NCBI GenBank assembly: GCA_038062955.1
Contig: JBBTWE010000001.1
Span: 320,038 to 384,037, forward strand
DNA: 64,000 nucleotides
Reading direction: 5' to 3'
Source: Patescibacteria group bacterium
GTDB taxonomy: Bacteria; Patescibacteriota; Minisyncoccia; Phycocordibacterales; BOKC01
Part shown: positions 1 through 64,000 of the stretch, in pieces
How positions within the stretch are numbered: the first letter of the stretch is position 1
Layout: each line of letters starts with the position of its first letter
The notes under the pieces: generated by a model
What the model was told of the DNA's origin: nothing
Database searches by the model: none
What the model saw: only the letters and a program-made list of their open reading frames with translations
Made by a program: the position numbers and the translations under genes

Positions 1-399
1 ATGTCAATGAGTTGAAAGTTCTAAAGCGTAATAATCCTTATCTTTTAATCCTCACTTTCTCCTTAATTTTTATTCCTTTCAAAACAAAAACTTCGAAAGA
101 AAATTCTTGATTCCCCCATCTCCCTTTCCAATTTTTCTTAATGATTTTCATGATGAATTTTTAACCAAAATTATATGAAAATATTAACTTCCCACTTCAT
201 CCCACTTGAATGAATTATATACCAAAAGCCTCCAGACTTCACCTAGAAAGTTATCCACACGTGGAAGATTTAAGAAAAGGTTACAAATACACTTTGCAAA
301 ATATGTTTATATGAAAACGCCACGATTATCCAGTTGGATTTTCGTGGCGTTCTTTCCCCTTGATAGAAATTCTGTCCAATCAAAGGGTGTTGAGAGAAG

Positions 400-696
400 C
401 TACTTCTTGGCCTTGCTCACGAGTTCGCGAGAGACCTTGAAGGCTCCTCCAATTTCCTCGAGTGTGTAGACGTAACCGTCTCCGAGGCCGTAGCGAAGCC
501 TGATGCTTCGCTTCTCCGCTAGACGATCGAGAACTGCCTCGATCCTCTTCGCGAGTTGTGCTTGGGTAGTAGCGACTCGTTCGGAAGTTGTGAGTGACTC
601 TGGGGTCACTCCCAGGACTTCAGCGAGCCTCAAAAGAGCAGGTGAGAACTTGTTCGTGTCTGACATGATGCCTCGTTGGGTTGTATTGGAATCCAA
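400..696 (-). CDS. Small sigma-70 region-4-like protein. Only the C-terminal domain of a sigma factor is present (RLRYGLGDGYVYTLEEIGGAFKVSRE), and the protein ends inside the recognition helix. The real start is probably the second ATG at 666 (GAGG SD). This is a GC-rich islet.
   Basis: The ORF track protein matches the sigma70 r4.1/4.2 consensus (LRLRFGL..TLEEVG..VTRER). The locus is GC-rich relative to its flanks. It has its own promoter (702..729) and terminator (318..357). Confidence 0.5.
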   Translation of the reverse strand: MDSNTTQRGIMSDTNKFSPALLRLAEVLGVTPESLTTSERVATTQAQLAKRIEAVLDRLAEKRSIRLRYGLGDGYVYTLEEIGGAFKVSRELVSKAKK

Positions 697-701
697 TTTC
701 T

Positions 702-729
702 AATATAACATATATACATAGTTTGTCAA
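702..729 (-). promoter_or_regulatory. Near-consensus sigma70 promoter (TTGACA-16-TATATT) driving the sigma-r4-like islet gene.
   Basis: The minus-strand sequence reads ttgacaaactatgtatatatgttatatt. Confidence 0.5.
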
Positions 730-869
730 GAGAATTTTGTGTTTTTGTCAAAATATGCCTTAAAGTATGGGTTTTTAAAATTTGGCACCAAAAAATCACC
801 TGCGATAGTGATTTTTTGTTTGGTCCTCCGAATATATTTAATTTTATCCTAAATCCTAAATCGTATATC

Positions 870-1451
870 TTAAATCTTATATCTTCCCTCCACTTCCTTC
901 CAATCAATCGCGCTCCAAAATGCAGTTATGTAATCAGCGCGCTTTATTCCATAGTCGAGCATGAAAGCATGTTCGAAAACATCCATAACCAAAAGTGGTT
1001 TACAGCCTGCTAGATGGCCAACATCATGTTCGTTAACCCAGACATTAAACAATTCTTTATTAGTTGGATCTTCGTAAAGAATTACCCAGCCAATCCCCCG
1101 CATTGCTCCAACAGCTCGAAAATCTTTTTCCCAATTTTCGTAGGAGCCGTAGATTTTGGTTAATTTTTTAAAAAGTTCTGAAGTTTTAGGCAAAGCTTTC
1201 CCTTCCTTCGTCATATTGCCAAAATAAAGTTCGTGGAGACGCATGCCATTAAATTCCCAACCAAAACGACGCACTATTTCTGAATATTCTGGCGTTCCTC
1301 CCTTTCCATCTTTCGCTAGAGCTTCTAATGTAGTAATAATTTTATTCGTATTGGTTACATACCCGCCATAAAGTGTAAAATGGTTTTTTAATAATGCATC
1401 ACTAAAACCCGCTGTGCCCAAAAGATGATCGTAGTTTTGTGCTTCGTACAT
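870..1451 (-). CDS. sodA: Fe/Mn superoxide dismutase
   Basis: The DVFEHAFMLDY...FWSAIDW motif is the canonical Fe/Mn-SOD C-terminal metal-binding signature. Length is 193 aa. Confidence 0.9.
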   Translation of the reverse strand: MYEAQNYDHLLGTAGFSDALLKNHFTLYGGYVTNTNKIITTLEALAKDGKGGTPEYSEIVRRFGWEFNGMRLHELYFGNMTKEGKALPKTSELFKKLTKIYGSYENWEKDFRAVGAMRGIGWVILYEDPTNKELFNVWVNEHDVGHLAGCKPLLVMDVFEHAFMLDYGIKRADYITAFWSAIDWKEVEGRYKI

Positions 1452-1539
1452 ATTTTTTTAATAAGTTAATAAGTAGTAGATTCAAGAATCACCACGAAAC
1501 GCTCAATTTATAAATTCTTTTACTTTTTGAATGCAGTAC

Positions 1540-1625
1540 TAGGCGCGAGCGAGAACCATACCGAGCCGTATGTACTTATACGGTGAGGGAGGCTCGGAGC
1601 GAAGCAACGACGTAATGCGTCAAAA
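1540..1625. repeat. Intercistronic structured repeat, type A, copy 1 (ccgag-CCGTAT-gtactt-ATACGG-tgagggaggCTCGGagcgaagcaacg). It lies between the ahpC stop and the sod start.
   Basis: It shares about 80% identity with the copies at 11718..11800 and 20593..20682. Nested inverted repeats are visible. Confidence 0.7.
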
Positions 1626-1635
1626 ATAAAAGAAT

Positions 1636-2199
1636 TTAAATCTTTCCGACAAGATCTAGCCCCGGCTTCAATGTCTCTTCTCCCGGTTCCCAACCTGCTG
1701 GACAAACCAATCCATCATTTTCTCTGACAAACTTAGCAGCTTGGAGTTTTCTTAAAATTTCCTTGGCGCTTCTGCCGATTGAATTATCATGAAGCTCATA
1801 CGCTTTCAAAATTCCATCCGGGTCAATTATAAAACTTCCTCTTTGGGATTTTCCTTCTTCTTCAATAAATGTGCCAAAAAGCCTGCAAAGTTTCGCAGAT
1901 GGATCAGCAAGCATCGGATATTTTATTTTCTTTATAGCGGGTGACGCATCATGCCAAGCTTTGTGAACTTCAATTCTATCAGTGCTTACGCTCATAATTT
2001 CAGCTCCGATTTTTTTGAATTCAGCATATAAATCTGCGAGCTCTTCTAATTCTGTAGGACAAACAAATGTGAAATCAGCAGGATAAAAAGCTAAAACAAG
2101 CCATTTTCCTGGGTGCTTACTTATATTAAATTTCTTTTCTTTTCCATCATGAAATCCTTGAATCTCAAACGAGGGCACTTTTTCTCCAATTTTAATCAT
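1636..2199 (-). CDS. ahpC: 2-Cys peroxiredoxin (AhpC/TSA family)
   Basis: The FTFVCPTE peroxidatic-Cys motif is present. Length is 187 aa. Confidence 0.9.
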   Translation of the reverse strand: MIKIGEKVPSFEIQGFHDGKEKKFNISKHPGKWLVLAFYPADFTFVCPTELEELADLYAEFKKIGAEIMSVSTDRIEVHKAWHDASPAIKKIKYPMLADPSAKLCRLFGTFIEEEGKSQRGSFIIDPDGILKAYELHDNSIGRSAKEILRKLQAAKFVRENDGLVCPAGWEPGEETLKPGLDLVGKI

Positions 2200-2287
2200 A
2201 TTGTATTTAAAGTATTACTGGATATATTCACATTATATAGATTGGTTTTGCCGATAGCAACAATATAAAAACCACACAAAAATCTGA

Positions 2288-2319
2288 TACCGATAATTAG
2301 CGGTCGCTAGTTATCGGTA
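2288..2319. promoter_or_regulatory. A 14-bp-arm inverted repeat (taccgataattagcg gt cgctagttatcggta) in the divergent ahpC/pyk control region. It is a candidate operator.
   Basis: Seen directly in the sequence. Position is between divergently transcribed ahpC and pyk. Confidence 0.4.
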
Positions 2320-2369
2320 CATGGGAAAATATTAAAAAAGTTGGTTTAAAAGTAAATGAATGCAATGAA

Positions 2370-3854
2370 TTGACTCAAATGGCTAAAGACCATATGATTT
2401 TGGACAACATGGATTTTTCGTTTAAAAAGACCAAAATCGTTGCGACTATTGGCCCTGCGACCGAAAGCGAGGAAACTTTGACATTACTTGCTCGCGCCGG
2501 CATGAATGTCGCCCGTTTGAATTTTTCTCATGGCGACCATAAAGAACATCAAAAAAGAATTACTCTCATCAAAAAAGTTGCGAAAAATTTAGATAGTCCC
2601 GTCGCAATTCTTCAGGATTTAAGCGGACCAAAAATAAGGATTGGTGATTTTGGTGGGACAGGTCAGATCACCTTGGTAAAAGACGCGATATTTAAATTAA
2701 CAACTAAAAAAATAGTCGGTGACGAAACAATCGTGCACGTTAATTACCCAAACCTGCCCAAAGAAGTAAAGGTTGGAAATTTTATTCTTGTAGATGACGG
2801 TAAAAAGAAACTGCAGATTGTTAAAACTTCAAAGGATGAGGTCGTAACCAAAGTGATTATTGGCGGCGACATAAAAAGCCGTCGAGGAGTGAATCTTCCC
2901 GGAAGCTATCTCAAAATTAGCGCCATAACTCCAAAAGATAAAATCGATCTAGCCTTTGGAATAAAAAACAAAGTAGATTTTGTGGCGCTTTCATTTGTCA
3001 GAGAGGCCGCTGATATTTTACAACTTAGAAAGTTGCTTAAGGCTGGAAAATCCGATGCTCAAATAATCGCCAAAATTGAAACTATGGAGGCGATAGAAAA
3101 TATAAATGAAATAGTAGACGTATCAGATGGAATAATGATAGCTCGTGGCGACTTAGCCATTGAGATTCCTGCTCAATATGTGCCACTCATTCAAAAAGAA
3201 ATAATTGAAAAATGTAATAGTGTTGGAAAGCCTGTCATCACCGCAACCCAGATGCTCGAATCAATGATCCGTGTTCCCGTTCCAACCCGAGCGGAAGTGT
3301 CGGACGTAGCTAATTCAATTTTAGACGGGTCAGACGCCGTCATGCTTTCCGAGGAAACTGCCTTGGGACAATTCCCCATTTTAGCTGTTGAAATGATGAC
3401 TCAAATTGCCAAACATGTTGAAGAAAAAATAAAATCGAAAGATTTCGAAAAAGTTTTGGGTCAAAACGCGAAAGATGCGTTACTGATAACAAAAGATGCC
3501 CCGGACGCAATCAGTTATTCGGCTACGCGAGTTGCCACCAGAGTTGGAGCGCGTGCGATCATTGCCCTCACCGAGTCTGGATTTACTGCTCGAATGCTTT
3601 CAAGATTCAAACCCCATGAACCAATAATTGTTATGACCCCACACGAACGCACCAAAACCAGAATGGCTTTAAGCTTCGGTTGTCTTCCTGTAAAAATAAA
3701 GGGATTTAAACATATTTATGAGGTTAGAGATATGGTAAGTCAGTTTGTAAAAGAAAAAGAAATTGCGAAGACGGGAGATAAGATTGTGATTGTAGCGGGC
3801 GTGCCGTTTGGAAAAGCTGGTGGAACGAATACTATACTAGTACACACCGTGTAA
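2370..3854 (+). CDS. pyk: Pyruvate kinase
   Basis: The motifs KIVATIGPA, NFSHG, MIARGDLAIEIP and TQMLESM are present. Length is 494 aa. Confidence 0.93.
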   Translation: MTQMAKDHMILDNMDFSFKKTKIVATIGPATESEETLTLLARAGMNVARLNFSHGDHKEHQKRITLIKKVAKNLDSPVAILQDLSGPKIRIGDFGGTGQITLVKDAIFKLTTKKIVGDETIVHVNYPNLPKEVKVGNFILVDDGKKKLQIVKTSKDEVVTKVIIGGDIKSRRGVNLPGSYLKISAITPKDKIDLAFGIKNKVDFVALSFVREAADILQLRKLLKAGKSDAQIIAKIETMEAIENINEIVDVSDGIMIARGDLAIEIPAQYVPLIQKEIIEKCNSVGKPVITATQMLESMIRVPVPTRAEVSDVANSILDGSDAVMLSEETALGQFPILAVEMMTQIAKHVEEKIKSKDFEKVLGQNAKDALLITKDAPDAISYSATRVATRVGARAIIALTESGFTARMLSRFKPHEPIIVMTPHERTKTRMALSFGCLPVKIKGFKHIYEVRDMVSQFVKEKEIAKTGDKIVIVAGVPFGKAGGTNTILVHTV

Positions 3855-3861
3855 ATTCTTT

Positions 3862-5517
3862 TTAAATAAATAATTTAGCAAGACGAATTTCTTCGTAACC
3901 GAACCTTTCTCCTTTTCTGTTTAATTTATTGTAGATCGGCACAAGCTTCAATTCTTTTTCTTTGCTTTTAAGTTCTATACAAACATCTTGTATCTTTTTA
4001 AACCTCGCAGGCTCGGGTTTTAGATAAGAAATATCCAAAGTTTTATCAAATTTCCAAAGTTCTTCTATATGATTTAAAATCGTACCATTAGTTAAGCCTC
4101 GTTCTTTCGCAATAAAATGAACCGGCATTTGGAGTTTGATAAAATCCTTAGTCACTTCGAAAGTCGAAATCTTTTTAGTTTTTTTCTTACCCCGAAGCGC
4201 TTTTGGTGAAATCTTTTCTAAATATTTTTCTATATTTTTCTGCAAATCCTGCTGGTGGACAGACTCAATATCCTCGCTTAATTTTTCTGACTTTTCGAGT
4301 AATGTTTGATCGAAATTTAAAACATCTTCGTTTACAGCAAGCGCCATTTCATTTAAACCGAGAAGGCTCAAACCGTCTATACTGCGAACTCGAGAAAGAG
4401 CAACGTAACCCATTCCCCTCTCAAAAGATTTGGAGAGATCAATCTCGGCGGCATCAAGCGTCATCCCCTGACTCTTATGAACTGTAATCGCCCAAGCAAG
4501 ACGAAGTGGCACTTGAGTAATTTCCGCCTTTCGTTTTCCTTCTTCTTCGATCACCCACTCCATGGGGCTCGCTGTGATTATTTTACCAGAGAGTGTACGG
4601 ACCACTGGCCCCGCATCATCAAAACGTATAACTTTACCCAACGTACCATTCACGAAACCTTGTTCATAATTATTTTTCACAAACATCACCTGCGCGCCAA
4701 TTTTTAGATTCAATTTTTCAGGCGCCAAACAACTTTTTTTCAAAACCTCCACCAAATGTTCCGATCCACGTGCTTCCATCTCAAAAAGTCTTCCTTCTCC
4801 ATCTACCCTCTCAAGCTCTACCTGGTTTATTTGGTCTACGTCTGCGTTGTGAGTGTAAAGTCTTGTTGGTTTAAGATCACCTTTTAATTTCTTGTTCAGG
4901 CGTGAGTGGAGATGCGCGATGGTCTCTTCGGATACATTATTTTGTCTAATATCATTTAAAATTTTAATAGAAACATCATCAAACTGACGATGCTGTTCAT
5001 CGAGGTAGCAAACTTTAACATTCATCTCTCGCCAAGAATCAGATTTGTAAACGAAATGCGCGTCTTGTTCACCCATTCGACTTACTGGCGGCAACTGGAA
5101 AAAATCGCCGCATAAAACTACTTGAATTCCACCAAATGGCAGACTATTTCTTTTGAAGCTTTTTAAAATTTGATTGATGAGATCCAAGCGGAAATGATGG
5201 AGCATGGAGACTTCATCAATAATAAGAACCTTAACCCGTTCCATTCTTTTCCAAAGATACGGTTTTTGCTCCATCAAATCCAAATCACGCGCCGTGAGCC
5301 TATCGCGAATTCCAAGCCCTGACCAAGAATGAATAGTAACTCCGTTCATATGAGTCGCGGCAATTCCAGTTGAAGCAGTGATACCAGTTTCAACTTCGTT
5401 TTCTTTGAGATACTCAATAAACTGATTCAAAAGATATGTCTTTCCACTCCCAGCCCTGCCGGTTAAAAAAACATTATGCCCGAGTTTGAGAATTTGTAAG
5501 GCTTGTTTCTGTTTCAT
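3862..5517 (-). CDS. Pif1/RecD-family ATP-dependent DNA helicase with a C-terminal extra domain of about 150 aa.
   Basis: Walker A (GRAGSGKTYLL), Walker B (LIIDEVSM), LCGDFFQLPPV and a UvrD_C-like VHKSQGMTLD segment are present. Confidence 0.8.
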   Translation of the reverse strand: MKQKQALQILKLGHNVFLTGRAGSGKTYLLNQFIEYLKENEVETGITASTGIAATHMNGVTIHSWSGLGIRDRLTARDLDLMEQKPYLWKRMERVKVLIIDEVSMLHHFRLDLINQILKSFKRNSLPFGGIQVVLCGDFFQLPPVSRMGEQDAHFVYKSDSWREMNVKVCYLDEQHRQFDDVSIKILNDIRQNNVSEETIAHLHSRLNKKLKGDLKPTRLYTHNADVDQINQVELERVDGEGRLFEMEARGSEHLVEVLKKSCLAPEKLNLKIGAQVMFVKNNYEQGFVNGTLGKVIRFDDAGPVVRTLSGKIITASPMEWVIEEEGKRKAEITQVPLRLAWAITVHKSQGMTLDAAEIDLSKSFERGMGYVALSRVRSIDGLSLLGLNEMALAVNEDVLNFDQTLLEKSEKLSEDIESVHQQDLQKNIEKYLEKISPKALRGKKKTKKISTFEVTKDFIKLQMPVHFIAKERGLTNGTILNHIEELWKFDKTLDISYLKPEPARFKKIQDVCIELKSKEKELKLVPIYNKLNRKGERFGYEEIRLAKLFI

Positions 5518-5529
5518 AAATCAATATGG

Positions 5530-5700
5530 GACAGTTAGTATTTAGTATATTAACACTAACAGAATTTTCAATTTACAATTACCAATTTTCAATGAATTAT
5601 CAATGTTTCAATTTTCAATTGATAATTGTCTCTCTTTATCTCGCGGAGCGAGAGAGTTTGGGGCTTGATTGATAATTGGTTATTGATAATTGATAATTTT
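5530..5700. repeat. Iteron-like short direct repeats (caattttcaat and attgataattg units, several copies each) plus a small hairpin (ctcgc-gga-gcgag) in the helicase intergenic/promoter region.
   Basis: Seen directly in the sequence. Confidence 0.4.
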
Positions 5701-5708
5701 CTTTAACT

Positions 5709-7787
5709 CTATTCTATCTTATACTCAAACGTACCTTCCTGGGCTTCTGATAAAAATCGGCTAGGGAAACTGAAATACTGATCGAAGCTCATCGAGAAAG
5801 ATGGCATCGTAATAAATAAATTATATTTTGCTCTAGTGCAAGCAACATAAAAAAGACGTCTCTCTTCTTCAAGTTCCAACACTTTACGCACAGCTCTATG
5901 TGAAGGCAAAAGTCCATCAAGAGAGTGGACTACAAAAACCGTTCCCCATTCAAGACCTTTGGCGGAATGGATTGTTGAAAGAGTGACATAACCATTTTCC
6001 CTTTCATCAAATTGCACTTCTCCATCATGAGCTTCGTTAGGGGGGTCAAGAGAGAAATCATTTAGGAAAGTGCTAACATTTCCGTAAGTGGCAGCCATTT
6101 TCTTTAATGAATGCAAGTCGTTCTTCCTGATTTCTGAATCTTCTTCAGTTTGATCAAGAAAAGGAAAATAATAATCAAATATTAAATCAAACTTGTTCTC
6201 TATGTCGTCACCCCCTCTTATACTTTCTATAAGCAGGAAGAGTTTTGAGATATCATTCCAATATTTTTTGTTGCCAAACTGTTTTTTCAAATCAACGCCT
6301 TCGGTAATCGTTTCGATTATTCGAAAAAGCGTTTTCTCACCAACACCTTCAACCATGTTTAAAAGCCGAGTCCAAGCTGGAGAATCTTTGTAATTTTCAG
6401 AAGCTCGTAAGAAACTAAGCAAATCTTTAACATGTTTTCGTTCTATAAACTTAATACCGCCCACAGTTATAAAAGGTATTCTTCTGGTTAATAGTTCTTT
6501 TTGGACGAAGTTGCTTTGCCATGATGACCTATAAAGCACGGCAATCTCACTTAATTTTTTATCCTGTTCGTAGAGTTCTTGAATTTTGTTTGCAATAAAC
6601 TTGGCTTCCATTTCTTCATCGTAAAACTTCAAAGCTTGAGGTTTGAGACCGCCTGTCTTTTCAGTATAAAGATTCTTGGAATATCCCATGAGTGCATTGT
6701 TTATGACACTGTTCGTAAATTTTAATATTTCTTCTGTACTACGATAATTTCTTTCCACTTTCACCACTTTTCCATCAGGAAAATCTTTCGAGAAAGACAA
6801 AATATTTTCAAAATTAGCGCCTCTGAAAGCATAAATGCTTTGCGCATCGTCCCCCACAACAGTTATGTTTTTACTTTGAGCACTCAAGAGTTTTAATATT
6901 TCTCTCTGAACCTTGTTTGTATCTTGATATTCATCAACTAAAAAATATTTGTATTGATCATGGATTCTCTGTCTGAATTTTTCATTATTTTTGAGTTTTT
7001 CTTTAAAAATCTCCAAGATATCATCATAATCAAAAAGATTGGCTCGTCTTTTATAACTTTGGAATTTTTCGTTAATCTGTTTGATGTCAGACACATAATC
7101 CAAAAGTTTTGGATGCTCTTCGGCAATAATTGTCGGGATATCAAAACCTTTATTCCTCGAGGAAGATATTATTTCTTGAAGCTGATTTTTATTCGGGAAC
7201 AGAGACTTTATTGGATTTTTTTTAAGATTTAAAGAATTTTTTACCAAACCTATAATATCGGCTGAATCTGCGGTATCTATTATGGAAAAAGTTGGATCAA
7301 TTTCAGCATATGCGTGAAATTGACGAAGCAACCTTGAAGCAAAAGAATGGAAAGTGCCTCCAGATATTTTTTTTACTTCATCGCTCAAATTTAACTTTTT
7401 TACACGATCCAACATCTCCTTGGCCGCTTTCTTGGTAAAAGTTAAAAGAGCGATAGAAGACGGTGGGACTTTTTTTTCAATTAAATAACACACTTTGTGG
7501 ACTATCACTCTGGTTTTGCCGCTACCAGCTCCAGCAATCACAAGCATCGGCCCTTCCGTCGAAACAACCGCGCTTAGTTGTTCTTGATTTAATAATTTTG
7601 CATATGGTATTGATAAACCATCATCTTTAAAATCAGTAATTTTTTCTTTGCTTTCCTTGGCCCTTTTTTCCACAGACTTAATGTTTGTTTTTATAAGTTC
7701 AAGAAGGCTCTCGGGAATTCCCCCTTTTGGATAATCAAAATTATATTTAGATGGAAGATTTGGAGTTTCGCGATCGAGTAATCCCAT
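5709..7787 (-). CDS. uvrD: UvrD/PcrA/Rep-family DNA helicase
   Basis: Helicase motif I (AGAGSGKT) lies in an N-terminal region typical of the UvrD family. Length is 692 aa. Confidence 0.88.
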   Translation of the reverse strand: MGLLDRETPNLPSKYNFDYPKGGIPESLLELIKTNIKSVEKRAKESKEKITDFKDDGLSIPYAKLLNQEQLSAVVSTEGPMLVIAGAGSGKTRVIVHKVCYLIEKKVPPSSIALLTFTKKAAKEMLDRVKKLNLSDEVKKISGGTFHSFASRLLRQFHAYAEIDPTFSIIDTADSADIIGLVKNSLNLKKNPIKSLFPNKNQLQEIISSSRNKGFDIPTIIAEEHPKLLDYVSDIKQINEKFQSYKRRANLFDYDDILEIFKEKLKNNEKFRQRIHDQYKYFLVDEYQDTNKVQREILKLLSAQSKNITVVGDDAQSIYAFRGANFENILSFSKDFPDGKVVKVERNYRSTEEILKFTNSVINNALMGYSKNLYTEKTGGLKPQALKFYDEEMEAKFIANKIQELYEQDKKLSEIAVLYRSSWQSNFVQKELLTRRIPFITVGGIKFIERKHVKDLLSFLRASENYKDSPAWTRLLNMVEGVGEKTLFRIIETITEGVDLKKQFGNKKYWNDISKLFLLIESIRGGDDIENKFDLIFDYYFPFLDQTEEDSEIRKNDLHSLKKMAATYGNVSTFLNDFSLDPPNEAHDGEVQFDERENGYVTLSTIHSAKGLEWGTVFVVHSLDGLLPSHRAVRKVLELEEERRLFYVACTRAKYNLFITMPSFSMSFDQYFSFPSRFLSEAQEGTFEYKIE

Positions 7788-7801
7788 ATTGTTAAAATTT
7801 A

Positions 7802-7830
7802 AGATATCAGATTTAAGATTTAAGATTTTT
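7802..7830. repeat. Tandem 9-10-bp ATTTAAGAT repeats in the greA/uvrD intergenic region
   Basis: The same unit recurs at 845..888, 16292..16390, 23164..23194, 24535..24572, 61061..61100 and 63436..63466. Confidence 0.6.
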
Positions 7831-7964
7831 TTGATTTATCTAATTTCTTATTAGTGATTCATTGTATCAAAATATGTAAATAAACGGCACATAATTTAAA
7901 ACCAGCAAAGATTTACCTTGCTGGTTTTAAATTTTTTTCTAATCTCTCCAATATTTTTAATTTT

Positions 7965-8480
7965 CTACTTGATTTCTATTATCTTATATTTAACCGAACC
8001 TTGTGGAGTGTTGAAAGAAAAAATATCACCTTTCTTTTTTCTCAAAATGGCTTGCCCAAATGGAGATTTGTTTGAAACTTTATTTTTACTTATATCAGCT
8101 TCTTCGGAACCAACGATTGTGAAAGTTTGCGGACCATTCCCTTTTTCTTTTTCTACTGTAACCACAGAGCTTACCGCAACTTCTTCGCTGTTATGAGCTC
8201 CTGTTATTTTTGCTGATTTGAGAAGGATCTCAAGTCTTGCAATTCTATCTTCAACGTTAGCCTGATCTCCACGAGCTTCCTGATATTCAGCGTTTTCTGA
8301 TAAATCACCAAGGGAACGAGCGTATTCCAGATGCTCGGCAATTTCTTTCCTTTTAGTTTTTTTGAGATGCTCTAACTCTTTTGTTAATTCACTAAATTTT
8401 TCTTTGGTTAAGTATTCTGTCTCATTCATAAATATATAACTTCCATATTTGGCCAATTTTGTAGTAAAAACTTGTCTCAA
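7965..8480 (-). CDS. greA: Transcription elongation factor GreA
   Basis: The coiled-coil N-domain plus FKBP-like C-domain and the LSENAEY motif are present. Confidence 0.9.
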   Translation of the reverse strand: MRQVFTTKLAKYGSYIFMNETEYLTKEKFSELTKELEHLKKTKRKEIAEHLEYARSLGDLSENAEYQEARGDQANVEDRIARLEILLKSAKITGAHNSEEVAVSSVVTVEKEKGNGPQTFTIVGSEEADISKNKVSNKSPFGQAILRKKKGDIFSFNTPQGSVKYKIIEIK

Positions 8481-8586
8481 ATCTGAAAGTTCTAAATTTC
8501 TATAGTAAATATTATTATAGTAATAAATAAATTGATTTTGAAATATTATACACCAAAACGTTAAAAGTCAATTCTAAATTTTAGAT

Positions 8587-8626
8587 AAAAAAAGCCCGCA
8601 GCGTTGGATCGTGGACAACGCTGCGG
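8587..8626 (-). terminator. Intrinsic terminator ending the minus-strand transcript of GC-rich island 1 (stem ccgcagcgttg/caacgctgcgg followed by a U-run).
   Basis: Hairpin followed by aaaaaaa on the plus strand, which reads as a U-tract on the minus-strand RNA. Confidence 0.6.
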
Positions 8627-9306
8627 ACCGAGGAACCTCTCGAGGTGCTAGACTTGTACGATTGGGGTCAAGGGTTACCAATCGGCACTCATTCGAGGAC
8701 TCCTCTCACACAGAACAGGGAATAAAGGGTGTTCAACCCTTTGATCCGTCTTCGCTCGCGGATCATGAGAATGCCGTCCACAGGTGTCGACAATGATCCT
8801 GTCGACTCATTCTCGCGATGCCGCTCGCTAGCCGGAATAAAAGCCGAGTCCTCAATCCATTCTCATGTGCGCCAGAACTTCTTCCTGTGAAGTCGTTGCC
8901 TACCATTCCACAGGTTGAGGAGAGCAAACAGACGAGGACTCGGATGTTCTTATTGAATGAAAGTGGTCCTTCCGAAGGGAAGCGACTCCAAAATGGCGGT
9001 ACTGGGGATTTCCCCCGGAAGGACAGTGTTCGGTGCTGTGCTGTATGTGAGAGAAAAAGAGCGAATCTGGGGAGTATTATAGATATCAGAGACCAAAAGT
9101 CAATGATTATAGCTGCCTGCCGGCAGGTATAAAAAAGGGGCCCCCATCTGCCGGTCAGAACAGAAGGGGGCCCACGAAACTTGATCCCGAGACCATATTA
9201 TGGAAAGGGCGGTTAGGGAGGGGGGTACTGGTCTCCATCACACAGCCACGGGATCTTCACCAAGAGCAGTCTGTTGAGTATTGTATACCTTAAAAAATAA
9301 AAGTCA
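8595..9306 (-). ncRNA. GC-rich island 1. This is a roughly 700-nt highly structured region with no ORF of 60 aa or longer and no SD on the transcribed (minus) strand. It is a candidate large structured ncRNA or a decayed cassette.
   Basis: The GC content is far above the flanks. Many long-range perfect stems are present (GGTCCTTCCG/CGGAAGGAC, GGGCCCCC/GGGGGCCC, GATCCCGAGACCA/TGGTCT..CGGGATC). It is bounded by the mrdA terminator and by its own terminator. It does not match RNase P, tmRNA or SRP signatures. Confidence 0.35.
8721..8844 (+). repeat. Modular GC-rich repeat, copy A. It consists of module 1 (aaagggtgttcaaccctttgatccgtcttcgctcgcggatcatgagaat), module 2 (ccgtccacaggtgtcgacaatgatcctgtcgac) and module 3 (cattctcgcgatgccgctcgctagccggaataaa).
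   Basis: It matches the copies at 13643..13768 (outer modules inverted, inner module in the same orientation) and 15036..15122 (lacking module 2). Confidence 0.7.
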
Positions 9307-9383
9307 ACCCCGTAGTGAATTTTGGCATAGTTTTCAACGTGTTTAGACCGAAGTCTAAACAATGCCAAAATCTACTACGGGGT
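9307..9383 (+). repeat. Conserved hairpin element with a 22-bp stem, copy 1. The left arm is ACCCCGTAGTGAATTTTGGCAT, the loop is 33 nt and the right arm is ATGCCAAAATCTACTACGGGGT.
   Basis: The arm sequences are identical to the copies at 17739..17803 and 30420..30486. As plus-strand RNA, 21 of 22 positions pair (including one G-U). Confidence 0.8.
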
Positions 9384-9389
9384 CAAGTA

Positions 9390-9426
9390 CAAAAATGGCC
9401 TGCAACGTCACACGACGTCGCAGGCC
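9390..9426 (-). terminator. Intrinsic terminator of the mre-mrdA operon (ggcctgcaacg..cgtcgcaggcc plus a U-run).
   Basis: The hairpin plus T-tract on the minus strand lies immediately 3' of mrdA. Confidence 0.55.
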
Positions 9427-9615
9427 AGGTCTCGAACAGCCCGAGACCACAAAATGTCCTTCTACCATGGTGATCACGAATCAGGAGGAGGAAGACCACC
9501 ACAGGAGGACAGAGCTGGGTACAGAAGAACGAACCTCTGATTATTATTCTAAACAATTGTTGAGAAAAGTCAAACCCCAAATCAGGTATTAGGGAAAAAT
9601 ACACAGGTACAGAGC

Positions 9616-11316
9616 TTATTTTAGATATTCAGGTGTATTTGCATTCATCCAATCAAAAAGCTGTCTCATCACATAAACCCCTCCGGTTGAATTGGCCCGC
9701 GGGCCTCTTTCCATGGTTATCACGAAAGCATATTTTGGATTTTCATATGGGAAAAAACCTGTTACCCAAGAATTTAGCGATTGCTTGCCAATTTCTGCGG
9801 TTCCAGTTTTGGCGCCAACTTGCACATAGGAAACATTCAAACCGGACGCCGTACCTCGTAAAACTGCTTGCTTCATACCCTCCTTTACTGCCGCGAAAGC
9901 CTCTTTTTTTATTTCAATTGGAACAGAAGATTGTTTTACACCACCCTTTAAAACAGAAGGCGTTAACAGAGTGCCATCATTTGCGATAGCCGCGATTCCG
10001 CGAAGAATTTGAATGGGTGTAAATTGAACACCGTATTGTCCAATTGAAGTATTATAGGTATCTCCAAGTCTCCAATCATCTTCTCCAAACGTTTTTTTCT
10101 TCCATTCCGGATTTGGTATCACACCGATTTTTTCTCCAGGTAAATCAATCCCAGATTTTTGTCCAAACCCAAATTCTCTTAAATATTTTTCTATTTTTTC
10201 TATACCTAAACCTTTTTGATCACCGTATCCCCCGCCCAAAGAATAAAAATAAACGTTCGATGAGACAGCCAAAGCGTCGATTAAATCAACCCAACCATGA
10301 GCTTTCCAATCCGTAAAAACACTTGGTTTATCTGGGAAATATGGATTGGGAATTGAGATTGAGCCAGTGCTTAAAATCTTTTTATTTGGACTCACTAAGT
10401 TTTCATTTAAAGAAGCAATAGCAATAAATGGTTTAATGACCGAACCTGGCACATAAAGTCCTGAAATCGCCCTATTTAAGAAAGGATTGAGTGGATCCTG
10501 TATAAACCCATTGATAGATGGCTTATCATTCCCCTCGCTAAGAATTGTGGAATTATATTCAGGGAAATTTGTAAGCGCTAGTATCTCTCCAGTTTCAACA
10601 TCGATAATAATTCCTGAACCACCTTGAAATTTATAATTTTCTACTGCGCTTTTTATAATCTCAAAAAGCTTATTTTGCACTCCAAAATCAACAGAAAGAC
10701 GGAAACTTTTTCCATCGGTCGGAGGTGAGGTCATATTTTGAGTCTGTATATTTCCCAAAGCGTCAGTTTCAACAATTTTTAGACCATTTTCTCCAATAAG
10801 TGAATTATTGTAAAAACTCTCCACCCCATCTTGACCGACAAAATTTGTCTCCCAATAGAAGCCTGCCTTATCTTTGGTTGGATATTTTATATAACCAAGA
10901 AGATGAGAAAAGCCAGGAAGTTCCGGATAATTACGCTTTGAGAAATCTTCTCCTTCTGGTGAAACGATATTTGTTACTAATTCTTTACCATTTCTATCAG
11001 AGATTATGCCTCTATTTGAAAATATCAAACTTGTTCTCAAACGATTATTTTCACTTCTTTCCAAGTAAGCATTTCCTTGTTTTATCTGTAAAGCCCAGAT
11101 TTTTGAGGAATAAGCCAAAGCCAAAAAAAGAAAGCAAATTAATAAAAATTTAATAGCTATTTGAGAAATAGGTTTTTCTAGGCGTCCTTCAAATTGATCT
11201 GTATCAAAACCTGAAAGATTGCTTGAATCTAAAAATATTTCATCAGGTGTAATAAATTGGTTTTTATAAGAACTTTTAAACCAATTTTTTATTTTTCTTT
11301 TAAAATTTCCTAACAT
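9616..11316 (-). CDS. mrdA: Penicillin-binding protein 2 (peptidoglycan transpeptidase)
   Basis: The N-terminal TM segment, the SVIKP (SxxK) motif, the KTGTAE (KTG) motif and the position after mreBCD all agree. Length is 566 aa. Confidence 0.9.
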   Translation of the reverse strand: MLGNFKRKIKNWFKSSYKNQFITPDEIFLDSSNLSGFDTDQFEGRLEKPISQIAIKFLLICFLFLALAYSSKIWALQIKQGNAYLERSENNRLRTSLIFSNRGIISDRNGKELVTNIVSPEGEDFSKRNYPELPGFSHLLGYIKYPTKDKAGFYWETNFVGQDGVESFYNNSLIGENGLKIVETDALGNIQTQNMTSPPTDGKSFRLSVDFGVQNKLFEIIKSAVENYKFQGGSGIIIDVETGEILALTNFPEYNSTILSEGNDKPSINGFIQDPLNPFLNRAISGLYVPGSVIKPFIAIASLNENLVSPNKKILSTGSISIPNPYFPDKPSVFTDWKAHGWVDLIDALAVSSNVYFYSLGGGYGDQKGLGIEKIEKYLREFGFGQKSGIDLPGEKIGVIPNPEWKKKTFGEDDWRLGDTYNTSIGQYGVQFTPIQILRGIAAIANDGTLLTPSVLKGGVKQSSVPIEIKKEAFAAVKEGMKQAVLRGTASGLNVSYVQVGAKTGTAEIGKQSLNSWVTGFFPYENPKYAFVITMERGPRANSTGGVYVMRQLFDWMNANTPEYLK

Positions 11317-11387
11317 ATAGATTTGTCGAAAATTTCTTATAACTTCGTTACTCGAAATCTTTCGACATGATTTTTAAAGTGTAAAAA

Positions 11388-11657
11388 TCAACGTTTTAGT
11401 AAAAATATTTTCTTTTTCAATATCTCTAGAACTACAAACAATACTATCGCGAAAACAGTTAAAATATAAGCACCAAATAAAACACTCTTTGGCGAATATA
11501 ACAGGTCAAGGAAAAAAGCGAGAAAAATAGATTCAAAATATAAATTAAAATAAAAAATTAATAGAAAAGCTACTGGTAATGTAATCCACCACGGAAGCAC
11601 AAATAGACAAATTAAGAGAAAAACATCAGCAATGATTCTTTTTAAAGTGAGGTTCAT
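11388..11657 (-). CDS. mreD: Rod shape-determining protein MreD
   Basis: An 89-aa polytopic membrane protein located between mreC and mrdA. Confidence 0.65.
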   Translation of the reverse strand: MNLTLKRIIADVFLLICLFVLPWWITLPVAFLLIFYFNLYFESIFLAFFLDLLYSPKSVLFGAYILTVFAIVLFVVLEILKKKIFLLKR

Positions 11658-11717
11658 GATTCAAGAAAAAATTTTAAAATACAGATTTCTAGAACTTTTA
11701 GATTTGGATACAGACCT

Positions 11718-11800
11718 AGGCGCAAGCGAGGAGCGAACCGAGACGTATTTGACAATACGTTGAGGGAGCACCGGAGCGAAGCAACGACGGTATGTGCCAA
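11718..11800. repeat. Intercistronic structured repeat, type A, copy 2 (ccgagACGTATttgacaATACGTtgagggag...cggagcgaagcaacg), located between mreC and mreD.
   Basis: Homologous to 1540..1625 and 20593..20682. Confidence 0.7.
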
Positions 11801-11814
11801 ATATATAAGTTCTT

Positions 11815-12639
11815 TTATTTTTCGATTGAGACCCAGCGTAACTCTGCTAGATTAACGGGTAACCTAACATAGATTTTCTTGAAAGAGGAAGCGGGACCAT
11901 GCTCAACTTCTTCGACTTTTCCCAATATTTTACTTCTCTCACCTGAAATCGTTATTTCATCTCCAATTTCCACTTTTACTTCTTGAGAAACTGAACCTAC
12001 TAAGTTCCCTCCTCCTCGCCCAATCATTTTAATCGGTAATTTTTGAGAACCTAAAAAAGCTTGGGTTTCAATTCCGCCCGAAGAGAATAATCTTATCTTG
12101 GAAGTTTGAGCTAACACCTGAACCACTTCGCCAAGCAAAATATTTTCGAAAAAAACTTTATTCTCTATTTCTATGTTGGCATTTCTACCGACATCTACTA
12201 TAAAAACGTCGTATGATGTGAGTGGTGGTCGAGCTAAAATAAAAGCCGGTATTGTTGATGTAGCTTCAGTTCTTTCTAAAATTGCCCGAAAAGTTTTATT
12301 TTCTTCCTCCAAAAGATCGAGATCAAATGATTTTGCTCTGCGATGAAGCAGTTCTTCTCTTAACTCAATATTCGTTTTTACTAAACTTTCTCTTGAGTTG
12401 ATCAGAGCTGTAAGGATAGAAAATTTATTCTCAATATAAATTTTTGATTTCCAAAAAGGATAAGCTACTCCACCCGCAATATCCGCAAAAACATTTCGCA
12501 GTGGCTTGGACAAAATTGAGAGAATAAAAATAAATAGGATAATACAAAGAGAGAGCAAAACGATTTTTTTGTAATTTCTTTTATTTTTGCGGCGGTAATT
12601 CATCGTCATTTGCAATGAGAACTTCTTTGTAATACTCAA
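11815..12639 (-). CDS. mreC: Rod shape-determining protein MreC. The real start is probably an internal Met, which would reduce the overlap with mreB.
   Basis: N-terminal TM segment, coiled coil and beta-rich C-domain are present, in the expected position in the operon. Length is 274 aa. Confidence 0.8.
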   Translation of the reverse strand: MSITKKFSLQMTMNYRRKNKRNYKKIVLLSLCIILFIFILSILSKPLRNVFADIAGGVAYPFWKSKIYIENKFSILTALINSRESLVKTNIELREELLHRRAKSFDLDLLEEENKTFRAILERTEATSTIPAFILARPPLTSYDVFIVDVGRNANIEIENKVFFENILLGEVVQVLAQTSKIRLFSSGGIETQAFLGSQKLPIKMIGRGGGNLVGSVSQEVKVEIGDEITISGERSKILGKVEEVEHGPASSFKKIYVRLPVNLAELRWVSIEK

Positions 12640-13642
12640 GATTTTCCAAGATTATTCCAGCGCCTCTCGCCATCGCAGTGAGTGGATCGGGAGCCACAAA
12701 AATAGGAATTTTTAGTGTTTCTTTGAGAACTTCTGGCCATCCGCGAAGCAGTGAACCACCACCAACAAGGTGTATTCCACGTTGCATCACATCAGATAGA
12801 ATCTCTGGAGGTGTCGTTTCTAAGACTTCTTTTACCGCTTCAATCAAAGTGTGGATCGACTGCGAAATCGCTTCCCTTATATCTCCGTCGGTCACCACCA
12901 CTTCTTTGGGCAAACCTGTAACCAAGTCTCGCCCTTTTATTATGGATTCCATTGGCGACTCTGCTATTACCGAGCCGATGGCAATTTTTACGTTTTCCGC
13001 TGTTTTCTCGCCAATTAAAATTTTGAACTCACTCCTGATGTAAGAAATTATATCGGAATTCAGTTTATCGCCGGCAATTTTTAAATTTTTTGATCTGACA
13101 ACTCCACCCAAAGAGATCACTGCGATATCGGTCGTACCGCCACCAATATCAACAATAACACTTCCAACAGGATCCATCACTGGGAGTTTTATTCCGATAG
13201 CCGCCGCCACAGGCTCTTCAACAACATGAACTTCACGAGCGCCGGCGCTCTTTGTTGCATCCCTTACCGCTCGAATTTCAACACTTGTAATACCTGACGG
13301 CACACCCACAACTACTCGGGGACCTAAAAATTTCTTCTTATCTTTTTGAGCTTTATTGATTAAATAGGTAATCATTTCTTCCGTCACTTCGTAATCAGAA
13401 ATCACGCCGTCAACTAGCGGTCTCACAGCTGTAATGTGTGGTGGTGTCCTTCCGAGCATTTTTTTTGCGGCAGTACCAACAGCGACAACCCGACCGGTCT
13501 TTTGATTGATAGCGACAACCGACGGCTCGTTTATTACAATCCCCTTACCTCTTACATACACCAAAGTATTAGCGGTACCGAGGTCGATTCCGATGTCGTT
13601 TGAAAAAAACTGTTTTAATTTTTTGTATAGGTTAGTTGCCAT
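12581..13642 (-). CDS. mreB: Rod shape-determining actin homolog MreB
   Basis: The GIDLGTANTLVY phosphate-1 motif and DIGGGTTD are present. Length is 353 aa. Confidence 0.93.
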   Translation of the reverse strand: MATNLYKKLKQFFSNDIGIDLGTANTLVYVRGKGIVINEPSVVAINQKTGRVVAVGTAAKKMLGRTPPHITAVRPLVDGVISDYEVTEEMITYLINKAQKDKKKFLGPRVVVGVPSGITSVEIRAVRDATKSAGAREVHVVEEPVAAAIGIKLPVMDPVGSVIVDIGGGTTDIAVISLGGVVRSKNLKIAGDKLNSDIISYIRSEFKILIGEKTAENVKIAIGSVIAESPMESIIKGRDLVTGLPKEVVVTDGDIREAISQSIHTLIEAVKEVLETTPPEILSDVMQRGIHLVGGGSLLRGWPEVLKETLKIPIFVAPDPLTAMARGAGIILENLEYYKEVLIANDDELPPQK

Positions 13643-13768
13643 TTTTTATTCCGGCTAGCGAGCGACATCGCGAGAATGTACCGTCTACAGGTGTCGACAA
13701 TGACCCTGTCGACCTCATTCTCATGATGCGCGAACGAAGACGGATCAAAGGGGTTTAATACCCTTTAT
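13643..13768 (-). repeat. Modular GC-rich repeat, copy B. It forms the proS-mreB intercistronic leader and abuts the mreB ATG.
   Basis: It is the reverse complement of copy A in its outer modules (tttattccggctagcgagcg..., ...gacggatcaaaggggtttaataccctttatt), with the GTCGAC module retained in the plus orientation. Confidence 0.7.
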
Positions 13769-15010
13769 TATTTTGAGTGTCTCATTCAAATCCGTAATCT
13801 TAATTTCTCCGGACTTTCGGTTTTTTAATTCCAGTTTATTTTCTAGAAGCATCTTCTCGCTTATCACAACTCTCCATGGAATTCCGAGAAGGTCTGAATC
13901 AGATAATTTTTCCCCAGCGCTTACCTTTCTATCATCATGAAGCACTTCAAATCCATTACTTTCAAATTCTTTCAAAATCTTTAACGCTTCGGCAGTAACT
14001 TTCTCTCCTTTTCCAGCAATTTCAATCAGATGAATTCGGAACGGAGCAATTGATTCCGGCCAGACAATTCCCTTCCCGTCTGACAGAACTTCAACAACCG
14101 TACCCATAAGACGACTTGGGCCCATACCATAACAACCCATAATAACTGGCTTTTCTTTGCCTTTTTCATCAATATATTTAAGCCCCAGAGCATCTGAAAA
14201 ACGTGTGCCCAATGAGAAAATATTTCCTACTTCAATTGCTTTTTCTTCTTTAAGATCTTTTTTATTTAGCTTCAGATTTTCCAGCACTTCATCTGTATAA
14301 ACTTCTTTATTAACTGCTAGTTTCTTTTTTTCGTCTACATAAATAACATCTTCTCCGGCCGGAGTTACGGTTTGAAACTCATGGGAATATTTTGAAAATA
14401 TTCCACCAGAAGCAAAAGTCATAAATGTTGTAGCACCTAATCCCAATCTTTCAAATACATTCATGTAGGCAATTTTTGCACGTTCATAGAATTCTTCATG
14501 TTCTTTTTCATCTCGAGCAAAAGAATACATATCTTTCATTTGAAATTCACGGCCACGCATAATACCGCTCTTTGCGCGCACTTCATTTCTAAATTTTGTC
14601 TGAATTTGATAAATAGCTTTCGGTAAATCTTTGTAAGACCGAATATGATCTTTTAGAAGTCGAGTCAAAGGTTCTTCATGACTAAAACCAAGCCCCAACT
14701 TTCCTCCGTTTTTGAGCTCGGTCTTAAACCAGACGTCCACTTTCGCATCCTCCCATCTGTCAGTGGCACTCCACACTTCTTTATCCTGCAAAACTGTTAA
14801 AAGCATTTCTTGACCCCCGATCTTATTCATTTCTTCCCGAACAATGTCTTCAATTTTACGAAGAACAATAAGTCCCAAAGGTAAGAAATCATAAACGCCC
14901 GCGAGCTCTTTATTGATAAAACCACCACGGATTAAAAGCTCGGCATTTTTTGAGACCTCATCTTTTGGGGCCTCCTTTCTAGTTTTAGTGAAAAGATGGG
15001 ATTGTCTCAT
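13745..15010 (-). CDS. proS: Prolyl-tRNA synthetase (short form without an editing insertion)
   Basis: The class II motifs REFQMKDMYSF and GCYGMGPSR are present. The N-terminus aligns with ProRS (RGGFI..GVYDFLPLG..VLRKIEDIVREEM). A C-terminal anticodon-binding domain is present. Confidence 0.85.
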   Translation of the reverse strand: MRQSHLFTKTRKEAPKDEVSKNAELLIRGGFINKELAGVYDFLPLGLIVLRKIEDIVREEMNKIGGQEMLLTVLQDKEVWSATDRWEDAKVDVWFKTELKNGGKLGLGFSHEEPLTRLLKDHIRSYKDLPKAIYQIQTKFRNEVRAKSGIMRGREFQMKDMYSFARDEKEHEEFYERAKIAYMNVFERLGLGATTFMTFASGGIFSKYSHEFQTVTPAGEDVIYVDEKKKLAVNKEVYTDEVLENLKLNKKDLKEEKAIEVGNIFSLGTRFSDALGLKYIDEKGKEKPVIMGCYGMGPSRLMGTVVEVLSDGKGIVWPESIAPFRIHLIEIAGKGEKVTAEALKILKEFESNGFEVLHDDRKVSAGEKLSDSDLLGIPWRVVISEKMLLENKLELKNRKSGEIKITDLNETLKIIKGIKPL

Positions 15011-15035
15011 GATTATTTGAAAAACTTAGAATAAA

Positions 15036-15122
15036 TGGTATTAACCCTTTGATCCGTCTTCGTTCGCGGATCATGAAAAAGAGTACTTTTTCGCGATTCC
15101 GCTCACTAGCCGGAATAAATAA
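15036..15122 (+). repeat. Modular GC-rich repeat, copy C (modules 1 and 3 only), in the rseP-proS intercistronic region.
   Basis: ggtattaaccctttgatccgtcttcgttcgcggatcatga ... cgattccgctcactagccggaataaa. Confidence 0.65.
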
Positions 15123-15196
15123 AGATTGTTTTCTACATGTTACACGAAAAAGACCGAAAAAAGAAATAGATTTTATTTCTTTTTGATCTCTTAGTT

Positions 15197-16291
15197 TTAG
15201 AGTTTAATGATGTCGTGAACAGTAACAACCACCATAAGCAATAAAAGTAGAATGAAACCAAGAGCATTCAAAGTATTTACCACTTTTGGATTAATTCTTT
15301 TTCTTTTTATAGCTTCAATAAGTAAGAATAATAATCTCCCCCCATCAAGCGCTGGGAAAGGAAGTAAATTTATAACGGCCAAATTAAGAGAAATGAAAGC
15401 GGTAAATTGAAGTAGATATATGAATCCCAAATTTGAAGCGTCACCCACCAAACCGACAATTCCGACTGGACCAGTAACCGAAGAAAAATCTGCAGCTCCA
15501 GTAAATATCTGACCCAAAAATTGAAGTAGCCCGATAGTAACTGCCCAAAATACCGAAACGGTGGTTTTTGCTCCTTCCCAGACTGCTAAATGTAGAGGTA
15601 ATTTCAAAATTCCTATCATCGACATGGAAATGCCGATAGCTTTTTTATCTTCAACAATTCCAATCTTTGGTTCAATTTCGTTTTCAATGATTGCATCTCC
15701 GCGTTTTACACTTAAAGAAATTGATCCGTCACTCTCATCTATAAATTTTGAGAAAGTATCAGGATTTATTTCTCCCAAAATTTTATCACCATCTTTCACC
15801 GCAAATATCACATCCCCTGCCTTGATGCCCGAAGCAAGAGCTGGAGAATCAGCCAAAATGGAAGTGATAACCAAGTTGGGATTTTGTAGGGGGCGAACGG
15901 TTGGATTTAGAGGATCAACCGGCGTTGGCAATCCATATACATATCCAAAAGAAATTAAAATCCACGCGAAAACAATGTTAAAAAGAATTCCGGCAACGAT
16001 TACAAGTGCCTGCACAGCTCTCGATTTGTGTGCAAGGCTTCTGCTTGTATCTGTAGATTCTGTTTCGTTTTCATCAGGATTTTCTCCGTAGATTTTAACA
16101 AAACCACCGAAAGGAATAGCGTTTACAGTAAAATCAGTTTCTCCCCATTTAAAAAGTTTAAATAATCTTGGTGGAAAACCGATTCCGAATTCATCCACTC
16201 GGACACCAGACTTTTTTGCAGTTATAAAATGCCCAAATTCATGAACCAATATTAAAACAGCGAGGACAATAATGAATATGAGTATGGACAT
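15197..16291 (-). CDS. rseP: Site-2 zinc metalloprotease RseP (M50 family with a PDZ domain)
   Basis: HEFGHF (HExxH) lies in TM1. A PDZ segment and a C-terminal LDGG motif are present. Confidence 0.88.
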   Translation of the reverse strand: MSILIFIIVLAVLILVHEFGHFITAKKSGVRVDEFGIGFPPRLFKLFKWGETDFTVNAIPFGGFVKIYGENPDENETESTDTSRSLAHKSRAVQALVIVAGILFNIVFAWILISFGYVYGLPTPVDPLNPTVRPLQNPNLVITSILADSPALASGIKAGDVIFAVKDGDKILGEINPDTFSKFIDESDGSISLSVKRGDAIIENEIEPKIGIVEDKKAIGISMSMIGILKLPLHLAVWEGAKTTVSVFWAVTIGLLQFLGQIFTGAADFSSVTGPVGIVGLVGDASNLGFIYLLQFTAFISLNLAVINLLPFPALDGGRLLFLLIEAIKRKRINPKVVNTLNALGFILLLLLMVVVTVHDIIKL

Positions 16292-16390
16292 AAAAGATAT
16301 ACGATTTCAGATTTAAGATATTAGATTTACAAAATTGAGATTTTTAATTTTTTTGAAATCATAAATCATATATCGTAAATCTTAAATTAT
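16292..16390. repeat. Tandem ATTTAAGAT-type repeats upstream of rseP and downstream of frr
   Basis: gatttcagatttaagatattagatttac...aaatcatatatcgtaaatcttaaatta. Confidence 0.55.
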
Positions 16391-16971
16391 TAGGCCATTA
16401 TCTCTTTTTCTTTTTTCTCTGCTAAATCTTCAAGTTTTTTACTTACTTCATCCACGATTTTCTGCATTTCATTCTTGAGTCTAAATTTATCATCCTCGCT
16501 CAAAACGCCGTCTTTTGTTTTTGTCTGAATATCTTCCCAAACTTTTTCACGCTCTCCACGAAGACTCACTTTAGCTTCTTCTAATTTTTGTTTGCTTTGC
16601 TTTATAAGAAGCGTACGCCTCTCGGAAGAAAGATCGGGGAAATTAACCCTTACTCCTTTGTCATCAGACATAACACCTAGACCCAAATTAGCGTCCTGAA
16701 TTGCTTTTTCAATTCCTTTTGCTTGACTCATATCCCAAGGAGCAACCCGAAGGCTCTTTGGTCCTTCAGAAGTAATTGTCGCTAATTGATTGATTGGCAT
16801 TTTCGAACCATAAACTTCAATCTTAACTCCATCGAGCAAAGTAGGTGTTGCTCGGCCAGTTCGAAGAGTCAGGTATTCTTTTTTTAACCACTCTAAAACT
16901 GCATCGGTATTTTGTTTTAAACTCAAAAAATTATATGCCATAGATAGAATGATTTTATACCAGAATGCCAA
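16390..16971 (-). CDS. frr: Ribosome recycling factor. The likely start is the internal Met (MAYNF...).
   Basis: LRTGRATPTLLDGVKIEVYGSKMPINQLA is the characteristic RRF core. Confidence 0.9.
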   Translation of the reverse strand: MAFWYKIILSMAYNFLSLKQNTDAVLEWLKKEYLTLRTGRATPTLLDGVKIEVYGSKMPINQLATITSEGPKSLRVAPWDMSQAKGIEKAIQDANLGLGVMSDDKGVRVNFPDLSSERRTLLIKQSKQKLEEAKVSLRGEREKVWEDIQTKTKDGVLSEDDKFRLKNEMQKIVDEVSKKLEDLAEKKEKEIMA

Positions 16972-17002
16972 AAAATGAAAATTTGGGAAAGATTTAAGGA
17001 TA

Positions 17003-17038
17003 AAACAAAGCCCGCAACTGCGAATGAGTTGTGGGCTG
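17003..17038 (-). terminator. Intrinsic terminator of the island-2 minus-strand ORF.
   Basis: agcccgcaactgcgaatgagttgtgggct, followed on the minus strand by a tttgtttt tract. Confidence 0.55.
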
Positions 17039-17042
17039 AGAC

Positions 17043-17477
17043 CTACTGTCTGGGTGAACCGGGGAAACGGAAGCCGGTCATCTTCTCGTACTTTTCCAGA
17101 GCAGGATTATCTGCCTCGGGATGCCTCCAGAACGCAACACCAATTCTCATATTGGGATTCTCGGCCCTAAGTCTCGTGAGATGAGAGAAAAGTGTTTGGA
17201 GCTTGGCACACATCGGGGGATTTTCCACTACGGTCTCATCCCCAAAATCGTGCCAAAGTCCGTCACCAGCCAAATCCCATGCAAATTGTTTGGGGTCGTC
17301 ACTCTCTTCCCAACTAACGATCACGAATCCAGAAAGGCCGTTCCCTTGCTTCTGGATGTCCTCGTAGCCTTTCCGACCTTTCGCGGTCTGGAACATGCAT
17401 TCGAGTCGACAGAACAGACGTTCGTGAGCCGCAATACATAGCTCATGTTCCGACCACTGCAGTTGAAGAACTGGCAT
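17043..17477 (-). CDS. Hypothetical protein, the cargo of GC-rich island 2 (144 aa).
   Basis: The coding segment is GC-rich. It has a strong SD (gggagg-N6-ATG) and its own consensus promoter and terminator. No recognisable domain was found. Confidence 0.5.
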   Translation of the reverse strand: MPVLQLQWSEHELCIAAHERLFCRLECMFQTAKGRKGYEDIQKQGNGLSGFVIVSWEESDDPKQFAWDLAGDGLWHDFGDETVVENPPMCAKLQTLFSHLTRLRAENPNMRIGVAFWRHPEADNPALEKYEKMTGFRFPGSPRQ

Positions 17478-17531
17478 TTAGCCTCCCGTTTGTTGAATGT
17501 TGTGGTTTAGAGTCCAAAAAAGAACAAATTT

Positions 17532-17560
17532 CCTACCTAACATATAACACAAAACACACC
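17532..17560 (-). promoter_or_regulatory. Consensus sigma70 promoter TTGACT-17-TTATAT for the island-2 ORF.
   Basis: The minus strand reads ttgactccgtggtgtgttttgtgttatat. Confidence 0.55.
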
Positions 17561-17564
17561 ACGG

Positions 17565-17593
17565 AGTCAATTGGTTGACTTTTTTTATTAAAG
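17565..17593 (+). promoter_or_regulatory. Consensus sigma70 promoter TTGACT-17-TATATT. It lies back-to-back with the minus-strand promoter and drives a plus-strand transcript of about 130 nt.
   Basis: ttgactttttttattaaagatattatatt. Confidence 0.55.
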
Positions 17594-17599
17594 ATATTA

Positions 17600-17732
17600 T
17601 ATTCTCTCTAAGGAAAGGTGGCGGTATTCGGCAACGTTCTTCAGTCGGAATCATCACCTACCCCAGGGCTCATGTGCACACACTCCTCCTTTGACTGCTG
17701 GTCTGCTTGGTGTGTGCGTGAGCCCTTTTTTT
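17600..17732 (+). ncRNA. Small GC-rich plus-strand transcript of island 2. It may encode a short peptide (GTG start at 17618) and ends at an intrinsic terminator.
   Basis: A promoter lies upstream. The terminator is gggctcatgtgcacacac...gtgtgtgcgtgagccc plus TTTTTTT. The segment shares caacgttc with the island-3 transcript. Confidence 0.4.
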
Positions 17733-17738
17733 ACCCCG

Positions 17739-17803
17739 TAGTGAATTTTGGCATTGTTACTTTTGCAATGGAGTTGTTATGCCAAAATCTACTACGGGGT
17801 TAT
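17739..17803 (+). repeat. Conserved 22-bp-stem hairpin element, copy 2. It sits directly after the island-2 terminator and overlaps the atpC stop codon.
   Basis: The arms are identical to copies 1 and 3. The loop, tgttacttttgcaatggagttgtt, is related to the copy-3 loop (TTGCAA core). Confidence 0.8.
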
Positions 17804-18033
17804 TTAATCAAAATAGTCACCTTATCCCCCGAAACTTCGGCGAAACCAGACTCAATAGGAAAATTGAGATTTTCCGCTTCATCTTTGATTTTAATATCTC
17901 CCTTTTTTAAAATTGTAATAAGAGGAATGTGATGATCGAGAATAGAAATCTCCCCTTCCCCTGCGGGGAGACTGACAACTTTTCCTGTGCCCTCATAGAG
18001 AGTTTTTTCAAGAGAATGAATTGATATTTTCAT
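17800..18033 (-). CDS. atpC: ATP synthase F1 epsilon subunit (short, N-terminal beta-sandwich only)
   Basis: A 77-aa protein in the last position of the atp operon. The GxxxxLPxG..ISIL..H pattern is present. Confidence 0.8.
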   Translation of the reverse strand: MKISIHSLEKTLYEGTGKVVSLPAGEGEISILDHHIPLITILKKGDIKIKDEAENLNFPIESGFAEVSGDKVTILIK

Positions 18034-18052
18034 TTAAGTAAAGCTGAGATTT

Positions 18053-18175
18053 TAGAACTTCCAGATTTGAGACAAGTTGTTTGATAAAACTGAGTACCGA
18101 AGCGAGACGTATGTACTTATACGGCGAAGCAAGGAACGGAAGTTTTAGCAAAGAAATTGGCCAAATGTGGAAGTT
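18053..18175. repeat. MITE-like 125-bp element, type B, copy 1, with terminal inverted repeats (TIRs, tagaacttcca / tggaagtt) and an internal CGTATgtacttATACG hairpin. It lies between atpD and atpC.
   Basis: About 90% identical to 26716..26843. Confidence 0.75.
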
Positions 18176-18179
18176 ATAA

Positions 18180-19592
<1,413 letters not shown>

Positions 19593-20540
19593 TTATTTTG
19601 AAAGCGCTTCAGTACCTGCCGTAATCTCTATGAGTTCTTTAGTAATTTGAGCTTGGCGGGTTTTATTGTATGTAATTCGAAGCCGATTGGCTATGTCGAT
19701 CGCGTTTTGCGAGGCATTCTTCATCGCAATCATTCTCGAAGAGTGCTCGGAAGCGTTGGCTTCAAGAATTGCTGTGTGAACCTCGATATCAATCAAAAAT
19801 GGCAACAAATCATGCAAAACTTCATTCACATTAGGTTCGAGGAGATATTTAGATCCAGATTTTTTATCTTCTTCAAATGAGTTTCTGATATGAGAATATT
19901 TTCCTTCGCGTGGGATTATGTTTGAGATTACGTCCCGAATGGCTTCAAGCGTGAAAGGAATTAATTTTCGAATTATTACGTCCTGCTTCAAAGCTGAAAT
20001 AAAATTGGTATAAATAATTAAGACTTCCTGATAGACACCTTTGTTGTAAAGTTCATAAATTAAATTTGAAATCGGAAGAGTTTCTTCCGCCTCTGTAAAA
20101 TCTCCAGCTTTCAAAAATTCGGCGATTAAAGTCGCCTTCGCTCTACCGAGCTTCGTCGGACCGAAGTAATCTTTACCTTTTTTTCCAACCGCAATAACAT
20201 CCACTGGGGCTTTCGCTTCATCAATAAATTTCTGTGCTTTTCGAAGAACATTAGTGTTAAAAGCTCCGGCAAGTCCTTTGTCAGAAGTTACCACAATGAG
20301 ACAGATTTTCTTTATTTCTCTTTGATTTAAAAATGGATTCTCGTGGAGCTCTCCAAGATCAATTTTTGAAAGAGTATTTTGCAGAATATCCAAAGCGGCG
20401 AAAGAGAACGGCCGAGATCGCAAAGCTACAAGCTCGCTTTTTCTCATTTTGACAGCCGAAACCGCTTCCATCGCCTTGGTAATCTGGCCGATGTTTTTAG
20501 TCGAACGAATGCGGTTTTTTAGTTGTCGTGAGCTGGCCAT
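19593..20540 (-). CDS. atpG: ATP synthase F1 gamma subunit
   Basis: The N-terminus RIRSTKNIGQITKAMEAVSAVKMRK matches the gamma-subunit signature. Confidence 0.9.
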   Translation of the reverse strand: MASSRQLKNRIRSTKNIGQITKAMEAVSAVKMRKSELVALRSRPFSFAALDILQNTLSKIDLGELHENPFLNQREIKKICLIVVTSDKGLAGAFNTNVLRKAQKFIDEAKAPVDVIAVGKKGKDYFGPTKLGRAKATLIAEFLKAGDFTEAEETLPISNLIYELYNKGVYQEVLIIYTNFISALKQDVIIRKLIPFTLEAIRDVISNIIPREGKYSHIRNSFEEDKKSGSKYLLEPNVNEVLHDLLPFLIDIEVHTAILEANASEHSSRMIAMKNASQNAIDIANRLRITYNKTRQAQITKELIEITAGTEALSK

Positions 20541-20592
20541 AATATTTGTAAACTTTGGGACTTAATAGAATTTAATTAATTTGGATGCAATT

Positions 20593-20682
20593 CGAGGCGC
20601 GAGTGAGAACCGTACCGAGACGTATTTAATAATACGTTGAGGGAGGCTCGGAGCGAAGCAACAAAGAAGTGCGCCGAATTAA
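20593..20682. repeat. Intercistronic structured repeat, type A, copy 3, between atpA and atpG.
   Basis: ggcgcgagtgagaaccgtaCCGAGacgtatttaataatacgttgagggaggCTCGGagcgaagcaac. Confidence 0.7.
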
Positions 20683-20688
20683 CAAATT

Positions 20689-22212
20689 CTATTTAAAATA
20701 TTTCTTGAAATCTGAAATAATCGTTTTAATCTTTTCATCAATCTTCGCTGTAATCTCGGCAGTCTCTCGAAGTTCTTTCAAGACCTCTGCATGTCTTTCA
20801 TTCATAAATTCTAAGAGTTTCTTTTCAAACAAAGAGACTGACGCAAGAGGCACGTCATCAATATAACCATTTACTCCGGCATATAGAGAAATAACCTGCT
20901 TTTCAAATGGCATACTCTCATATTGTGGCTGTTTCAATAATTCAACCAATCGTTGTCCACGATTAATCTTTTTTTGAGTTGCTTGATCGAGTTCCTGACC
21001 AAACTGCGCAAAAGCCGCAAGTTCTCTAAATTGGGCGAGTTCAAGCCTCAAAGTACCCGCAACTTTTTTCATAGCTTTTGTCTGGGCCGATGAACCGACA
21101 CGCGACACTGAAAGTCCGACGTTGATAGCTGGTCTTATTCCCTGATAGAAAAGTTCGGGTTCAAGATAAATTTGCCCGTCAGTAATGGAAATAACGTTTG
21201 TTGGCACATAAGCTGAAATATCTCCGAGTTGAGTTTCAATAATTGGGAGCGCAGTAAGAGATCCTCCTCCAAATTCTTTACTTAATCTCGCCGCTCTTTC
21301 AAGAAGTCTTGAGTGAAGATAGAAAATATCTCCAGGATAAGCTTCGCGGCCAGGAGGGCGTCGCAGAAGAAGAGAAACTTGTCTGTATGCCCAAGCGTGC
21401 TTCGAAAGATCATCGTAAATTACGAGAGCGTCCTTTCCTTTATCCATAAAATATTCACCGATAGCACATCCAGCATAAGGAGCTAAATATTGGAGGGACG
21501 CAGGAGAAGCGGCGCCAGCAACAACCACGACCGTGTAATCCATTGCTCCAGACTTTTTTAATTGTTCGACAATGTGAGCAACTTTTGATTCTTTTTGACC
21601 AATCGCAACATAAATACAGATCGGAGTGCCATTTCGAACATCATTTTTCTGATTGATGATTGTATCGATAACGATTGCGGTTTTTCCGGTCTGACGATCA
21701 CCAATAATAAGCTCACGCTGACCTCGGCCGATTGGAATCACCGCGTCAATTGCCTTAATACCAGTTTGAAGTGGCACTTTTACCGATTCTCTGGTTATAA
21801 CTCCTGGAGCAACTTTTTCGAGTGGATAGTGCTCAACTTTATTTTTATCAAATGCTTTTCCTCCATCAATTGGTTCGCCAAGTGGATTGATTACTCTACC
21901 CAAAAGTTCCGAGCCAACGGGAATCGAAAGAATGCGGCCGGTTCCCTTTACTCTCTGTCCTTCAATAACTTTGGTTGAATCTCCGAGAATAATCGCGCCG
22001 ATCGTGTCTTCTTCAAGGTTCAATGCAAGCCCGGTTACTTTTTCGCTTTCTTTTTCGTTTTCAAATTCCAAAATTTCAGAAGACTTTACTCCAGATAATC
22101 CTCGGATGATTGCGACCCCATCCCCCACGCGTAAAACTTCGCCGACATTGCTAACAGACGGACTGCCTTTAATGCCAGAAATTTCTTTTTTTAATTGTTG
22201 TAAAATATCCAT
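20689..22212 (-). CDS. atpA: ATP synthase F1 alpha subunit
   Basis: Walker A (GDRQTGKT) is present. Length is 507 aa. Confidence 0.95.
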
Positions 22213-22224
22213 ATTTTTAAAATC

Positions 22225-22599
22225 TTAAGATATAGCTTCTTTCATTATTTTCAAACGATTTTTCACTGAATTATCGATAAGCAAATCCCCTATTTTTATT
22301 TGCACTCCCCCTAAAAGGGTTGGGTCGACTTTTGAAATAACTTTGACTGTTTTACCTCCAATTTTAGCCGGTAAAGACGTGGGCTTATCTGCCGCAGTGG
22401 TTACTTCCACTTTTACCACGCCCGTCGCTTCATCTAAATATTTTTCAAAATAAAACAAAATATCATTCAAATATTTCGTATCGCCATTTTTGGAAAGCAT
22501 TTCTCTAAATTTTCCAAAAATAGTGCTTAAGTTTTTTGGAGTTTCATCTTTTACAAGTTCCACTAAAACTTTGGCATATTGTTTTGAAGTGTATTTCAT
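22225..22599 (-). CDS. atpH: ATP synthase delta (OSCP) subunit, short form
   Basis: Position between atpF and atpA, with a C-terminal OSCP-like domain. Confidence 0.75.
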   Translation of the reverse strand: MKYTSKQYAKVLVELVKDETPKNLSTIFGKFREMLSKNGDTKYLNDILFYFEKYLDEATGVVKVEVTTAADKPTSLPAKIGGKTVKVISKVDPTLLGGVQIKIGDLLIDNSVKNRLKIMKEAIS

Positions 22600-22616
22600 T
22601 TTTTTAACTTTTTTCT

Positions 22617-23141
22617 CTAGACTTCGCCAGATCTCGCAGAGCGAGACAAAATCAATTCTGTCGCTTTTTTCGAAAGTTTAGCTTGGGCACCCGCATCAAT
22701 AAAATCCCCCATTGATTTCTCAAGTGCAGACACAACAATCGCCCCAATTTCCTTTTTAACTTCTTCTTTTATTTGTATTTTCTGATTTTCTAGATCTTTT
22801 TGAGTTCGGGAGAGAATTTTTTCAGACTCAATTCGTGCCTCATTCATCATTTTCTCTTTTAAAGCGAGACTCAATTTCTCTGTGTCTTTAATGAGCTTTT
22901 GAGAACTCTCTCTAGCTTGATCCAAGGTCTTTTCTTTCAATTTTTCTATTTCTTCTATCCTTTCTTTGAGTGAATCGCTAAGTTTTTTGTCTTGTTCTAA
23001 TTTCTCCTTGCGAGAATCAAGCATTTTCATAACTGGACCATATAGAAAATACTTCAAGATAAAAAGTAGAATGCCGAAATTTATTATTTGGGCAATTAAG
23101 ACTTTCCAGTTTATTCCGAGATTTGTAAATAATTCAGCCAT
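22617..23141 (-). CDS. atpF: ATP synthase Fo b subunit
   Basis: An N-terminal TM segment followed by a long charged coiled coil. Confidence 0.85.
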   Translation of the reverse strand: MAELFTNLGINWKVLIAQIINFGILLFILKYFLYGPVMKMLDSRKEKLEQDKKLSDSLKERIEEIEKLKEKTLDQARESSQKLIKDTEKLSLALKEKMMNEARIESEKILSRTQKDLENQKIQIKEEVKKEIGAIVVSALEKSMGDFIDAGAQAKLSKKATELILSRSARSGEV

Positions 23142-23221
23142 TGAGATTAGAAATTAAAAACGTTGATTCATGATTCAAGATTCACGATTCAAGACAAGAA
23201 TGGCAAAAAAGATTTTCATTC

Positions 23222-23300
23222 AATTTTAGATGAAGTGCTAGGCACCGCCGAGGCTTGCCAACCAAAATGTATGTACTTATACATTGCGGGAGGCCTCGAT
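23222..23300. repeat. Variant of the type-A structured element (CCGAGGC-...-ATGTATgtacttATACAT-...-GCCTCGA), between atpE and atpF.
   Basis: It has the same nested-stem architecture and the same GTACTT loop as 1540..1625 and 18053..18175. Confidence 0.55.
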
Positions 23301-23402
23301 GAATCTAAGGCACTGCGATTTGTAACCAATCGCCTTGCTCTTGGACAAATCGGGAGCAAACGTAGGCGGTAACGACGCAATTCGCTAAAATTGGATGAAA
23401 AG

Positions 23403-23624
<222 letters not shown>

Positions 23625-23708
23625 TTAGATTAGTTTAGATAATAAATAAAGGGGCACTAGGCCCGATAACAAATATATTAACCTCTTTTATCTAATTTGC
23701 CAAACATT

Positions 23709-24524
23709 TTAATGGCTTTCCTCGTGTGCCGTCGTAGCAGCTCCAAGAAACATTATTGTAAGAACTGTGAAGATTAAAGCTTGAATGAAACCAACGAAAA
23801 TTTCAAGGCCCAAAAATGGAATCGGAGCGATATAAGGCACAAGGAATGCAATGATGACGAGAAGCACTTCCCCAGCAAAGACGTTACCGAAAAGTCGGAA
23901 AGAGAAAGAGATAATTTTTGCAATTTCGCTCACAAACTCCAAAAGCCCTACAAAAAATTTTATTGGGCTTTTAAAACTAAAAAACTTGCCGATATGATCT
24001 CGAACGCCAATTGTTACGAGCCCAACAATATGACTCATGGTTACAATGATAAGCGCGAGCGCGAGAGTCATGTTGAGATCAGAGTTAACCGAACGAAGAA
24101 GAGGCACGAATGATTCCTGCGGTTCTTCAGTTTCTCCTTTCGTGACCTCTGTCACAATCTCACCTTTATTTTCTGCATGGATTGGTGCTTCTTCAACATG
24201 AGTAAATCCTATACTTCCTACTCCTGGCAAAATTCCAATCCAGTTAGCACAAAGAATAAAGATAAAAATTGTAGCCGCAACCGGGAAAAACTTTCGTACA
24301 ACCTCTTTGCTTCCGGCAATTGTTTCTAAAAAATCAGCAAGTTTGGTAATAATAACTTCAGTAATGCTCTGCAACTTACCAGGAATTTCTTTTATGTTTC
24401 GAGAAATAATTATTGAAATAATTATCAAAAAAACCATCACCACCCACGAGGTAAGAAGTGTGTTTGTAACTGGTATTCCGAGAAAGGTAAATAATATTTC
24501 TGGAGCAATTGAGACGTGAACCAT
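23709..24524 (-). CDS. atpB: ATP synthase Fo a subunit
   Basis: FRLFGNVFAGE carries the conserved Arg of the a subunit. The protein is polytopic. Confidence 0.9.
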   Translation of the reverse strand: MVHVSIAPEILFTFLGIPVTNTLLTSWVVMVFLIIISIIISRNIKEIPGKLQSITEVIITKLADFLETIAGSKEVVRKFFPVAATIFIFILCANWIGILPGVGSIGFTHVEEAPIHAENKGEIVTEVTKGETEEPQESFVPLLRSVNSDLNMTLALALIIVTMSHIVGLVTIGVRDHIGKFFSFKSPIKFFVGLLEFVSEIAKIISFSFRLFGNVFAGEVLLVIIAFLVPYIAPIPFLGLEIFVGFIQALIFTVLTIMFLGAATTAHEESH

Positions 24525-24602
24525 AGAGTTAAAGGATTTATGATTTAAGATTTATGATTTAAGATTTCTAATTCATGAACCTTGAATTTACTTCTTAAAC
24601 TT

Positions 24603-24854
24603 TTACAACTTATTGAACTTATCTAACTGTTGACGGACTTTTCTATTTATCAAAACTGTCGTGATTATTATCGAAAAAAGTAGACCCAAAATCAAACCCC
24701 AAGGAGAAATCTGCCAGTACCTATCTGCCAATCTTCCTAGAAATGCAAACACAACAAGTGGAATAGCGATCGTAAAACCTAGATCAAAAGCAAAAGATAC
24801 TAGATTAATATTTTCAATTGGCTTTTTTTCCTGTTTCTTTGCTTCTTCCATCAT
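24603..24854 (-). CDS. Small membrane protein AtpZ/AtpI-like, located upstream of atpB
   Basis: An 83-aa protein with two TM segments, in the position typical of atpI/atpZ. Confidence 0.5.
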   Translation of the reverse strand: MMEEAKKQEKKPIENINLVSFAFDLGFTIAIPLVVFAFLGRLADRYWQISPWGLILGLLFSIIITTVLINRKVRQQLDKFNKL

Positions 24855-24904
24855 ACAAAAGAATAGATAAAAATCGTATTTAAGTCAAAATTAATCTATA
24901 AAAA

Positions 24905-24943
24905 AACCGCCAAGTGTCCGAAGACTATTGGCGGGCGATGCGA
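24905..24943 (-). terminator. Intrinsic terminator of the GC-rich islet gene (ccgccaatagtcttcggacacttggcgg plus T7).
   Basis: Seen on the minus strand immediately 3' of the ORF ending at 24960. Confidence 0.55.
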
Positions 24944-24959
24944 GATGTTTGACGCCTCG

Positions 24960-25487
24960 CTACTTCTCGAACTTTTCCATACCTGGCCAGTTCGCAGGAG
25001 GATTGGGAACTATGTGTCCGGAATTGTGGACCTTGTCCACGGCTATTTCCAAATGTTCGCTGGCAAACCAAAGTTGCGAACCAGATATCTGATGCATACC
25101 CGGATCCGCTTCACCGATATTGCTATACCACTCGAAGGCTAGTCCATGGGAATTGGGCCGATACTCCCGAATGCAGATGTGATCCTTCACCCGACCGTTG
25201 CGATTGTCGCGAGTGATAATTGACGAAGCCTCGTTCTCCGAAGAGAACTTGGCCTTGAGGCAAACCCACTGACTACAGAATTGCCGATCGGTCGGCTTCT
25301 TCTCCTCGATGATGGTAACCCAGTAGTTCTTCGTCTCCCCTTCGTAGAAGGTGAGATTGTCCAGAACATGCGTCTCTCTCTTGAAGAGCCCGACAAGAAA
25401 CAAGCCGACTACGGAAACCAAGAGTAGCAACAGTCCACCTTCACCCTTCGTCATTTTCGATCCTCCAAAAGAACTTTGTTGCCACAT
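24960..25487 (-). CDS. Hypothetical membrane-anchored protein (GC-rich islet). The likely start is MTKGEGG at 25454, which has a GGAGGA SD.
   Basis: The ORF is GC-rich. It has an N-terminal TM segment, an SD and its own terminator. Confidence 0.5.
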   Translation of the reverse strand: MWQQSSFGGSKMTKGEGGLLLLLVSVVGLFLVGLFKRETHVLDNLTFYEGETKNYWVTIIEEKKPTDRQFCSQWVCLKAKFSSENEASSIITRDNRNGRVKDHICIREYRPNSHGLAFEWYSNIGEADPGMHQISGSQLWFASEHLEIAVDKVHNSGHIVPNPPANWPGMEKFEK

Positions 25488-25600
25488 TTTATGGCTTTAG
25501 CCACCAGAAGAAGATATCTGGCTCTGATTCTTTTATAGCACAGTGAATACCAACAAGTCAAGATCAAATGTTCAGGAAATTGACTAGAATATCAGAGTAC

Positions 25601-25629
25601 TGTATAAATTGTATTAGAAATGTTCTCTA
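25601..25629 (+). promoter_or_regulatory. Consensus sigma70 promoter TTGACT-17-TATAAA
   Basis: ttgactagaatatcagagtactgtataaa. Confidence 0.5.
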
Positions 25630-25653
25630 TAAACACTCAATCAAAGGAGAAAT

Positions 25654-25908
25654 GTGATGAAAGGGCATCTTTTTTACTTTGTTGATGCTAAGCGAAAAAC
25701 ATGGTGTGTCAAATCTCGTGGCAAAAAATACCACATAGATCTTGTGCCCGGTGGTTTTGTCGGAGATATATACAGCGTTTATGTATACCAGTGTGATCAA
25801 TCATGTACGCCCATAGAACAGGTGCCACAACATGTCCTTAAAAAAGCACTAGGACGTATCAAGGCAATGGAGCAACGAAGAGTGCATAGTAAAGTTCGCC
25901 CTTACTAG
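25654..25908 (+). CDS. Hypothetical 84-aa protein (islet)
   Basis: Strong SD (aaaggag-N7-ATG). A promoter lies upstream and a weak terminator plus T-run lies downstream. Confidence 0.5.
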   Translation: MMKGHLFYFVDAKRKTWCVKSRGKKYHIDLVPGGFVGDIYSVYVYQCDQSCTPIEQVPQHVLKKALGRIKAMEQRRVHSKVRPY

Positions 25909-26008
25909 CCCCCACAAGGTCTCGCAGACAAGTTCTGATCGAGGCCTTTCTTTTTTACTTTCAACACTATAACTTCCTGTCTGTCGGCAGGCAGGTACAC
26001 TTTTAACT

Positions 26009-26701
26009 TTATACTCGTGGTATAACCATCGCTACATTTTCGAGAATTATTTTTACCGATGCGGAGCGATTGTTGAGATAATTTCTGCTTTTAGAAATAA
26101 TTTCAAAAGCGTTTACTTGTTCGTCACTGATTTCTTTCAATTTAACTTTTTTTCTTAAGGCTACTTCTAGGTGATTTAAAAATTTCTTTGCTTCTCCCTT
26201 GTCTTTATCTTCTATAATTTGCGCCAAAAGTCGAATCCTTGCCGGAATACTCAAACTCAAAAAATAGTCCATTTCAAATGGCGCCGCAACACTTTTTTCC
26301 CGCTTCGGACGATCGGCCATCCTTTTAATGGGCATGAACCGCGACATGAGAGTCGGCAATAAATTTTCTGAAGAAGGTAAAATAAAAAAGAAAAAAGAAT
26401 TTGGTTGCGGTTCTTCCAGAATTTTTAAAAGAGCGTTTTGGGCCTCGTTTGTAATAAATTTTGTTCGCACCACAAAAACTTTGCGGCCGCTTTCTCCCAA
26501 AGCTTTACTTAAATGTCGATTTTTTAATTCCCTACTCTCATCAATACCAAAAGTGTCCGTGTCTTTCTGCCAATAATCCAGATTACTGTTTATATCAAAA
26601 TCGAGATTAGTTTTTAAAAAATCAGTCAAAATCAAAAGAGCGTTTTCATCTTCTGAAATATACAAAAACGCATGATGCTTTTTGATTAAATCTTTCTCCA
26701 T
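26009..26701 (-). CDS. holB: DNA polymerase III delta-prime subunit-like (clamp-loader AAA+ fold without a Walker A motif)
   Basis: AQNALLKILEEP and LLPTLMSR (sensor) are typical of delta-prime/gamma. Confidence 0.7.
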   Translation of the reverse strand: MEKDLIKKHHAFLYISEDENALLILTDFLKTNLDFDINSNLDYWQKDTDTFGIDESRELKNRHLSKALGESGRKVFVVRTKFITNEAQNALLKILEEPQPNSFFFFILPSSENLLPTLMSRFMPIKRMADRPKREKSVAAPFEMDYFLSLSIPARIRLLAQIIEDKDKGEAKKFLNHLEVALRKKVKLKEISDEQVNAFEIISKSRNYLNNRSASVKIILENVAMVIPRV

Positions 26702-26715
26702 AAAAATTCAATACT

Positions 26716-26843
26716 GGTAGAACTTTCAGATTTGAGACAAGTTGTTTGATAAAACTGAGCACTGTAGCGAGACGTATTTAATAATACGGCGAGTGAAGAG
26801 CGGAAGTTTTAGCAAAGAAATTGGCCAAATATGGAAGTTCTAC
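26716..26843. repeat. MITE-like 125-bp element, type B, copy 2, between holB and mreB-2. Its right TIR overlaps the mreB-2 stop codon.
   Basis: ggtagaactttcagatttgagacaagttgtttgataaaactgag...gaagttttagcaaagaaattggccaaatatggaagttctac. Confidence 0.75.
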
Positions 26844-27892
26844 TTCTTGGCCATGATGGATTTCTTATAAACATCCAGATGTTCAAGCGCAATTCCCGTC
26901 CCCCTAGCCACACAATAAATTGGATTATCGGCCAAAACAGCTTTCACCCCCGTCCTTCTATAAATAAGTTCTGGTAAATTTCGGAGTTGTGAAGTTCCTC
27001 CCGTCATGATAATTCCACGGTCAATAATATCAGAAGCTAATTCTGGAGGCGTGTCTTGAAAAACATCTTTTATTGCTTTAACAATTTCCTTAAGTTCATG
27101 GTGAATCGCTTTGACTATCTCATTAGTTTTAACATCAAGCGATCTTGGAAGACCGGTTATAAAATCTCGTCCTTTAATTGTAAGAGTTAGTTCCTCATCA
27201 AGCGGAATTGCTGAACCAATCTTGATTTTTATATCTTCAGCTGTTTTATCCCCTATCGCCAAGTTAAAATTTTTCTTCACATAATCCGCAATCGAAACAT
27301 CAATTTTATTTCCAGCACATTTCACCGAAGTCGCCGCCACAATTCCTCCAAGAGAAATTACCGCGACGTCAGTCGTACCTCCGCCGATATCCACAATCAT
27401 GTGTCCAACCGATTCATAAATAGGAATTCCCGCGCCAATCGCAGCCAATATTGGTTCTTTAACAATATAAGCATTTTTAGCTCCTGCCTTGAGAGACGCT
27501 TCAATCACCGCCCTTCTTTCGGTCGAAGTTACTCCAGCTGGCACTGAAACTAAAACTTCGGGCTTCACAATATTCCATTTACCGAGTGCTTTTTTTATAT
27601 AATACCGAAGCATTGCTTCTGTCACTCGATAATCCGCAATCACACCGTCCCGCATCGGTCGATAAGCAATAACATTTTCCGGAGTTTTACCTATCATTTT
27701 TTTGGCTTCGAGACCAATTGCCAAAATTTTATTATCTTCTTCAGACACTGCTACAACCGAAGGTTCGTTTAAGACAACGCCTTTGCCAGGTACATATACG
27801 AGAACACTGGTCGTACCTAGATCGATTCCTAATTTTTTGGAGAAAATACCCATAGATAAAGGTATAATATGCTTTTTTTTGAATTTAAACAA
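26840..27892 (-). CDS. Second MreB-family actin homolog (Mbl/MreBH-like paralog)
   Basis: LGIDLGTTSVLVYV and DIGGGTTDVAV are present. It is about 45-50% identical to the mreB at 12581..13642 by eye. Confidence 0.85.
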   Translation of the reverse strand: MFKFKKKHIIPLSMGIFSKKLGIDLGTTSVLVYVPGKGVVLNEPSVVAVSEEDNKILAIGLEAKKMIGKTPENVIAYRPMRDGVIADYRVTEAMLRYYIKKALGKWNIVKPEVLVSVPAGVTSTERRAVIEASLKAGAKNAYIVKEPILAAIGAGIPIYESVGHMIVDIGGGTTDVAVISLGGIVAATSVKCAGNKIDVSIADYVKKNFNLAIGDKTAEDIKIKIGSAIPLDEELTLTIKGRDFITGLPRSLDVKTNEIVKAIHHELKEIVKAIKDVFQDTPPELASDIIDRGIIMTGGTSQLRNLPELIYRRTGVKAVLADNPIYCVARGTGIALEHLDVYKKSIMAKK

Positions 27893-28041
27893 TATGAATT
27901 TTTAATTCTTTTTGATGGATTTGGCGGTAAAAGAATTTTCAATTTCTCAATGTTCAAACAATTAACTGATTTTTTCATTGATAATTGAGAATTAAATACT
28001 ATTTTGGTATTCGAATTTCAGATTTTACAGGATTGAAGATA

Positions 28042-28059
28042 TATAGCATATATGCTATA
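28042..28059. promoter_or_regulatory. Perfect 18-bp palindrome TATAGCATATATGCTATA, 30 bp upstream of the HTH-murA start. It is a candidate operator for the fused XRE HTH domain.
   Basis: Seen directly in the sequence. Confidence 0.45.
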
Positions 28060-28088
28060 CTACTTACTTAACATATAAACTCAAATCC

Positions 28089-29600
28089 ATGGCAACAGAT
28101 TCTTCATCAATCGGTAAACTAATCCAAGAACTTCGTGAAGCGCAAAATATTACTCAAGAACAATTTGCCAAGAAACTTGGCACAACTCAAAGCGCTGTCG
28201 CCCGCATTGAAAGCGGCGAACAAAATCTTTCAACGGAAATGATTTCTAAAATTAGCCGTGCACTCAATAAAGAAATCGTAAGCCTTGGCACTGGCGCTTT
28301 GAATATTCAAATTGAAGGTGGTACAAAACTCTCCGGTGAAGTTACAACCAAAACTTCCAAAAACGGAGCCATGGGACTTCTTTCCGCTTCTCTACTAAAC
28401 AAAAACAAAACCACTTTAAAAAACATTCCAAAAATAGAAGAAGTTTTTAGGATGATTGAAGTTTTCCAAAGCATCGGTGTTTCTGTTAAGTGGGATGGTA
28501 ATGACTTGGAAATAAAACCGCCAAAAGAAATTTCTCTCGAGAATATCAATAAAACATCGGCCGAAAGAACCAGAAGCATCATCATGTTGATTGGTCCACT
28601 TGTGCATTACCTTAAAAAATTCAAACTTCCCCAAGCAGGAGGTTGCAAACTCGGCTCCCGCACAGTCAAACCTCATTTTTTTGCCTTGGAAAAACTTGGC
28701 GTAAATATTGTTACTAAATCAACATACTACGAGGTAAGCGCACCGGAACTTCATCCAAATGAAATTGTTCTTTATGAATCTGGGGACACCGTAACAGAAA
28801 ATACGATCATCGCGGCCGCACGCATTCCCGGCAAAACGACAATTAAATTCGCTTCAGCCAATTACATGGGTCAGGAAGTTTGTTTTTTCCTGCAAAAACT
28901 TGGAGTAGAAATCGAAGGTATCGGCACGACCACCCTCGTAATTCACGGTAAAGAAAATATTGATACGCCAGTCACTTACTACTTGAGCGAAGACCCAATC
29001 GAATCAATGTTCTTTCTAGCTGTCGCCGCCACTACCAATTCGAGTATCACAATCAAACGCTGTCCGATTGACTTTCTCGAGCTCGAGCTTTTGAAACTCG
29101 AAAAAATGGGTTTCAAATATAAAATTCTGAAAAATTACAAAGCTCTAAATGAAAAAACAAATTTAGTTGATATAAAAACCAGCGCCTCAAAGCTTGTAGC
29201 GCTTGAAGAAAAAATAGAATCCCGTCCATATCCGGGACTTAACATCGACAACCTTCCTTTCTTTGCAGTGATCGCAACTCAAGCCAAAGGCACCACTTTC
29301 ATCCACGACTGGGTTTATGAAAAAAGAGCGATTCATTATAAAGAGCTCGATAAGTTGGGCGCAGAAACTTTACTTGCTGATCCTCATCGAATTTATATTA
29401 CCGGCCCCACACGCCTTAAAGCGGCTGAAGTAATATGCCCTCCAGCTCTTCGTCCTGCAGTAATTATTCTTATAGGTATGCTCGCGGCCGAAGGAACATC
29501 GGTCCTCCGAAATATTTACAGCATAAATCGTGGTTACGAAGATTTAATAAAACGTCTAAACGACCTCGGCGCTAAGATCAAAATCTTAAGAGACTTTTAG
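28089..29600 (+). CDS. murA: UDP-N-acetylglucosamine 1-carboxyvinyltransferase (MurA) with an N-terminal XRE-family HTH domain of about 65 aa
   Basis: The HTH segment is QEQFAKKLGTTQSAVARIESGEQN. The MurA core contains GEVTTKTSKNGAMGLLSASLL, the active-site loop AGGCKLGSRTV and the C-terminal NRGYEDLIKRLNDLGAKI. Confidence 0.85.
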   Translation: MATDSSSIGKLIQELREAQNITQEQFAKKLGTTQSAVARIESGEQNLSTEMISKISRALNKEIVSLGTGALNIQIEGGTKLSGEVTTKTSKNGAMGLLSASLLNKNKTTLKNIPKIEEVFRMIEVFQSIGVSVKWDGNDLEIKPPKEISLENINKTSAERTRSIIMLIGPLVHYLKKFKLPQAGGCKLGSRTVKPHFFALEKLGVNIVTKSTYYEVSAPELHPNEIVLYESGDTVTENTIIAAARIPGKTTIKFASANYMGQEVCFFLQKLGVEIEGIGTTTLVIHGKENIDTPVTYYLSEDPIESMFFLAVAATTNSSITIKRCPIDFLELELLKLEKMGFKYKILKNYKALNEKTNLVDIKTSASKLVALEEKIESRPYPGLNIDNLPFFAVIATQAKGTTFIHDWVYEKRAIHYKELDKLGAETLLADPHRIYITGPTRLKAAEVICPPALRPAVIILIGMLAAEGTSVLRNIYSINRGYEDLIKRLNDLGAKIKILRDF

Positions 29601-29650
29601 TATAAAAAAAGAGCCCCTGCAGAAACGTTCCTGCAAGGGACTCCGAGACG
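29601..29650. terminator. Bidirectional intrinsic terminator between the convergent murA and island-3 ORFs.
   Basis: gagcccctgcag..ctgcaagggactc is flanked by an A-run on one side and a T-run on the other. Confidence 0.5.
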
Positions 29651-29651
29651 A

Positions 29652-30077
29652 TCAGCTTCTGGCGCGTTCTCTTTCGAATGCCCAGTTCACCTTCGGCACT
29701 GCCGCACGAAAGAAGTCGTCGATCTTGACCTCAAAGTCAACGCCAACATCGTCGTAACCAGCTGGTGCAAGCTTGCGGATCAGTGGTCTTGCAACCTCCA
29801 GTTGAGATGTGCCAGCTGGTGCCACCCACACTTCACCCTCGCGAGTGACGATCGCGTCCACACAGACCCGAGCATCATCATCTTGATGATCTTGAAGAGT
29901 GAGAACCGCCTCGCATGAATGGCCGAGAAGATCCCCGAGCTGACTACCAACCCAGAAAGCATCCCCGACAGGACGATGGGGATAGAGTCCTGTGATGTTC
30001 ACGAAACCGACATCGCGCAGCTTACGCTGCATTCTACCCGAAAGTGTCATAGAAGAACTACCTTTAGTCCGAAACAC
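29652..30077 (-). CDS. Hypothetical protein, the cargo of GC-rich island 3. The likely start is the internal ATG at 30050 (aaagg SD).
   Basis: The ORF is GC-rich. It has its own promoter (TTGACA-16-TATACT) and terminator. Confidence 0.5.
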   Translation of the reverse strand: MFRTKGSSSMTLSGRMQRKLRDVGFVNITGLYPHRPVGDAFWVGSQLGDLLGHSCEAVLTLQDHQDDDARVCVDAIVTREGEVWVAPAGTSQLEVARPLIRKLAPAGYDDVGVDFEVKIDDFFRAAVPKVNWAFERERARS

Positions 30078-30117
30078 ATGCTCGGGATGAGCAAGCTCTT
30101 ACGGACTGTCTGCAATA

Positions 30118-30145
30118 AGTATACATATTTTATCTATTTTGTCAA
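30118..30145 (-). promoter_or_regulatory. Consensus sigma70 promoter TTGACA-16-TATACT for the island-3 ORF.
   Basis: The minus strand reads ttgacaaaatagataaaatatgtatact. Confidence 0.55.
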
Positions 30146-30170
30146 ACGAAAATTCGACTTGATTTTGAGT

Positions 30171-30199
30171 TTGGTGCACAAACTGACTTGTGGTATATT
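30171..30199 (+). promoter_or_regulatory. Divergent plus-strand promoter (TTGGTG-17-TGg-TATATT, extended -10) driving the island-3 small transcript.
   Basis: ttggtgcacaaactgacttgtggtatatt. Confidence 0.45.
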
Positions 30200-30205
30200 T
30201 TTGCA

Positions 30206-30420
30206 AGAAGCAGGTCGTCTAACGTAGCACAACGCCACAGGACGATCTGTGCCGAACAACGTTCGCAGGAGGACACATGCGCAAGATGAAGCTCTCCAGC
30301 TGATACGACAAGAAGTCGGCCCGTTGTGGAGAACCTTTGAGCCGAAAGAGAACTGTAGGCTCGATGGAACTTCTAACACTCACCCGTTGTGTCCCCCAAA
30401 GGACATGACGGGTGTTTTTT
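30206..30420 (+). ncRNA. Small GC-rich plus-strand transcript of island 3. It contains an SD plus an 8-codon ORF (AGGAGG-N5-ATG MRKMKLSS) and ends at an intrinsic terminator.
   Basis: The terminator is cacccgttgtgtcc..ggacatgacgggtg plus TTTTTT and lies immediately before hairpin copy 3. Confidence 0.4.
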
Positions 30421-30486
30421 ACCCCGTAGTGAATTTTGGCATCGTTGCCTTGCAACAGAGTTGCTATGCCAAAATCTACTACGGGG
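30420..30486 (+). repeat. Conserved 22-bp-stem hairpin element, copy 3, followed by T8.
   Basis: accccgtagtgaattttggcat-cgttgccttgcaacagagttgct-atgccaaaatctactacggggt. Confidence 0.8.
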
Positions 30487-30534
30487 TTTTTTTTGAATCT
30501 ATCACTCTACCTTTTCTAGTGGTACTATAGTGTC

Positions 30535-32418
30535 ATGTTTATTATTGATGTAATACCTATCGCCAAAGGCATCCTCCATGAAAAATTGACCTATTTTAGT
30601 GCCAAAAATATTCCCCTCGGGTCTCTGGTAGAAATTCCTGTACGGAAAAAAATGGTTAAGGCGCTCGTAATAGACAAACGACCTATCGCTGATGCCAAGT
30701 CTCAAATCAAGGGCGCTGATTTTCGAGTTAAAAAAATAAATTCTATAAAAATGGAGCGATTCTTACCGAGTCCCTTTATAGAAACAATTAAAGAGGTTGC
30801 GAATTTCTTTGCGAGCACCTCGGGTGCCGTCTTAGGAAGCTCCTTTCCAAAAACAATTCTTGAAAACTTGGATGATGGATTTAAAATCCCGGAGGAAAGC
30901 GAATTCTTGAAAAACAGTCACGAAAAATTACTGATTCAAGCAAGTGACGAAGAGAGATTTTCAACCTATAAAAGTCTTATAAGAGAAGAATTCGCCAAAG
31001 ATTCTTCTGTTCTTTTTATTGTCCCAACCATCGAAGACATAAAAACAGCCCGAGAATTTTTAGAGAAAGGAATAGAAAATTACACCTTTTGCCTAAATAA
31101 CGGTTTGAAGAAAAAAGAGTTGATTGATTTATGGAAAACAGCCCTTTTGGAGACTCACCCGGTACTTGTTATCGCTACTCCCCAATTTATGTACCTCCCT
31201 CGCGCCGACTTTAATATCATAATCATTGAAAAAGAAAACAGTTCAGCATACAGACAACTACTCCGTCCGTATTTAGATATGAGAGTTTTTGCCGAGATTC
31301 TCTCAAAAAAAAGAGGGGTAAGACTTCTCTTTGGGGACACTCTGCTCCGAACAGAAACTCTTTTTCGAGAAAAGAATTTGGAATTCGCCGATCTTACCCC
31401 TTTAAAATTTCGAGCTATTTATGGAGCCAGCCAATCTCTCGCTATTTTCAAAAAAAATACTGGCAAAGAAAAATTCTCGCCCTTAACTCCGGAACTCATA
31501 GAACTTTTGAATGAGGCTCAAAAAAACAAAACACTCACTTTTATCTATGGATCAAGAAAAGGCTTAAACCCTCTGATTCAATGCCAAGATTGCGGAGAAA
31601 GTTTTAAATGTCCAAATTGCTCTGCGCCAATCACCCTGCATGAAGTGGGCAAAGAACGATTCCTGCTCTGCCACAAATGTAACCACAGAGAAAACGCTAA
31701 AATTAAATGCGGGAACTGCGATAGTTGGAGACTGCAAGGCACAGGAATCGGGCTTGAATTGTTTGAAATTGAAATTAAAAAATCATTTCCCAATGCTCCC
31801 ATTTTTTTACTGGACAAAGAAACGGAAAAAACAGGAAAACAAGCGCGGGCAAAAATTGCAGAATTTCTCAAGACTCCGGGCGCAATTTTAATCGGTGGAG
31901 AAATGGCCCTCTTATATTTGGATAAGAAAATAGACAATGTTGTCTGTGGAGCGATTGATTCCCTATTTTCAATCCCCGATTTTAGAATTAATGAGAAAAT
32001 ATTATCTCTGCTTTTACGATTACGTTCAAAGGTTATAAAGAACTTTTTGATTCAAACCAGACACGCTGATCTTAAAATTTGGCAATATTTATTGGAAGGA
32101 AATTTAATTGATTTTTATCGTGAAGAAATTGGACTTCGAGAAACTCTTGGTTACCCACCTTTTAAGATTCTTATAAAAATAACTATTCAAGGGAAACAAG
32201 AAGCCGTAGAAAGAGAAACGGAAAAAGTTGTGGAATTGTTTAAGGAGAACGCCCCTTTGGCTTATCCATCTTTTATTTCAAAAGTTAGAGGACAATATAT
32301 TATGAATGTGCTCCTAAAAATGCCACCGACGGATTGGCCTGATAAAAATATAATTCAAAAATTAAATGCTTTATCGTTAAAATTCATAATCAAGGTAGAC
32401 CCTGAAAATATTCTGTAG
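30535..32418 (+). CDS. priA: Primosomal protein N' (PriA)-like with degenerate helicase motifs. It has no GxGKT Walker A, and the DEEH motif is replaced by EKEN. The Cys4-Cys4 zinc-binding region is retained.
   Basis: The zinc-binding region is CQDCGESFKCPNCSAPITLH...CHKCNHREN..CGNCDS. The C-terminal domain architecture is that of PriA. Length is 627 aa. Confidence 0.65.
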   Translation: MFIIDVIPIAKGILHEKLTYFSAKNIPLGSLVEIPVRKKMVKALVIDKRPIADAKSQIKGADFRVKKINSIKMERFLPSPFIETIKEVANFFASTSGAVLGSSFPKTILENLDDGFKIPEESEFLKNSHEKLLIQASDEERFSTYKSLIREEFAKDSSVLFIVPTIEDIKTAREFLEKGIENYTFCLNNGLKKKELIDLWKTALLETHPVLVIATPQFMYLPRADFNIIIIEKENSSAYRQLLRPYLDMRVFAEILSKKRGVRLLFGDTLLRTETLFREKNLEFADLTPLKFRAIYGASQSLAIFKKNTGKEKFSPLTPELIELLNEAQKNKTLTFIYGSRKGLNPLIQCQDCGESFKCPNCSAPITLHEVGKERFLLCHKCNHRENAKIKCGNCDSWRLQGTGIGLELFEIEIKKSFPNAPIFLLDKETEKTGKQARAKIAEFLKTPGAILIGGEMALLYLDKKIDNVVCGAIDSLFSIPDFRINEKILSLLLRLRSKVIKNFLIQTRHADLKIWQYLLEGNLIDFYREEIGLRETLGYPPFKILIKITIQGKQEAVERETEKVVELFKENAPLAYPSFISKVRGQYIMNVLLKMPPTDWPDKNIIQKLNALSLKFIIKVDPENIL

Positions 32419-32499
32419 TTTTTCAAATTTTGACTTTTAAATAGAAGTGTGCAACAATTCTTAAGGATTTTTACATCTTAACCTGGGAGGTGAACAGAT

Positions 32500-32697
32500 G
32501 TGCAAAAGAAAGAGCAGACGACACAAAAAACCCGCGAGAAACATCGTTTGAGATTGATACGTGGCCAAACTAACAACACAGCTGGGCCACAGAGTTGCGG
32601 GGAGATTATGGACAACGAACTTGTCACCCGCGCCATAGAGGCTTGCTGGTGGCCACACAACGAGGGTTCTCAAGCACCAATTCTGATCAAGGTGTAG
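32500..32697 (+). CDS. Hypothetical small GC-rich protein (65 aa from a GTG start, or a 17-aa basic peptide from the ATG at 32498). It is an islet with its own terminator.
   Basis: The SD is GGGAGG. The terminator is gagauccuuc-uagc-ggagggucuc plus U7 at 32707..32740. Confidence 0.4.
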   Translation: MQKKEQTTQKTREKHRLRLIRGQTNNTAGPQSCGEIMDNELVTRAIEACWWPHNEGSQAPILIKV

Positions 32698-32781
32698 CGG
32701 GCAATAAGGGAGATCCTTCTAGCGGAGGGTCTCTTTTTTTAACAAACATCGAGTGATATAGTGAACTTACGAGTAAAATAG

Positions 32782-33336
32782 ATGAAAATGACTATAATTC
32801 AAAAAGATAATCCAACACTACACCTAATTGCGAGAGAGGTTTCTGCGGAAGAATTGGGAACGCCGAAAATTCAGAAAATCATCGAAAATATGAAAGAAGC
32901 TCTCCACGCCGAAGAAGATGGGGTGGCTATTGCCGCACCACAGATTGATATTTCGTTTCGCATTTTTGTTGTATCCGGCAAAGTTCCAAAACTCATAGAA
33001 ATGCAAGAAAAAAAAGAAACCGATATTGATTTGAAAGATATCAAAGAAAACATCCCTGATGAAATTTTTATAAATCCAAAAATCGTTAAAGCTTCGAAGA
33101 CAAGAGCTGTAATGGAAGAAGGATGCCTTTCGGTGCGCTGGCTTTATGGAAAAGTTAAAAGATCAAAACAAGTGACTATTGAAGCCATGAATGAAAAAGG
33201 AGAACCAATAAAAAGAGGCGCTTCGGGTTTAATGGCACAGATTTTCCAGCACGAAATTGATCATTTAGACGGCATTCTCTTTATCGACAAGGCAACCGAT
33301 ATTGAAGAATACGAGCCAAACAAAAAATCCAATTAA
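32782..33336 (+). CDS. def: Peptide deformylase
   Basis: The motifs GVAIAAPQI (GxGxAAxQ), EGCLSV and HEIDHLDG are present. Confidence 0.93.
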   Translation: MKMTIIQKDNPTLHLIAREVSAEELGTPKIQKIIENMKEALHAEEDGVAIAAPQIDISFRIFVVSGKVPKLIEMQEKKETDIDLKDIKENIPDEIFINPKIVKASKTRAVMEEGCLSVRWLYGKVKRSKQVTIEAMNEKGEPIKRGASGLMAQIFQHEIDHLDGILFIDKATDIEEYEPNKKSN

Positions 33337-33342
33337 ACAATC

Positions 33343-34188
33343 ATGATTAAATTTGCATTTTTCGGCACCGATACTTTCGCATTAAATTTTCTTACCTCCT
33401 TGAAAGAAAAGGGGCTTGTTCCAAAGTTAATAATTTGTGGAGAAGACAAAGTGCAAGGAAGAGGTCTCAAACTTACACCTCCTCCGGTTAAAGTTTGGGC
33501 GGAAGAAAACGATATAAATTTTATTCAGCCAAAAAAACTTGACTCTTCTTTGATAACAAAACTCAAAGAATCACAGTATGATTTCTTTCTAGTAGCTTCT
33601 TACGGGAAGATTATTCCCGAAGAGATACTTAATTTGCCGTCCCACAAGACCTTAAGCATTCACCCATCATTACTTCCCAAACTTCGCGGCCCTTCCCCTA
33701 TCCAAGCGACAATTTTAGAGGAGATTGAGCCGGGTGTAACAATAATTAGATTAGACAAAGAGATTGATCATGGTCCGATCATTGCCGAGAGAAAACTTAA
33801 AACAGATATTTGGCCACTTAAAACTTCCGCACTTTCTCCCCTTCTTGCAGAGCTCGGGGCAGAATTATTCGCAGAAATTTTACCTGATTTTCTAGCAGAA
33901 AAAATAAAAGAAAAACCGCAAGATCACGGAAAAGCGACTTTCACTAAGAAAATCGAAAAGAATGATGCTTTAATTGATTTAACAACCTCCGCTTGGGAAA
34001 ACTACAAAAAAATTCTAGCCTATGATATTTGGCCACGAGCTTTCTTTTTTACAGAATCAAAAGGAGAGCAATTGAGAGTTGTTATCACTTCCGCTAAGTT
34101 TGAAGACGAAAAATTAATTATCGAAAAAGTTATCCCGCAAAACAAAAAAGAAATATCTTACGAAACTTTCCTCAAAAGTATTCGATGA
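33343..34188 (+). CDS. fmt: Methionyl-tRNA formyltransferase
   Basis: An N-terminal formyltransferase domain is present (SIHPSLLPKLRGPSPIQ). The gene follows def. Confidence 0.9.
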   Translation: MIKFAFFGTDTFALNFLTSLKEKGLVPKLIICGEDKVQGRGLKLTPPPVKVWAEENDINFIQPKKLDSSLITKLKESQYDFFLVASYGKIIPEEILNLPSHKTLSIHPSLLPKLRGPSPIQATILEEIEPGVTIIRLDKEIDHGPIIAERKLKTDIWPLKTSALSPLLAELGAELFAEILPDFLAEKIKEKPQDHGKATFTKKIEKNDALIDLTTSAWENYKKILAYDIWPRAFFFTESKGEQLRVVITSAKFEDEKLIIEKVIPQNKKEISYETFLKSIR

Positions 34189-34191
34189 TTA

Positions 34192-34554
34192 CTATTTAAT
34201 GTTCTTAAGAGTATTTTTTACCTTTGCCCCACTTTTTTTATCAAGAGTCGTTTTTTTGGTTTTAAACTTTAAAAGTTCTTCTTTAATTTCATCTTTAGCC
34301 TCGTCAATTGCCGCATAAATATCATCTTTTTCGGCAGAAGCATACAGCACCTGGCCCAGTGTCTGAATTTTAATTTCAGCTCTGAAAATGTCCCCGTTTT
34401 TATGATGTTTTGTTGTTCGCCCCACCTCAATTTCACAAAGCGCCCCAGTATCTTTTTTGCTTACAAGTTTTGTAATTGACTCGATTTTTTTATTTACGTA
34501 ATTGGAGACATTCTCCACGAGCTCCATATTTGTCGCTTTGATATTTATTTTCAT
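34192..34554 (-). CDS. hpf: Ribosome hibernation promoting factor / RaiA family
   Basis: A 120-aa protein. The N-terminus MKINIKATNMELVENVSNYV and the beta-alpha-beta-beta-beta-alpha fold pattern fit this family. Confidence 0.85.
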   Translation of the reverse strand: MKINIKATNMELVENVSNYVNKKIESITKLVSKKDTGALCEIEVGRTTKHHKNGDIFRAEIKIQTLGQVLYASAEKDDIYAAIDEAKDEIKEELLKFKTKKTTLDKKSGAKVKNTLKNIK

Positions 34555-34555
34555 C

Positions 34556-34672
34556 CCGTACGAAGTAGGACACGGACAAAATAAATTATCCTGAACCTAC
34601 TTTAAATTAAGTAATAAAATATTAACTCTTAGATAAATAATCCCGCTGGGTGTCCGTGACTTCGTACGGGAT
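34556..34672 (-). promoter_or_regulatory. hpf 5' leader. A 20-bp inverted repeat (cccgtacgaagt..cacggaca / tgtccgtg..acttcgtacggg) brackets an AT-rich loop of about 75 nt. The 3' arm ends exactly at the AUG and there is no SD.
   Basis: Seen directly in the sequence. The CCCGTACGAAGT arm resembles the CCCGTAGTGAA arm of the hairpin family. Confidence 0.4.
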
Positions 34673-34721
34673 TCATCCCTATATTATAACAAAAGGAGAA
34701 TATTTACGAAATATATCAAAA

Positions 34722-34755
34722 AAACACTGCCCGGGATAGGCAGTGGTTTTTCAAC
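34722..34755 (-). terminator. Intrinsic terminator (cactgcctatcccgggcagtg plus T7) after the membrane protein gene.
   Basis: Seen on the minus strand. Confidence 0.5.
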
Positions 34756-34781
34756 GTCAATTTACCAATTGTGAGTAGTGA

Positions 34782-35303
34782 CTAAACAAAGTTTCCTTGT
34801 TTGCTTAGAGTACGAAACACTATCCCCGTCCAGATTGAAATTAATCCAAACAATAAGATTAACCCCGAGAAAACGTAAGTTAAAATTCCTAAATTAAGAG
34901 CGGTATTTAATGTTGTAGCGGTTATCCAAATATCACGAGCGGTGTTTGAAACCATAACAGGCTTACCTTCTGCGTCCAAAACCGGCAAACCATTTTCAAG
35001 TTTTGGAATTTGTCTTGGCATTTCAGAAAATGTTTTTCCGCCCGTTGATTCGAGAGTATGTTTTCTAATTATATCTACCTGTGCTTTGAGTGTGAACGGT
35101 CCCCTGACCTCTACTTTTGAAATAGTAGCGTCTTCTGGTGTCACAATTTTTTCCTGCGCTATATTTTGATAAGTAAAACAAATACCCCATATTCCACCTG
35201 CTACCAAAATAACTCCTGCAATGATTGCTAATAAAGATGAGACTTTTAGTAATTTTTTCATCCCGTAGTGAAATTTCAGGTCGTCCCGTAGTGAAAACTT
35301 CAC
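34782..35303 (-). CDS. Hypothetical membrane protein with two TM segments. The likely start is MKKLLKV at 35261.
   Basis: N- and C-terminal TM helices flank an extracytoplasmic domain. Confidence 0.55.
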   Translation of the reverse strand: MKFSLRDDLKFHYGMKKLLKVSSLLAIIAGVILVAGGIWGICFTYQNIAQEKIVTPEDATISKVEVRGPFTLKAQVDIIRKHTLESTGGKTFSEMPRQIPKLENGLPVLDAEGKPVMVSNTARDIWITATTLNTALNLGILTYVFSGLILLFGLISIWTGIVFRTLSKQGNFV

Positions 35304-35317
35304 TTCTACTACAGGAC
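35268..35317 (+). repeat. Degenerate copy of the hairpin family (cccgtagtgaaatttcagg..cccgtagtgaaaacttcacttctactacagga). It lacks the TTTTGGCAT/ATGCCAAAA core and abuts the start of the membrane protein gene.
   Basis: It shares CCCGTAGTGAA and TCTACTAC with the full copies. Confidence 0.45.
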
Positions 35318-35484
35318 TACCCTTAAAGTGTTATTTGTCTTAATAATTAACTCAATTTTATTACCGCATTCCAGTACGAAGAATTCATAACCTGAAATTC
35401 CCTGTCTGCCGACAGGCAGGTACTACAGGATTCATGCCCACATTATATACCGTCTATGAATTTTACTACCCACAATTATCCACA

Positions 35485-35712
35485 TTAAACAGTTTGCTCG
35501 ACAGAAAGGATTTTGCTCGGACTATGATGGCCTTTAACGATTTTAATTTTATTCTCTGGTAATCCCAGATATTCAGCAATAATAGATAGCAATTTTTTAT
35601 TGGCCGCATTATTTTGAGGCTTTTCTTTCAGGTGACACTCAAATTTATCCGCTGAAATTCTCTCAATCGCTTCTTTATTTGATTCAGTAAAAACTTTAAC
35701 TTTTATATGCAT
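35485..35712 (-). CDS. DUF167/YggU-family protein
   Basis: A 75-aa protein with an ..IKIVKGHHSPSK.. C-terminus typical of UPF0235. Confidence 0.55.
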   Translation of the reverse strand: MHIKVKVFTESNKEAIERISADKFECHLKEKPQNNAANKKLLSIIAEYLGLPENKIKIVKGHHSPSKILSVEQTV

Positions 35713-35797
35713 ACAAAGATTATATACTGGAACAAAATAATGGTCTAAGAGAATCTAGCCCTTCTTGAACAGATATATTATTTAATGCAATATTAAA

Positions 35798-36859
35798 GTG
35801 AATATGATCTACAAATATTTGATAAGACCAATATTATTTAAAATACCGCCTGAAACAGTTCATGATTTTTTTGTAAATGTTGGGGAATATATTGGAGCAA
35901 GGTCTTTTTACAGAAAATTAATCGGCATCTTTTATAATTATAAATCTCAAGATATATCTAAACAGATAGATGGAATTCACTTCAGAACTCCTGTAATAAT
36001 GGCTGCGGGTTTTGACAATAATGCTAGGTTAACTCAAGTGCTCTCGTCAATATCGTTTGGTGGAGTAGAAGTAGGATCTATTACAATAAGAAAATGCGAA
36101 GGTAACAAAACCCCGCGCTTAAAACGCTTACCTCTCACTAAAGGCCTGCTTGTAAACAAAGGTCTAAGGAATGATGGAGTAGAAAAAATTATTTCAAGAA
36201 TTAAAAACAAACCAATTGAAAAAGATTTTGTTTTAGGTGTTAGCATTGCTCGCACCAACGATCTTGAATCATCCACAGTTGAGAAAGGTATAAAAGATTA
36301 TGTTGAATGTTTAAGAATTCTCAATAAAAATAATATCGGTGATTATTACACAATAAACATCTCCTGCCCGAATTCCTTTGGTGGAGAAACTTTTACAACA
36401 CCGGAGTTGCTCTCAAATTTAATGACAGCCCTAGAAGATATAAAAGTTACCAAGCCTGTTTACGTAAAAATGCCGATAAATCTTGGATGGACCGAGTTTG
36501 ATGCGCTTCTCACCGTGCTTGATAAATCGTTTATAAAAGGAGTCATTATAGGCAATCTAAATAAAGATTACTCGCTTATACATAGCGAAGAAAGACCGGA
36601 AACATACCGAGGAGGAATAAGTGGTGAACCTTGCAAATCGTTATCAACAAATTTAACAAAATTAACCAGAGATAAGTACGGAAGACGTTTTACTATAATT
36701 TCTTGCGGCGGAATTATGTCGCCTCATGATGCAATCGAAAAATTTTATGCAGGAGCTGATTTGGTTCAACTAATTACTGGCGTTATATATAAAGGACCAG
36801 GTCTAGTTAAATCGATATGCAAGAGTTATGCCGAGCACAAGAAAAATTTTGTAAACTAA
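35798..36859 (+). CDS. pyrD: Dihydroorotate dehydrogenase, class 2 (quinone-dependent), with an N-terminal membrane-association helix
   Basis: The motifs NISCPNSFG, GGISGEPC and IISCGGI are present. Length is 353 aa. Confidence 0.85.
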   Translation: MNMIYKYLIRPILFKIPPETVHDFFVNVGEYIGARSFYRKLIGIFYNYKSQDISKQIDGIHFRTPVIMAAGFDNNARLTQVLSSISFGGVEVGSITIRKCEGNKTPRLKRLPLTKGLLVNKGLRNDGVEKIISRIKNKPIEKDFVLGVSIARTNDLESSTVEKGIKDYVECLRILNKNNIGDYYTINISCPNSFGGETFTTPELLSNLMTALEDIKVTKPVYVKMPINLGWTEFDALLTVLDKSFIKGVIIGNLNKDYSLIHSEERPETYRGGISGEPCKSLSTNLTKLTRDKYGRRFTIISCGGIMSPHDAIEKFYAGADLVQLITGVIYKGPGLVKSICKSYAEHKKNFVN

Positions 36860-36874
36860 ACACAGCTTCATTTT

Positions 36875-38323
36875 TTATCCAAATAGCTTGTAAAAGGCCT
36901 CCAGAACTACACGATAAGAGAAATATGCAAAAAATACTGATATTAACACCATGACGAAGTTTGTGAAGAATGAGGGGCGGAGTGGTTTTGCGAGCCGCGT
37001 GTTATTTATGTAGATGAGAAAAGGTGTGTAGAGCGCCATAGAAAGCCCGGACAGCACTCCGGAAATAACAAGTAGCGTCAGCGGTTGCTCAAAGAGAACA
37101 AGCACCGCGCCAAGAAGCGCGACAATAATGATCGTGCCATAGTAGAGCTGGCCGATTGAGAAACGTTCAAATTTTGAAAAAGCTTTTTTGTACTTTCCGG
37201 CTCGGGCATTGGTGTAAATAATATCTGAAACAATGCGCGTCAGCGCGTCTATCACCGTCCACATGACAGAAAAGAGCATGAGAAATGCCATGACCAAAAA
37301 TAATTTAAATCCTATCGGACCGAGCACATCCCCGAAGATATGCGCCTGCACAACAGCTATATCGAGTCCTTCCGGAACCAGTCCTTTTGGTGTGAGCACG
37401 GCATAGGCATTTGTTGCCAAAAGCACAAGCGTGGTAAACCCGAGCGCGAAAAAAATAATACCTTGATCGATGTTGACGTAACGCATCCACGCGCGCCAGT
37501 TTTTCATATTTTCCGCATTGTCCATGTCAAAGGTGTATCCCGTTGCGGAAACTGCTTCGTTTCTTCCCGTAATAGGGTTGGTGACCCTTCCTATATATGA
37601 ACCCATTCCCACTTGTTTGTCTCGATACCAAAGGGATACCGCAAGATTAAGCATGCCTCCCGCTCCGGCAAATACGACCGCGCTGAGCAATACAAAAGTG
37701 TTGACGCCTTCAGGAATCGTGCCGAACGAAACAATCCCCTTAAGAGCCGCTCCAACGTCAGCCAAAGAAAGATTAAAAAAACTGATGGCAACAAGCAATA
37801 TAAAAAAAGTAGGGACCGTTATCTTCAGTGATTTCTCAAGCATTGTGTACGCCACACGCCCGCTAAATGTGAGAACAAGCACGAGAACAAGGGTAGCCCA
37901 TGACCATATAAGATGAGTCCCAAATCCGAAAAGTTCGGTGAGTGTGGTTCCGATTGCCGATGCCCATGCAGGCCAAATGTAAAGAATGATCGCGGCGAAC
38001 AGCCAGAAAAAAACAGACCATTGCACGACACGAGCCGAGGTTGTGAAAAATCCTTCGCCCGTTGCAACTTCATGACGAGCTACTTCTTTGTTGATGAAAT
38101 ACTGAAAACCAATGCCAAGCAAAGCAAGCCACAACAGAGTAAGTCCATGCTTAGTAACCAAATGAGGCCAGAGGATAAGCTCCCCGGTACCGATACCCAG
38201 ACCCATCACAACGATACCAACACCAATCGCCTTGCTCCAGTGCGGCGGTTTAGGGAGTGGTCGTTTTTCTAAAGCAGGATAGTTGTCCATTGCAATAGGT
38301 TTCATTATAACCTTTTTTGCCAT
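36875..38323 (-). CDS. Polytopic membrane transporter of about 11-12 TM segments, with an Nramp/MntH-like pattern. It is moderately GC-rich.
   Basis: The spacing of the G..G..G...LLW..L..G..Q...R....TG pattern in TM1-2 resembles Nramp. No definitive DPGN motif was found. Confidence 0.45.
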   Translation of the reverse strand: MAKKVIMKPIAMDNYPALEKRPLPKPPHWSKAIGVGIVVMGLGIGTGELILWPHLVTKHGLTLLWLALLGIGFQYFINKEVARHEVATGEGFFTTSARVVQWSVFFWLFAAIILYIWPAWASAIGTTLTELFGFGTHLIWSWATLVLVLVLTFSGRVAYTMLEKSLKITVPTFFILLVAISFFNLSLADVGAALKGIVSFGTIPEGVNTFVLLSAVVFAGAGGMLNLAVSLWYRDKQVGMGSYIGRVTNPITGRNEAVSATGYTFDMDNAENMKNWRAWMRYVNIDQGIIFFALGFTTLVLLATNAYAVLTPKGLVPEGLDIAVVQAHIFGDVLGPIGFKLFLVMAFLMLFSVMWTVIDALTRIVSDIIYTNARAGKYKKAFSKFERFSIGQLYYGTIIIVALLGAVLVLFEQPLTLLVISGVLSGLSMALYTPFLIYINNTRLAKPLRPSFFTNFVMVLISVFFAYFSYRVVLEAFYKLFG

Positions 38324-38356
38324 GAATTATCAGAGTGACGATTACATGTGTGAAAA

Positions 38357-38887
38357 TTAATTCAGCGACCAAATTGCGTAGTTTAAGTACATTGCAAAGC
38401 TGACCCAAAGAATATATGGCACGAGAAGCCACGCTGCCAGTTTGCCGTGTCCCGCCGTAGTCCAAATACTGGACGAAGGAGGAGATATTTTTGCGAAAGC
38501 AATAATCGTGGCGAAAATGGCAAGCCAGAGGAATACAATCTCAATAAGCGCGCCGCCCGGGCTGTGCAGGCCGAAAAAGATAATTGACCAGAGTGTGTTT
38601 AAGACGAGCTGAATCCCAAACAAAACTAACGCAACTTTAATCCCTTTCTTTTTATCCTCCGAAGCCTTGGTGTAGGAGGACCAAATAAGAAAAAGTGAAA
38701 TGCCCATGAGAGCAAAGAGTGTTGTCCAAACCGGACCGAATATCCATGCTGGAGGATTGAGCACTGGTTTGACGATCCCCGCATACCATCCGTCAATGGA
38801 TGGCGTGGTAAAAAACGCGCCAATAATTCCCGCCACTTCAGATACCGCTATAGCGATAATGAGTTTAAAAAAGTTATTTATACGCAT
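38357..38887 (-). CDS. tspO: TspO/MBR tryptophan-rich sensory protein
   Basis: The motifs WYAGIVKPVLNPPAWIFGPVWTTLFALMG and LVLNTLWSIIFF are present. Five TM segments. Confidence 0.85.
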   Translation of the reverse strand: MRINNFFKLIIAIAVSEVAGIIGAFFTTPSIDGWYAGIVKPVLNPPAWIFGPVWTTLFALMGISLFLIWSSYTKASEDKKKGIKVALVLFGIQLVLNTLWSIIFFGLHSPGGALIEIVFLWLAIFATIIAFAKISPPSSSIWTTAGHGKLAAWLLVPYILWVSFAMYLNYAIWSLN

Positions 38888-39048
38888 AAGTGAATTTTAT
38901 CACTTTCTATGTGTTATGGTTATGGGCTTTTTCAACTATTTATCCCTTACAAAAAATCTACTGGATATAAAATAAAGGAGACACCGCTAAAAGAGCCGAT
39001 TGCTCCGAGGGTAGGAATTTCTCCGTATTACAGAAACAAAAAATGAAC

Positions 39049-39774
39049 TTAGAATCTCCTGTTGTAGAGATCGTCTTGGTCTTTCTCAAACACACCTCTA
39101 GGTCGATCCACCCAACCGAACGACTCAAAAATCCACGACACCGTATCTATTGACAGTTTCTTGTGTTCAAAAAGAATTTCCTCATTTGTAAACTCTTTCT
39201 CGAAAGGTACAACATTATCATGTGCCTTATAGTCCATAAATAAATCAGCACGCATAAAATCAAAAACCTTTAAGACTCTTCCTTTGGTATTTACCAACCC
39301 TATAGATATTTTTATTCCATCATCATAAACGCCAAGCTTTGCCATTCTGTGAGCAAATTCAAAAATTTCTGTAACAGTGTAAATGGCAGAGATGGTTCCA
39401 AACGCATCCCCAGATTTAAGTGCTTTTAAATCTGGTCTAGTTACCCAGGCGTCTTCAGCCCACCAATCCTCATCCATTGCAAATAAGTGGATAAACTGAC
39501 CACTTTGGTAAAATCGCCAAAATTCAATCTGTGTGTTCCAATCACACCCACCCTCGATATAGTCTTTTCCGATAACAACCTCACGACTTTGTGGTTTTTC
39601 CCAATGACTCAAGTGCGGATAATCCCAGCCTCTCAGTTTCACTCTGTAATTGGTTACCATATCAATTAACTGCTTCCTGTCTGGAATAAGAAGTTGATTG
39701 AATTTAAGAGGTGTGAATTGAACCTTCCAATAGCCTCTTGATTTAATTTTGTCTAGTAGTTCTTTTTCGGTCAT
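39049..39774 (-). CDS. Hypothetical protein (241 aa, Trp/Asp-rich). It is translationally coupled (ATGA overlap) to the upstream AlbA_2 gene.
   Basis: There is a 4-nt overlap with 39771..40346. No known domain was recognised. Confidence 0.55.
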   Translation of the reverse strand: MTEKELLDKIKSRGYWKVQFTPLKFNQLLIPDRKQLIDMVTNYRVKLRGWDYPHLSHWEKPQSREVVIGKDYIEGGCDWNTQIEFWRFYQSGQFIHLFAMDEDWWAEDAWVTRPDLKALKSGDAFGTISAIYTVTEIFEFAHRMAKLGVYDDGIKISIGLVNTKGRVLKVFDFMRADLFMDYKAHDNVVPFEKEFTNEEILFEHKKLSIDTVSWIFESFGWVDRPRGVFEKDQDDLYNRRF

Positions 39775-40346
39775 ATGTTTAAATCCTCAATCTGACTAAG
39801 AAAGCTGTTCGCGGCACTCTCACTAATAGCTCGATTCCAACCACGCTTCTTGAGGTTCTCATTCATTTTGTCAGTTGCCAATTCAACCAACTCTCTCATA
39901 TGGGCGGAATCTGGAACCTCAACAGTTTCAGGTCTTCGGTTTCTTGTTCGGATATAAATTGCACCTTTCCTGAAACCATCACCTTCTTTTTTGCAGATGA
40001 CGGGCATCTCTGAAAATTCTCTAACAGTGAAAACAACGTAGTTCTTACTCTCATGTTCAACTATATCTACGCTAAAATTTGCATACGGGTCAGCATACCT
40101 TGAGACGTAATCCTTTATTACATCCTCTTTGTAAGAGGTTAGGTGTTCTGCTTTTACTCCAACCAGCTTCCCAGAATTATCTATACCAACGATAAGATTT
40201 CCACCTTCTCGTGTATTGGTAGCCGCTAGAATAAATTTGGTCAATTTGTTTTTTAGGCTACTATCCCAAGACTCCGATTCCTTGAATTCTAGAGATATAC
40301 TTTCTTTTCCTGACTCAATTATTCTTTTAAAATTATCGATGGTCAT
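39771..40346 (-). CDS. AlbA_2 (Schlafen-like / divergent AAA-4 N-terminal) domain protein
   Basis: ESISLEFKESE...ILAATNTREGGNLIVGIDNSGKLVGV matches the AlbA_2 core (LEFK ... AfANtxGGxlliGV.D.G.ivGv). Confidence 0.7.
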   Translation of the reverse strand: MTIDNFKRIIESGKESISLEFKESESWDSSLKNKLTKFILAATNTREGGNLIVGIDNSGKLVGVKAEHLTSYKEDVIKDYVSRYADPYANFSVDIVEHESKNYVVFTVREFSEMPVICKKEGDGFRKGAIYIRTRNRRPETVEVPDSAHMRELVELATDKMNENLKKRGWNRAISESAANSFLSQIEDLNI

Positions 40347-40499
40347 GAGTGTAGTACAAAGAGAAATTATGGATTATTCAAAATCAAATAACAACACTCC
40401 AGATAGAGAACCTTTTTCTTTTAGTATAAATGAATTGTGTATGATTTTATTTGTCAATTGGGTATTGGTATGTAAAGCATTGTAAAGTATAATGTATTT

Positions 40500-40676
40500 A
40501 TGCCTGAAAAGGAATTTTACAGAGCGGAGGATCTGGCGAGATTATTGGAGGTAAATATTATGACGATTTACCGATACATTAAGGCTCGGCGCTTGAAAGC
40601 GTACAAGATTGGACGCGAATTTCGTATTGAAAAAAAAGAATTCGAATCATTTTTAAATAAAGTGAGCACAAAATAG
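40500..40676 (+). CDS. Small excisionase/MerR-type HTH DNA-binding protein (58 aa). It is a candidate controller of the R-M operon.
   Basis: LARLLEVNIMTIYRYIKARRLKAYKIGREFRIEKKEF fits the HTH_17 / excisionase pattern. The gene ends 2 nt before the R-M start. A TATAAT lies at 40486. Confidence 0.6.
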   Translation: MPEKEFYRAEDLARLLEVNIMTIYRYIKARRLKAYKIGREFRIEKKEFESFLNKVSTK

Positions 40677-40678
40677 TT

Positions 40679-43666
40679 ATGAGCAAAATATTATTAGAAA
40701 AACTTGTTGCGAAATATGACTCGGATAGAGAGCATTATTTGTCTTCTCATTACAATGAGACGCAATTAAGAGCCGATTTTCTTGACCCTCTGTTTGACCT
40801 ACTGGGATGGGATATAAGAAACACCGAAGGAAAACCAACAAACGAAAGAGAAGTTTTGTTGGAAGAAGGTTTAAAAGAAGATGTTGCATCTAATACAAAG
40901 AAACCTGATTACACCTTCAGGTTGTTCTCCGAAAGAAAATTTTATCTTGAAGCAAAGAAACCGAACGTCAAAATTGAAACAGACACAGAACCAGCAAAGC
41001 AAATTAGACGCTACGGGTTTACTGGAAAATTAAAGATTTCAGTCTTATCTAATTTTGAATATTTAGCTATTTACGATTGTTCTGAAAAGGTAGAAGAATC
41101 AGACAGTGTCTCAAAATCAAGAATAAAGATTTACCACTACAAGGAGTACGCAGAAGCTTTTGAGGAAATTCAAAAGGAACTTGGGCGTGAAAGTGTATAC
41201 AGTGGGGCTTTTGATAAAACTTGGGAGCATATTGAGGAAAGACTAAAACTGTTTAGCGTTGACAGTCTGTTTCTTAATCAAATTAACCAATGGAGACTGG
41301 TCTTGGGAAAAGAAATCTTTAGTCTTAGAAATGACTTAAATGAGGCACAGCTAAACGATATCGTCCAAAGATATATCAACAGCATCATCTTTTTAAGGGT
41401 TCTAGAGGACAGAAACCTTGAAGATTATAAAACCCTATTGGGTATTGCCAGTGCTGATAATTTCAAAGATTTGGTCGAAAAATTCAATCAAGCCGACAAG
41501 AAATACAACTCTGGTCTTTTCAATCATGGTTTAACGGAAGAAATTATAACCAATAATAGCTCGGCTTTTTGGTTGATTATCAAACAACTTTATTATCCTG
41601 AAAGCACTTATTCGTTCGCTGTCTTTGCCTCCGATATTTTAGGAAATATATATGAAATATTTTTGGCTCAATACCTCGCTATTAAAGACGGTGAGGTTAC
41701 TTTAGAGAAAAAGCCTGACCATATTGGTAGAGATGTTGTAACAACGCCAACTTACATTATTCAAGACATTCTTCGGCAGACTGTTCGCGAGTACTGTAAT
41801 CAGAAAACAGACAAAGAAATTCTAGCTTCTAAATTTGCGGATATTGCTTGTGGTTCAGGAGCCTTTCTGCTTGAAACTTATCAATTGGTAAGTGACATTT
41901 TGATTGACTACTATATCGCGAATTCCCCAGAGGTTCTTATTCAAACAGGAGTAAGTACCTACAAACTTCCATTTGAGCTAAAAAGAAAAGTTCTCGAATC
42001 TTGTTTATTTGGAATCGATAAAGATTTTAATGCTGTTGAAGCATGTAAATTCGGACTCCTACTAAAACTTCTTGAAGATGAAAACAATTCAAGTATCCCT
42101 ACCCCAGCATTACCAGAAATATCAAACGTAATACATTTTGGTAACAGCTTGGTTGAAAGTTCTGAAACAACAGAAGCAAGTCGTTCAACAATTAATCCAT
42201 TTGATTTTAAAGACATTAAGTTCGATGTGGTAGTTGGAAACCCGCCATACATGACTACCGAAGACATGAAGGAACTCACTCCTTTAGAACTTCCTTTATA
42301 CAAAGAGAAATTCTCAACTGCATACAAACAGTTTGATAAGTATTTCTTATTCGTTGAAATGGCTTATCGTCTTCTCGATGAGAATGGATATTTAGGATAT
42401 ATCGTACCGAGTAAGTTTACAAAGGTGGGTTCAGCGAAGATGCTTCGTGAATTACTAAAGAGCAATAAAGCTGTAAGTAAACTTATTTCCTTTGGCGCGA
42501 ACCAGATTTTTGAAGATAAAACTACGTATACTTGTTTGCTAATTGTTCAGAAGAAAGAACACCCTTCTTTTGAGTTTTTGGAAGTTAGAGATTTATTAGA
42601 TTGGAAAACTCGAAATATTAAGCAAGAAGAGTTTGAATCAGTTGCATTTGATGAATTGGAGGAAGATTGGGTTCTTGTTGCAGGAAAACTCAAAGAGGTT
42701 TATGAGAGAATAAACTCACAGAGCATTACTCTTTCTGAACTAATTGGTGATGAAAATATTTACAATGGCATTCAAACCAGTGCCAATGACATATATATCA
42801 ATACGCCCAAGAAAGAAGATAAGCGATACTTCTATTTTCAGAAGGATGGCAAAGACTGGACAATAGAGAAAAAGCTTACAAAGCCATACTTTAAGACATC
42901 GGGTGGTGTAGATAATTTAAATACTTATCGCTCATTGAAAGCAAATTCCTTTGTTATTTACCCATACGAAAAAACTCCAACGGGTGAAATTCAATTTATC
43001 GAAATTAGCCGATTGATGACCGAGTTTCCAAAAGCCTATGAATATCTATCTGCATATAAAGATAAGTTAAGCGCATCTACAAGAGATATTAAGCCCGAAC
43101 CTACTACCCCAGATGAGTGGTACAGATACGGTAGACATCAATCTTTAGACAAGTGTGACGTACCAGCAAAAATAATTGTAGGCGTTCTCTCTCAAGGTAA
43201 TAAATATGCAATTGATTACTCTGGCGCTTTGATTTCTTCTGGTGGTACCGCAGGTTACTGCATGATAACTCTCCCGTCTGATTGTGAATATTCGATTTAT
43301 TACATTCAAGCACTTCTAAATTCAAAATATCTTGAATGGTACTCCGCCCTATATGGTGAAGTATTCAGAGGTGGATACGTAGCTAGAGGAACAAAGGTTC
43401 TTAAAAAACTCCCGATACGAGTGATTGATTTTACAAACCCTAGTGAGAAAGAACTTCACGACGAGATATCTCATATAGAAGAGGGTTTAATTAAGACTCA
43501 AGAAAAAATTGACCAAAATTTAAGCAATGAGCGAGAGTTAGTACCATTGCAAAGAGAGTTCGATTCTATGAAAAAGGAATTAGAAATTTCCTTAAAGAAA
43601 CTATATGGACTCGGAGAAAGCGACCAAAAGATTCCATTGATATCTCAAATATATGAAACTGATTAA
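40679..43666 (+). CDS. Type IIG restriction-modification enzyme of the Eco57I/MmeI type. It has an N-terminal PD-ExK nuclease (D..EAK), a central gamma-class N6-adenine MTase and a C-terminal TRD.
   Basis: The nuclease motif is PDYTFRLFSERKFYLEAKK. The MTase motifs are DIACGSGAFL (motif I) and VVGNPPYM (motif IV). Length is 995 aa (Eco57I is 997 aa). Confidence 0.85.
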   Translation: MSKILLEKLVAKYDSDREHYLSSHYNETQLRADFLDPLFDLLGWDIRNTEGKPTNEREVLLEEGLKEDVASNTKKPDYTFRLFSERKFYLEAKKPNVKIETDTEPAKQIRRYGFTGKLKISVLSNFEYLAIYDCSEKVEESDSVSKSRIKIYHYKEYAEAFEEIQKELGRESVYSGAFDKTWEHIEERLKLFSVDSLFLNQINQWRLVLGKEIFSLRNDLNEAQLNDIVQRYINSIIFLRVLEDRNLEDYKTLLGIASADNFKDLVEKFNQADKKYNSGLFNHGLTEEIITNNSSAFWLIIKQLYYPESTYSFAVFASDILGNIYEIFLAQYLAIKDGEVTLEKKPDHIGRDVVTTPTYIIQDILRQTVREYCNQKTDKEILASKFADIACGSGAFLLETYQLVSDILIDYYIANSPEVLIQTGVSTYKLPFELKRKVLESCLFGIDKDFNAVEACKFGLLLKLLEDENNSSIPTPALPEISNVIHFGNSLVESSETTEASRSTINPFDFKDIKFDVVVGNPPYMTTEDMKELTPLELPLYKEKFSTAYKQFDKYFLFVEMAYRLLDENGYLGYIVPSKFTKVGSAKMLRELLKSNKAVSKLISFGANQIFEDKTTYTCLLIVQKKEHPSFEFLEVRDLLDWKTRNIKQEEFESVAFDELEEDWVLVAGKLKEVYERINSQSITLSELIGDENIYNGIQTSANDIYINTPKKEDKRYFYFQKDGKDWTIEKKLTKPYFKTSGGVDNLNTYRSLKANSFVIYPYEKTPTGEIQFIEISRLMTEFPKAYEYLSAYKDKLSASTRDIKPEPTTPDEWYRYGRHQSLDKCDVPAKIIVGVLSQGNKYAIDYSGALISSGGTAGYCMITLPSDCEYSIYYIQALLNSKYLEWYSALYGEVFRGGYVARGTKVLKKLPIRVIDFTNPSEKELHDEISHIEEGLIKTQEKIDQNLSNERELVPLQREFDSMKKELEISLKKLYGLGESDQKIPLISQIYETD

Positions 43667-45257
43667 AAGTGCCACAAAAGAAAAATTGCGGGGCGGTTTC
43701 TATACCCCAAACAGTATTGTCTCATTTATTTTGAAATGGGGTTTTAATGGTAATCCTAAAATGGATATATTGGAGCCAAGTTGTGGAGATGGCGTATTTC
43801 TTGAGGAAATCAGAAATGGTGCATACAAATACAACTCAATAACAGGTGTAGAACTTGATAAAAAGGAAGCTGAAAAATCTCGGAACCTTAATGTAAAAAA
43901 AACCACAATAGTTAATTCTGACTTCCATAAGTATTGCTTACAAACAGATGATAAGTTTGATTTTATTGTCGGAAACCCACCTTACATTCGGTTCCAATAC
44001 TTCGATAAAAAACAGCAACAATTTGCATCTAAAATTTTTGATAAGGCTGGCTTAAAATATTCAAAGCTTACAAACGCTTGGGTTTCTTTCGTCGTTGGCT
44101 CAAGTCTGCTTCTAAAAGAGAATGGGAAACTGGGCTTTGTTTTACCTGCTGAAATATTACAGGTTTCGTACGCACAACCATTGAGAGAATTTCTATCCCA
44201 CTTCTACAACAAAATAACAATCGTTTCTTTTAAGAAGCTAGTCTTTCCTGATATACAACAAGAAGTGGTTTTGCTTTTATGCGAAAAGAATAAAACAGAC
44301 TCTCATTTGATTGAACATATTGAGCTGACAGATGCAGACGAACTATCTAAAACTGATATTTATAAATTTAAAACACCGCAAAAGAAAATAGATTTTAAAA
44401 CCAACAAATGGACATTCTATTTCTTAAACCAAAAAGAGATAGATTTTCTACTAAAATTAAAAGAGAAGAAGACCATCCCAACACTGGGTGAGCATACCAA
44501 AGTAGAGGTTGGTATTACTACTGGAGCGAATCCATTTTTCACTGTGCCTCTTTCCACCGTGAAGTCTTATGAAATGGAAGACTTTGCTTATCCAATGGTT
44601 GGGAGAAGCGTGCAGGTTCCCAGCGTGATTTTCACTAAAAAGGACTGGAGTGAGAATAATAAAAAAGATTCTAGGTCTCATCTGTTGGTATTTCCAAAAA
44701 TGGCTGATTTAAAAAATAGAACTGGTGCAAAGAAATATATTAAAAGTGGTGAATCCGAAAAACTACATGAAGGATATAAGAATAAAATACGAGACGAGTG
44801 GCAGATTGTCCCTTCATTAAGAATCTCCGATGCTCTCTTCATCCGTAGAAATAATCTTTACCCAAAGCTAATCATCAATAGCGCAAAGGCATATACCACT
44901 GACACTATGCATAGAGTAACCCTCAACAAGGGTGTGGACACCGAAGCTTTAGTAGCAAGTTATTACAACTCGCTTTCTTTAGCATTTGCAGAGATATCTG
45001 GTCGTAGTCATGGTGGCGGTGTTTTGGAACTCATGCCAAATGAAGCGGAAGAAATTCTTGTTCCATATCATAAAAATAACACTAAATTACTACCCATTAT
45101 TGATGAAATGATGCGTGCTAAAAAAAACATCTCGGAGATACTAAAAGTAACAAATCAAAAGATTTTAAAAGATAATTACGGTTTTTCTACGGCAGATATC
45201 GAATTGGTTGATGGTATTCGAAAGAAGTTATCTGAAAGAAGGTTAAATAGAAGTTAA
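43653..45257 (+). CDS. Companion N6-adenine DNA methyltransferase (M.Eco57I-like) with a C-terminal TRD
   Basis: The motifs EPSCGDGVFL and IVGNPPYI are present. It overlaps the R-M gene by 14 nt. Length is 534 aa. Confidence 0.85.
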   Translation: MKLIKSATKEKLRGGFYTPNSIVSFILKWGFNGNPKMDILEPSCGDGVFLEEIRNGAYKYNSITGVELDKKEAEKSRNLNVKKTTIVNSDFHKYCLQTDDKFDFIVGNPPYIRFQYFDKKQQQFASKIFDKAGLKYSKLTNAWVSFVVGSSLLLKENGKLGFVLPAEILQVSYAQPLREFLSHFYNKITIVSFKKLVFPDIQQEVVLLLCEKNKTDSHLIEHIELTDADELSKTDIYKFKTPQKKIDFKTNKWTFYFLNQKEIDFLLKLKEKKTIPTLGEHTKVEVGITTGANPFFTVPLSTVKSYEMEDFAYPMVGRSVQVPSVIFTKKDWSENNKKDSRSHLLVFPKMADLKNRTGAKKYIKSGESEKLHEGYKNKIRDEWQIVPSLRISDALFIRRNNLYPKLIINSAKAYTTDTMHRVTLNKGVDTEALVASYYNSLSLAFAEISGRSHGGGVLELMPNEAEEILVPYHKNNTKLLPIIDEMMRAKKNISEILKVTNQKILKDNYGFSTADIELVDGIRKKLSERRLNRS

Positions 45258-45259
45258 TT

Positions 45260-45376
45260 ATGAAAGCAATAAACGTCTCACGTGTATCAACAGAAGAACA
45301 AAAGGAAGCAGGAAATTCTCTACCTGCTCAAGTTGAGCGTATAAGAAAGTCTGTGAACGAAAAAGTTTTGATCTGA
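45260..45376 (+). pseudogene. Serine recombinase (resolvase/invertase) N-terminal fragment. It is 38 codons long and includes the catalytic Ser.
   Basis: MKAINVSRVSTEEQKEAGNSLPAQVERI matches the resolvase N-terminus (MxxxxYxRVSTxEQ..SLxxQ). A stop codon follows codon 38. Confidence 0.6.
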
Positions 45377-45610
45377 CATAAATTTATTTCTTCTTTTTCT
45401 TTACCCCCCCTACCAAAAACGCCTTTGGTGTGGGAGTTTATATTACTCGTCTCCTCCAAAAAAGCGTTTAAGTCTGATTCTTTGATCCGCCAAACACCGA
45501 CATAAAATTGCTTTAAGGGTTGATACCATTTTACCCCTTCTTAAATTCATTGTCGAAATCGCCGTCTTTTGTCATAAAAGAAAAATGTCGGCTTTCATTG
45601 ATATTTGCCT

Positions 45611-45655
45611 CCGCGGGTAGCCTGCCTGCCGGCAGGGAGTTTCTCTCTCTACGAG
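45611..45655. repeat. A 45-bp element (ctccgcgggtagcctgcctgccggcagggagtttctctct), the left member of an inverted pair with 49219..49262.
   Basis: The reverse complement matches 49219..49262 except for a 4-nt indel. The core is the CTGCCGGCAG palindrome. Confidence 0.65.
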
Positions 45656-45980
45656 AGCAGTATAGGTTTCCCATTTTTTCGGATTTAACATCCTCAAAAA
45701 TATGGGAGAACCTTTTCGAATCCTACCTCGCAAGCAAAATTATTTGCTTGCTCGCGAGTAGGAATTTCTTTCATTACATGAACAGTATACCTTTTGGCTA
45801 AAATTTTCATCCTCGACAAACTTGGATTCAATTTTAGGCTCAAAAGCTTTTCGAATCCTAACGAAGGTGCTATTCAAAGCACCTTCTCCCGCAGAAGCCA
45901 CAAATGACAAAATCCACCGAAAAGGTGGATTTGTGTCAGTGGCTCCGCGGGTAGGATTCGAACCTACGACCAATCGCTTA

Positions 45981-46535
45981 CATTTGTTCCAAAGTTGCCT
46001 TTGGCATGGACTATATCATCATCCTTCATCGGCTGTTTGCAGATGGATGGGATGTGAGGCGCTTCGACTGAATTTTTCAGGCTACTCTCTTTCGAGATAG
46101 TCTCTGAACCTTCCTGCTGATTAGCAGGCTTGGCTGCTGATTGCCCACGTGGGGTTTCCAGCAATTCACCTCATTTTTCATCCTAAATTCCTTTAGGAAG
46201 CTGCGTGATGCCGTCATGTATTTCCATGTGACAATTTGCACAAACGAGTACGCACTTCTTAATTTCCTCTTCGATTTTGGCCCAGGAACGTGTTATGCCT
46301 CCAGAAGCAAGATCGAATTTCTTTGTAGATGGATCGATATGGTGGAAACTAAGAGATCGTTGGCATTTTTTGTAACCACATATAAAACATTTACTGCCTT
46401 TCGTTGCTCTAGCCATTTCACGAAGTTTTCTTCTTCTTCGTTTTACAGCTTCTCGCATGTACTCGGCACGGTCGGCATAGGTTCTTTTTTCTTTCCTGGT
46501 ATACATTAATAAAGTATACCACAGAACCTTCTGAC
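45981..46535 (-). mobile_element. Group I intron (within the anticodon loop of the tRNA) carrying an HNH homing-endonuclease ORF.
   Basis: P7 strands GACUA / UAGUC (cagAGACTAtc ... atATAGTCc), GNRA-capped hairpins (tctcGAAAgaga, ccaaagGCAActttgg), a terminal omega-G and the HNH ORF are all present. Confidence 0.7.
46183..46506 (-). CDS. HNH homing endonuclease (intron-encoded)
   Basis: CFICGYKKC...SFHHIDP...N...CANCHMEIH is the C-x2-C/HH/N/C-x2-C-H HNH signature. Confidence 0.8.
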   Translation of the reverse strand: MYTRKEKRTYADRAEYMREAVKRRRRKLREMARATKGSKCFICGYKKCQRSLSFHHIDPSTKKFDLASGGITRSWAKIEEEIKKCVLVCANCHMEIHDGITQLPKGI

Positions 46536-46645
46536 ACAGGCGACTGCGCTACCACTGCGCCACCGCGGAATATTTGTGGAGAACGAGTTTATAATATCAA
46601 AAAAGTCTTTAAAAGCAATGTGACCATGAAATAAAATTTATCGAA

Positions 46646-47707
46646 CTATCTGCAAGAGGTTCTTCCTCCATCCAAATCATATTCCATCTTCAACCAATCA
46701 AAGTTTAACTCATTTGCTTTGTTGCAAAATTCCTTTGATTGCAATTCATATTCTACTCCAAAAACTGCTTTGTTTTGTGCAATGAATGGTAAAAGAGTTT
46801 CGCATTCATCATATTCAAAACATTGTTCATTCAAAGCAAAATCAAAATAACCAACCAATTCAGGAATTTGCTCTAGATCATTTTTCAAACCAACAGTTAA
46901 TCCTCTTTTATGAGCTTCTTCTGCAAGCCATTTATTATAAGCCAATTGGTGTTGATAGGTTAAAGCAAATCCATTATTGTTCAAATAACCATCCACATTA
47001 TCTGGCTCAACACCATCGCACCCCTTTTTTACCGCTAAATCCAATCTGTTTTTCATAATCGGTGCAATCAAGTCAATTTTGGAAATATCAAGCCATTTCT
47101 CATCCTCCCATCCTTCAAGAGTTCTTCCCTTAACCTCATTTGGAAAATCATCCTCGTCGATTCTCCAATCTTCATAACTTCCAGCACTAAAATAGCAAAT
47201 AACCTTGATACCTTTATTTTGCAATGCATTTATTGCCTCTTTTGAATTATCAAATAAGTCCACATCGTACATGTCAACAACATAGTTTGGATTTAGTGTT
47301 CCCATCAATTGCCATTGCCACGATGTATTTGGATTTGGTTTCCACCAATTAGTATTTTCTAGACTTTCATTGCTTTTAGTAGTTTGTACTTCTTTGAGCT
47401 CTGGTTTGTTTACTTTTGTAGCCTCTATGTTTGAAATATTTTGTTCTGTTGCTTCGTTTATAGTTGTTTTAGATAGTTCTGTTTTTGGGGCCAAAGCAAT
47501 GGTTTCAGATTCTTCTGAATTTGTTGCAATATCTTCTGTTAGCTCAAAGTCTGTAGCTATGTTTGATAGTTGTACTGTGGTAGTTTCCGGAGTCCCCTCT
47601 ATTAATTTTTTCTTATCGTCTGTTTGTTTTATGTTAGCGAAAACGATTGTGCTAACCGCAGCGACGGCCAACACCAATAAAATAATTTTCAGAACTTTTC
47701 TTTTCAT
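46646..47707 (-). CDS. Secreted glycoside hydrolase family 114 (endo-alpha-1,4-polygalactosaminidase / PelA-like) protein
   Basis: A signal peptide is present. The motifs WQWQL, CYFSAGSYEDWR, GWEDEKWLDI and GCDGVEPDNVDGY are GH114 signatures. Confidence 0.75.
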   Translation of the reverse strand: MKRKVLKIILLVLAVAAVSTIVFANIKQTDDKKKLIEGTPETTTVQLSNIATDFELTEDIATNSEESETIALAPKTELSKTTINEATEQNISNIEATKVNKPELKEVQTTKSNESLENTNWWKPNPNTSWQWQLMGTLNPNYVVDMYDVDLFDNSKEAINALQNKGIKVICYFSAGSYEDWRIDEDDFPNEVKGRTLEGWEDEKWLDISKIDLIAPIMKNRLDLAVKKGCDGVEPDNVDGYLNNNGFALTYQHQLAYNKWLAEEAHKRGLTVGLKNDLEQIPELVGYFDFALNEQCFEYDECETLLPFIAQNKAVFGVEYELQSKEFCNKANELNFDWLKMEYDLDGGRTSCR

Positions 47708-47771
47708 TCTTTAATTATAGTACATCATTAGGATTTTTTAAATTAAACACATTAGTGGTAAAATATAGCTA

Positions 47772-49127
47772 ATGCGTCAAAACATCTTGTCGAAAAATAG
47801 GAAGGGGTTCTCACAAATTATTTTATTAGGCATCGTGGCTATACTTGTTTTAGTTGGGGCCGGCGGATTTTTGTTATTGCCTGAAAAAGAAAAGTCTATC
47901 CCCAATATTCCAATACAACCCTCCAATCCCCAAACACAGTCAGAATTAAAACTAACAGAAAACATCCAGCCAGCATCGCAAAATGTAGAAATCGTAAAAA
48001 ATGTTGATCGGGTGCCTAATACTGACAGTAGTGCGGTACAGATAGGCAAGAGATTTTCCAATGGAGCATGTGATGGGAGCGGGAAAAAGCTTATGACCAC
48101 TGCCCCAATGAATCCCGAGGATGTACAGATGATTTTGCCATACGGCACGATGGTGGGCGCTCATGTGATACCAACATCGCACCAGTATCTAGAACCATGG
48201 GATAGAGCTCTAGGTCGGGATAAATATGAAGTGCGAGCGGCAATGGACGCAACCCTCTATTCGATTAGCAGAAGAGCCCAAAACGTCGAATCGGGTGAAG
48301 CGCGGCCAGAAGAATTTCAACTTTGGTTTGCCATCACATGTACGCACTTTTATTATTATGATTTGATGACGAGTCTCTCTCCAGAGCTCCAGAAGATTTT
48401 TGATGAAGAAAAGCGTCAAGATGATTATGCTTATGTACATATTCCAGTGAAAGCTGGACAAGTGGTGGGAAAGATAGGAGCGCAGACATTGGATTATGGT
48501 GTTTGGGATACGGAGCTACCGCCCACTACAGGCATCCTGGTGCCCGAGCACTATCAGTGGGACAGCTTTCGTGTTTATCTTGCTGACCCGCTTAACTACT
48601 ATACCGATGAGTTGAAAAAGATCATGCTGTCAAAATATGTCCGAACGGCCGAACCAATTTCGGGCAAAGTCGATTATGATATCGACGGAAAACTGATCGG
48701 TGGATGGTTTCTGGAAGGCACAGGGAATCTGACAGGAGGAAATTTCCAAAAGTATTGGGCTGGGCATCTGGCCATAGCGCCCGAATATCTCGATCCCAGT
48801 GTTTATTTGATTTCGGTTGGAGACTTCGCGGGTGAAGAGAAACAATTCTCGATACCCAGAAACGCTCCCGATCCAAAAAGTGTCGGGGTAGAGACGGGAC
48901 TAGTCAAATATGATCTGTTACCATGGCAATATTTGAAATCGGACGGAACGATTTGGGATTGGAAGAAATATGCAAAAGGATTGAAAATTGTGAATGGGCA
49001 TCAGAACTTTGGGTGCGTCGCTATCCAGATGATAGAGTCTCGCAAACTAAAATTTGAGGGCTTTAAAGGTAAAAGCTGTGCCAGTGTTAGCGGATTTACT
49101 AGCGCGGCTAAGATTTATGAACGCTAA
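47772..49127 (+). CDS. Hypothetical secreted/membrane-anchored protein (451 aa)
   Basis: An N-terminal TM/signal segment is present. No recognised domain. Confidence 0.5.
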   Translation: MRQNILSKNRKGFSQIILLGIVAILVLVGAGGFLLLPEKEKSIPNIPIQPSNPQTQSELKLTENIQPASQNVEIVKNVDRVPNTDSSAVQIGKRFSNGACDGSGKKLMTTAPMNPEDVQMILPYGTMVGAHVIPTSHQYLEPWDRALGRDKYEVRAAMDATLYSISRRAQNVESGEARPEEFQLWFAITCTHFYYYDLMTSLSPELQKIFDEEKRQDDYAYVHIPVKAGQVVGKIGAQTLDYGVWDTELPPTTGILVPEHYQWDSFRVYLADPLNYYTDELKKIMLSKYVRTAEPISGKVDYDIDGKLIGGWFLEGTGNLTGGNFQKYWAGHLAIAPEYLDPSVYLISVGDFAGEEKQFSIPRNAPDPKSVGVETGLVKYDLLPWQYLKSDGTIWDWKKYAKGLKIVNGHQNFGCVAIQMIESRKLKFEGFKGKSCASVSGFTSAAKIYER

Positions 49128-49218
49128 GGTCACTTTCTTTTTTCTCAAGATGTCAATACTACTTTGAGAAACTTCTTTTGAAAAAATGGGAAATCTATAC
49201 TGTTCTCGTAGAGAGAAA

Positions 49219-49262
49219 CTCCCTGCCTGCCGGCAGGCAGGCTACCCGCGGAGTCTACAAAC
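49219..49262. repeat. A 45-bp element, the right member of the inverted pair with 45611..45655.
   Basis: agagaaactccctgcctgccggcaggcaggctacccgcggag. Confidence 0.65.
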
Positions 49263-50037
49263 CGCGCCTCAACTTATTCCGATAGATGATAGAGACGAGC
49301 GCGAAGCTCAAGATAAGCAGAAGAAACCACGAACCGATTTTGCTCCACGAGACAAAATGCCAATTCTCGACTTGGCTCGGATAGAGCCAGACTCGGGTGA
49401 AAGTGTCAATATTTTCTGCTACCCATACAAAAAAGGAGGTCAAAAATACCGTCACTAAAAATGGCATACTTCGTTCTTTCCTATACACCTCAAAATGCAC
49501 CTTTGTTTTAAAAAATATAATAAATACGTATAGGAACAAAAAATATCTAATATCGTAAAAGAAATGATGTGTAAAGAAATTTACATATATAAGACCTGCG
49601 AGAATCCAGATGTGATAATAGGCCGGAAATCGCTCGTATGAAAGCTTAAGAAAAATAAAGGCTCGAGAGATGTAACTCCCAATCGCCGAATATAAAAAGC
49701 CTGTAAAAAGCGGTATTGTACCGATTGCAAATATTGCGCTTCCTACGCTTGGATAAGACCATGAACCAATAGCAGGGTTAGTCTTGAACAACTCCATGCC
49801 AGTTGCGAGTAGATGAAAAATAATAATAACGAGAAATTCTCTAGGACGTTCAAATCGGAATATGAGCGCACATAATTGAAAACCCACTGCGGCGAGAAAA
49901 ATAAAATCGTACCTGCTTATAATTGGAATGGTAAAAAACTCGGTGAGTAGAAATATTAAAAGCAGAAACAGGCCAAAGAAACTTGCCCGCAGACTAGCTA
50001 TAAAGAAATACCAAAGCTCAACAAATACAATATTCAT
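49255..50037 (-). CDS. Hypothetical polytopic membrane protein (260 aa)
   Basis: It has 6-8 predicted TM helices and is Phe/Tyr-rich. Confidence 0.5.
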   Translation of the reverse strand: MNIVFVELWYFFIASLRASFFGLFLLLIFLLTEFFTIPIISRYDFIFLAAVGFQLCALIFRFERPREFLVIIIFHLLATGMELFKTNPAIGSWSYPSVGSAIFAIGTIPLFTGFLYSAIGSYISRAFIFLKLSYERFPAYYHIWILAGLIYVNFFTHHFFYDIRYFLFLYVFIIFFKTKVHFEVYRKERSMPFLVTVFLTSFFVWVAENIDTFTRVWLYPSQVENWHFVSWSKIGSWFLLLILSFALVSIIYRNKLRRGL

Positions 50038-50105
50038 TATGTGAAAACTGTAACATTTTTTTCGTTTTTAGTTTATTGTATAGAGCAAAGATTTGGTAAA
50101 ATAAT

Positions 50106-50360
50106 TTGATGATAAAAAAAGAAATCACAACCGGTGTATTGCATAACATGCCCACAGATTTACAAAAATCTCTTGCTTCCGACAGAGCGGCATTATCTAC
50201 ATGGGAGGATATTACCCCGCTTGCACGCAATGAGTGGATCTGCTGGGTTACATCCGGTAAAAAAGCAGAGACGAGGGATATTCGTATCGAGAAGGCACTC
50301 TCCAAACTTAAGAGCGGAATGCGCCGACCTTGTTGTTGGGCCGGTTGCCCTCATCGTTAA
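50106..50360 (+). CDS. YdeI/OmpD-associated family protein (moderately GC-rich)
   Basis: The ..W..A...ETRD.RI.K....L pattern is present. Length is 84 aa. Confidence 0.5.
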   Translation: MMIKKEITTGVLHNMPTDLQKSLASDRAALSTWEDITPLARNEWICWVTSGKKAETRDIRIEKALSKLKSGMRRPCCWAGCPHR

Positions 50361-50416
50361 AGTCTAAAAATCCAAACTGAAATTTTCTTTGACATAACCA
50401 TTACAATACCGTATCG

Positions 50417-50767
50417 TTGAAACTAGTTAGGTCTTTCGCAACACACAAACAAAGGAGAATGGAGATGCCTACTCCCCTGAAGCTTTTGGCGGGCAATAAG
50501 TTTTCCGGTCGCCATACTACTGTGATTCGATCCGCTGTCTCTCTGATTTCACTCATCAAAAAGTATGATGAAGTAACAAAAATCACACTGGGTACCATCC
50601 TCCCCTACCATGCGCCACAACCACAATTACGCTTCAAACCAACCCAAAGTGGTTGGGAGTTGAAAGTAATCGGATGTAATGCCAGTCAAATCTTCTTCAT
50701 TCACACCAAGAATCCAGAACTGGTGAAAAAAAGAATCGAAGAAGATTGGGAGAAACTCAATAGGTAG
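50417..50767 (+). CDS. Hypothetical protein (islet). The likely start is MEMPTPLK at 50462, which follows aaaggag.
   Basis: A strong SD, aaaggagaatggagATG, is present. Confidence 0.45.
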   Translation: MKLVRSFATHKQRRMEMPTPLKLLAGNKFSGRHTTVIRSAVSLISLIKKYDEVTKITLGTILPYHAPQPQLRFKPTQSGWELKVIGCNASQIFFIHTKNPELVKKRIEEDWEKLNR

Positions 50768-50873
50768 GAGTGTATCGAATGTGTGAGAACAAGCGCGTGC
50801 CCGACATCCGGTGCCGCGTTTTTTTATTATTTAAGAGACACTTCCACAGCGTGATATAATTTCTTTATATTTT

Positions 50874-51761
50874 ATGCAAATTGGATACATCGGTTTGGGA
50901 AAAATGGGATACAACATGGTTCTTCGACTTCATGAAAAAGGCCACGAGGTTTTGGCGTACAATCGCAGTGAGGAAGCAAGAAAAGAGATCGAAAAAGAAA
51001 TTGGAATACAAACTGTCGCTTCCCTATCAGAATTTAAAACTCTACCTGCTCCGAGAACAGTCTGGCTTATGGTTTCAAACAATGCCGTCGACCAAGTCCT
51101 AAAAGATCTTCTGCTGAATTTGGACAAAGGAGACACTGTAATTGATGGAGGAAATTCTTTTTATAAAGATTCCATTCGACGCGCAAAAGAACTTCAAAGT
51201 AAAGGTGTTCATTTTTTGGATGTTGGTGTAAGTGGAGGTCCCCACGGCGCAAGAAATGGGGCATGTATGATGATCGGCGGAGACAAAAAAGAGTTTGCGA
51301 GATTAAAAAAATTATTTGTCGATCTTACACTTCCCGACAGTTTTAAATTTTTTGGAAAAGCTGGGGCCGGGCACTTTGTAAAAATGGTTCATAACGGAAT
51401 CGAATATGGAATGATGCAAGCGATCGCCGAAGGATTTGAAGTAATGAAAAAATCGGAGTTTAGTTTGAATCTCAAGGAAGTGGCAGACTTGTACAATAAC
51501 GGAAGCGTTATTGAATCCCGCCTTGTGGGGTGGCTTGAATCTGGCTTTAAAAAATATGGAGAAAATTTGGAAGATGTTTCGGGGACAGTTGCACACACCG
51601 GCGAAGGAAAATGGACTGTAGAAGCGGCCAAAGAACTTGGAATAGAAACTCCAATCATTGAAGGCTCATATAATTTCCGCGTCAATTCAAGCAAAAAACC
51701 GTCTTTCGCTGGAAAAATCCTCTCAACACTCCGCAACCAATTCGGCGGCCATTCTGTGTAA
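50874..51761 (+). CDS. gnd: 6-phosphogluconate dehydrogenase (decarboxylating), short Gnd/YqeC-like form
   Basis: The motifs IGYIGLGKMGYNM (Rossmann) and GGNSFYKDS...VGVSGG are present. Confidence 0.85.
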   Translation: MQIGYIGLGKMGYNMVLRLHEKGHEVLAYNRSEEARKEIEKEIGIQTVASLSEFKTLPAPRTVWLMVSNNAVDQVLKDLLLNLDKGDTVIDGGNSFYKDSIRRAKELQSKGVHFLDVGVSGGPHGARNGACMMIGGDKKEFARLKKLFVDLTLPDSFKFFGKAGAGHFVKMVHNGIEYGMMQAIAEGFEVMKKSEFSLNLKEVADLYNNGSVIESRLVGWLESGFKKYGENLEDVSGTVAHTGEGKWTVEAAKELGIETPIIEGSYNFRVNSSKKPSFAGKILSTLRNQFGGHSV

Positions 51762-51764
51762 AAT
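51603..51764 (+). repeat. Direct repeat DR1, the native 3' end of gnd.
   Basis: A 162-bp segment about 93% identical to 53452..53613. Confidence 0.8.
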
Positions 51765-51859
51765 GTTTAATTATTCTAAAGCGTAATTTTTTATATAATC
51801 AGGATTGTGTTGAAATAAAAAAACCCGCGCCAACTAGAGTCGGAGCGAGTTTCATGGAT

Positions 51860-52189
51860 TCAATCACCACGACATTCTGTACAGATAAAATCTCCATCCT
51901 CGTCGGCCTGAATTCTGTGATTATAGCCTACGGTCGTGACTTCATCGTAACTGTTGTGCGTACCGTATAAGTTAAAGAACGGAGAGAGAGTACCATGAAC
52001 GCCACACAAACGACATGCGGCATGAACTTCGTCTCTCACAAAGAAGTCGCCGATAAAATCGAGAAGACACTCTCTCTTTTTATCTCGGATTATCTTGCAT
52101 TTTTCTATTGCGTCAGCTTTGCAAGAAACAATGTAAATCTCTCTTGAGATGTCAGGCTCTCCATCGGTGTCAGTCATATTTTTCACCAT
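51860..52189 (-). CDS. Hypothetical Cys-rich protein (109 aa)
   Basis: ORF track only. It lies inside the gnd-associated insertion. Confidence 0.4.
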   Translation of the reverse strand: MVKNMTDTDGEPDISREIYIVSCKADAIEKCKIIRDKKRECLLDFIGDFFVRDEVHAACRLCGVHGTLSPFFNLYGTHNSYDEVTTVGYNHRIQADEDGDFICTECRGD

Positions 52190-52274
52190 TCTCTTCTGAT
52201 TGTTGAAAAAAGAGAGCGCGCTACATTTATTGATTAAACGTAACGCGCTCGAGCACGCTAAGCTTGCTGCTTAG

Positions 52275-52619
52275 CTAGAGGGGCTTCACGAACCCGGAAT
52301 CCCTGAAGACATCCGGGAAGCGTTCGCTGAGCCGCTTGACTTCGCCGAGCCGGTGCCCGCCCTGCTCGAACATCGGGATAGTGGTCTGCCCGATGACAGG
52401 AACGTGCACCTTCTCTCCGTCACGACTGCCAGTGATGTGCGGGCGCGGATCGCGGGAGGTGTGAACGCTGTCCCCAAACAGATGTTCGAGGCCTGGCGGG
52501 ATGTAGAAATCGATTTTCATCGAATGTCCTTTAGTTGTCTCAGTTGTTGAAGAACAATGCATTAGACCATCTAATGCCCTTTTTAAGGTTACTTCAAAAA
52601 CAAAATTTCTGTCAAACAA
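52275..52619 (-). CDS. Hypothetical GC-rich protein. The likely start is MKIDFY at 52517 (aagga SD).
   Basis: The ORF is GC-rich and is followed by inverted-repeat hairpins at 52215..52275. Confidence 0.4.
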   Translation of the reverse strand: MFDRNFVFEVTLKRALDGLMHCSSTTETTKGHSMKIDFYIPPGLEHLFGDSVHTSRDPRPHITGSRDGEKVHVPVIGQTTIPMFEQGGHRLGEVKRLSERFPDVFRDSGFVKPL

Positions 52620-52722
52620 GATTACATCTTTTTGTAATAACTTTGTGTTAATAATGGAAAATGCCTTGTTTTAAAAGATATAATATGGTAAATTATGTGT
52701 AATTTAAAATTACATTTTTTAT

Positions 52723-53451
52723 ATGAAAACAGAAAAAATATTACAAACTCTTGGTCTTACAGAAAAAGAAAGTGGGGTCTATCTTTCACTTTTGGAATCA
52801 GGACCAGCTTTAATTTCTCAAATATGTCGTGACACCGGTTTTCATCGACCAACTGTGTATCAGATATCATCATCGCTTCAATCTAAAGGCCTCATTTCAA
52901 TGACAACTCTTGGCAAACAAAAACGTTTTGTTGCCGAAACGCCAGAAAAATTACAAACATTGTTTGAGATGATAAAAACAGATTTTCAGAACTTTCTGCC
53001 TGGGATCCAAGATATTTACAATAGCCAAGATAAGCGACCATCGGTTAAATTTTTTGAGGGTAAAAAAGGGGTAACATCGGTTATAGAAGATTTGCTTGTC
53101 AGTTTGAAACGCGGAGAATCTTACTGTAGAGTCGGTTCAAAAAAAGCTCAACTAGAAGTGCAAAAATATCTTCCTAAAGATTACGTGGACAAACGTGAAT
53201 CAAAACAAATCGGTAGATATGTTATTACAGATCAATTATCTGAACATCAGAAAAAACGTCCTTCACTTAATCGCTCTCATAAATTCATATCGAACAATCT
53301 TGGTTTTTCAGATTGCAATATAATAGAACTAATATACAAAAATAAAGTGGTCTTTGCTGATCTGGGTAGTGTGAACGCTGTGATAATAGAAAATGCCGAT
53401 GTGGCAGACTTTCAAAAGAAGATTTTCATGACTCTATTTAATTTGTTATAA
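52723..53451 (+). CDS. TrmB-family transcriptional regulator
   Basis: The N-terminal winged HTH is LGLTEKESGVYLSLLESGPALISQICRDTGFHRPTVYQ. Confidence 0.7.
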   Translation: MKTEKILQTLGLTEKESGVYLSLLESGPALISQICRDTGFHRPTVYQISSSLQSKGLISMTTLGKQKRFVAETPEKLQTLFEMIKTDFQNFLPGIQDIYNSQDKRPSVKFFEGKKGVTSVIEDLLVSLKRGESYCRVGSKKAQLEVQKYLPKDYVDKRESKQIGRYVITDQLSEHQKKRPSLNRSHKFISNNLGFSDCNIIELIYKNKVVFADLGSVNAVIIENADVADFQKKIFMTLFNLL

Positions 53452-53613
53452 GAAGGAAAATGGACTGTAGAAGCGGCCAAAGAACTTGGAATCGAAACGC
53501 TTATCATCGAAGGCTCATATAATTTTCGAGTCAATTCAAGCAAAAAACCGTCATTCGCTGGAAAAATCCTCTCAACACTCCGCAATCAATTCGGCGGCCA
53601 TTCTGTGTAAAAT
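53452..53613 (+). repeat. Direct repeat DR2, a duplicated gnd 3' end. It still encodes WTVEAAKELGIETLIIEGSYNFRVNSSKKPSFAGKILSTLRNQFGGHSV.
   Basis: Compare with 51603..51764. Confidence 0.8.
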
Positions 53614-54029
53614 TGACTTGTACCACAGAATATTCTAGTCTGTTAGCGAATTGCTCTTTAGAAAAAACCGAGACAAAAGGAGAATGTATGCCTCAAGTCA
53701 TCTGCCGTCACAGCATTCCACTACGAGACAGCTTGGGAATTGCCGTAACAATGATTGTCGCAGACTTCGTCAGCACAGAAAAACATCCTGTGCCCCGAGA
53801 AGAAGTCGACTGGTTGCCCCAATCAAATGAATCGGGATCAATTTGTCCTGATTTTGCTCTCGAGCTTCGTCTGGTTGGTCACTCCGATCGCAGAATGAGA
53901 CTGGATCATGCTGGGGCGTTAGAGCTCAAGCGACTTATCGCCGGCATCCCAGATTTTCCAAGCAATGTGGACAAGGACAAACCTTTCCTTTGGATCCAAT
54001 TCATCGATCCAGATGGCCCATACGTCTAG
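53613..54029 (+). CDS. Hypothetical GC-rich islet protein. The likely start is MPQVICRH at 53688 (aaaaggag SD).
   Basis: An SD is present. The terminator is ccccac..gtgggg plus a T-run at 54038..54090. Confidence 0.45.
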   Translation: MTCTTEYSSLLANCSLEKTETKGECMPQVICRHSIPLRDSLGIAVTMIVADFVSTEKHPVPREEVDWLPQSNESGSICPDFALELRLVGHSDRRMRLDHAGALELKRLIAGIPDFPSNVDKDKPFLWIQFIDPDGPYV

Positions 54030-54153
54030 CTTCATCACCCCACGATTGCACAACCCATATGGTTGGAATTCTGTGGGGTTTGTTTTTTATATAGATCCAA
54101 AATAACTCAAATTTTAATCATCAATATTAGACGCAAATTTTACTTGACTTTTT

Positions 54154-54645
54154 GTGTATAAAATTCCAAACTGGCTGGCAGAGTCAGTTCTTCGGACAGT
54201 GATGTCCAAAACCCTAGTAAGAGGAGATAGGATGGATGCTCAAGAAATGACACGTCAGATAGTAAAAGGTCAGGAAAACCTAGAACGGATGAAGCGTGAG
54301 ATCTTTATGGTAGTTGAGGTGTTGCTCCTCATCATCAAAGGTCAAAAAGGGGCAAAGAGAACGCGAAACACCCAGAAAGTTATCCGCTCTAGATCAGATC
54401 AGTGCCGTTGGGAGATCTTTTCACTTCGAGATGGATCAGTATCTTTAAGATGCTGGGTAAAAAAAGGCAACATCTCGATTAACTCGTTTAGTATGGACAC
54501 CAATGGCAATTGCGAGATCGGACTTGGCCTAATCGAAACGATACACGACAATCTGCCAATGCTCGTTGCCCTAATGATTAGGCAATTTCCGACTTTTGAG
54601 AGAGAGCTTGAGCCAATCATCAAGGCCTCTACGAAAGAGTTCTAG
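54154..54645 (+). CDS. Hypothetical GC-rich islet protein. The likely start is MDAQEM at 54233 (agaggag SD).
   Basis: An SD is present. The terminator is ccgccccgaagtc..gacttcttgggcgg plus T6 at 54650..54695. Confidence 0.45.
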   Translation: MYKIPNWLAESVLRTVMSKTLVRGDRMDAQEMTRQIVKGQENLERMKREIFMVVEVLLLIIKGQKGAKRTRNTQKVIRSRSDQCRWEIFSLRDGSVSLRCWVKKGNISINSFSMDTNGNCEIGLGLIETIHDNLPMLVALMIRQFPTFERELEPIIKASTKEF

Positions 54646-54767
54646 AGGCATCACCCGCCCCGAAGTCTCGTGACTTCTTGGGCGGTTTTTTATACAAACT
54701 TCATTCAATCAAATCTTTTTTAGTTTTTCCTATGTTAAAATTCTGAACTCGATCACAACAAAAGTTT

Positions 54768-55097
54768 ATGACCACCAAACAATCAACAATAGATTACATA
54801 TTGGATCAATTAGCTGGAGCGGGCGATGTATCAGCCCGAAAAATGTTCGGCGAATATGCCCTTTATTGTGATTCTAAAGTAGTGGCTTTGGTATGTGACG
54901 AAACATTGTATGTAAAAATCACAGAGCAAGGAAAAAATTTTGTTGGTTCATCTTTCAAAGAGGGTTACGCTTACAAAGGAGCAAAAGTATCAATGATGAT
55001 TGACGATGACAAAATAGAAGACCACGAGTGGCTCTCGGAACTTATAAATATCACAGCGGATAATCTCCCACTTCCAAAGCCCAAAAAGAAAAAGTGA
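54768..55097 (+). CDS. TfoX/Sxy N-terminal domain protein
   Basis: RKMFGEYALYCDSKVVALVCDETLYVK matches the TfoX_N pattern (MFGG.glY..G..Falv.dd.LYLK). Confidence 0.6.
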   Translation: MTTKQSTIDYILDQLAGAGDVSARKMFGEYALYCDSKVVALVCDETLYVKITEQGKNFVGSSFKEGYAYKGAKVSMMIDDDKIEDHEWLSELINITADNLPLPKPKKKK

Positions 55098-55154
55098 GAT
55101 ACAAAAAAACGCCTGGTTAGCGTTTTTTTGTTTTATCAACCTAAATTATATAAC

Positions 55155-56363
55155 TTATCTGCTTCCCCTTCCTGAATTTGAATCATCGTCGTCAGAATCA
55201 TCATCAGAGTCGCTGTCTTTATCATCGTCACTATCTTCATCTTTATCGTCATCTTCGTCCTTGTTTTCATCACCGTCTTCCGACTCTATTTTGAGAACTG
55301 TTCCAACTTGCTCCTTTGAAAGATTTGGAAACTTGGCAACAATTGCGGCAATAATTCCATCTCGAGTATTGGCAGAAGTGGAAAAGGTTGTTTTTTGATC
55401 ACCAATCTCCAATTCAACAATCGTCTTGTCTGGAAAAATTTTAGCTTCTGCTTCTGCTAGTACTTTTGAAACATCACCTATCTGTAGTTGATTACTATCA
55501 GCATCCAATTTTGTTTTGATTTCCAAAACTCCATTTTTCACTTCAACTTTGATGCGACCTTCTTCACTTCGAATTTCAATTTTTGATTTATCATCTTCAC
55601 TTTCTCCTTTTATTTCAACTTTATCGGAATCATCACTGTCACCATCTGATTTATCATCTTCAAATTTTATTTTGAACTTTTCATCACTTATCTCTATGCG
55701 GGCATTTGCAGGAAAATCTGCCACAAGAGCATTGAGCTTGGCGGTAATGTCATCAACCTGTGAGTTCTCTCCTTGTTGTTCTTTGAGTTTTGAAAGTAAA
55801 TCCAACACAGCTTCGATACCAGCGTTAATTTTTGCTTGTTCTTCTACTGAAAGATCGCGTTTTTTGCCGGAAACTGATTTGTCATCATCTCGGCCGGGTC
55901 GGTTTTCAAATTCAACATTTATAGTTTTTTCAATGAAGGGTCTTGTAAGAGATGGGTATTTAGCCATGAGAGATGTCACAACGTCATCTCTCTTTTTAGC
56001 TTCCATCGTTATTACGGTTTTCTGATCACTGTGCTCGATTTTTACAATTGTTTCATTAGTAAAGATGTCCGCTTCGATTTCACTTACGGTCGCATCTGAT
56101 ATTTCTGTTGAAGCAGGAGTGAGAGAGCTATCATCATCTGAATCACTGTCCTCCACTAAGTCTTCAATTTCTTTGACTCTTTCTTCGGCAAATTTAATGC
56201 GAAGTTCGTCCTTTTTATTATCATCGCCCGCGAATGCAATACGCGCATTTTCAACAGCTTGGTCTATTCCAAAAAGAGCGTCGCCGGGACGAGCGTTATC
56301 TGCTGTAGAAATAGTCCCTCCAACTCCTAATGCAAGAATAATTGCTATTATAATTCCAGTCAT
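55155..56363 (-). CDS. Membrane-anchored acidic repeat protein with a poly-Asp/Ser C-terminal tail and two internal repeats of about 45 aa
   Basis: An N-terminal TM segment is present. The repeats are IVKIEHSDQKTVITMEAKKRDDVVTSLMAKYPSLT and IVELEIGDQKTTFSTSANTRDGIIAAIVAKFPNLS. The tail is DDDKDEDSDDDKDSDSDDD. Confidence 0.55.
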   Translation of the reverse strand: MTGIIIAIILALGVGGTISTADNARPGDALFGIDQAVENARIAFAGDDNKKDELRIKFAEERVKEIEDLVEDSDSDDDSSLTPASTEISDATVSEIEADIFTNETIVKIEHSDQKTVITMEAKKRDDVVTSLMAKYPSLTRPFIEKTINVEFENRPGRDDDKSVSGKKRDLSVEEQAKINAGIEAVLDLLSKLKEQQGENSQVDDITAKLNALVADFPANARIEISDEKFKIKFEDDKSDGDSDDSDKVEIKGESEDDKSKIEIRSEEGRIKVEVKNGVLEIKTKLDADSNQLQIGDVSKVLAEAEAKIFPDKTIVELEIGDQKTTFSTSANTRDGIIAAIVAKFPNLSKEQVGTVLKIESEDGDENKDEDDDKDEDSDDDKDSDSDDDSDDDDSNSGRGSR

Positions 56364-56460
56364 AATTTTATTTTTTTAAATTTATAATGAATGCATTCTA
56401 AATGCACTCTAGCTTTTCATTATACTACTTTTTTTATATAAAAAACAGCCCGAGCAACAC

Positions 56461-57381
56461 TTAAGTGCTAGGGCTGGATGAAGCGAAGGAGTCTCGCCTA
56501 CTTGCTTGCATGCGTCTTTCCTTTCGAACGATTGAGGTTGGTTTCCATGGCGTACGAAGATGAATCGCACCGAAACTTACCGCCTGGGCACCCAAATCTC
56601 GAACCCGTTTCATGTCATCGAACTTCATGATGCTCGGGGCAATGACAGGGAGTAATCCTTGTTTGGCAAGAGCTTCGACGGCAGGCCAGTTGTGTTTCTG
56701 GGCAGGTTTGCCCGAGACACCACCACTTCCGTTACCAACCCGCTTTTCGAGTTTGTGGAGAGGAGTTACTTCGTGAGGAAATACTGTTTCCCACCTAACG
56801 CTGTTAAGCGCGATCGCTTCTGCGTATCTCTCGATCGCCTTTGTAATTTCAAGATAGGGTTGATCCACTGAGAGTTTGGCAAGCACAGGCAAGTGAGATT
56901 CTTCCCAGACCGCACGTACATCTTCGGCGGCAGACTGAATATCCTTCAGATGATCGCCACTGTTGGGACAAGAAAGGTTAACTTCAATCCCCACGATGTC
57001 AAATTCGGATCGTCGCAGAACCTTGGTCATCTCTTTTAGCTCTGCTCTCGTGCCAGAAATCGAGACGATGATCGGAATCTTCTTCCGATTAACTTTTGGA
57101 CCGATCTTGCGACACCACCAGTCAAATCCTGGATTGGTCAGACCAACTTTGTTCACAGCGCCACCAGGGATAAGACGAACGCAGTCCCAAGGTTTCCACA
57201 TTCGCAGGTTACCCGGCCTATGATTGAGGGTTAGGGTCTTGGTAACGACCGTGAAGAGTTCAGGTCGCAAGAGACCGAGCCACACAAGTGGCTTTTCCCA
57301 CCACCATCCCCGCCCATCGAAGCCGAGCGCGCCACTTGCCACCATGTATTCGAAAGAGTGGCCATTTGAGAGAGTGATCAT
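56461..57381 (-). CDS. Dihydroorotate dehydrogenase-like TIM-barrel protein (class-1-like, catalytic Cys retained). It is GC-rich.
   Basis: MVASGALGF, FTVVTKTLTLNHRPGN, VNKVGLTNPG, IEVNLSCPNS and GNGSGGVSGKP parallel the class-1 DHOD motifs. Confidence 0.6.
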   Translation of the reverse strand: MITLSNGHSFEYMVASGALGFDGRGWWWEKPLVWLGLLRPELFTVVTKTLTLNHRPGNLRMWKPWDCVRLIPGGAVNKVGLTNPGFDWWCRKIGPKVNRKKIPIIVSISGTRAELKEMTKVLRRSEFDIVGIEVNLSCPNSGDHLKDIQSAAEDVRAVWEESHLPVLAKLSVDQPYLEITKAIERYAEAIALNSVRWETVFPHEVTPLHKLEKRVGNGSGGVSGKPAQKHNWPAVEALAKQGLLPVIAPSIMKFDDMKRVRDLGAQAVSFGAIHLRTPWKPTSIVRKERRMQASRRDSFASSSPST

Positions 57382-57533
57382 AAGAGACTCCTTTTTGTTG
57401 GTTAGTTTAAATGAACAGTTCTGGCGAAAGATTAGCCGAAAAACACTCTGAAATCAAACCTATTTTTATCCTTGCTTAAATTACCACCAAGGAGTATAAA
57501 AAGACTGGCAACAATGCTCTTTAAAAAGGAAAC

Positions 57534-57797
57534 TTGAATATGACGGAACAAAGTCCGAGTTGGGACGACCGTACGAACATTGAGTTGGTTGAGGGTGAAA
57601 TCTTTCCCGGCTTCCCGTTTAATGAGGGTGGCCCACGCAATCTGGGAACTTCATGTGAATTGATTCTCCTCGACGGTGGCAGAGTAATTGCTCGTCATCG
57701 AGCAGGACAATGGACCACTCAAAGCGGAAGAATCGTCTCCGTAGACGTAGTTGCCGCTTGGAAGACCGTCGACACCGAACATTTCAGAGGGGCCTAA
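57534..57797 (+). CDS. Hypothetical GC-rich islet protein (87 aa)
   Basis: The promoter is TTGCTT-17-TATAAA at 57468..57496. The SD is aaaaggaaa. The terminator is gaccc..gggtc plus T8 at 57822..57880. Confidence 0.45.
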   Translation: MNMTEQSPSWDDRTNIELVEGEIFPGFPFNEGGPRNLGTSCELILLDGGRVIARHRAGQWTTQSGRIVSVDVVAAWKTVDTEHFRGA

Positions 57798-57963
57798 TCA
57801 TGTTTGTTCTTCACCCCATATCACGACCCTTAGCTTGCTCGTCGCAACTTTGGGTCTTTTTTTTGTTTACAGGTCTAATTTTTTTAGAAAAACTTCATTC
57901 TCACATACTTGAGAATGTGAGAATGATATTTAGGCAAAGATTAAATTTAATACGGAGAAAAAA

Positions 57964-58509
57964 TTAGACTTCTTTATACATCGAAACTTCGTCAATATAT
58001 TCTCCTTTGTAGAAAATAGCTTTTGGTAAAATTCCCCATTCTTTAAATCCAACTTTTTTGTACAAATTTATTGCGTTTGGATTATTAGCGAAGACTTCGA
58101 GCTTGATAATTTTAAGATTAGGAATAGATTTTTTAGCTTCGCTTATCACATTTTCTATAAATATTTTACCCACACCTTCTCCCCTCGATTCTTTTGCAAC
58201 CGAAATCCCCAGTCCACCCACATGTGAAAGGACTCTATTTTTCATATCTACAGAAGACATACCAGTGAACTTACCATTGCAGAGAGCAACCAAAGTAACT
58301 CCCATCTTTTTTGACATCACTTCTAGGCAGGATTTTACAAACTTTTCTTCATCTTCCAGTTTTAATTGTTCGCCCTGAAAAGTTATAAATGTCTGCTCTT
58401 GAGATAAAGTATTTATGTAATCCAATGCCGCTTGTGCATCATTCGCTTCAATATATCTGATTACCAAGTCATTTCCCTTTTTTGTTTTGCCTTCAAATAC
58501 GATTTTCAT
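57964..58509 (-). CDS. GNAT-family N-acetyltransferase
   Basis: The acetyl-CoA binding motif RGEGVGKIFIENVISEAKK and FANNPNAINLYKKVGF are present. Confidence 0.8.
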   Translation of the reverse strand: MKIVFEGKTKKGNDLVIRYIEANDAQAALDYINTLSQEQTFITFQGEQLKLEDEEKFVKSCLEVMSKKMGVTLVALCNGKFTGMSSVDMKNRVLSHVGGLGISVAKESRGEGVGKIFIENVISEAKKSIPNLKIIKLEVFANNPNAINLYKKVGFKEWGILPKAIFYKGEYIDEVSMYKEV

Positions 58510-58573
58510 AATTATAATCTTACCTTATCTATATATAGTATGTTAACATTGCTGTCAGATTTCCTAAACCAAA

Positions 58574-58759
58574 CGAGGAAAAAGTGAAACAAGAAAAGCC
58601 AGTGGAAAGAACTCCCGAGCAACAAGAAGCGGAAAAAGCTTTTCGCAAAGCTGGGTACTCACAGGAAGACCCGGTTTGCGATCACTCGGGGTACGAGTTC
58701 AAAAAGCACGGCCGTTGTTGTCCCACATGCTCTACGTTCATGATGAGTTTTGGCGACTA
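58574..58759 (+). CDS. Small Cys-rich (zinc-ribbon-like) GC-rich islet protein, 61 aa from a GTG start
   Basis: The SD is aggaaaaa-GTG. The Cys pattern is C..(17)..CC..C. The terminator is ccgccacgcaataagatgctggcgg plus T6 at 58773..58815. Confidence 0.4.
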
Positions 58760-58836
58760 AAACCGAACCCATCTCGCTCACCCGCCACGCAATAAGATGC
58801 TGGCGGTTTTTTATACCCAAGTAAGTTGACAGAATA

Positions 58837-59346
58837 ATGGATAAGTATTATTGTCATCTCCAGATAGTTCCCAAAAAACCCTACGTAAGGCAAGTTATGG
58901 TCGCGTCCAGAATCATCGTCACGTCAAAGTCTGGTCTGCAAGTTTTCAGTGCGATATTCCACACACCTGTTGCTCCAGAAGAATTTCATATGGATCCGAC
59001 GGAGTTCTACTTAGAGTGGGGGAAATCAATCCCAGCGATTCCTCATCACGAGATCGAGATAACAAGTCCAGAAGACAACTTCCTCCGACAACACGGACTT
59101 CATATCCATGCGTCGAGAAAGACGGGCAAACCTTTTATCTGCTATCCAAAGAGGATGGAGACAACGAGTGAGGCTCTGCGTGTTTTCCGTACGTGGTGTC
59201 TCGGGTCGGTAGCCACGATTGTGGAAGAGATCGATCTCAACACAATCCATTCGCAAGAATGTGGTGGGGATGCAGAAAAGATGGAAAGAGTGTTGCACGA
59301 ACGATACGGAATCTTCGTGGCGACTCAAGTTGTGTCAGTGCAGTAA
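58837..59346 (+). CDS. Hypothetical GC-rich islet protein. The likely start is the ATG at about 58887, since the promoter -10 overlaps the first ATG.
   Basis: The promoter is TTGACA-17-TATTGT. The terminator is gcccgg..ccgggc plus T5 at 59360..59400. Confidence 0.45.
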   Translation: MDKYYCHLQIVPKKPYVRQVMVASRIIVTSKSGLQVFSAIFHTPVAPEEFHMDPTEFYLEWGKSIPAIPHHEIEITSPEDNFLRQHGLHIHASRKTGKPFICYPKRMETTSEALRVFRTWCLGSVATIVEEIDLNTIHSQECGGDAEKMERVLHERYGIFVATQVVSVQ

Positions 59347-59463
59347 TCTAGCAGAACTTTCGCCACGAGCCCGGTTTCACTACCCGGGCTTTTTATATAA
59401 AAACTTTCCAACTCCACTATCGAAAGATATAATAGGACTTGATCAATTAATTTAATACGAACA

Positions 59464-59874
59464 ATGAGAAAAATTACTAGAGAACAAGCGGTGAATTTTA
59501 CACTTTTATTACTTCGGATTGCGGCGGCAGTTATTTTTATTCAAGCGGGAGGCCTAAAACTATTTGGTTGGTTTGGCGGAATGCCAGCTGAAGTTCCAAT
59601 GAACACCCTAATATATATCGCTGGAATTCTAGAAGTTTTCGGGGGCTTGATGATTCTTTTTGGAATCTTTACTCGATCAGTTGCCTTTATACTTTCTGGT
59701 GAAATGGCAGTCGCATATTTTATGGGTCACTTCCCTAGCGGTTTCTGGCCAATTCAGAATCACGGTGAAGCCGCATTTCTTCTCTGTTTTATCTTCCTAT
59801 TTATAGCATCTTATGGCGCTGGCAGATGGAGTTTGGATTCTTGGAAGACAAACAGAAAACTAAAAACTTTATAG
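59464..59874 (+). CDS. DoxX-family membrane protein
   Basis: Four TM helices are present. The LLLRIAAAVIFIQAGGLKLFGWFGG N-terminus matches the DoxX pattern. Confidence 0.75.
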   Translation: MRKITREQAVNFTLLLLRIAAAVIFIQAGGLKLFGWFGGMPAEVPMNTLIYIAGILEVFGGLMILFGIFTRSVAFILSGEMAVAYFMGHFPSGFWPIQNHGEAAFLLCFIFLFIASYGAGRWSLDSWKTNRKLKTL

Positions 59875-59995
59875 CCTGCAGAAATAGGAAAAACTCCGGC
59901 ATACGCTGGAGTTTTTTCTTGTTGACTTCATTAGTGCGGAGTAGTATCTTCGTATTAGAAACAGTTCCACTTCCTCAAACAAGCAGAGAAAAAAG

Positions 59996-60358
59996 ATGGC
60001 ACGAGATGTCGAGGTGTTGAGCCCCAAGGCTCTTGCGATTTTCGAGAAGCTTCAGCCGTACTTCCCTCCCGATCCTTGGAAAAACCCCCAATGGACACCA
60101 GAAGGTATCGTCACAAACAACGGCCAGTACGATTTGCGGAAAAACGCTGACCGCAAACGTCTGGAAGCATGGGAGAAGTCCATGATCGGTTATTTGGTGG
60201 AAATTCAGGCGAGCATGTACAGAGACAAACACTCTGGATCACTTGACGGTTTCACCAACGTAACGTTCCCAAGAACAATCCAACGCCATGCCGAGATACT
60301 CCTCATTGTGACAGACCTCGATTTCCAGATCGAGACCGGAGATATCGTTGGAGACTGA
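59996..60358 (+). CDS. Hypothetical GC-rich islet protein (120 aa)
   Basis: The promoter is TTGACT-17-TATCTT at 59923..59951. The terminator is acacaacacg..cgtgttgt plus T7 at 60380..60412. Confidence 0.45.
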   Translation: MARDVEVLSPKALAIFEKLQPYFPPDPWKNPQWTPEGIVTNNGQYDLRKNADRKRLEAWEKSMIGYLVEIQASMYRDKHSGSLDGFTNVTFPRTIQRHAEILLIVTDLDFQIETGDIVGD

Positions 60359-60406
60359 ACAGAGCATGATCCAACGCACACAACACGATACCCTCGTGTT
60401 GTTTTT

Positions 60407-60976
60407 TTATTTAGAATTAAATTCTTTTATCTCTTTTAAAGCCTCTGGGAGTTCGGTAAATCCATCATCTTTTGTGAAGTGTCCGGCATTATGCAAAACA
60501 ACAATTTTTGAACCTAATTCAGAAAATTTCTTTTTATTTTCTTCAAAAGCGCCATACGGATCGTTGTCTGAAATTATCAGTGTAGATTTTGGAAGCACTT
60601 TTTTGACTTTGATTAAATCTATCGAAGATTCGATCCAGGGCTTTGCTATATTTTTTGTGTCCGTGTCTTCGAGATTTTCTAGGTTAAACCAACCAGCAAC
60701 AAATATTGCCCCAGCCACAGGAATCTTGATTGTTTCCAGATAACGAAGAATTGTTTGACATCCGATACTGTGACCAATAAAAAATGTGTCAGAATCGGGC
60801 ATACCGACAACCTCCTGAAGCTTCCCTACCCACTTTTGAATTTCGGGGGCATCACTATCTGGCATTTCAGGAACCAAAACTTCGAATCCTATTTTTTCCA
60901 ACTCTAGTTTAAGCCACGGACGCCAATCGTCTTTTGATCCTCCCGCCCAACGATGAACTATAATTATTCTTTTCAT
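60407..60976 (-). CDS. Alpha/beta-hydrolase, YdeN/RBBP9-like serine hydrolase
   Basis: IVHRWAGGS, the GHSIGC nucleophile elbow (GxSxG) and the C-terminal NAGHF are present. Confidence 0.7.
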   Translation of the reverse strand: MKRIIIVHRWAGGSKDDWRPWLKLELEKIGFEVLVPEMPDSDAPEIQKWVGKLQEVVGMPDSDTFFIGHSIGCQTILRYLETIKIPVAGAIFVAGWFNLENLEDTDTKNIAKPWIESSIDLIKVKKVLPKSTLIISDNDPYGAFEENKKKFSELGSKIVVLHNAGHFTKDDGFTELPEALKEIKEFNSK

Positions 60977-61261
60977 GTTTGTTTAGCTGTATTTTACAAC
61001 TTTTGGCGTAAAAAGTCATAATTCAAGCCAACAAAGTTAGAAATTTGATCTAAATTAAAAAATCTTAAATCTTAAATCCTATATCTTAAATCTCATTTGG
61101 GGGTTGACTTTTATGTGGATATAGATTAAGCTTGTAGCACAAAAGTTAATCGTCTCAAGTAAAGTCGATTTAGAGCATTATATTTTTGTACTTATTAGGT
61201 TAAGCACAGGTTTTCCAAAAATCGCATTATATGCGACCAAGGAAGGCCTAAAAGCAATTTC

Positions 61262-61462
61262 ATGACAGGAACAATAAAGAAACTCATGACCGAAAAAGGT
61301 TTTGGTTTCATTACTCCAGAAAATGCTGGAAAAGATGTATTCTTTCACAGCAATTCTTTGGTTGGCGTTCAGTTTGACGAACTACGTGAGGGTGACTCCG
61401 TAAGCTTCGATACAGAAGAGTCTCCAAAAGGACTCAATGCTGTAAACGTTCAAAAAGCATAA
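61262..61462 (+). CDS. cspA: Cold-shock protein (CspA family)
   Basis: KGFGFI (RNP1) and VFFH (RNP2) are present. Length is 66 aa. The terminator is ccgcctttaccggcgg plus T6 at 61486..61515. Confidence 0.93.
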   Translation: MTGTIKKLMTEKGFGFITPENAGKDVFFHSNSLVGVQFDELREGDSVSFDTEESPKGLNAVNVQKA

Positions 61463-61576
61463 TTCCCTTTCTGGAATTAAAACAAAAAACCGCCTTTACC
61501 GGCGGTTTTTTGTTTGGTATTTCATAATCAAGAAATTTCATATATACTTCATTCACAACATTAAACAATCCAAATT

Positions 61577-62473
61577 ATGCCTCAAATCAATTTCAAAGAT
61601 AGTCGCTTCGTGTCATGGACACTAGGAATAGCTCTTGTGCTTTTTATTTTTGGATTTATTTTTACACTGGTGAGTTTCACGAAATTTAAAAACAGCACCA
61701 AAATTGCAATTGAAGGATACGAAAGTAAAATAAAAGGACTCGAAGCAACACTTACAGAAACTACTATCGAGAAAACAGCTTTGGCCGAGCAATTAGATGC
61801 CGAACAAAGAAAGAACGCGGATTTCGAAGAACAAATAAGCGAAATCGAAGGAACTATTGGAGACCTTGAAAAGTTAAGCAAAACAGACCCAGAACTTTTG
61901 AATAAATATTCCAAAGTATATTTTTTAAATGAAAATTATATTCCGAGTGGCATAGTTCAAATACCTTCCGCTTACACCCAGAATGACAGCAAAGATTATT
62001 GGCTTCATAAGCAAATCTGGCCGTTTCTAGAGAAAATGATAAAGGCGGCAAAGGCAGACAGAATTGATCTCGAGATTATTTCCGGATACCGCTCTTTCGA
62101 TGAACAAGTGGAAGTAAAATCTGGCCATGTTGTCGTCTATGGCGCCGGCACTGCAAATCAATTCTCCGCAGAACAGGGATATTCAGAACACCAACTCGGC
62201 ACAACGGTTGATTTGACTACCAAAGAACTCGGGATAAACTACGAACAAATTGAAACTACAAAGGCCTACGAGTGGTTACAGAAGAACGCTTACAAGTACG
62301 GATTCATTCTCTCCTATCCAGAGGGCAACACTTACTACCAATTCGAGCCATGGCACTGGCGCTTCGTTGGAATTAAATTGGCTAAAGATTTAAACGATGA
62401 TGGAAAGTATTTCTACGATTTGAGTCAGAGAGAGATTGATGCATACCTCATAAACTTCTTCGACAAACGATAG
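61577..62473 (+). CDS. Membrane-anchored D-Ala-D-Ala carboxypeptidase (VanY / peptidase M15B family)
   Basis: SGYRSFDEQ, HQLGTTVDL and EPWHWRF are the zinc-ligand motifs of M15B. Confidence 0.8.
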   Translation: MPQINFKDSRFVSWTLGIALVLFIFGFIFTLVSFTKFKNSTKIAIEGYESKIKGLEATLTETTIEKTALAEQLDAEQRKNADFEEQISEIEGTIGDLEKLSKTDPELLNKYSKVYFLNENYIPSGIVQIPSAYTQNDSKDYWLHKQIWPFLEKMIKAAKADRIDLEIISGYRSFDEQVEVKSGHVVVYGAGTANQFSAEQGYSEHQLGTTVDLTTKELGINYEQIETTKAYEWLQKNAYKYGFILSYPEGNTYYQFEPWHWRFVGIKLAKDLNDDGKYFYDLSQREIDAYLINFFDKR

Positions 62474-62658
62474 TCGCCGAGAAATTTTGGAGAATTTCTT
62501 TGTTGTAACAATTTTTTTCTCCTGCACAGTATTAGTTATACAGCTTAGTACGAAAAAAATCGTTACGCCTCGAACTTCTCTCAAAATATCTCAGCTTGTA
62601 AATTCTCGAGAAAATTTTGTGTAAAAAGAAAGGGCGACCATGGCTGTTGCCTTGGTCG

Positions 62659-63255
62659 CCCGTCTACAGGTGTCGACGCCTAACCCGTCGACCCCTCGTT
62701 GTTTGTTCTCACTGATTCGTGAATCACTCTCGTGAGTCTGATGGAGATCTCCAATCCCAATCACCCGGACCGAAATGAAAATCCCACTTCTGTTCCTTCT
62801 GATTCCACCGCAGTTTTGGTAGCCGCTTACCATTCACCATCGTTGATACTTGTCCTGGGAACGCGATTGTTCCTGGTATGGACAGATCAGGCTGTTCCTC
62901 CATCAGTTTGAGCATTTCTGCAGACCCAGCCGAACGACAACGCCACAACTTCATCAGCAACCTGTACCGCCTCATCGTCATGGGGACAGGAAGGCAGAAA
63001 CAGAGGAGCGCGCCGAGCTTCGTGGGACGATAGGCCTTCTGCCGCAACACCTTGCCGAGGAGATACGCCTTGAGCACCCAAAGCACATCGAGGACGAATC
63101 CGCGCACGGCACTGACACGATCACCGAACGAAAGGTTCTTGTTCTTCACGGTCTGTTCTCCTATCGAGGTTGAATTTCTGTTTTTGTGACTTAGCGAAAT
63201 TGCTTTGCCACAGCAGGAGACGGGTCGACGGGTTGGGCGTCGACACCTGTAGACG
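62659..63255. mobile_element. MITE/IS-like GC-rich element of about 600 bp, bounded by 35-bp near-perfect terminal inverted repeats (ccgtctacaggtgtcgacgcc[t/c]aacccgtcgaccc). It contains one GTG-start ORF.
   Basis: The TIRs are at 62659..62693 and 63221..63255 (34 of 35 positions match). The same GTCGAC-N9-GTCGAC motif occurs in the modular repeat copies A and B. Hairpins flank each TIR. Confidence 0.6.
62724..63149 (-). CDS. Hypothetical protein inside the TIR-bounded element (GTG start with a taggaga SD)
   Basis: ORF track plus the SD. The protein is Arg/Trp-rich. Coding status is uncertain. Confidence 0.3.
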   Translation of the reverse strand: MKNKNLSFGDRVSAVRGFVLDVLWVLKAYLLGKVLRQKAYRPTKLGALLCFCLPVPMTMRRYRLLMKLWRCRSAGSAEMLKLMEEQPDLSIPGTIAFPGQVSTMVNGKRLPKLRWNQKEQKWDFHFGPGDWDWRSPSDSRE

Positions 63256-63466
63256 GCCCTCCTCCTGCTGTGGCAAAAACGTTGTAAATCAGTGAGTTTT
63301 TAATGAACAATTTTCTGTGTCCAGTATACACCCATTCGTGTATTTTGTCAAGCACAAATTGTATATAACAAATAGACGGCTAGGAACAAGGGTGTTTTAA
63401 TACATAGGCCGAGCCTATGTATGATGATTTTATTCTTGAATCGTGAATCATAAATCTTGAATCTGA

Positions 63467-63961
63467 CTATTGCGTTTTTCTGCAATAGTCATGCATCACA
63501 ATCCCCGCGGCGACGGCGACGTTTAGAGAGCGGACGGAGCCGAGTTGGGTGATTTCCACAGTGTGATGACATCTTTTTAGAACTTCTTCGGGTATTCCAC
63601 TAGCTTCCTGACCAAACACTAGAAGAGTTTTTTTATTTTTGTCCCATTTGAAATCCTGAAGTGGAATTGCCTCTTTATTATTTTCAAGCGCAACCGCCAC
63701 ATCATATTCAGAAAAAATCACGTCCAAATCATCAACGTATTTAATATGGCGAAAATGAGAATAGAATTCGGTACCCACAGACGCTCGCCTATCAAACTTC
63801 TTATGACCGTAGAGAATAATTTCTTTAGCGCCGAAAGCATTGGCCGATCTCACAATATTGCCCGCATTGTTGTCGTATAAAATATTAACAAGCAAGATTC
63901 CGTAATTGAGTTTCTTTTCGTTCAAATATTTAATTGTTTCTTCATCGGTTAACCATTTCAA
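63467..63961 (-). CDS. SpoU/TrmH-family (SPOUT) RNA 2'-O-methyltransferase, TrmL-sized
   Basis: LLVFGQEASGIPEEVL and SLNVAVAAGIV are the SPOUT motifs. Length is 164 aa. Confidence 0.8.
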   Translation of the reverse strand: MKWLTDEETIKYLNEKKLNYGILLVNILYDNNAGNIVRSANAFGAKEIILYGHKKFDRRASVGTEFYSHFRHIKYVDDLDVIFSEYDVAVALENNKEAIPLQDFKWDKNKKTLLVFGQEASGIPEEVLKRCHHTVEITQLGSVRSLNVAVAAGIVMHDYCRKTQ

Positions 63962-64000
63962 ATAGTCCGGCCGGTTTTTTGGCTGGTTGGGGTCGTAGGA

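Follow-up and report, generated by a model that had tools for sequence, protein, structure and literature searches.

A variable stretch of a Patescibacteria chromosome may be a flexible region filled with moron-like expression cassettes

A 10 kb stretch (50100-60420) of a groundwater Patescibacteria chromosome of ~0.7 Mb may be a replacement-type flexible region filled with moron-like autonomous expression cassettes, a reading that we favor with evenly balanced confidence. It lies in the 64,000-nucleotide stretch of DNA that was analyzed, referred to as the window. The flexible region is bordered by DUF817/gnd on the left and DoxX/Ser-hydrolase on the right (Table 1). A cassette unit is composed of one small ORF with a sigma-70-type -35/-10 promoter, a canonical SD and an intrinsic terminator. 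The resident core genes around these units lack an SD and mostly also a -35 box, and few of them have a terminator. GC3, codon usage and each of the three expression signals set the two gene classes apart.

Table 1. Features in and at the borders of the variable stretch (positions in the window)
Feature	Position	Strand	Content	Signals and remarks
Left anchor	49255..50360		DUF817 gene 49255-50037 (-), c1 50109-50360 (+)	Resident genes, no cassette
c2	50389..50826	+	ORF 50465-50767, 100 aa, weak DUF2103 match	TTGACA-17-TATCGT at 50389-50417; SD AAAGGAGA; terminator 50797-50826
gnd-like, core anchor	50874..51761	+	6-phosphogluconate dehydrogenase (Pfam)	No SD; GC3 0.36
Direct repeat copy 1	51603..51764	+	Functional gnd 3' end	
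Inserted module	51765..53451		c10, c3, TrmB-family regulator	Between the repeat copies
c10	51860-52177	-	105 aa	Own terminator ~51817-51849
c3	52275-52520	-	81 aa; GC 0.61, GC3 0.77	Own terminator ~52214-52250
TrmB-family regulator	52723-53451	+		AT-rich, no SD
Direct repeat copy 2	53452..53613	+	Displaced non-coding remnant of gnd 3' end	
c4	53613..54086	+	ORF 53688-54029, 113 aa	TTGACT-17-TATTCT promoter; SD AAAGGAGA; terminator ~54036-54086
c5	54144..54692	+	ORF 54232-54645, 137 aa	TTGACT box; 5'UTR hairpin; SD GAGGAGA; terminator 54652-54692
TfoX_N-domain gene	54768-55097	+		AT-rich accessory, no SD; missing at sister locus
DUF5667 gene	55155-56363	-		AT-rich accessory, no SD; missing at sister locus
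DHO_dh-like unit	56461..57400	-	Divergent dihydroorotate-dehydrogenase-like; GC 0.51	SD AAAGGAG; missing at sister locus
c6	57472..57864	+	ORF 57540-57797, 85 aa	TTGCTT-17-TATAAA promoter; SD AAAGGAA; terminator
GNAT acetyltransferase gene	57964..58509	-		AT-rich; missing at sister locus
c7	58561..58812	+	ORF 58584-58760, 58 aa, Cys-rich, GTG start	SD GAGGA; terminator ending GGCGGTTTTTTATAC
c8	58826..59395	+	ORF 58897-59346, 149 aa; public call starts 58837	TTGACA-17-TATTGT at 58826-58854; terminator
DoxX gene, core anchor	59464..59874	+		Own conserved terminator
c9	59922..60402	+	ORF 59996-60358, 120 aa	TTGACT-17-TATCTT at 59922-59950; terminator 60380-60402, common to convergent Ser-hydrolase gene
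Ser_hydrolase-family gene, right anchor	60407..60976	-		No SD; GC3 0.31

The GC content of the whole window is 0.392. GC3 is bimodal over its 69 curated genes, with a main mode at 0.28-0.36 (backbone near 0.30) and a second at ~0.50. Twenty genes have GC3 of at least 0.42 (range 0.42-0.77), and their median length is 126 aa, compared to 242 aa for the remainder. A leave-one-out codon log-likelihood cleanly separates the GC-rich class from the backbone. This class accounts for 11 of the 17 genes in 50100-60420 and 10 of 52 elsewhere in the window (p=0.0015). The first-pass annotation had proposed a GC-rich, signal-bearing cassette stretch here, and it is real: GC3, codon usage and the counts of SDs, promoters and terminators confirm it. 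The GC content it gave, 50-55%, was roughly right; the measured range is 0.43-0.61, with c3 at the extreme. From its list of nine ORFs, c2-c9 hold. The remaining one, c1, is a resident backbone gene of the OmdA/YdeI family (Pfam OmdA, E=2e-17) with neither SD nor terminator; its dN/dS is 0.15, and 49242-50360 is 86% identical at the nucleotide level in the sister species (L084). The starts of c7 and c8 moved from 58574 to 58584 and from 58887 to 58897, respectively. Two units had been missed: c10, with no homologue among the best 150 matches listed, and the DHO_dh-like gene (56461-57381 on the minus strand, 306 aa), whose NCBIfam matches are far under the family cut-offs.

The cassette ORFs are real genes, as indicated by public gene callers reporting the same proteins, homologue families for most, AlphaFold (AF2) models of c8 and c9 (pLDDT 96.8 and 95.3, respectively) and dN/dS below 1 for c4-c7. 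The c8 model has no confident PDB relative. Similar cassettes had been listed at 400-696, 24960-25487 and 32500-32697, and these check out. Another, at 25657-25908, carries the signals, but its GC3 is only 0.35. Further examples are located at 17043-17477, 29652-30050 and 62724-63149.

The cassettes are alien in composition. RSCU is only weakly correlated between them and their own backbone (r=0.17), and more closely between them and no-Pfam genes at other CPR loci (r=0.54-0.62). Composition jumps sharply within a few hundred bases, as it would in an assembly or binning artefact with GC-rich foreign fragments chimerically joined into an AT-rich MAG. However, the arrangement is identical in independent assemblies, namely two NCBI genomes (701,796 and 703,865 bp), ENA ERZ1292638 and ERZ1292635, and Logan. 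Orthologous cassettes are syntenic in another species, which comes from other samples, and each unit is framed by backbone sequence on one contig. We consider an artefact extremely improbable.

All three expression signals distinguish the classes. An SD (duplex energy <= -4.5 kcal/mol) precedes 13 of 21 GC-rich genes versus 2 of 48 backbone genes (p=4e-7). The promoter pattern TTGAC[AT]-N16-19-TAnnn[TA] is found at 8 and 3 of them, respectively (p=0.002), in agreement with the earlier report of TTGAC[T/A]-type promoters on several cassettes. Intrinsic terminators (hairpin <= -10 kcal/mol plus a T-run, <=100 nt downstream) follow 14 versus 7 (p=3e-5). A strong SD and an own terminator had been claimed for every listed ORF; this was too broad, as c1 has neither and the SD matches of c8 and c9 are weak. 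A generic scan detected 18 terminator-like sites, where 10.4 +/- 2.9 would be expected, and no enrichment of loose promoter matches (28 versus 24 +/- 6 expected). In an annotation-free check, the backbone had SDs at chance level (6 observed, 7.4 expected), and the GC-rich ORFs had an excess of them (7 observed, 1.1 expected). At eight loci with public gene calls, 28 of 67 no-Pfam genes have an SD versus 5 of 74 Pfam-hit genes, and GC3 of the SD-led genes is higher by 0.13. In 17 gnd-anchored CPR loci picked irrespective of cassettes, this link between SD and GC did not reappear (p=0.44), indicating that it is not a universal CPR property. The crude pipeline of that test does pick it up in the window, and also in loci that bear cassettes.

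By comparison with the sister species, in which the backbone of the window is 80-86% identical at the nucleotide level, 50100-60420 is identified as a flexible region with conserved anchors on both sides. The gnd-like protein is 86% identical (dN/dS 0.07). In the sister species, c2, c8, c9, the DHO_dh-like gene, the c10-c3-TrmB module and an element at 62474-63445 are absent or replaced. The c2 slot contains three other genes (beta-lactamase-like, RibD_C and HAD), and the c9 slot a GC-rich ORF of 114 aa that has an SD but no homology to c9. In the DoxX/Ser-hydrolase slot, the same two conserved terminators enclose the differing ORFs. c4-c7 are common to both species in changed order; in the sister species no GNAT gene separates c7 from c6, and the two are immediate neighbors. 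Homology ends at promoter and terminator edges. At the level of sequence, this comparison shows that the units differ as wholes, from promoter to terminator, being present or missing, replaced or moved, and that the breakpoints are intergenic or at terminators. Gain and loss also affect AT-rich genes with no SD (TfoX, DUF5667, GNAT and TrmB), so the flux is wider than the GC-rich class.

Insertion of the three-gene module c10-c3-TrmB postdates the species split, and at the borders of the module the 3' end of gnd is duplicated over 162 nt. The second copy begins directly after the TrmB stop codon. The copies are 94% identical, with nine differing positions and a start-to-start spacing of 1849 nt. 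Polarization with the sister species assigns ~4 of the differences to the functional copy, as synonymous changes, and four to the remnant.

Other repeats occur nearby. Left of the region, inverted repeats at 45609-45680 and 49180-49253 are copies of a tRNA 3' end. Outside 50100-60420, the VanY-SpoU interval harbors an insertion of ~970 bp (62474..63445, minus strand) with a GC-rich 141-aa ORF (62724-63149) and 38-nt inverted repeats (62660-62697 and 63219-63256). VanY and SpoU are only ~20 nt apart in the sister species.

The shared cassettes c4-c7 have dS of 1.3-1.5, as large as that of the backbone, and GC3 of ~0.5 in both lineages, so they are old residents rather than recent imports. Their dN is 0.15-0.47, compared to 0.04-0.10 for the backbone, and their dN/dS 0.11-0.33, compared to 0.02-0.13 for core genes. 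These rates indicate purifying selection, yet an evolution estimated at 2-5x faster than that of core proteins. SD, 5'UTR and terminator are retained in the sister species. At the amino acid level, the c4 orthologue is 75% identical (dN 0.15, dS 1.41), with a conserved 5'UTR block and terminator. The c5 orthologue has only 47% amino acid identity; its 5'UTR and terminator are nearly identical, and a compensatory change has altered one of the base pairs in the UTR hairpin (GGACA/TGTCC to GGGCA/TGCCC). The c6 orthologue has 56% amino acid identity (dN 0.34) with a conserved promoter/UTR, and the c7 orthologue 72% with an identical SD region.

This conservation, together with the same dichotomy at other cassette-bearing CPR loci, would fit a native, vertically inherited gene class that is expressed in its own way; structured GC-rich mRNAs could, for instance, depend on an SD for translation in certain conditions. 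Selection would keep the composition, SDs, 5'UTRs and terminators of this class, and the species would differ by loss, rearrangement and fast divergence. We think this unlikely. It does not readily accommodate non-homologous ORFs in one slot bounded by conserved terminators, clean insertions relative to the sister species, the duplication flanking the c10-c3-TrmB module, the patchy distribution of the families or the c3 homologue described below. The GC3 of c4-c7, maintained in both lineages at dS >1, also counts against the pool model that we favor. Neutral amelioration would erase it; therefore either the composition is under selection or alleles are continually replaced from the pool. The first-pass annotation had named two marks of native genes, a backbone-like codon signature and conserved synteny among relatives. 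The outcome is split: the codon signature differs, which leaves the proposal unrefuted, but four to five units are conserved in the relative, in shuffled order.

Homologue families were found for c2-c9, and their distribution is patchy. The largest is that of c8, with ~59 representatives; c2 and c4 have ~20 each. One c3 homologue, with 80% amino acid and 75% nucleotide identity, lies on a non-CPR contig of 70% GC that was binned as Planctomycetota; another (58% identity) comes from a Deltaproteobacteria MAG. The three named c9 relatives are all CPR (Doudnabacteria, Vogelbacteria and Parcubacteria) and are the sole named relatives recovered for families other than c3. By these labels, which may be wrong for MAG contigs, the c3 family occurs in GC-rich non-CPR bacteria and named members of the c9 family in CPR only. 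The c3 homologues fit an import from a GC-rich non-CPR donor. The contigs examined for relatives of c9, c8 and c4 resemble small genomes of the Patescibacteria type with core genes lacking SDs, a reading of gene content and upstream sequence rather than a taxonomic assignment. There, c4, c8 and c9 relatives are again single SD-led units next to core genes with no SD. One c2 relative, in an AT-rich genome, has native composition and no SD.

Alien codon usage and GC3, signals foreign to the backbone and the GC-rich contigs of the c3 relatives could also reflect recent import of all cassettes from a single donor lineage of higher GC content, for example a bacterium that hosts an episymbiont, with donor composition and signals kept. 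We judge this improbable. The c9 relatives and the small CPR-type genome contexts of c4, c8 and c9 relatives point elsewhere, cassette RSCU shows little correlation with that of the Planctomycetota contig (r=0.21), c4-c7 are older than the species split, and the GC3 spread of 0.42-0.77 does not form a single signature. Repeated import, as first proposed, retains the support of the alien codons, the lineage-specific insertions and replacements and c3, but not as import from a single donor; of an episymbiont host as donor there is no sign in the named c9 relatives. The data come close to the other early suggestion, a pool spread by a mechanism that cannot be seen in this DNA.

A remnant prophage or integrated mobile element, with the cassettes as true morons or as cargo left after decay of the core genes, also seems improbable to us. 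The cassette architecture fits the moron definition (PMC3594210), the 162-nt duplication resembles attL/attR of elements integrating into gene ends, and the tRNA 3'-end repeats lie just left of the region. However, none of ten cassette proteins has a PHROG match, IMG/VR contains no relatives of the c4, c8 and c9 families, integrase, capsid, terminase and replication genes are missing, and the cassettes alternate with core genes that keep their order in the sister species. Neither a recombinase or transposase nor an att-type site was found in or beside 50100-60420, and the transfer steps are for this reason ones that we infer. In the flexible-region reading, the units would move around in an accessory gene pool that is shared chiefly by Patescibacteria and occasionally receives genes from other phyla. 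Cassettes may enter by DNA uptake and be exchanged through homologous recombination across conserved anchors, resulting in slot replacement, or alternatively through Campbell-type or illegitimate joins, as the 162-nt repeat might suggest. Their complete canonical signals would permit expression in genomes where translation of native genes begins with no SD. If morons and flexible islands are a guide, the encoded proteins might serve in interactions that differ between strains, for example contact with phages, hosts or competitors.

The stretch under study (positions 50100-60420) interleaves small GC-rich ORFs, here called c1 to c10, with AT-richer resident core genes, the backbone. We read it, with about even confidence, as a flexible chromosomal region carrying moron-like autonomous cassettes from a mainly intra-Patescibacteria pool, with occasional cross-phylum input. 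The source is a Patescibacteria-group MAG from Hainich groundwater, represented by NCBI contigs of 701,796 and 703,865 bp. Window positions 40874-61761 match GCA_964363395.1 CAYIIC010000001.1:363202-384089 exactly. A chimeric assembly is not credible, because independent ENA and Logan assemblies carry the window DNA at 99.99-100% identity.

The GC content of the whole window is 39.2%. Among its 69 curated genes GC3 is bimodal, with a backbone mode at 0.28-0.36 and a second group of about 20 genes at 0.42-0.77. Genes of the GC-rich group are shorter (median 126 aa versus 242 aa for the remaining curated genes), and their products contain more W, C, H, P and R and less K, I and N. The two classes are told apart by a leave-one-out codon log-likelihood ratio, with no overlap among clear cases. 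GC-rich genes make up 11 of the 17 genes within 50100-60420 (c1 included) and 10 of the 52 elsewhere (p=0.0015). The first-pass annotation had described GC-rich single-gene cassettes here, and the bimodal GC3, the codon separation and the differences in expression signals show that observation to be real. Its ORF coordinates were correct to within about 10 nt; c10 and a DHO_dh-like gene had been overlooked. c1 is not counted as a cassette, because it has neither a Shine-Dalgarno sequence (SD) nor a terminator and is conserved like the backbone.

Coordinates of genes and repeats in the window
Feature	Position	Strand	Remark
c1	50109-50360	+	OmdA/YdeI-family gene; without SD or terminator; backbone-like conservation
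c2	50465-50767	+	GC-rich unit
c10	51860-52177	-	GC-rich unit
c3	52275-52520	-	GC-rich unit
c4	53688-54029	+	GC-rich unit
c5	54232-54645	+	GC-rich unit
DHO_dh-like gene	56461-57381	-	GC-rich unit
c6	57540-57797	+	GC-rich unit
c7	58584-58760	+	GC-rich unit
c8	58897-59346	+	GC-rich unit
c9	59996-60358	+	GC-rich unit
162-nt repeat, copy 1	51603-51764		Working 3' end of gnd
162-nt repeat, copy 2	53452-53613		Displaced remnant; starts directly after the TrmB stop, ends 3 nt past the gnd stop
38-nt inverted repeats	62660-62697 and 63219-63256		VanY-SpoU insertion
7-nt unit arrays	846-894, 7794-7828, 16294-16385, 23165-23201, 24519-24567, 61048-61096, 63433-63467		Intergenic
~120-nt repeats	1526-1646, 11703-11823, 18053-18178, 20580-20700, 26718-26842, 8435-8496		Last copy inverted

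The two classes also differ in their expression signals. Upstream regions of essentially all backbone genes are AT-rich and lack an SD, including those of the ATP synthase genes, two actin-like (MreB-like) genes, gnd (6-phosphogluconate dehydrogenase-like), DoxX and the cold-shock gene. GC-rich genes are preceded by correctly spaced SDs such as AAAGGAG(A), GAGGAGA or GGAGG. At annotated starts, an SD is present in 13 of 21 GC-rich genes versus 2 of 48 backbone genes (p=4e-7). Predicted promoters (TTGAC[AT]-N16-19-TAnnn[TA]) lie upstream of 8/21 versus 3/48 (p=0.002), and predicted terminators, strong hairpins followed by a T-run within 100 nt downstream, follow 14/21 versus 7/48 (p=3e-5). Both kinds of call are sequence predictions, on which the GC-rich units would be independent transcription units with promoter and terminator in the style of morons.

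Because gene callers pick starts by ribosome-binding sites, we also ran an annotation-free SD test with decoy-based expectations. Backbone ORFs stayed at chance (6 observed, 7.4 expected at -7 kcal/mol), and GC-rich ORFs were enriched (7 observed, 1.1 expected). The liberal form of the test lets an ORF begin at any in-frame start within its initial quarter to third, so that false positives dominate long genes; it served solely to place the backbone at chance level. The backbone starts themselves are trustworthy, since orthologues in a sister species are identical in length.

Recurrent motifs accompany both classes. Many cassette terminators (e.g. 54681-54695 and 58802-58816) end in GGCGG-T6-7-ATA(C/T), a pattern also seen in the sister species, and two of them have an identical 15-mer, GGCGGTTTTTTATAC, in common. 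Directly upstream of many backbone genes lie short intergenic arrays with a repeating 7-nt unit (AAGATTT / ATCTTAA, with variants). These may serve the backbone expression regime as promoter-proximal or UP-like elements. A family of ~120-nt intergenic repeats, 72-93% identical, is also found among backbone genes, including the ATP synthase and actin-like (MreB-like) genes.

Presence and absence of the units were examined in the sister species, whose contigs (L084-L089, from other samples) were reached through a homologue of c6. All contigs of the window's own species are 99.99-100% identical, and the comparison rests on one sister species, within which gene content varies slightly (L084 versus L087/L089). 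Backbone sequences of the two species are 80-86% identical at the nucleotide and 83-100% at the amino acid level, and the order DUF817, c1, gnd, DoxX, Ser-hydrolase, CSD, VanY, SpoU, bPH_2, TruB, HisRS is conserved. With gnd as anchor, the best matches among GTDB species representatives are 62-63% identical and have no common neighbours, and this comparison was therefore set aside as uninformative.

Between these conserved genes the content changes. At the position of c2, between c1 and gnd, the sister species carries three unrelated genes. The module c10-c3-TrmB is absent from it, as are TfoX, DUF5667, the DHO_dh-like gene, GNAT and c8. In the slot of c9, between DoxX and the Ser-hydrolase gene, it has a non-homologous 114-aa ORF (GC 0.50) with the SD AAAGGGAGG; the borders of this slot, the DoxX terminator and a CACACAACACGA...TCGTGTTGTTTTT hairpin, are conserved in both species. 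The gap between VanY and SpoU measures 970 bp in the window versus about 20 nt in the sister species. This insertion (62474-63445, 970 bp) holds a GC-rich ORF of 141 aa (62724-63149) framed by 38-nt inverted repeats.

Sequences related to the 38-nt repeat (CCGTCYACAGGTGTCGAC...) occur at 8774-8806 and 13681-13713, and larger related blocks at 8735-8842, 13642-13752 and 15043-15122. Together they look like members of one dispersed repeat family, rich in GC and perhaps of MITE type. A further ~80-nt palindromic element (ACCCCGTAGTGAATTTTGGCAT...ATGCCAAAATCTACTACGGGGT) is repeated beside GC-rich ORFs at 9301-9388, 17727-17805 and 30415-30492. It is also found at about 6165-6240 of L084, directly after gnd, the position of the c10-c3-TrmB insertion in the window. 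The ~1 kb at 8590-9600 is GC-rich (0.43-0.54) and contains several terminator-like hairpins but neither a convincing ORF nor an Rfam match; decayed cassettes or unclassified small RNAs could account for it.

Both species have the four cassettes c4 to c7, but arranged differently. For every one of them, homology runs from the promoter or 5'UTR to the terminator, and the units therefore behave as promoter-to-terminator modules. Their dS between the species is 1.3-1.5, near saturation as is any value above 1, and equals that of core genes (0.6-1.7, the nearly identical cold-shock gene set aside); the units are therefore no younger than the species split. dN is 0.15-0.47 for c4-c7 versus 0.04-0.10 for core genes, and dN/dS is 0.11-0.33 versus 0.02-0.13. 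Thus purifying selection acts on c4-c7, which date from the split or before, and their proteins evolve 2-5 times faster than core proteins.

The signals of c4-c7 have changed less than the genes they serve. SDs, 5'UTR blocks and terminators are more conserved than the coding sequences. The leader of c5 (54176-54231; about 6735-6790 in L084) is almost identical between the species, while the protein is 47% identical, and its hairpin shows a compensatory change from GGACA/TGTCC to GGGCA/TGCCC. This suggests a regulatory or stabilising 5'UTR structure. That the signals outlast the coding sequence, together with the compensatory change, argues that the cassette signals are in use.

The composition of c4-c7 has also persisted: in either lineage their GC3 lies at 0.46-0.60. 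By a rough two-state calculation, in which GC3 equilibrates at 0.3 and each lineage accumulates 0.7 substitutions per synonymous site, about 80% of any initial GC3 excess should be gone. Simple import followed by amelioration does not explain GC richness that persists beyond one substitution per synonymous site; either the composition is maintained or a pool keeps supplying replacement alleles. The main rival to our reading holds the GC-rich genes to be a native class with SD-dependent expression and a GC-richer composition kept by selection. This accounts for the lack of amelioration and the conserved signals, but leaves the slot replacement, the clean insertions and c3 unexplained, and we consider it distinctly unlikely. 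Native-class genes and mobile cassettes are not mutually exclusive.

A trace of an insertion mechanism lies at gnd. The c10-c3-TrmB module (51765-53451) is flanked on both sides by a 162-nt direct repeat, the copies of which are 94% identical. Seven of their nine differences are synonymous and at third positions. Using the sister species to polarise the differences assigns about four synonymous changes to the working copy and four changes to the remnant. The repeat may stem from two alleles; synonymous drift in the functional copy and neutral decay of the remnant explain the differences equally well. The arrangement is what one would expect if gnd had undergone one Campbell-type crossover with a 1.85-kb circle bearing part of gnd, and equally if an element had integrated in the 3' end of the gene and brought a substitute end. 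The module encodes c10, c3 and a TrmB-family regulator alone, and no recombinase was found in it. Its composition is mosaic, with an AT-rich, SD-less TrmB gene adjoining c3 of extreme GC content, which suggests that it was first assembled in another Patescibacteria genome. The other slots have conserved flanks and non-homologous content, which suggests that their content was replaced through homologous recombination in these anchors. Competence is known for some Patescibacteria and the region contains a gene with a TfoX_N domain, which makes DNA uptake a plausible route of entry.

The cassette proteins are also called by public annotation pipelines. Concatenated and searched with HMMER against 1.84 billion representatives, they gave 479 matches; c10 had no relative among the 150 best matches listed. 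Family sizes, the window's own sequences included, are about 59 (c8), 42 (c9), 20 (c2) and 20 (c4), then 8 (c3), 6 (c5), 6 (c6) and 1 (c7). Searches of PHROG, PADLOC and NCBIfam returned no family match for any cassette, and the PADLOC and NCBIfam results speak against a role in defence or another known function. Pfam matched c1 (OmdA) and, weakly, c2 (DUF2103), and no others. AlphaFold models on the family alignments reached a pLDDT of 96.8 and a pTM of 0.91 for c8, and 95.3 and 0.86 for c9. The cassette families, with c8 and c9 above a pLDDT of 95, are predicted to be well folded, are without known relatives, and are candidates for strain-specific interaction functions.

The occurrence of the families bears on where the cassettes come from. 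Named relatives of c9 belong to CPR only (Candidatus Doudnabacteria, Vogelbacteria and Parcubacteria). Contigs carrying relatives of c9, c8 and c4 resemble small Patescibacteria-type genomes (MAG taxon labels may err), and there too the relative is a single unit with SD and terminator beside SD-less core genes. A metagenome scan placed the c8 family at 3 loci. Relatives of c5-c7 are confined to the sister lineage, and a DUF2103-type relative of c2 lies in an AT-rich genome, in native composition and without an SD. A homologue of c3 (80% aa, 75% nt identity) is found on a 70% GC contig binned as Planctomycetota, a label that may be wrong, beside a thiolase, an acyl-CoA ligase and a DDE transposase; a second, 58% identical, is in a Deltaproteobacteria MAG. 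With a GC3 of 0.77 versus 0.30 for its genome, c3 makes the strongest argument for import across phyla. The codon usage of the pooled cassettes correlates poorly with the window's own backbone (r=0.17) and the Planctomycetota contig (r=0.21), and better with genes lacking Pfam matches in L084 and L096 (r=0.54-0.62) and with the mid-GC loci L097 and L100 (r=0.43-0.48). The first-pass annotation had proposed repeated acquisition from a GC-richer donor, such as the host of an episymbiont. A single donor of this kind can be upheld for c3 at most, as the named relatives of c9 are CPR and the contigs with c4, c8 and c9 relatives look like CPR-type genomes.

The association between SD and composition extends to related regions. 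At eight loci with public gene calls, selected for carrying cassette homologues, an SD (<= -6 kcal/mol) precedes 28 of 67 genes without and 5 of 74 genes with a Pfam match (p=8e-7), and SD-led genes exceed the local core median in GC3 by 0.13 (p=4e-6). The result persists when the window's own locus is removed. In 17 gnd-anchored CPR loci picked irrespective of cassettes the link is absent (p=0.44). The identical crude pipeline detects it in the window (p=0.001) and in cassette-bearing loci (p=0.006-0.015), and a control upstream window shows no effect. A universal CPR property is thereby rejected, and because the 17 unselected loci show no such link, our claim is restricted to regions that carry cassettes.

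Other features lie upstream of the cassettes. A tRNA gene on the minus strand (45941-46569), missed by ARAGORN, is interrupted by a ~580-nt group I intron. Its 5' half (TCCGCGGTGGCGCAGTGGTAGCGCAGTCGCC...) begins at 46569 and its 3' half (...GGTCGTAGGTTCGAATCCTACCCGCGGAGCCA) follows the intron, the core of which matches Rfam RF00028 at 45988-46271 (78 bits). An intron ORF (46183-46506, minus strand) encodes 107 aa with an HNH-like CANCH motif, and is probably a homing endonuclease. Inverted repeats of 72 nt (45609-45680 and 49180-49253, about 90% complementary) enclose 3.5 kb with the tRNA and intron, a GH114 gene and a GC-richer gene of 451 aa. In each of them the 3' end of the intron-bearing tRNA (CTACCCGCGGAG) is copied, and each also contains the palindrome CCTGCCTGCCGGCAGGCAGG; for one of the two, the sister species has a 79% match. 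They may be the att-like remnant of an integrated, inverted element. Just upstream of this segment, 40679-45257 encodes two large Eco57I/MmeI-like restriction-modification proteins of the N6-methyltransferase type (995 and 534 aa).

Patescibacteria have minimal genomes, their accessory genes are mostly unannotated, and gene exchange among them is poorly known. The locus offers a sequence-level picture of it, in which single self-sufficient units would move into fixed slots between core genes. A broader reading is that some Patescibacteria run two parallel expression regimes, an SD-less core and a pan-CPR pool of small, GC-richer accessory genes travelling as complete promoter-SD-ORF-terminator units, the composition and SD of which would be actively maintained since they have not ameliorated at dS >1. 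We think this possible, if on the unlikely side; it would imply a specialised translation mode for this class, or a continuous exchange with biased conversion of a kind not described for these organisms.

Several known systems resemble the moron-like cassettes in part. Replacement-type flexible genomic islands or hypervariable regions have been described for Prochlorococcus, Alteromonas and SAR11. They are multi-gene surface-polysaccharide clusters, presumably exchanged by homologous recombination in the flanks. As in these islands, conserved core flanks enclose non-homologous genes in the same slot between close relatives, here at the DoxX/Ser-hydrolase and c1/gnd slots. Unlike them, the slots here hold single genes between individual core genes, with their own signals and a distinct composition. 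Integron cassettes are likewise small, modular and mostly uncharacterised single ORFs, each followed by a hairpin-forming sequence. The units here differ in having predicted promoters, lying on both strands and being interleaved with core genes; their hairpins are GC stems with T-runs, not attC, and there is no attI. No integrase or recombinase was found among the called genes of 40874-61761 or in Pfam scans. An integron array, as judged from sequence, thus fails on integrase, single orientation, promoterless ORFs and attC.

Islands that integrate into gene 3' ends leave a direct repeat of the target's 3' end, as is found around c10-c3-TrmB, where one copy completes gnd. The module differs in its size of 1.85 kb, in lacking a tyrosine or serine recombinase of its own, and in a 162-nt repeat far longer than usual att cores.

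In its AT-rich, SD-less upstream regions the backbone resembles low-SD bacteria, namely Bacteroidota and a Parcubacteria subgroup reported to lack anti-SD (PMC9297842). Tsurumaki et al. report detecting no anti-SD motif in about half of Parcubacteria (PMC9297842). The split within one genome (13/21 versus 2/48) bears on this absence and makes SD use, and which ribosomes use it, directly testable. In the literature searched we found no SD-led, GC-richer minority class in a low-SD genome.

Morons have their own promoter and terminator and a deviating composition, and are inserted between otherwise adjacent genes; they spread horizontally and are mostly of accessory or unknown function (PMC3594210). 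A phage origin of the cassettes themselves is rejected: PHROG gave no matches, the c4, c8 and c9 families have no relatives in IMG/VR, and the neighbours are chromosomal core genes in conserved synteny, not a phage or prophage. Unlike phage morons, the cassettes are carried by a bacterial chromosome with conserved core genes, differ from their carrier also in SD use, and in several cases have been kept for long (dS >1). Like them, they comprise one gene or a small set with a predicted promoter and intrinsic terminator of its own, deviate in composition (GC3 0.42-0.77 versus about 0.30), and are inserted between otherwise adjacent genes. On these predicted signals, the definition of a moron would apply to them at every point but the carrier.

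Follow-up and report, generated by a model that had tools for sequence, protein, structure and literature searches.

When a pair of long inverted repeats encloses a small gene, is it the enclosed block that moves, or the repeats themselves? The question is raised by a locus on a 704-kb contig (GCA_964363395.1) of a Patescibacteria (CPR) MAG obtained from Hainich groundwater. A repeat search of the 64-kb window – the whole stretch of DNA analysed here – places two 38-nt arms at 62660-62697 and 63219-63256; they are complementary at 36 of 38 positions (95%), are spaced 521 nt apart, and fall within the 994-bp spacer that separates two convergent genes, one for a VanY/M15 peptidase and one for a SpoU methylase. 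The 21-nt exact core of the arms, CCGTCTACAGGTGTCGACGCC, was found 0.00 times per 100 dinucleotide-preserving shuffles of the window.

The first-pass annotation of this DNA had drawn terminal inverted repeats (TIRs) at 62659-62693 and 63221-63255, matching at 34 of 35 positions. These repeats are real, and lie within a few bases of the arms given above. Its description of the element as GC-rich holds as well (G+C is 0.49-0.57 across the element versus ~0.35 on both sides, in 200-nt windows), and it was correct that there is no transposase inside. The reuse of a GTCGAC module, which it had also remarked upon, is borne out by the occurrence of GTCGAC-N9-GTCGAC at 8786, 13693, 62672 and 63224, against a chance expectation of 0.79. 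From these features it read the locus as a non-autonomous transposon or cassette. We think it probable that the locus is something else: a small acquired gene, both ends of which are decorated by REP-like mobile hairpin units that are not the movers of the gene. The features on which the argument turns are as follows.

61577-62473, plus strand: VanY/M15 peptidase gene, flanking
62623..62661, minus strand: terminator-like hairpin (62661-62632) plus UUUCUUUUU; -25.2 kcal/mol, z = -6.8; overlaps c3 by 2 nt
62660..62692, plus strand: left 33-nt hairpin unit, c3, reading CCGTCTACAGGT + GTCGACG / CCTAACC / CGTCGAC; the arm reaches 62697; covariance model 55.1 bits, E = 3.5e-17
62724..63149, minus strand: 141-aa gene (ORF141) with a GTG start; member of a rare unannotated family with the motif D.LWVLQAYLRGKVLRQKAYRP...R..L.KWWG.RP.T..E...vP.l.W.
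63162-63157, minus strand: Shine-Dalgarno sequence AGGAGA, 7 nt upstream of the GTG
63204..63277, minus strand: 5′-UTR hairpin with a perfect 16-bp stem (63204-63219 / 63262-63277) and c4 in its loop
63224..63256, minus strand: right 33-nt hairpin unit, c4, 32/33 identical to c3; the arm starts at 63219; covariance model 53.5 bits, E = 1.2e-16
63323..63351, minus strand: sigma-70-type promoter-like site TTGACA-17-TATACT (11/12; a consensus match only), reading into the hairpin and the gene
from 63467, minus strand: SpoU methylase gene, flanking

The 33-nt hairpin unit and its mobility

At the heart of each arm is a 33-nt unit with the layout CCGTCYACAGGT-GTCGACN-(7 nt)-N'GTCGAC, that is, a conserved 12-nt 5′ tail and then a 7-bp stem that encloses a loop of 7 nt. 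When each position of the window is scored with a covariance model, exactly four copies emerge: c3 and c4 at the locus, and two solo units, c1 and c2, listed below. The loop subfamily GCCYAACCC is common to c3 and c4, which still agree at four of five bases beyond the unit ends; the loops of c1 and c2 read AATGAYCCT.

The unit is not confined to this genome. An exact-pattern scan of 185,579 species genomes located 22 further loci, nearly all of them labelled as CPR (Taylorbacteria, Nomurabacteria, Paceibacterota, Parcubacteria and Saccharibacteria), with two carrying generic 'bacterium' titles only; resting as it does on exact patterns and one genome per species, this census is a lower bound that is biased to conserved copies. 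The same kind of scan found the unit absent from the viral contigs of IMG/VR. At least nine copies are present in the fetched parts of one Taylorbacteria MAG, and four in the 64 kb here. No protein family recurs among the genes that neighbour the units at these loci.

Evidence that the unit acts as a folded structure came from a search anchored on 11 nt of the tail alone, which recovered 36 copies. All of these have seven of seven stem pairs, with a loop of 7 nt in every copy but one (8 nt), even where the arms differ, as in GCCGACC/GGTCGGC, GCCGATG/CATCGGC and GTCGATG/CATCGAC. Across 25 different variants pairing holds in all 175 cells (100%), three pairs show changes on both sides, the closing stem pair is seen as AU, GC, UA and CG, and the covariation score of the stem is matched by 0 of 500 shuffles. 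Such pairing, together with the compensatory changes, indicates that the structure is selected on a single strand, be it DNA or RNA. Tail and stem are almost base-for-base constant across MAGs labelled as different CPR lineages. The loops are genome-specific: they are not tied to particular sites, and are common to unrelated sites within one genome. Unit copies therefore descend from one another rather than from their target sites. Five of the six reading frames are open through the unit, the length of which is a multiple of three (33 = 11 x 3).

Pairs of filled and empty sites provide the most direct record of movement, the clearest being found in the window itself.

8774..8806, plus strand: solo unit c1, within the loop of H, a palindromic element of ~100 nt
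13681..13713, plus strand: solo unit c2, within the loop of an H copy that is inverted; same absolute orientation as c1
15043..15122, plus strand: H copy without a unit, the empty counterpart of c1 and c2; central hairpin loop of 4 nt

The H element is intergenic, begins with a terminator-like AAAGGGT..ACCCTTT hairpin, and is present in three copies (8720-8842, 13642-13775 and 15043-15122) and in both orientations. In the copy at 13642-13775 the additional DNA comprises 33 nt, located exactly within the 4-nt loop position. In the copy at 8720-8842 the unit occupies the same loop apex, with one of the four loop bases kept, in the opposite orientation relative to H – a consequence of c1 and c2 sharing absolute orientation while the H copy that holds c2 is inverted. 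A comparable set exists in a Taylorbacteria MAG, where a shared repeat context is empty at two loci (L008 and L018) and filled at two others (L005 and L025), to within one base. Units have also entered genes: an otherwise intact SufS gene (L016) carries one in frame, adding exactly 11 residues in an alignment with the solved SufS 5j8q, and a second in-frame unit lies in a 530-aa ORF (L022).

These observations show that the unit is a discrete, dispersed and structured sequence that acts as mobile DNA. The mechanism of mobilisation is one that we infer: units would spread as folded single-stranded DNA, mobilised in trans by an enzyme encoded elsewhere, as has been proposed for REPs. Flanking sequence of the units (60 nt) is more stably folded than that of junctions chosen at random in the same loci (mean MFE -15.0 versus -9.1 +/- 0.9 kcal/mol). 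Junctions within a terminal loop closed by a stem of at least 5 bp number 5 against 3.1 expected, which is not a significant excess.

Several units sit within hairpins that match the published CGTC-1 REP type, from which it follows that CPR genomes also carry classical CGTC REPs. Hairpins of this type are seen in L006 (~2700-2790), L019 (~6600-6680 and ~6970-7050) and L026 (~7280-7360), where the order is cGTCATTCCCGCGAAGG, the unit, then CGGGAATCCAG. Four MAGs, labelled Nomurabacteria (one), Paceibacterota (two) and Saccharibacteria (one), have the unit within ~150 nt of conserved sequence that comes just after a tRNA gene and its terminator (L011 6480-6790, L013 5885-6200, L017 7610-7940 and L021 3680-3924); in L011 and L013 at least, this context includes partial copies of the T-arm and 3′ end of that tRNA. 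It may be a novel small RNA or the remnant of an attachment site; ARAGORN finds no tmRNA there.

Four other interpretations of the unit were considered and set aside. That it forms part of a tmRNA was suggested by flanks of the form UCGAnnGGG ... UUUGCGAAAC in four genomes; ARAGORN detected no tmRNA with or without the unit, and Rfam none in L013. A CRISPR or TIGR-like array is ruled out: copies occur singly and at scattered places, and what would be the 'spacer' between two of those in L005 is a repeated sequence in its own right. The 9-nt spacer is not a copy of a target site, given that spacers are genome-specific across different sites. Finally, the pair at 8774-13713 does not mark the ends of a 4.9-kb element: the interval contains mreB, mreC and PBP2.

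The gene between the arms

The first-pass annotation had called the interior ORF questionable, a doubt that does not survive: homologues exist, and the family is conserved. An exhaustive phmmer search of 1.84e9 representatives returned 40 hits at E <= 1e-3 (about 40 clusters), and a profile built from this family gathered 44 proteins; a word-indexed protein search missed the family, so that only exhaustive phmmer recovered homologues. Those with names all bear the title 'hypothetical protein'; two of these come from CPR, and another is labelled Terrimicrobiaceae. The ORF has no match in Pfam, PHROGs, NCBIfam or PADLOC, and the family is absent from IMG/VR. An alignment of the family reveals invariant W, G, Y, R and W residues along with the motif LWVLQAYLRGKVLRQKAYRP, and the N-terminus here, MKNK, is the same as that in L035. 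Across 13 loci the entropy at third codon positions is 1.20, versus 0.69 and 0.54 at the other positions (~twofold), which indicates that selection acts on the ORF141 protein. The interior ORF is thus shown, on the evidence of aligned homologues, to be a real gene under protein-level selection. Residues 1-85 of an AlphaFold model have pLDDT > 90; no known fold was matched. A candidate paralogue at 29652-30077 proved unrelated.

The gene was probably acquired horizontally, and is G+C-rich. Its codon usage is foreign to this genome (GC3 0.61 versus 0.34 in host genes), and in 14 of 14 metagenome loci the G+C of the family member lies above that of the surrounding locus. The exact 141-aa protein was found at this locus only. 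Neighbours of the family vary by locus – one context includes three large serine recombinases, another an IS30-type transposase – and no conserved neighbour gene emerged across the loci examined.

The gene also has candidate expression signals of its own. Together the promoter-like site, the 5′-UTR hairpin, the 141-aa gene and the terminator-like hairpin would make up one small acquired transcription unit between the VanY-like and SpoU genes. The hairpin at 62632-62661 reads as a terminator because UUUCUUUUU comes next on the minus strand. At the other end the 5′-UTR hairpin and the c4 that it contains form a composite fold of -47.1 kcal/mol (z = -7.0). In the predicted transcript c4 would appear in sense close to the 5′ end, and c3 in complement close to the 3′ end; the 38 complementary bases of the two UTRs could, on modelling, pair as a 38-bp duplex, which forms part of the minimum-energy fold calculated for the full transcript.

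Whether the block moves as a whole

A critical issue is the history of the two units that flank the gene. The 16-bp stem around c4 has one arm inside and one arm outside the TIR-to-TIR span, and thus the hairpin straddles the boundary of the supposed block. DNA on either side must therefore have been contiguous before c4 arrived, as at H; and a unit that entered pre-existing contiguous DNA is not the terminus of a block. On the left, c3 abuts the foot of the terminator hairpin, which stays intact without c3 because the next bases are CCC. The earlier statement that each TIR is embedded in a local hairpin accordingly holds for the right arm, with its perfect 16-bp stem, and fails for the left, where the hairpin at 62632-62661 only abuts the arm (2-nt overlap). 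Under the explanation that we favour, c3 and c4 would have come separately from the gene, or after it, attracted to its two terminal hairpins; their inverted arrangement would be a by-product of entry into the terminal hairpins of a gene cassette that was already present, or that was acquired with them.

Some observations count against this explanation. The likeness of c3 and c4 – 32 of 33 bases, a common loop subfamily and four of five further bases – could be a sign that they share an origin or were transferred together. Furthermore, head-to-head units around a gene of ~140 aa reproduce the geometry of REPtrons and TIRtrons, a point to which we return below.

The strongest competitor is movement of the block at 62660-63256 as a whole, mobilised in trans through its inverted units in the manner of the TIRs of a MITE. 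To its credit, the TIR is long and near-perfect, with a common loop subfamily and a 5-nt extension in the arms; the enclosed gene is G+C-rich, is foreign in codon usage and belongs to a patchy family that is sometimes found beside recombinases or IS elements; and the region is missing from a syntenic relative, L048, which shares with this genome the gene order DHO_dh - CSD - VanY - SpoU - bPH_2 - TruB (VanY is 71% identical at the amino-acid level). The flanking genes are 49 bp apart in L048 and 994 bp apart here. The first-pass annotation had proposed that relatives be compared for empty sites, and this relative does lack the region; the extra DNA amounts to ~945 bp, as against 597 bp for the TIR-to-TIR block. 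L048 provides the only empty site, and is a distant relative in which intergenic DNA is unalignable; for this reason the order of events that we favour, gene first and units later, is one that we infer rather than observe. Between the DHO_dh and cold-shock genes the same comparison (57400-61200 versus L048 4380-4677) reveals ~3.9 kb of further extra DNA, with genes for an acetyltransferase, DoxX and Ser_hydrolase as well as G+C-rich ORFans; the neighbourhood as a whole is variable.

Other expectations of whole-block movement find no echo in the data. There is no target-site duplication: the flanks, which read ...TTGGTCGC on the left and CCCTCCTCC... on the right, share no direct repeat of the kind that the first-pass annotation had suggested might lie just outside the TIRs. 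No second copy of the 600-bp block was found in the window or in any fetched locus, a search that took in ~70 kb of this 704-kb genome. Elsewhere in the window the arm recurs as solo 33-nt units, two in number, which flank the housekeeping mreB-mreC-PBP2 operon. The search that it proposed for an autonomous partner bearing the TIRs drew a blank as well, the 185,579 species genomes giving solo or tandem units only. Among 13 homologues of the gene elsewhere, none has a unit within +/-5 kb or convincing TIRs. To these must be added the position of c4, in a hairpin that straddles the block boundary, which would be an unlikely coincidence if the whole block had been inserted.

Comparison with MITEs leads to the same place. 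The element resembles them in its length of ~600 bp, its terminal inverted repeats, its want of a transposase and its absence from the syntenic relative; unlike MITEs it has no TSD, is single-copy, contains a conserved gene with its own expression signals, and has one TIR in a hairpin that crosses the boundary. Of five defining features of MITEs only the terminal inverted repeats are present, the element failing in the other four. We therefore regard movement of the whole block as unlikely. The first-pass interpretation is partly supported: it was right in spirit, for the arms are a mobile type of repeat and the region, missing in L048, is variable, but wrong in kind, a MITE being for the most part not what is present.

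A second alternative takes the REPtron-like geometry at face value and proposes that the 141-aa protein, a non-HUH protein with a new fold, recognises or moves the 33-nt units, an analogue of a RAYT flanked by its own repeats. As in REPtrons and TIRtrons (PMC3733652), a small gene lies between inverted copies of a repeat that also has solo copies elsewhere; in the protein family the Tyr of QKAYRP is invariant, the N-terminal helix is basic and the fold resembles none that is known; and no other enzyme for the units was identified. But the products of REPtrons and TIRtrons are Y1 HUH tyrosine transposases (RAYT or TIRYT), whereas the 141-aa product has no HUH motif, no similarity to Y1_Tnp and no structural match to TnpA or to any other fold. 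Gene and unit, moreover, do not travel together: 0 of the 13 homologues in other genomes are flanked by the repeat, none of the 22 unit-bearing loci has an ORF141 homologue, and the family, with about 40 clusters in 1.84e9 representatives, is very rare. We consider this reading very improbable.

Equally hard to sustain is an inverton, in which a recombinase flips the 521-bp segment, so that the gene is switched on or off with respect to the promoter at 63351-63323, which lies outside it. The segment is indeed short and lies between near-perfect inverted repeats, with a promoter-like site just outside directed into the gene. Against this, contigs from five Hainich assemblies all have the same gene order; the four contigs that were aligned, one of which stops within the left unit, are 100% identical over the stretches they have in common. 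The called genes of the 64-kb window include no recombinase domain. At other sites the units occur singly, or flank essential genes in direct orientation, and inversion does not explain insertions in frame or into hairpin loops.

Least probable of all is a structured ncRNA – 600 G+C-rich nucleotides closed by a 38-bp terminal helix, with the ORF incidental – which a G+C-rich island in an A+T-rich genome, the presence of a promoter and terminator, and a whole-transcript fold of z = -5.1 might suggest, but which is largely refuted by the codon-position pattern, homologues being conserved in amino-acid sequence while their third positions vary freely. In addition, the TIR itself supplies much of the z-score, and Rfam offers no family for the element across the whole window at the gathering threshold and nothing beyond hairpin noise at E <= 10 in 62400-63500.

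Relation to known repeats and significance

The closest known kind of sequence is the tagged REP. Di Nocera et al. (2013, PMC3733652) described tagged REPs as palindromes of small size that bear an unpaired GTAG or CGTC tag at one terminus and occur as singles, head-to-head dimers and arrays, and sometimes in frame in genes, Rickettsia RPE-4 and RPE-6 being examples. Likewise, the unit falls in the range of 20-40 nt, is palindromic and dispersed, and has a conserved unpaired tag at one end, here starting CCGTC. Units are mostly intergenic, downstream of or between genes, and are found as singles, head-to-head pairs and head-to-tail arrays; there are occasional in-frame insertions in known genes, and genome-specific subfamilies. 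The resemblance is closest to CGTC REPs, which are without a dedicated transposase (PMC3733652): every unit begins (C/T)CGTC, and no dedicated transposase adjoins it.

There are nonetheless differences. CGTC families 1-4 have an 8-9-bp stem that starts AT right after the tag, a 4-5-nt loop and a CCA tail (PMC3733652), whereas the unit has 7 nt between the tag and a 7-bp stem of sequence GYCGAYN, a 7-nt loop and no conserved 3′ tail. Its tag is not a tetranucleotide at the foot of the stem but a 12-nt invariant tail that stands apart from it. Unlike those of tagged REPs, its tail and stem are nearly identical in MAGs labelled as different CPR lineages, and in other CPR genomes it is nested inside CGTC-1-like REPs. 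Finally, REPs in general number tens to hundreds per genome, while the copy number of the unit may be lower, with four in the 64 kb here and at least nine in the fetched parts of one Taylorbacteria MAG.

In REPINs and in IS200/IS605-type ends what is recognised is a folded single-stranded hairpin along with an adjacent conserved single-stranded segment, and insertions take place without duplication. By analogy, recognition of the unit is probably also through a single-stranded hairpin and the conserved segment beside it. The parallel has limits: the arms of a REPIN are tens of bases apart, whereas those containing c3 and c4 are 521 apart; and, unlike the case for IS200/IS605 ends, no Y1 transposase or RAYT homologue was detected in 472 kb of unit-associated sequence with the queries used.

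Further repeats are present in the window. A G+C-rich intergenic palindrome, CCTGCCTGCCGGCAGGCAGG, constitutes a second REP-like family, with copies at 9115-9135, 25971-25998, 35396-35423 and 49217-49244, and a family of long hairpins, ACCCCGTAGTGAATTTTGGCAT ... ATGCCAAAATCTACTACGGGGT (with GTAG within), has three copies (9301-9388, 17727-17805 and 30415-30492). Inverted repeats of 72 nt (45609-45680 / 49180-49253, 86-95% complementary) bracket 3.5 kb in which Rfam gives a hit to a group I intron (minus strand, 45988-46271, 78 bits); no host tRNA or rRNA was detected for it. The same 3.5 kb contains a GH114 gene and an ORF of 451 aa that is rich in G+C and has no match in Pfam, and 45609-49253 may be a real TIR-bounded or invertible segment. 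Between minus-strand genes, 8590-9540 comprises ~950 nt of G+C-rich, ORF-free and visibly structured DNA with no Rfam match and a minus-strand terminator near 8590-8625, and could hold one or more novel RNAs. Lastly, blocks of ~120 nt at 1526-1646, 11703-11823 and 20580-20700, and also at 18053-18178 and 26718-26842, have GTATGTACTTATACGGTGAGGGAGGC in common and lie upstream of minus-strand genes; they may represent a common leader or promoter module.

Both the 33-nt hairpin family of CPR and the ORF141 orphan family appear to be undescribed; the literature that we searched contains no description of REP-like repeats in CPR/Patescibacteria, nor of the unit sequence. ORF141 defines a family that is well delimited and always G+C-rich, and is a candidate for an accessory or mobile function. 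Were the REPtron-like reading true, it would mean a new class of enzyme for single-stranded hairpin DNA, and an ultra-small element conserved across CPR lineages. In CPR MAGs the unit, as described by covariance model R1, can serve to mark intergenic structure and breaks in assembly, and to flag 'TIR elements' that are spurious. The combination of a near-invariant tail and stem, genome-specific loops and a covarying stem implies a protein partner that is conserved or horizontally shared among organisms with tiny genomes, and the units themselves, including the one in frame within SufS, indicate that even the tiny genomes of CPR tolerate selfish hairpin DNA.
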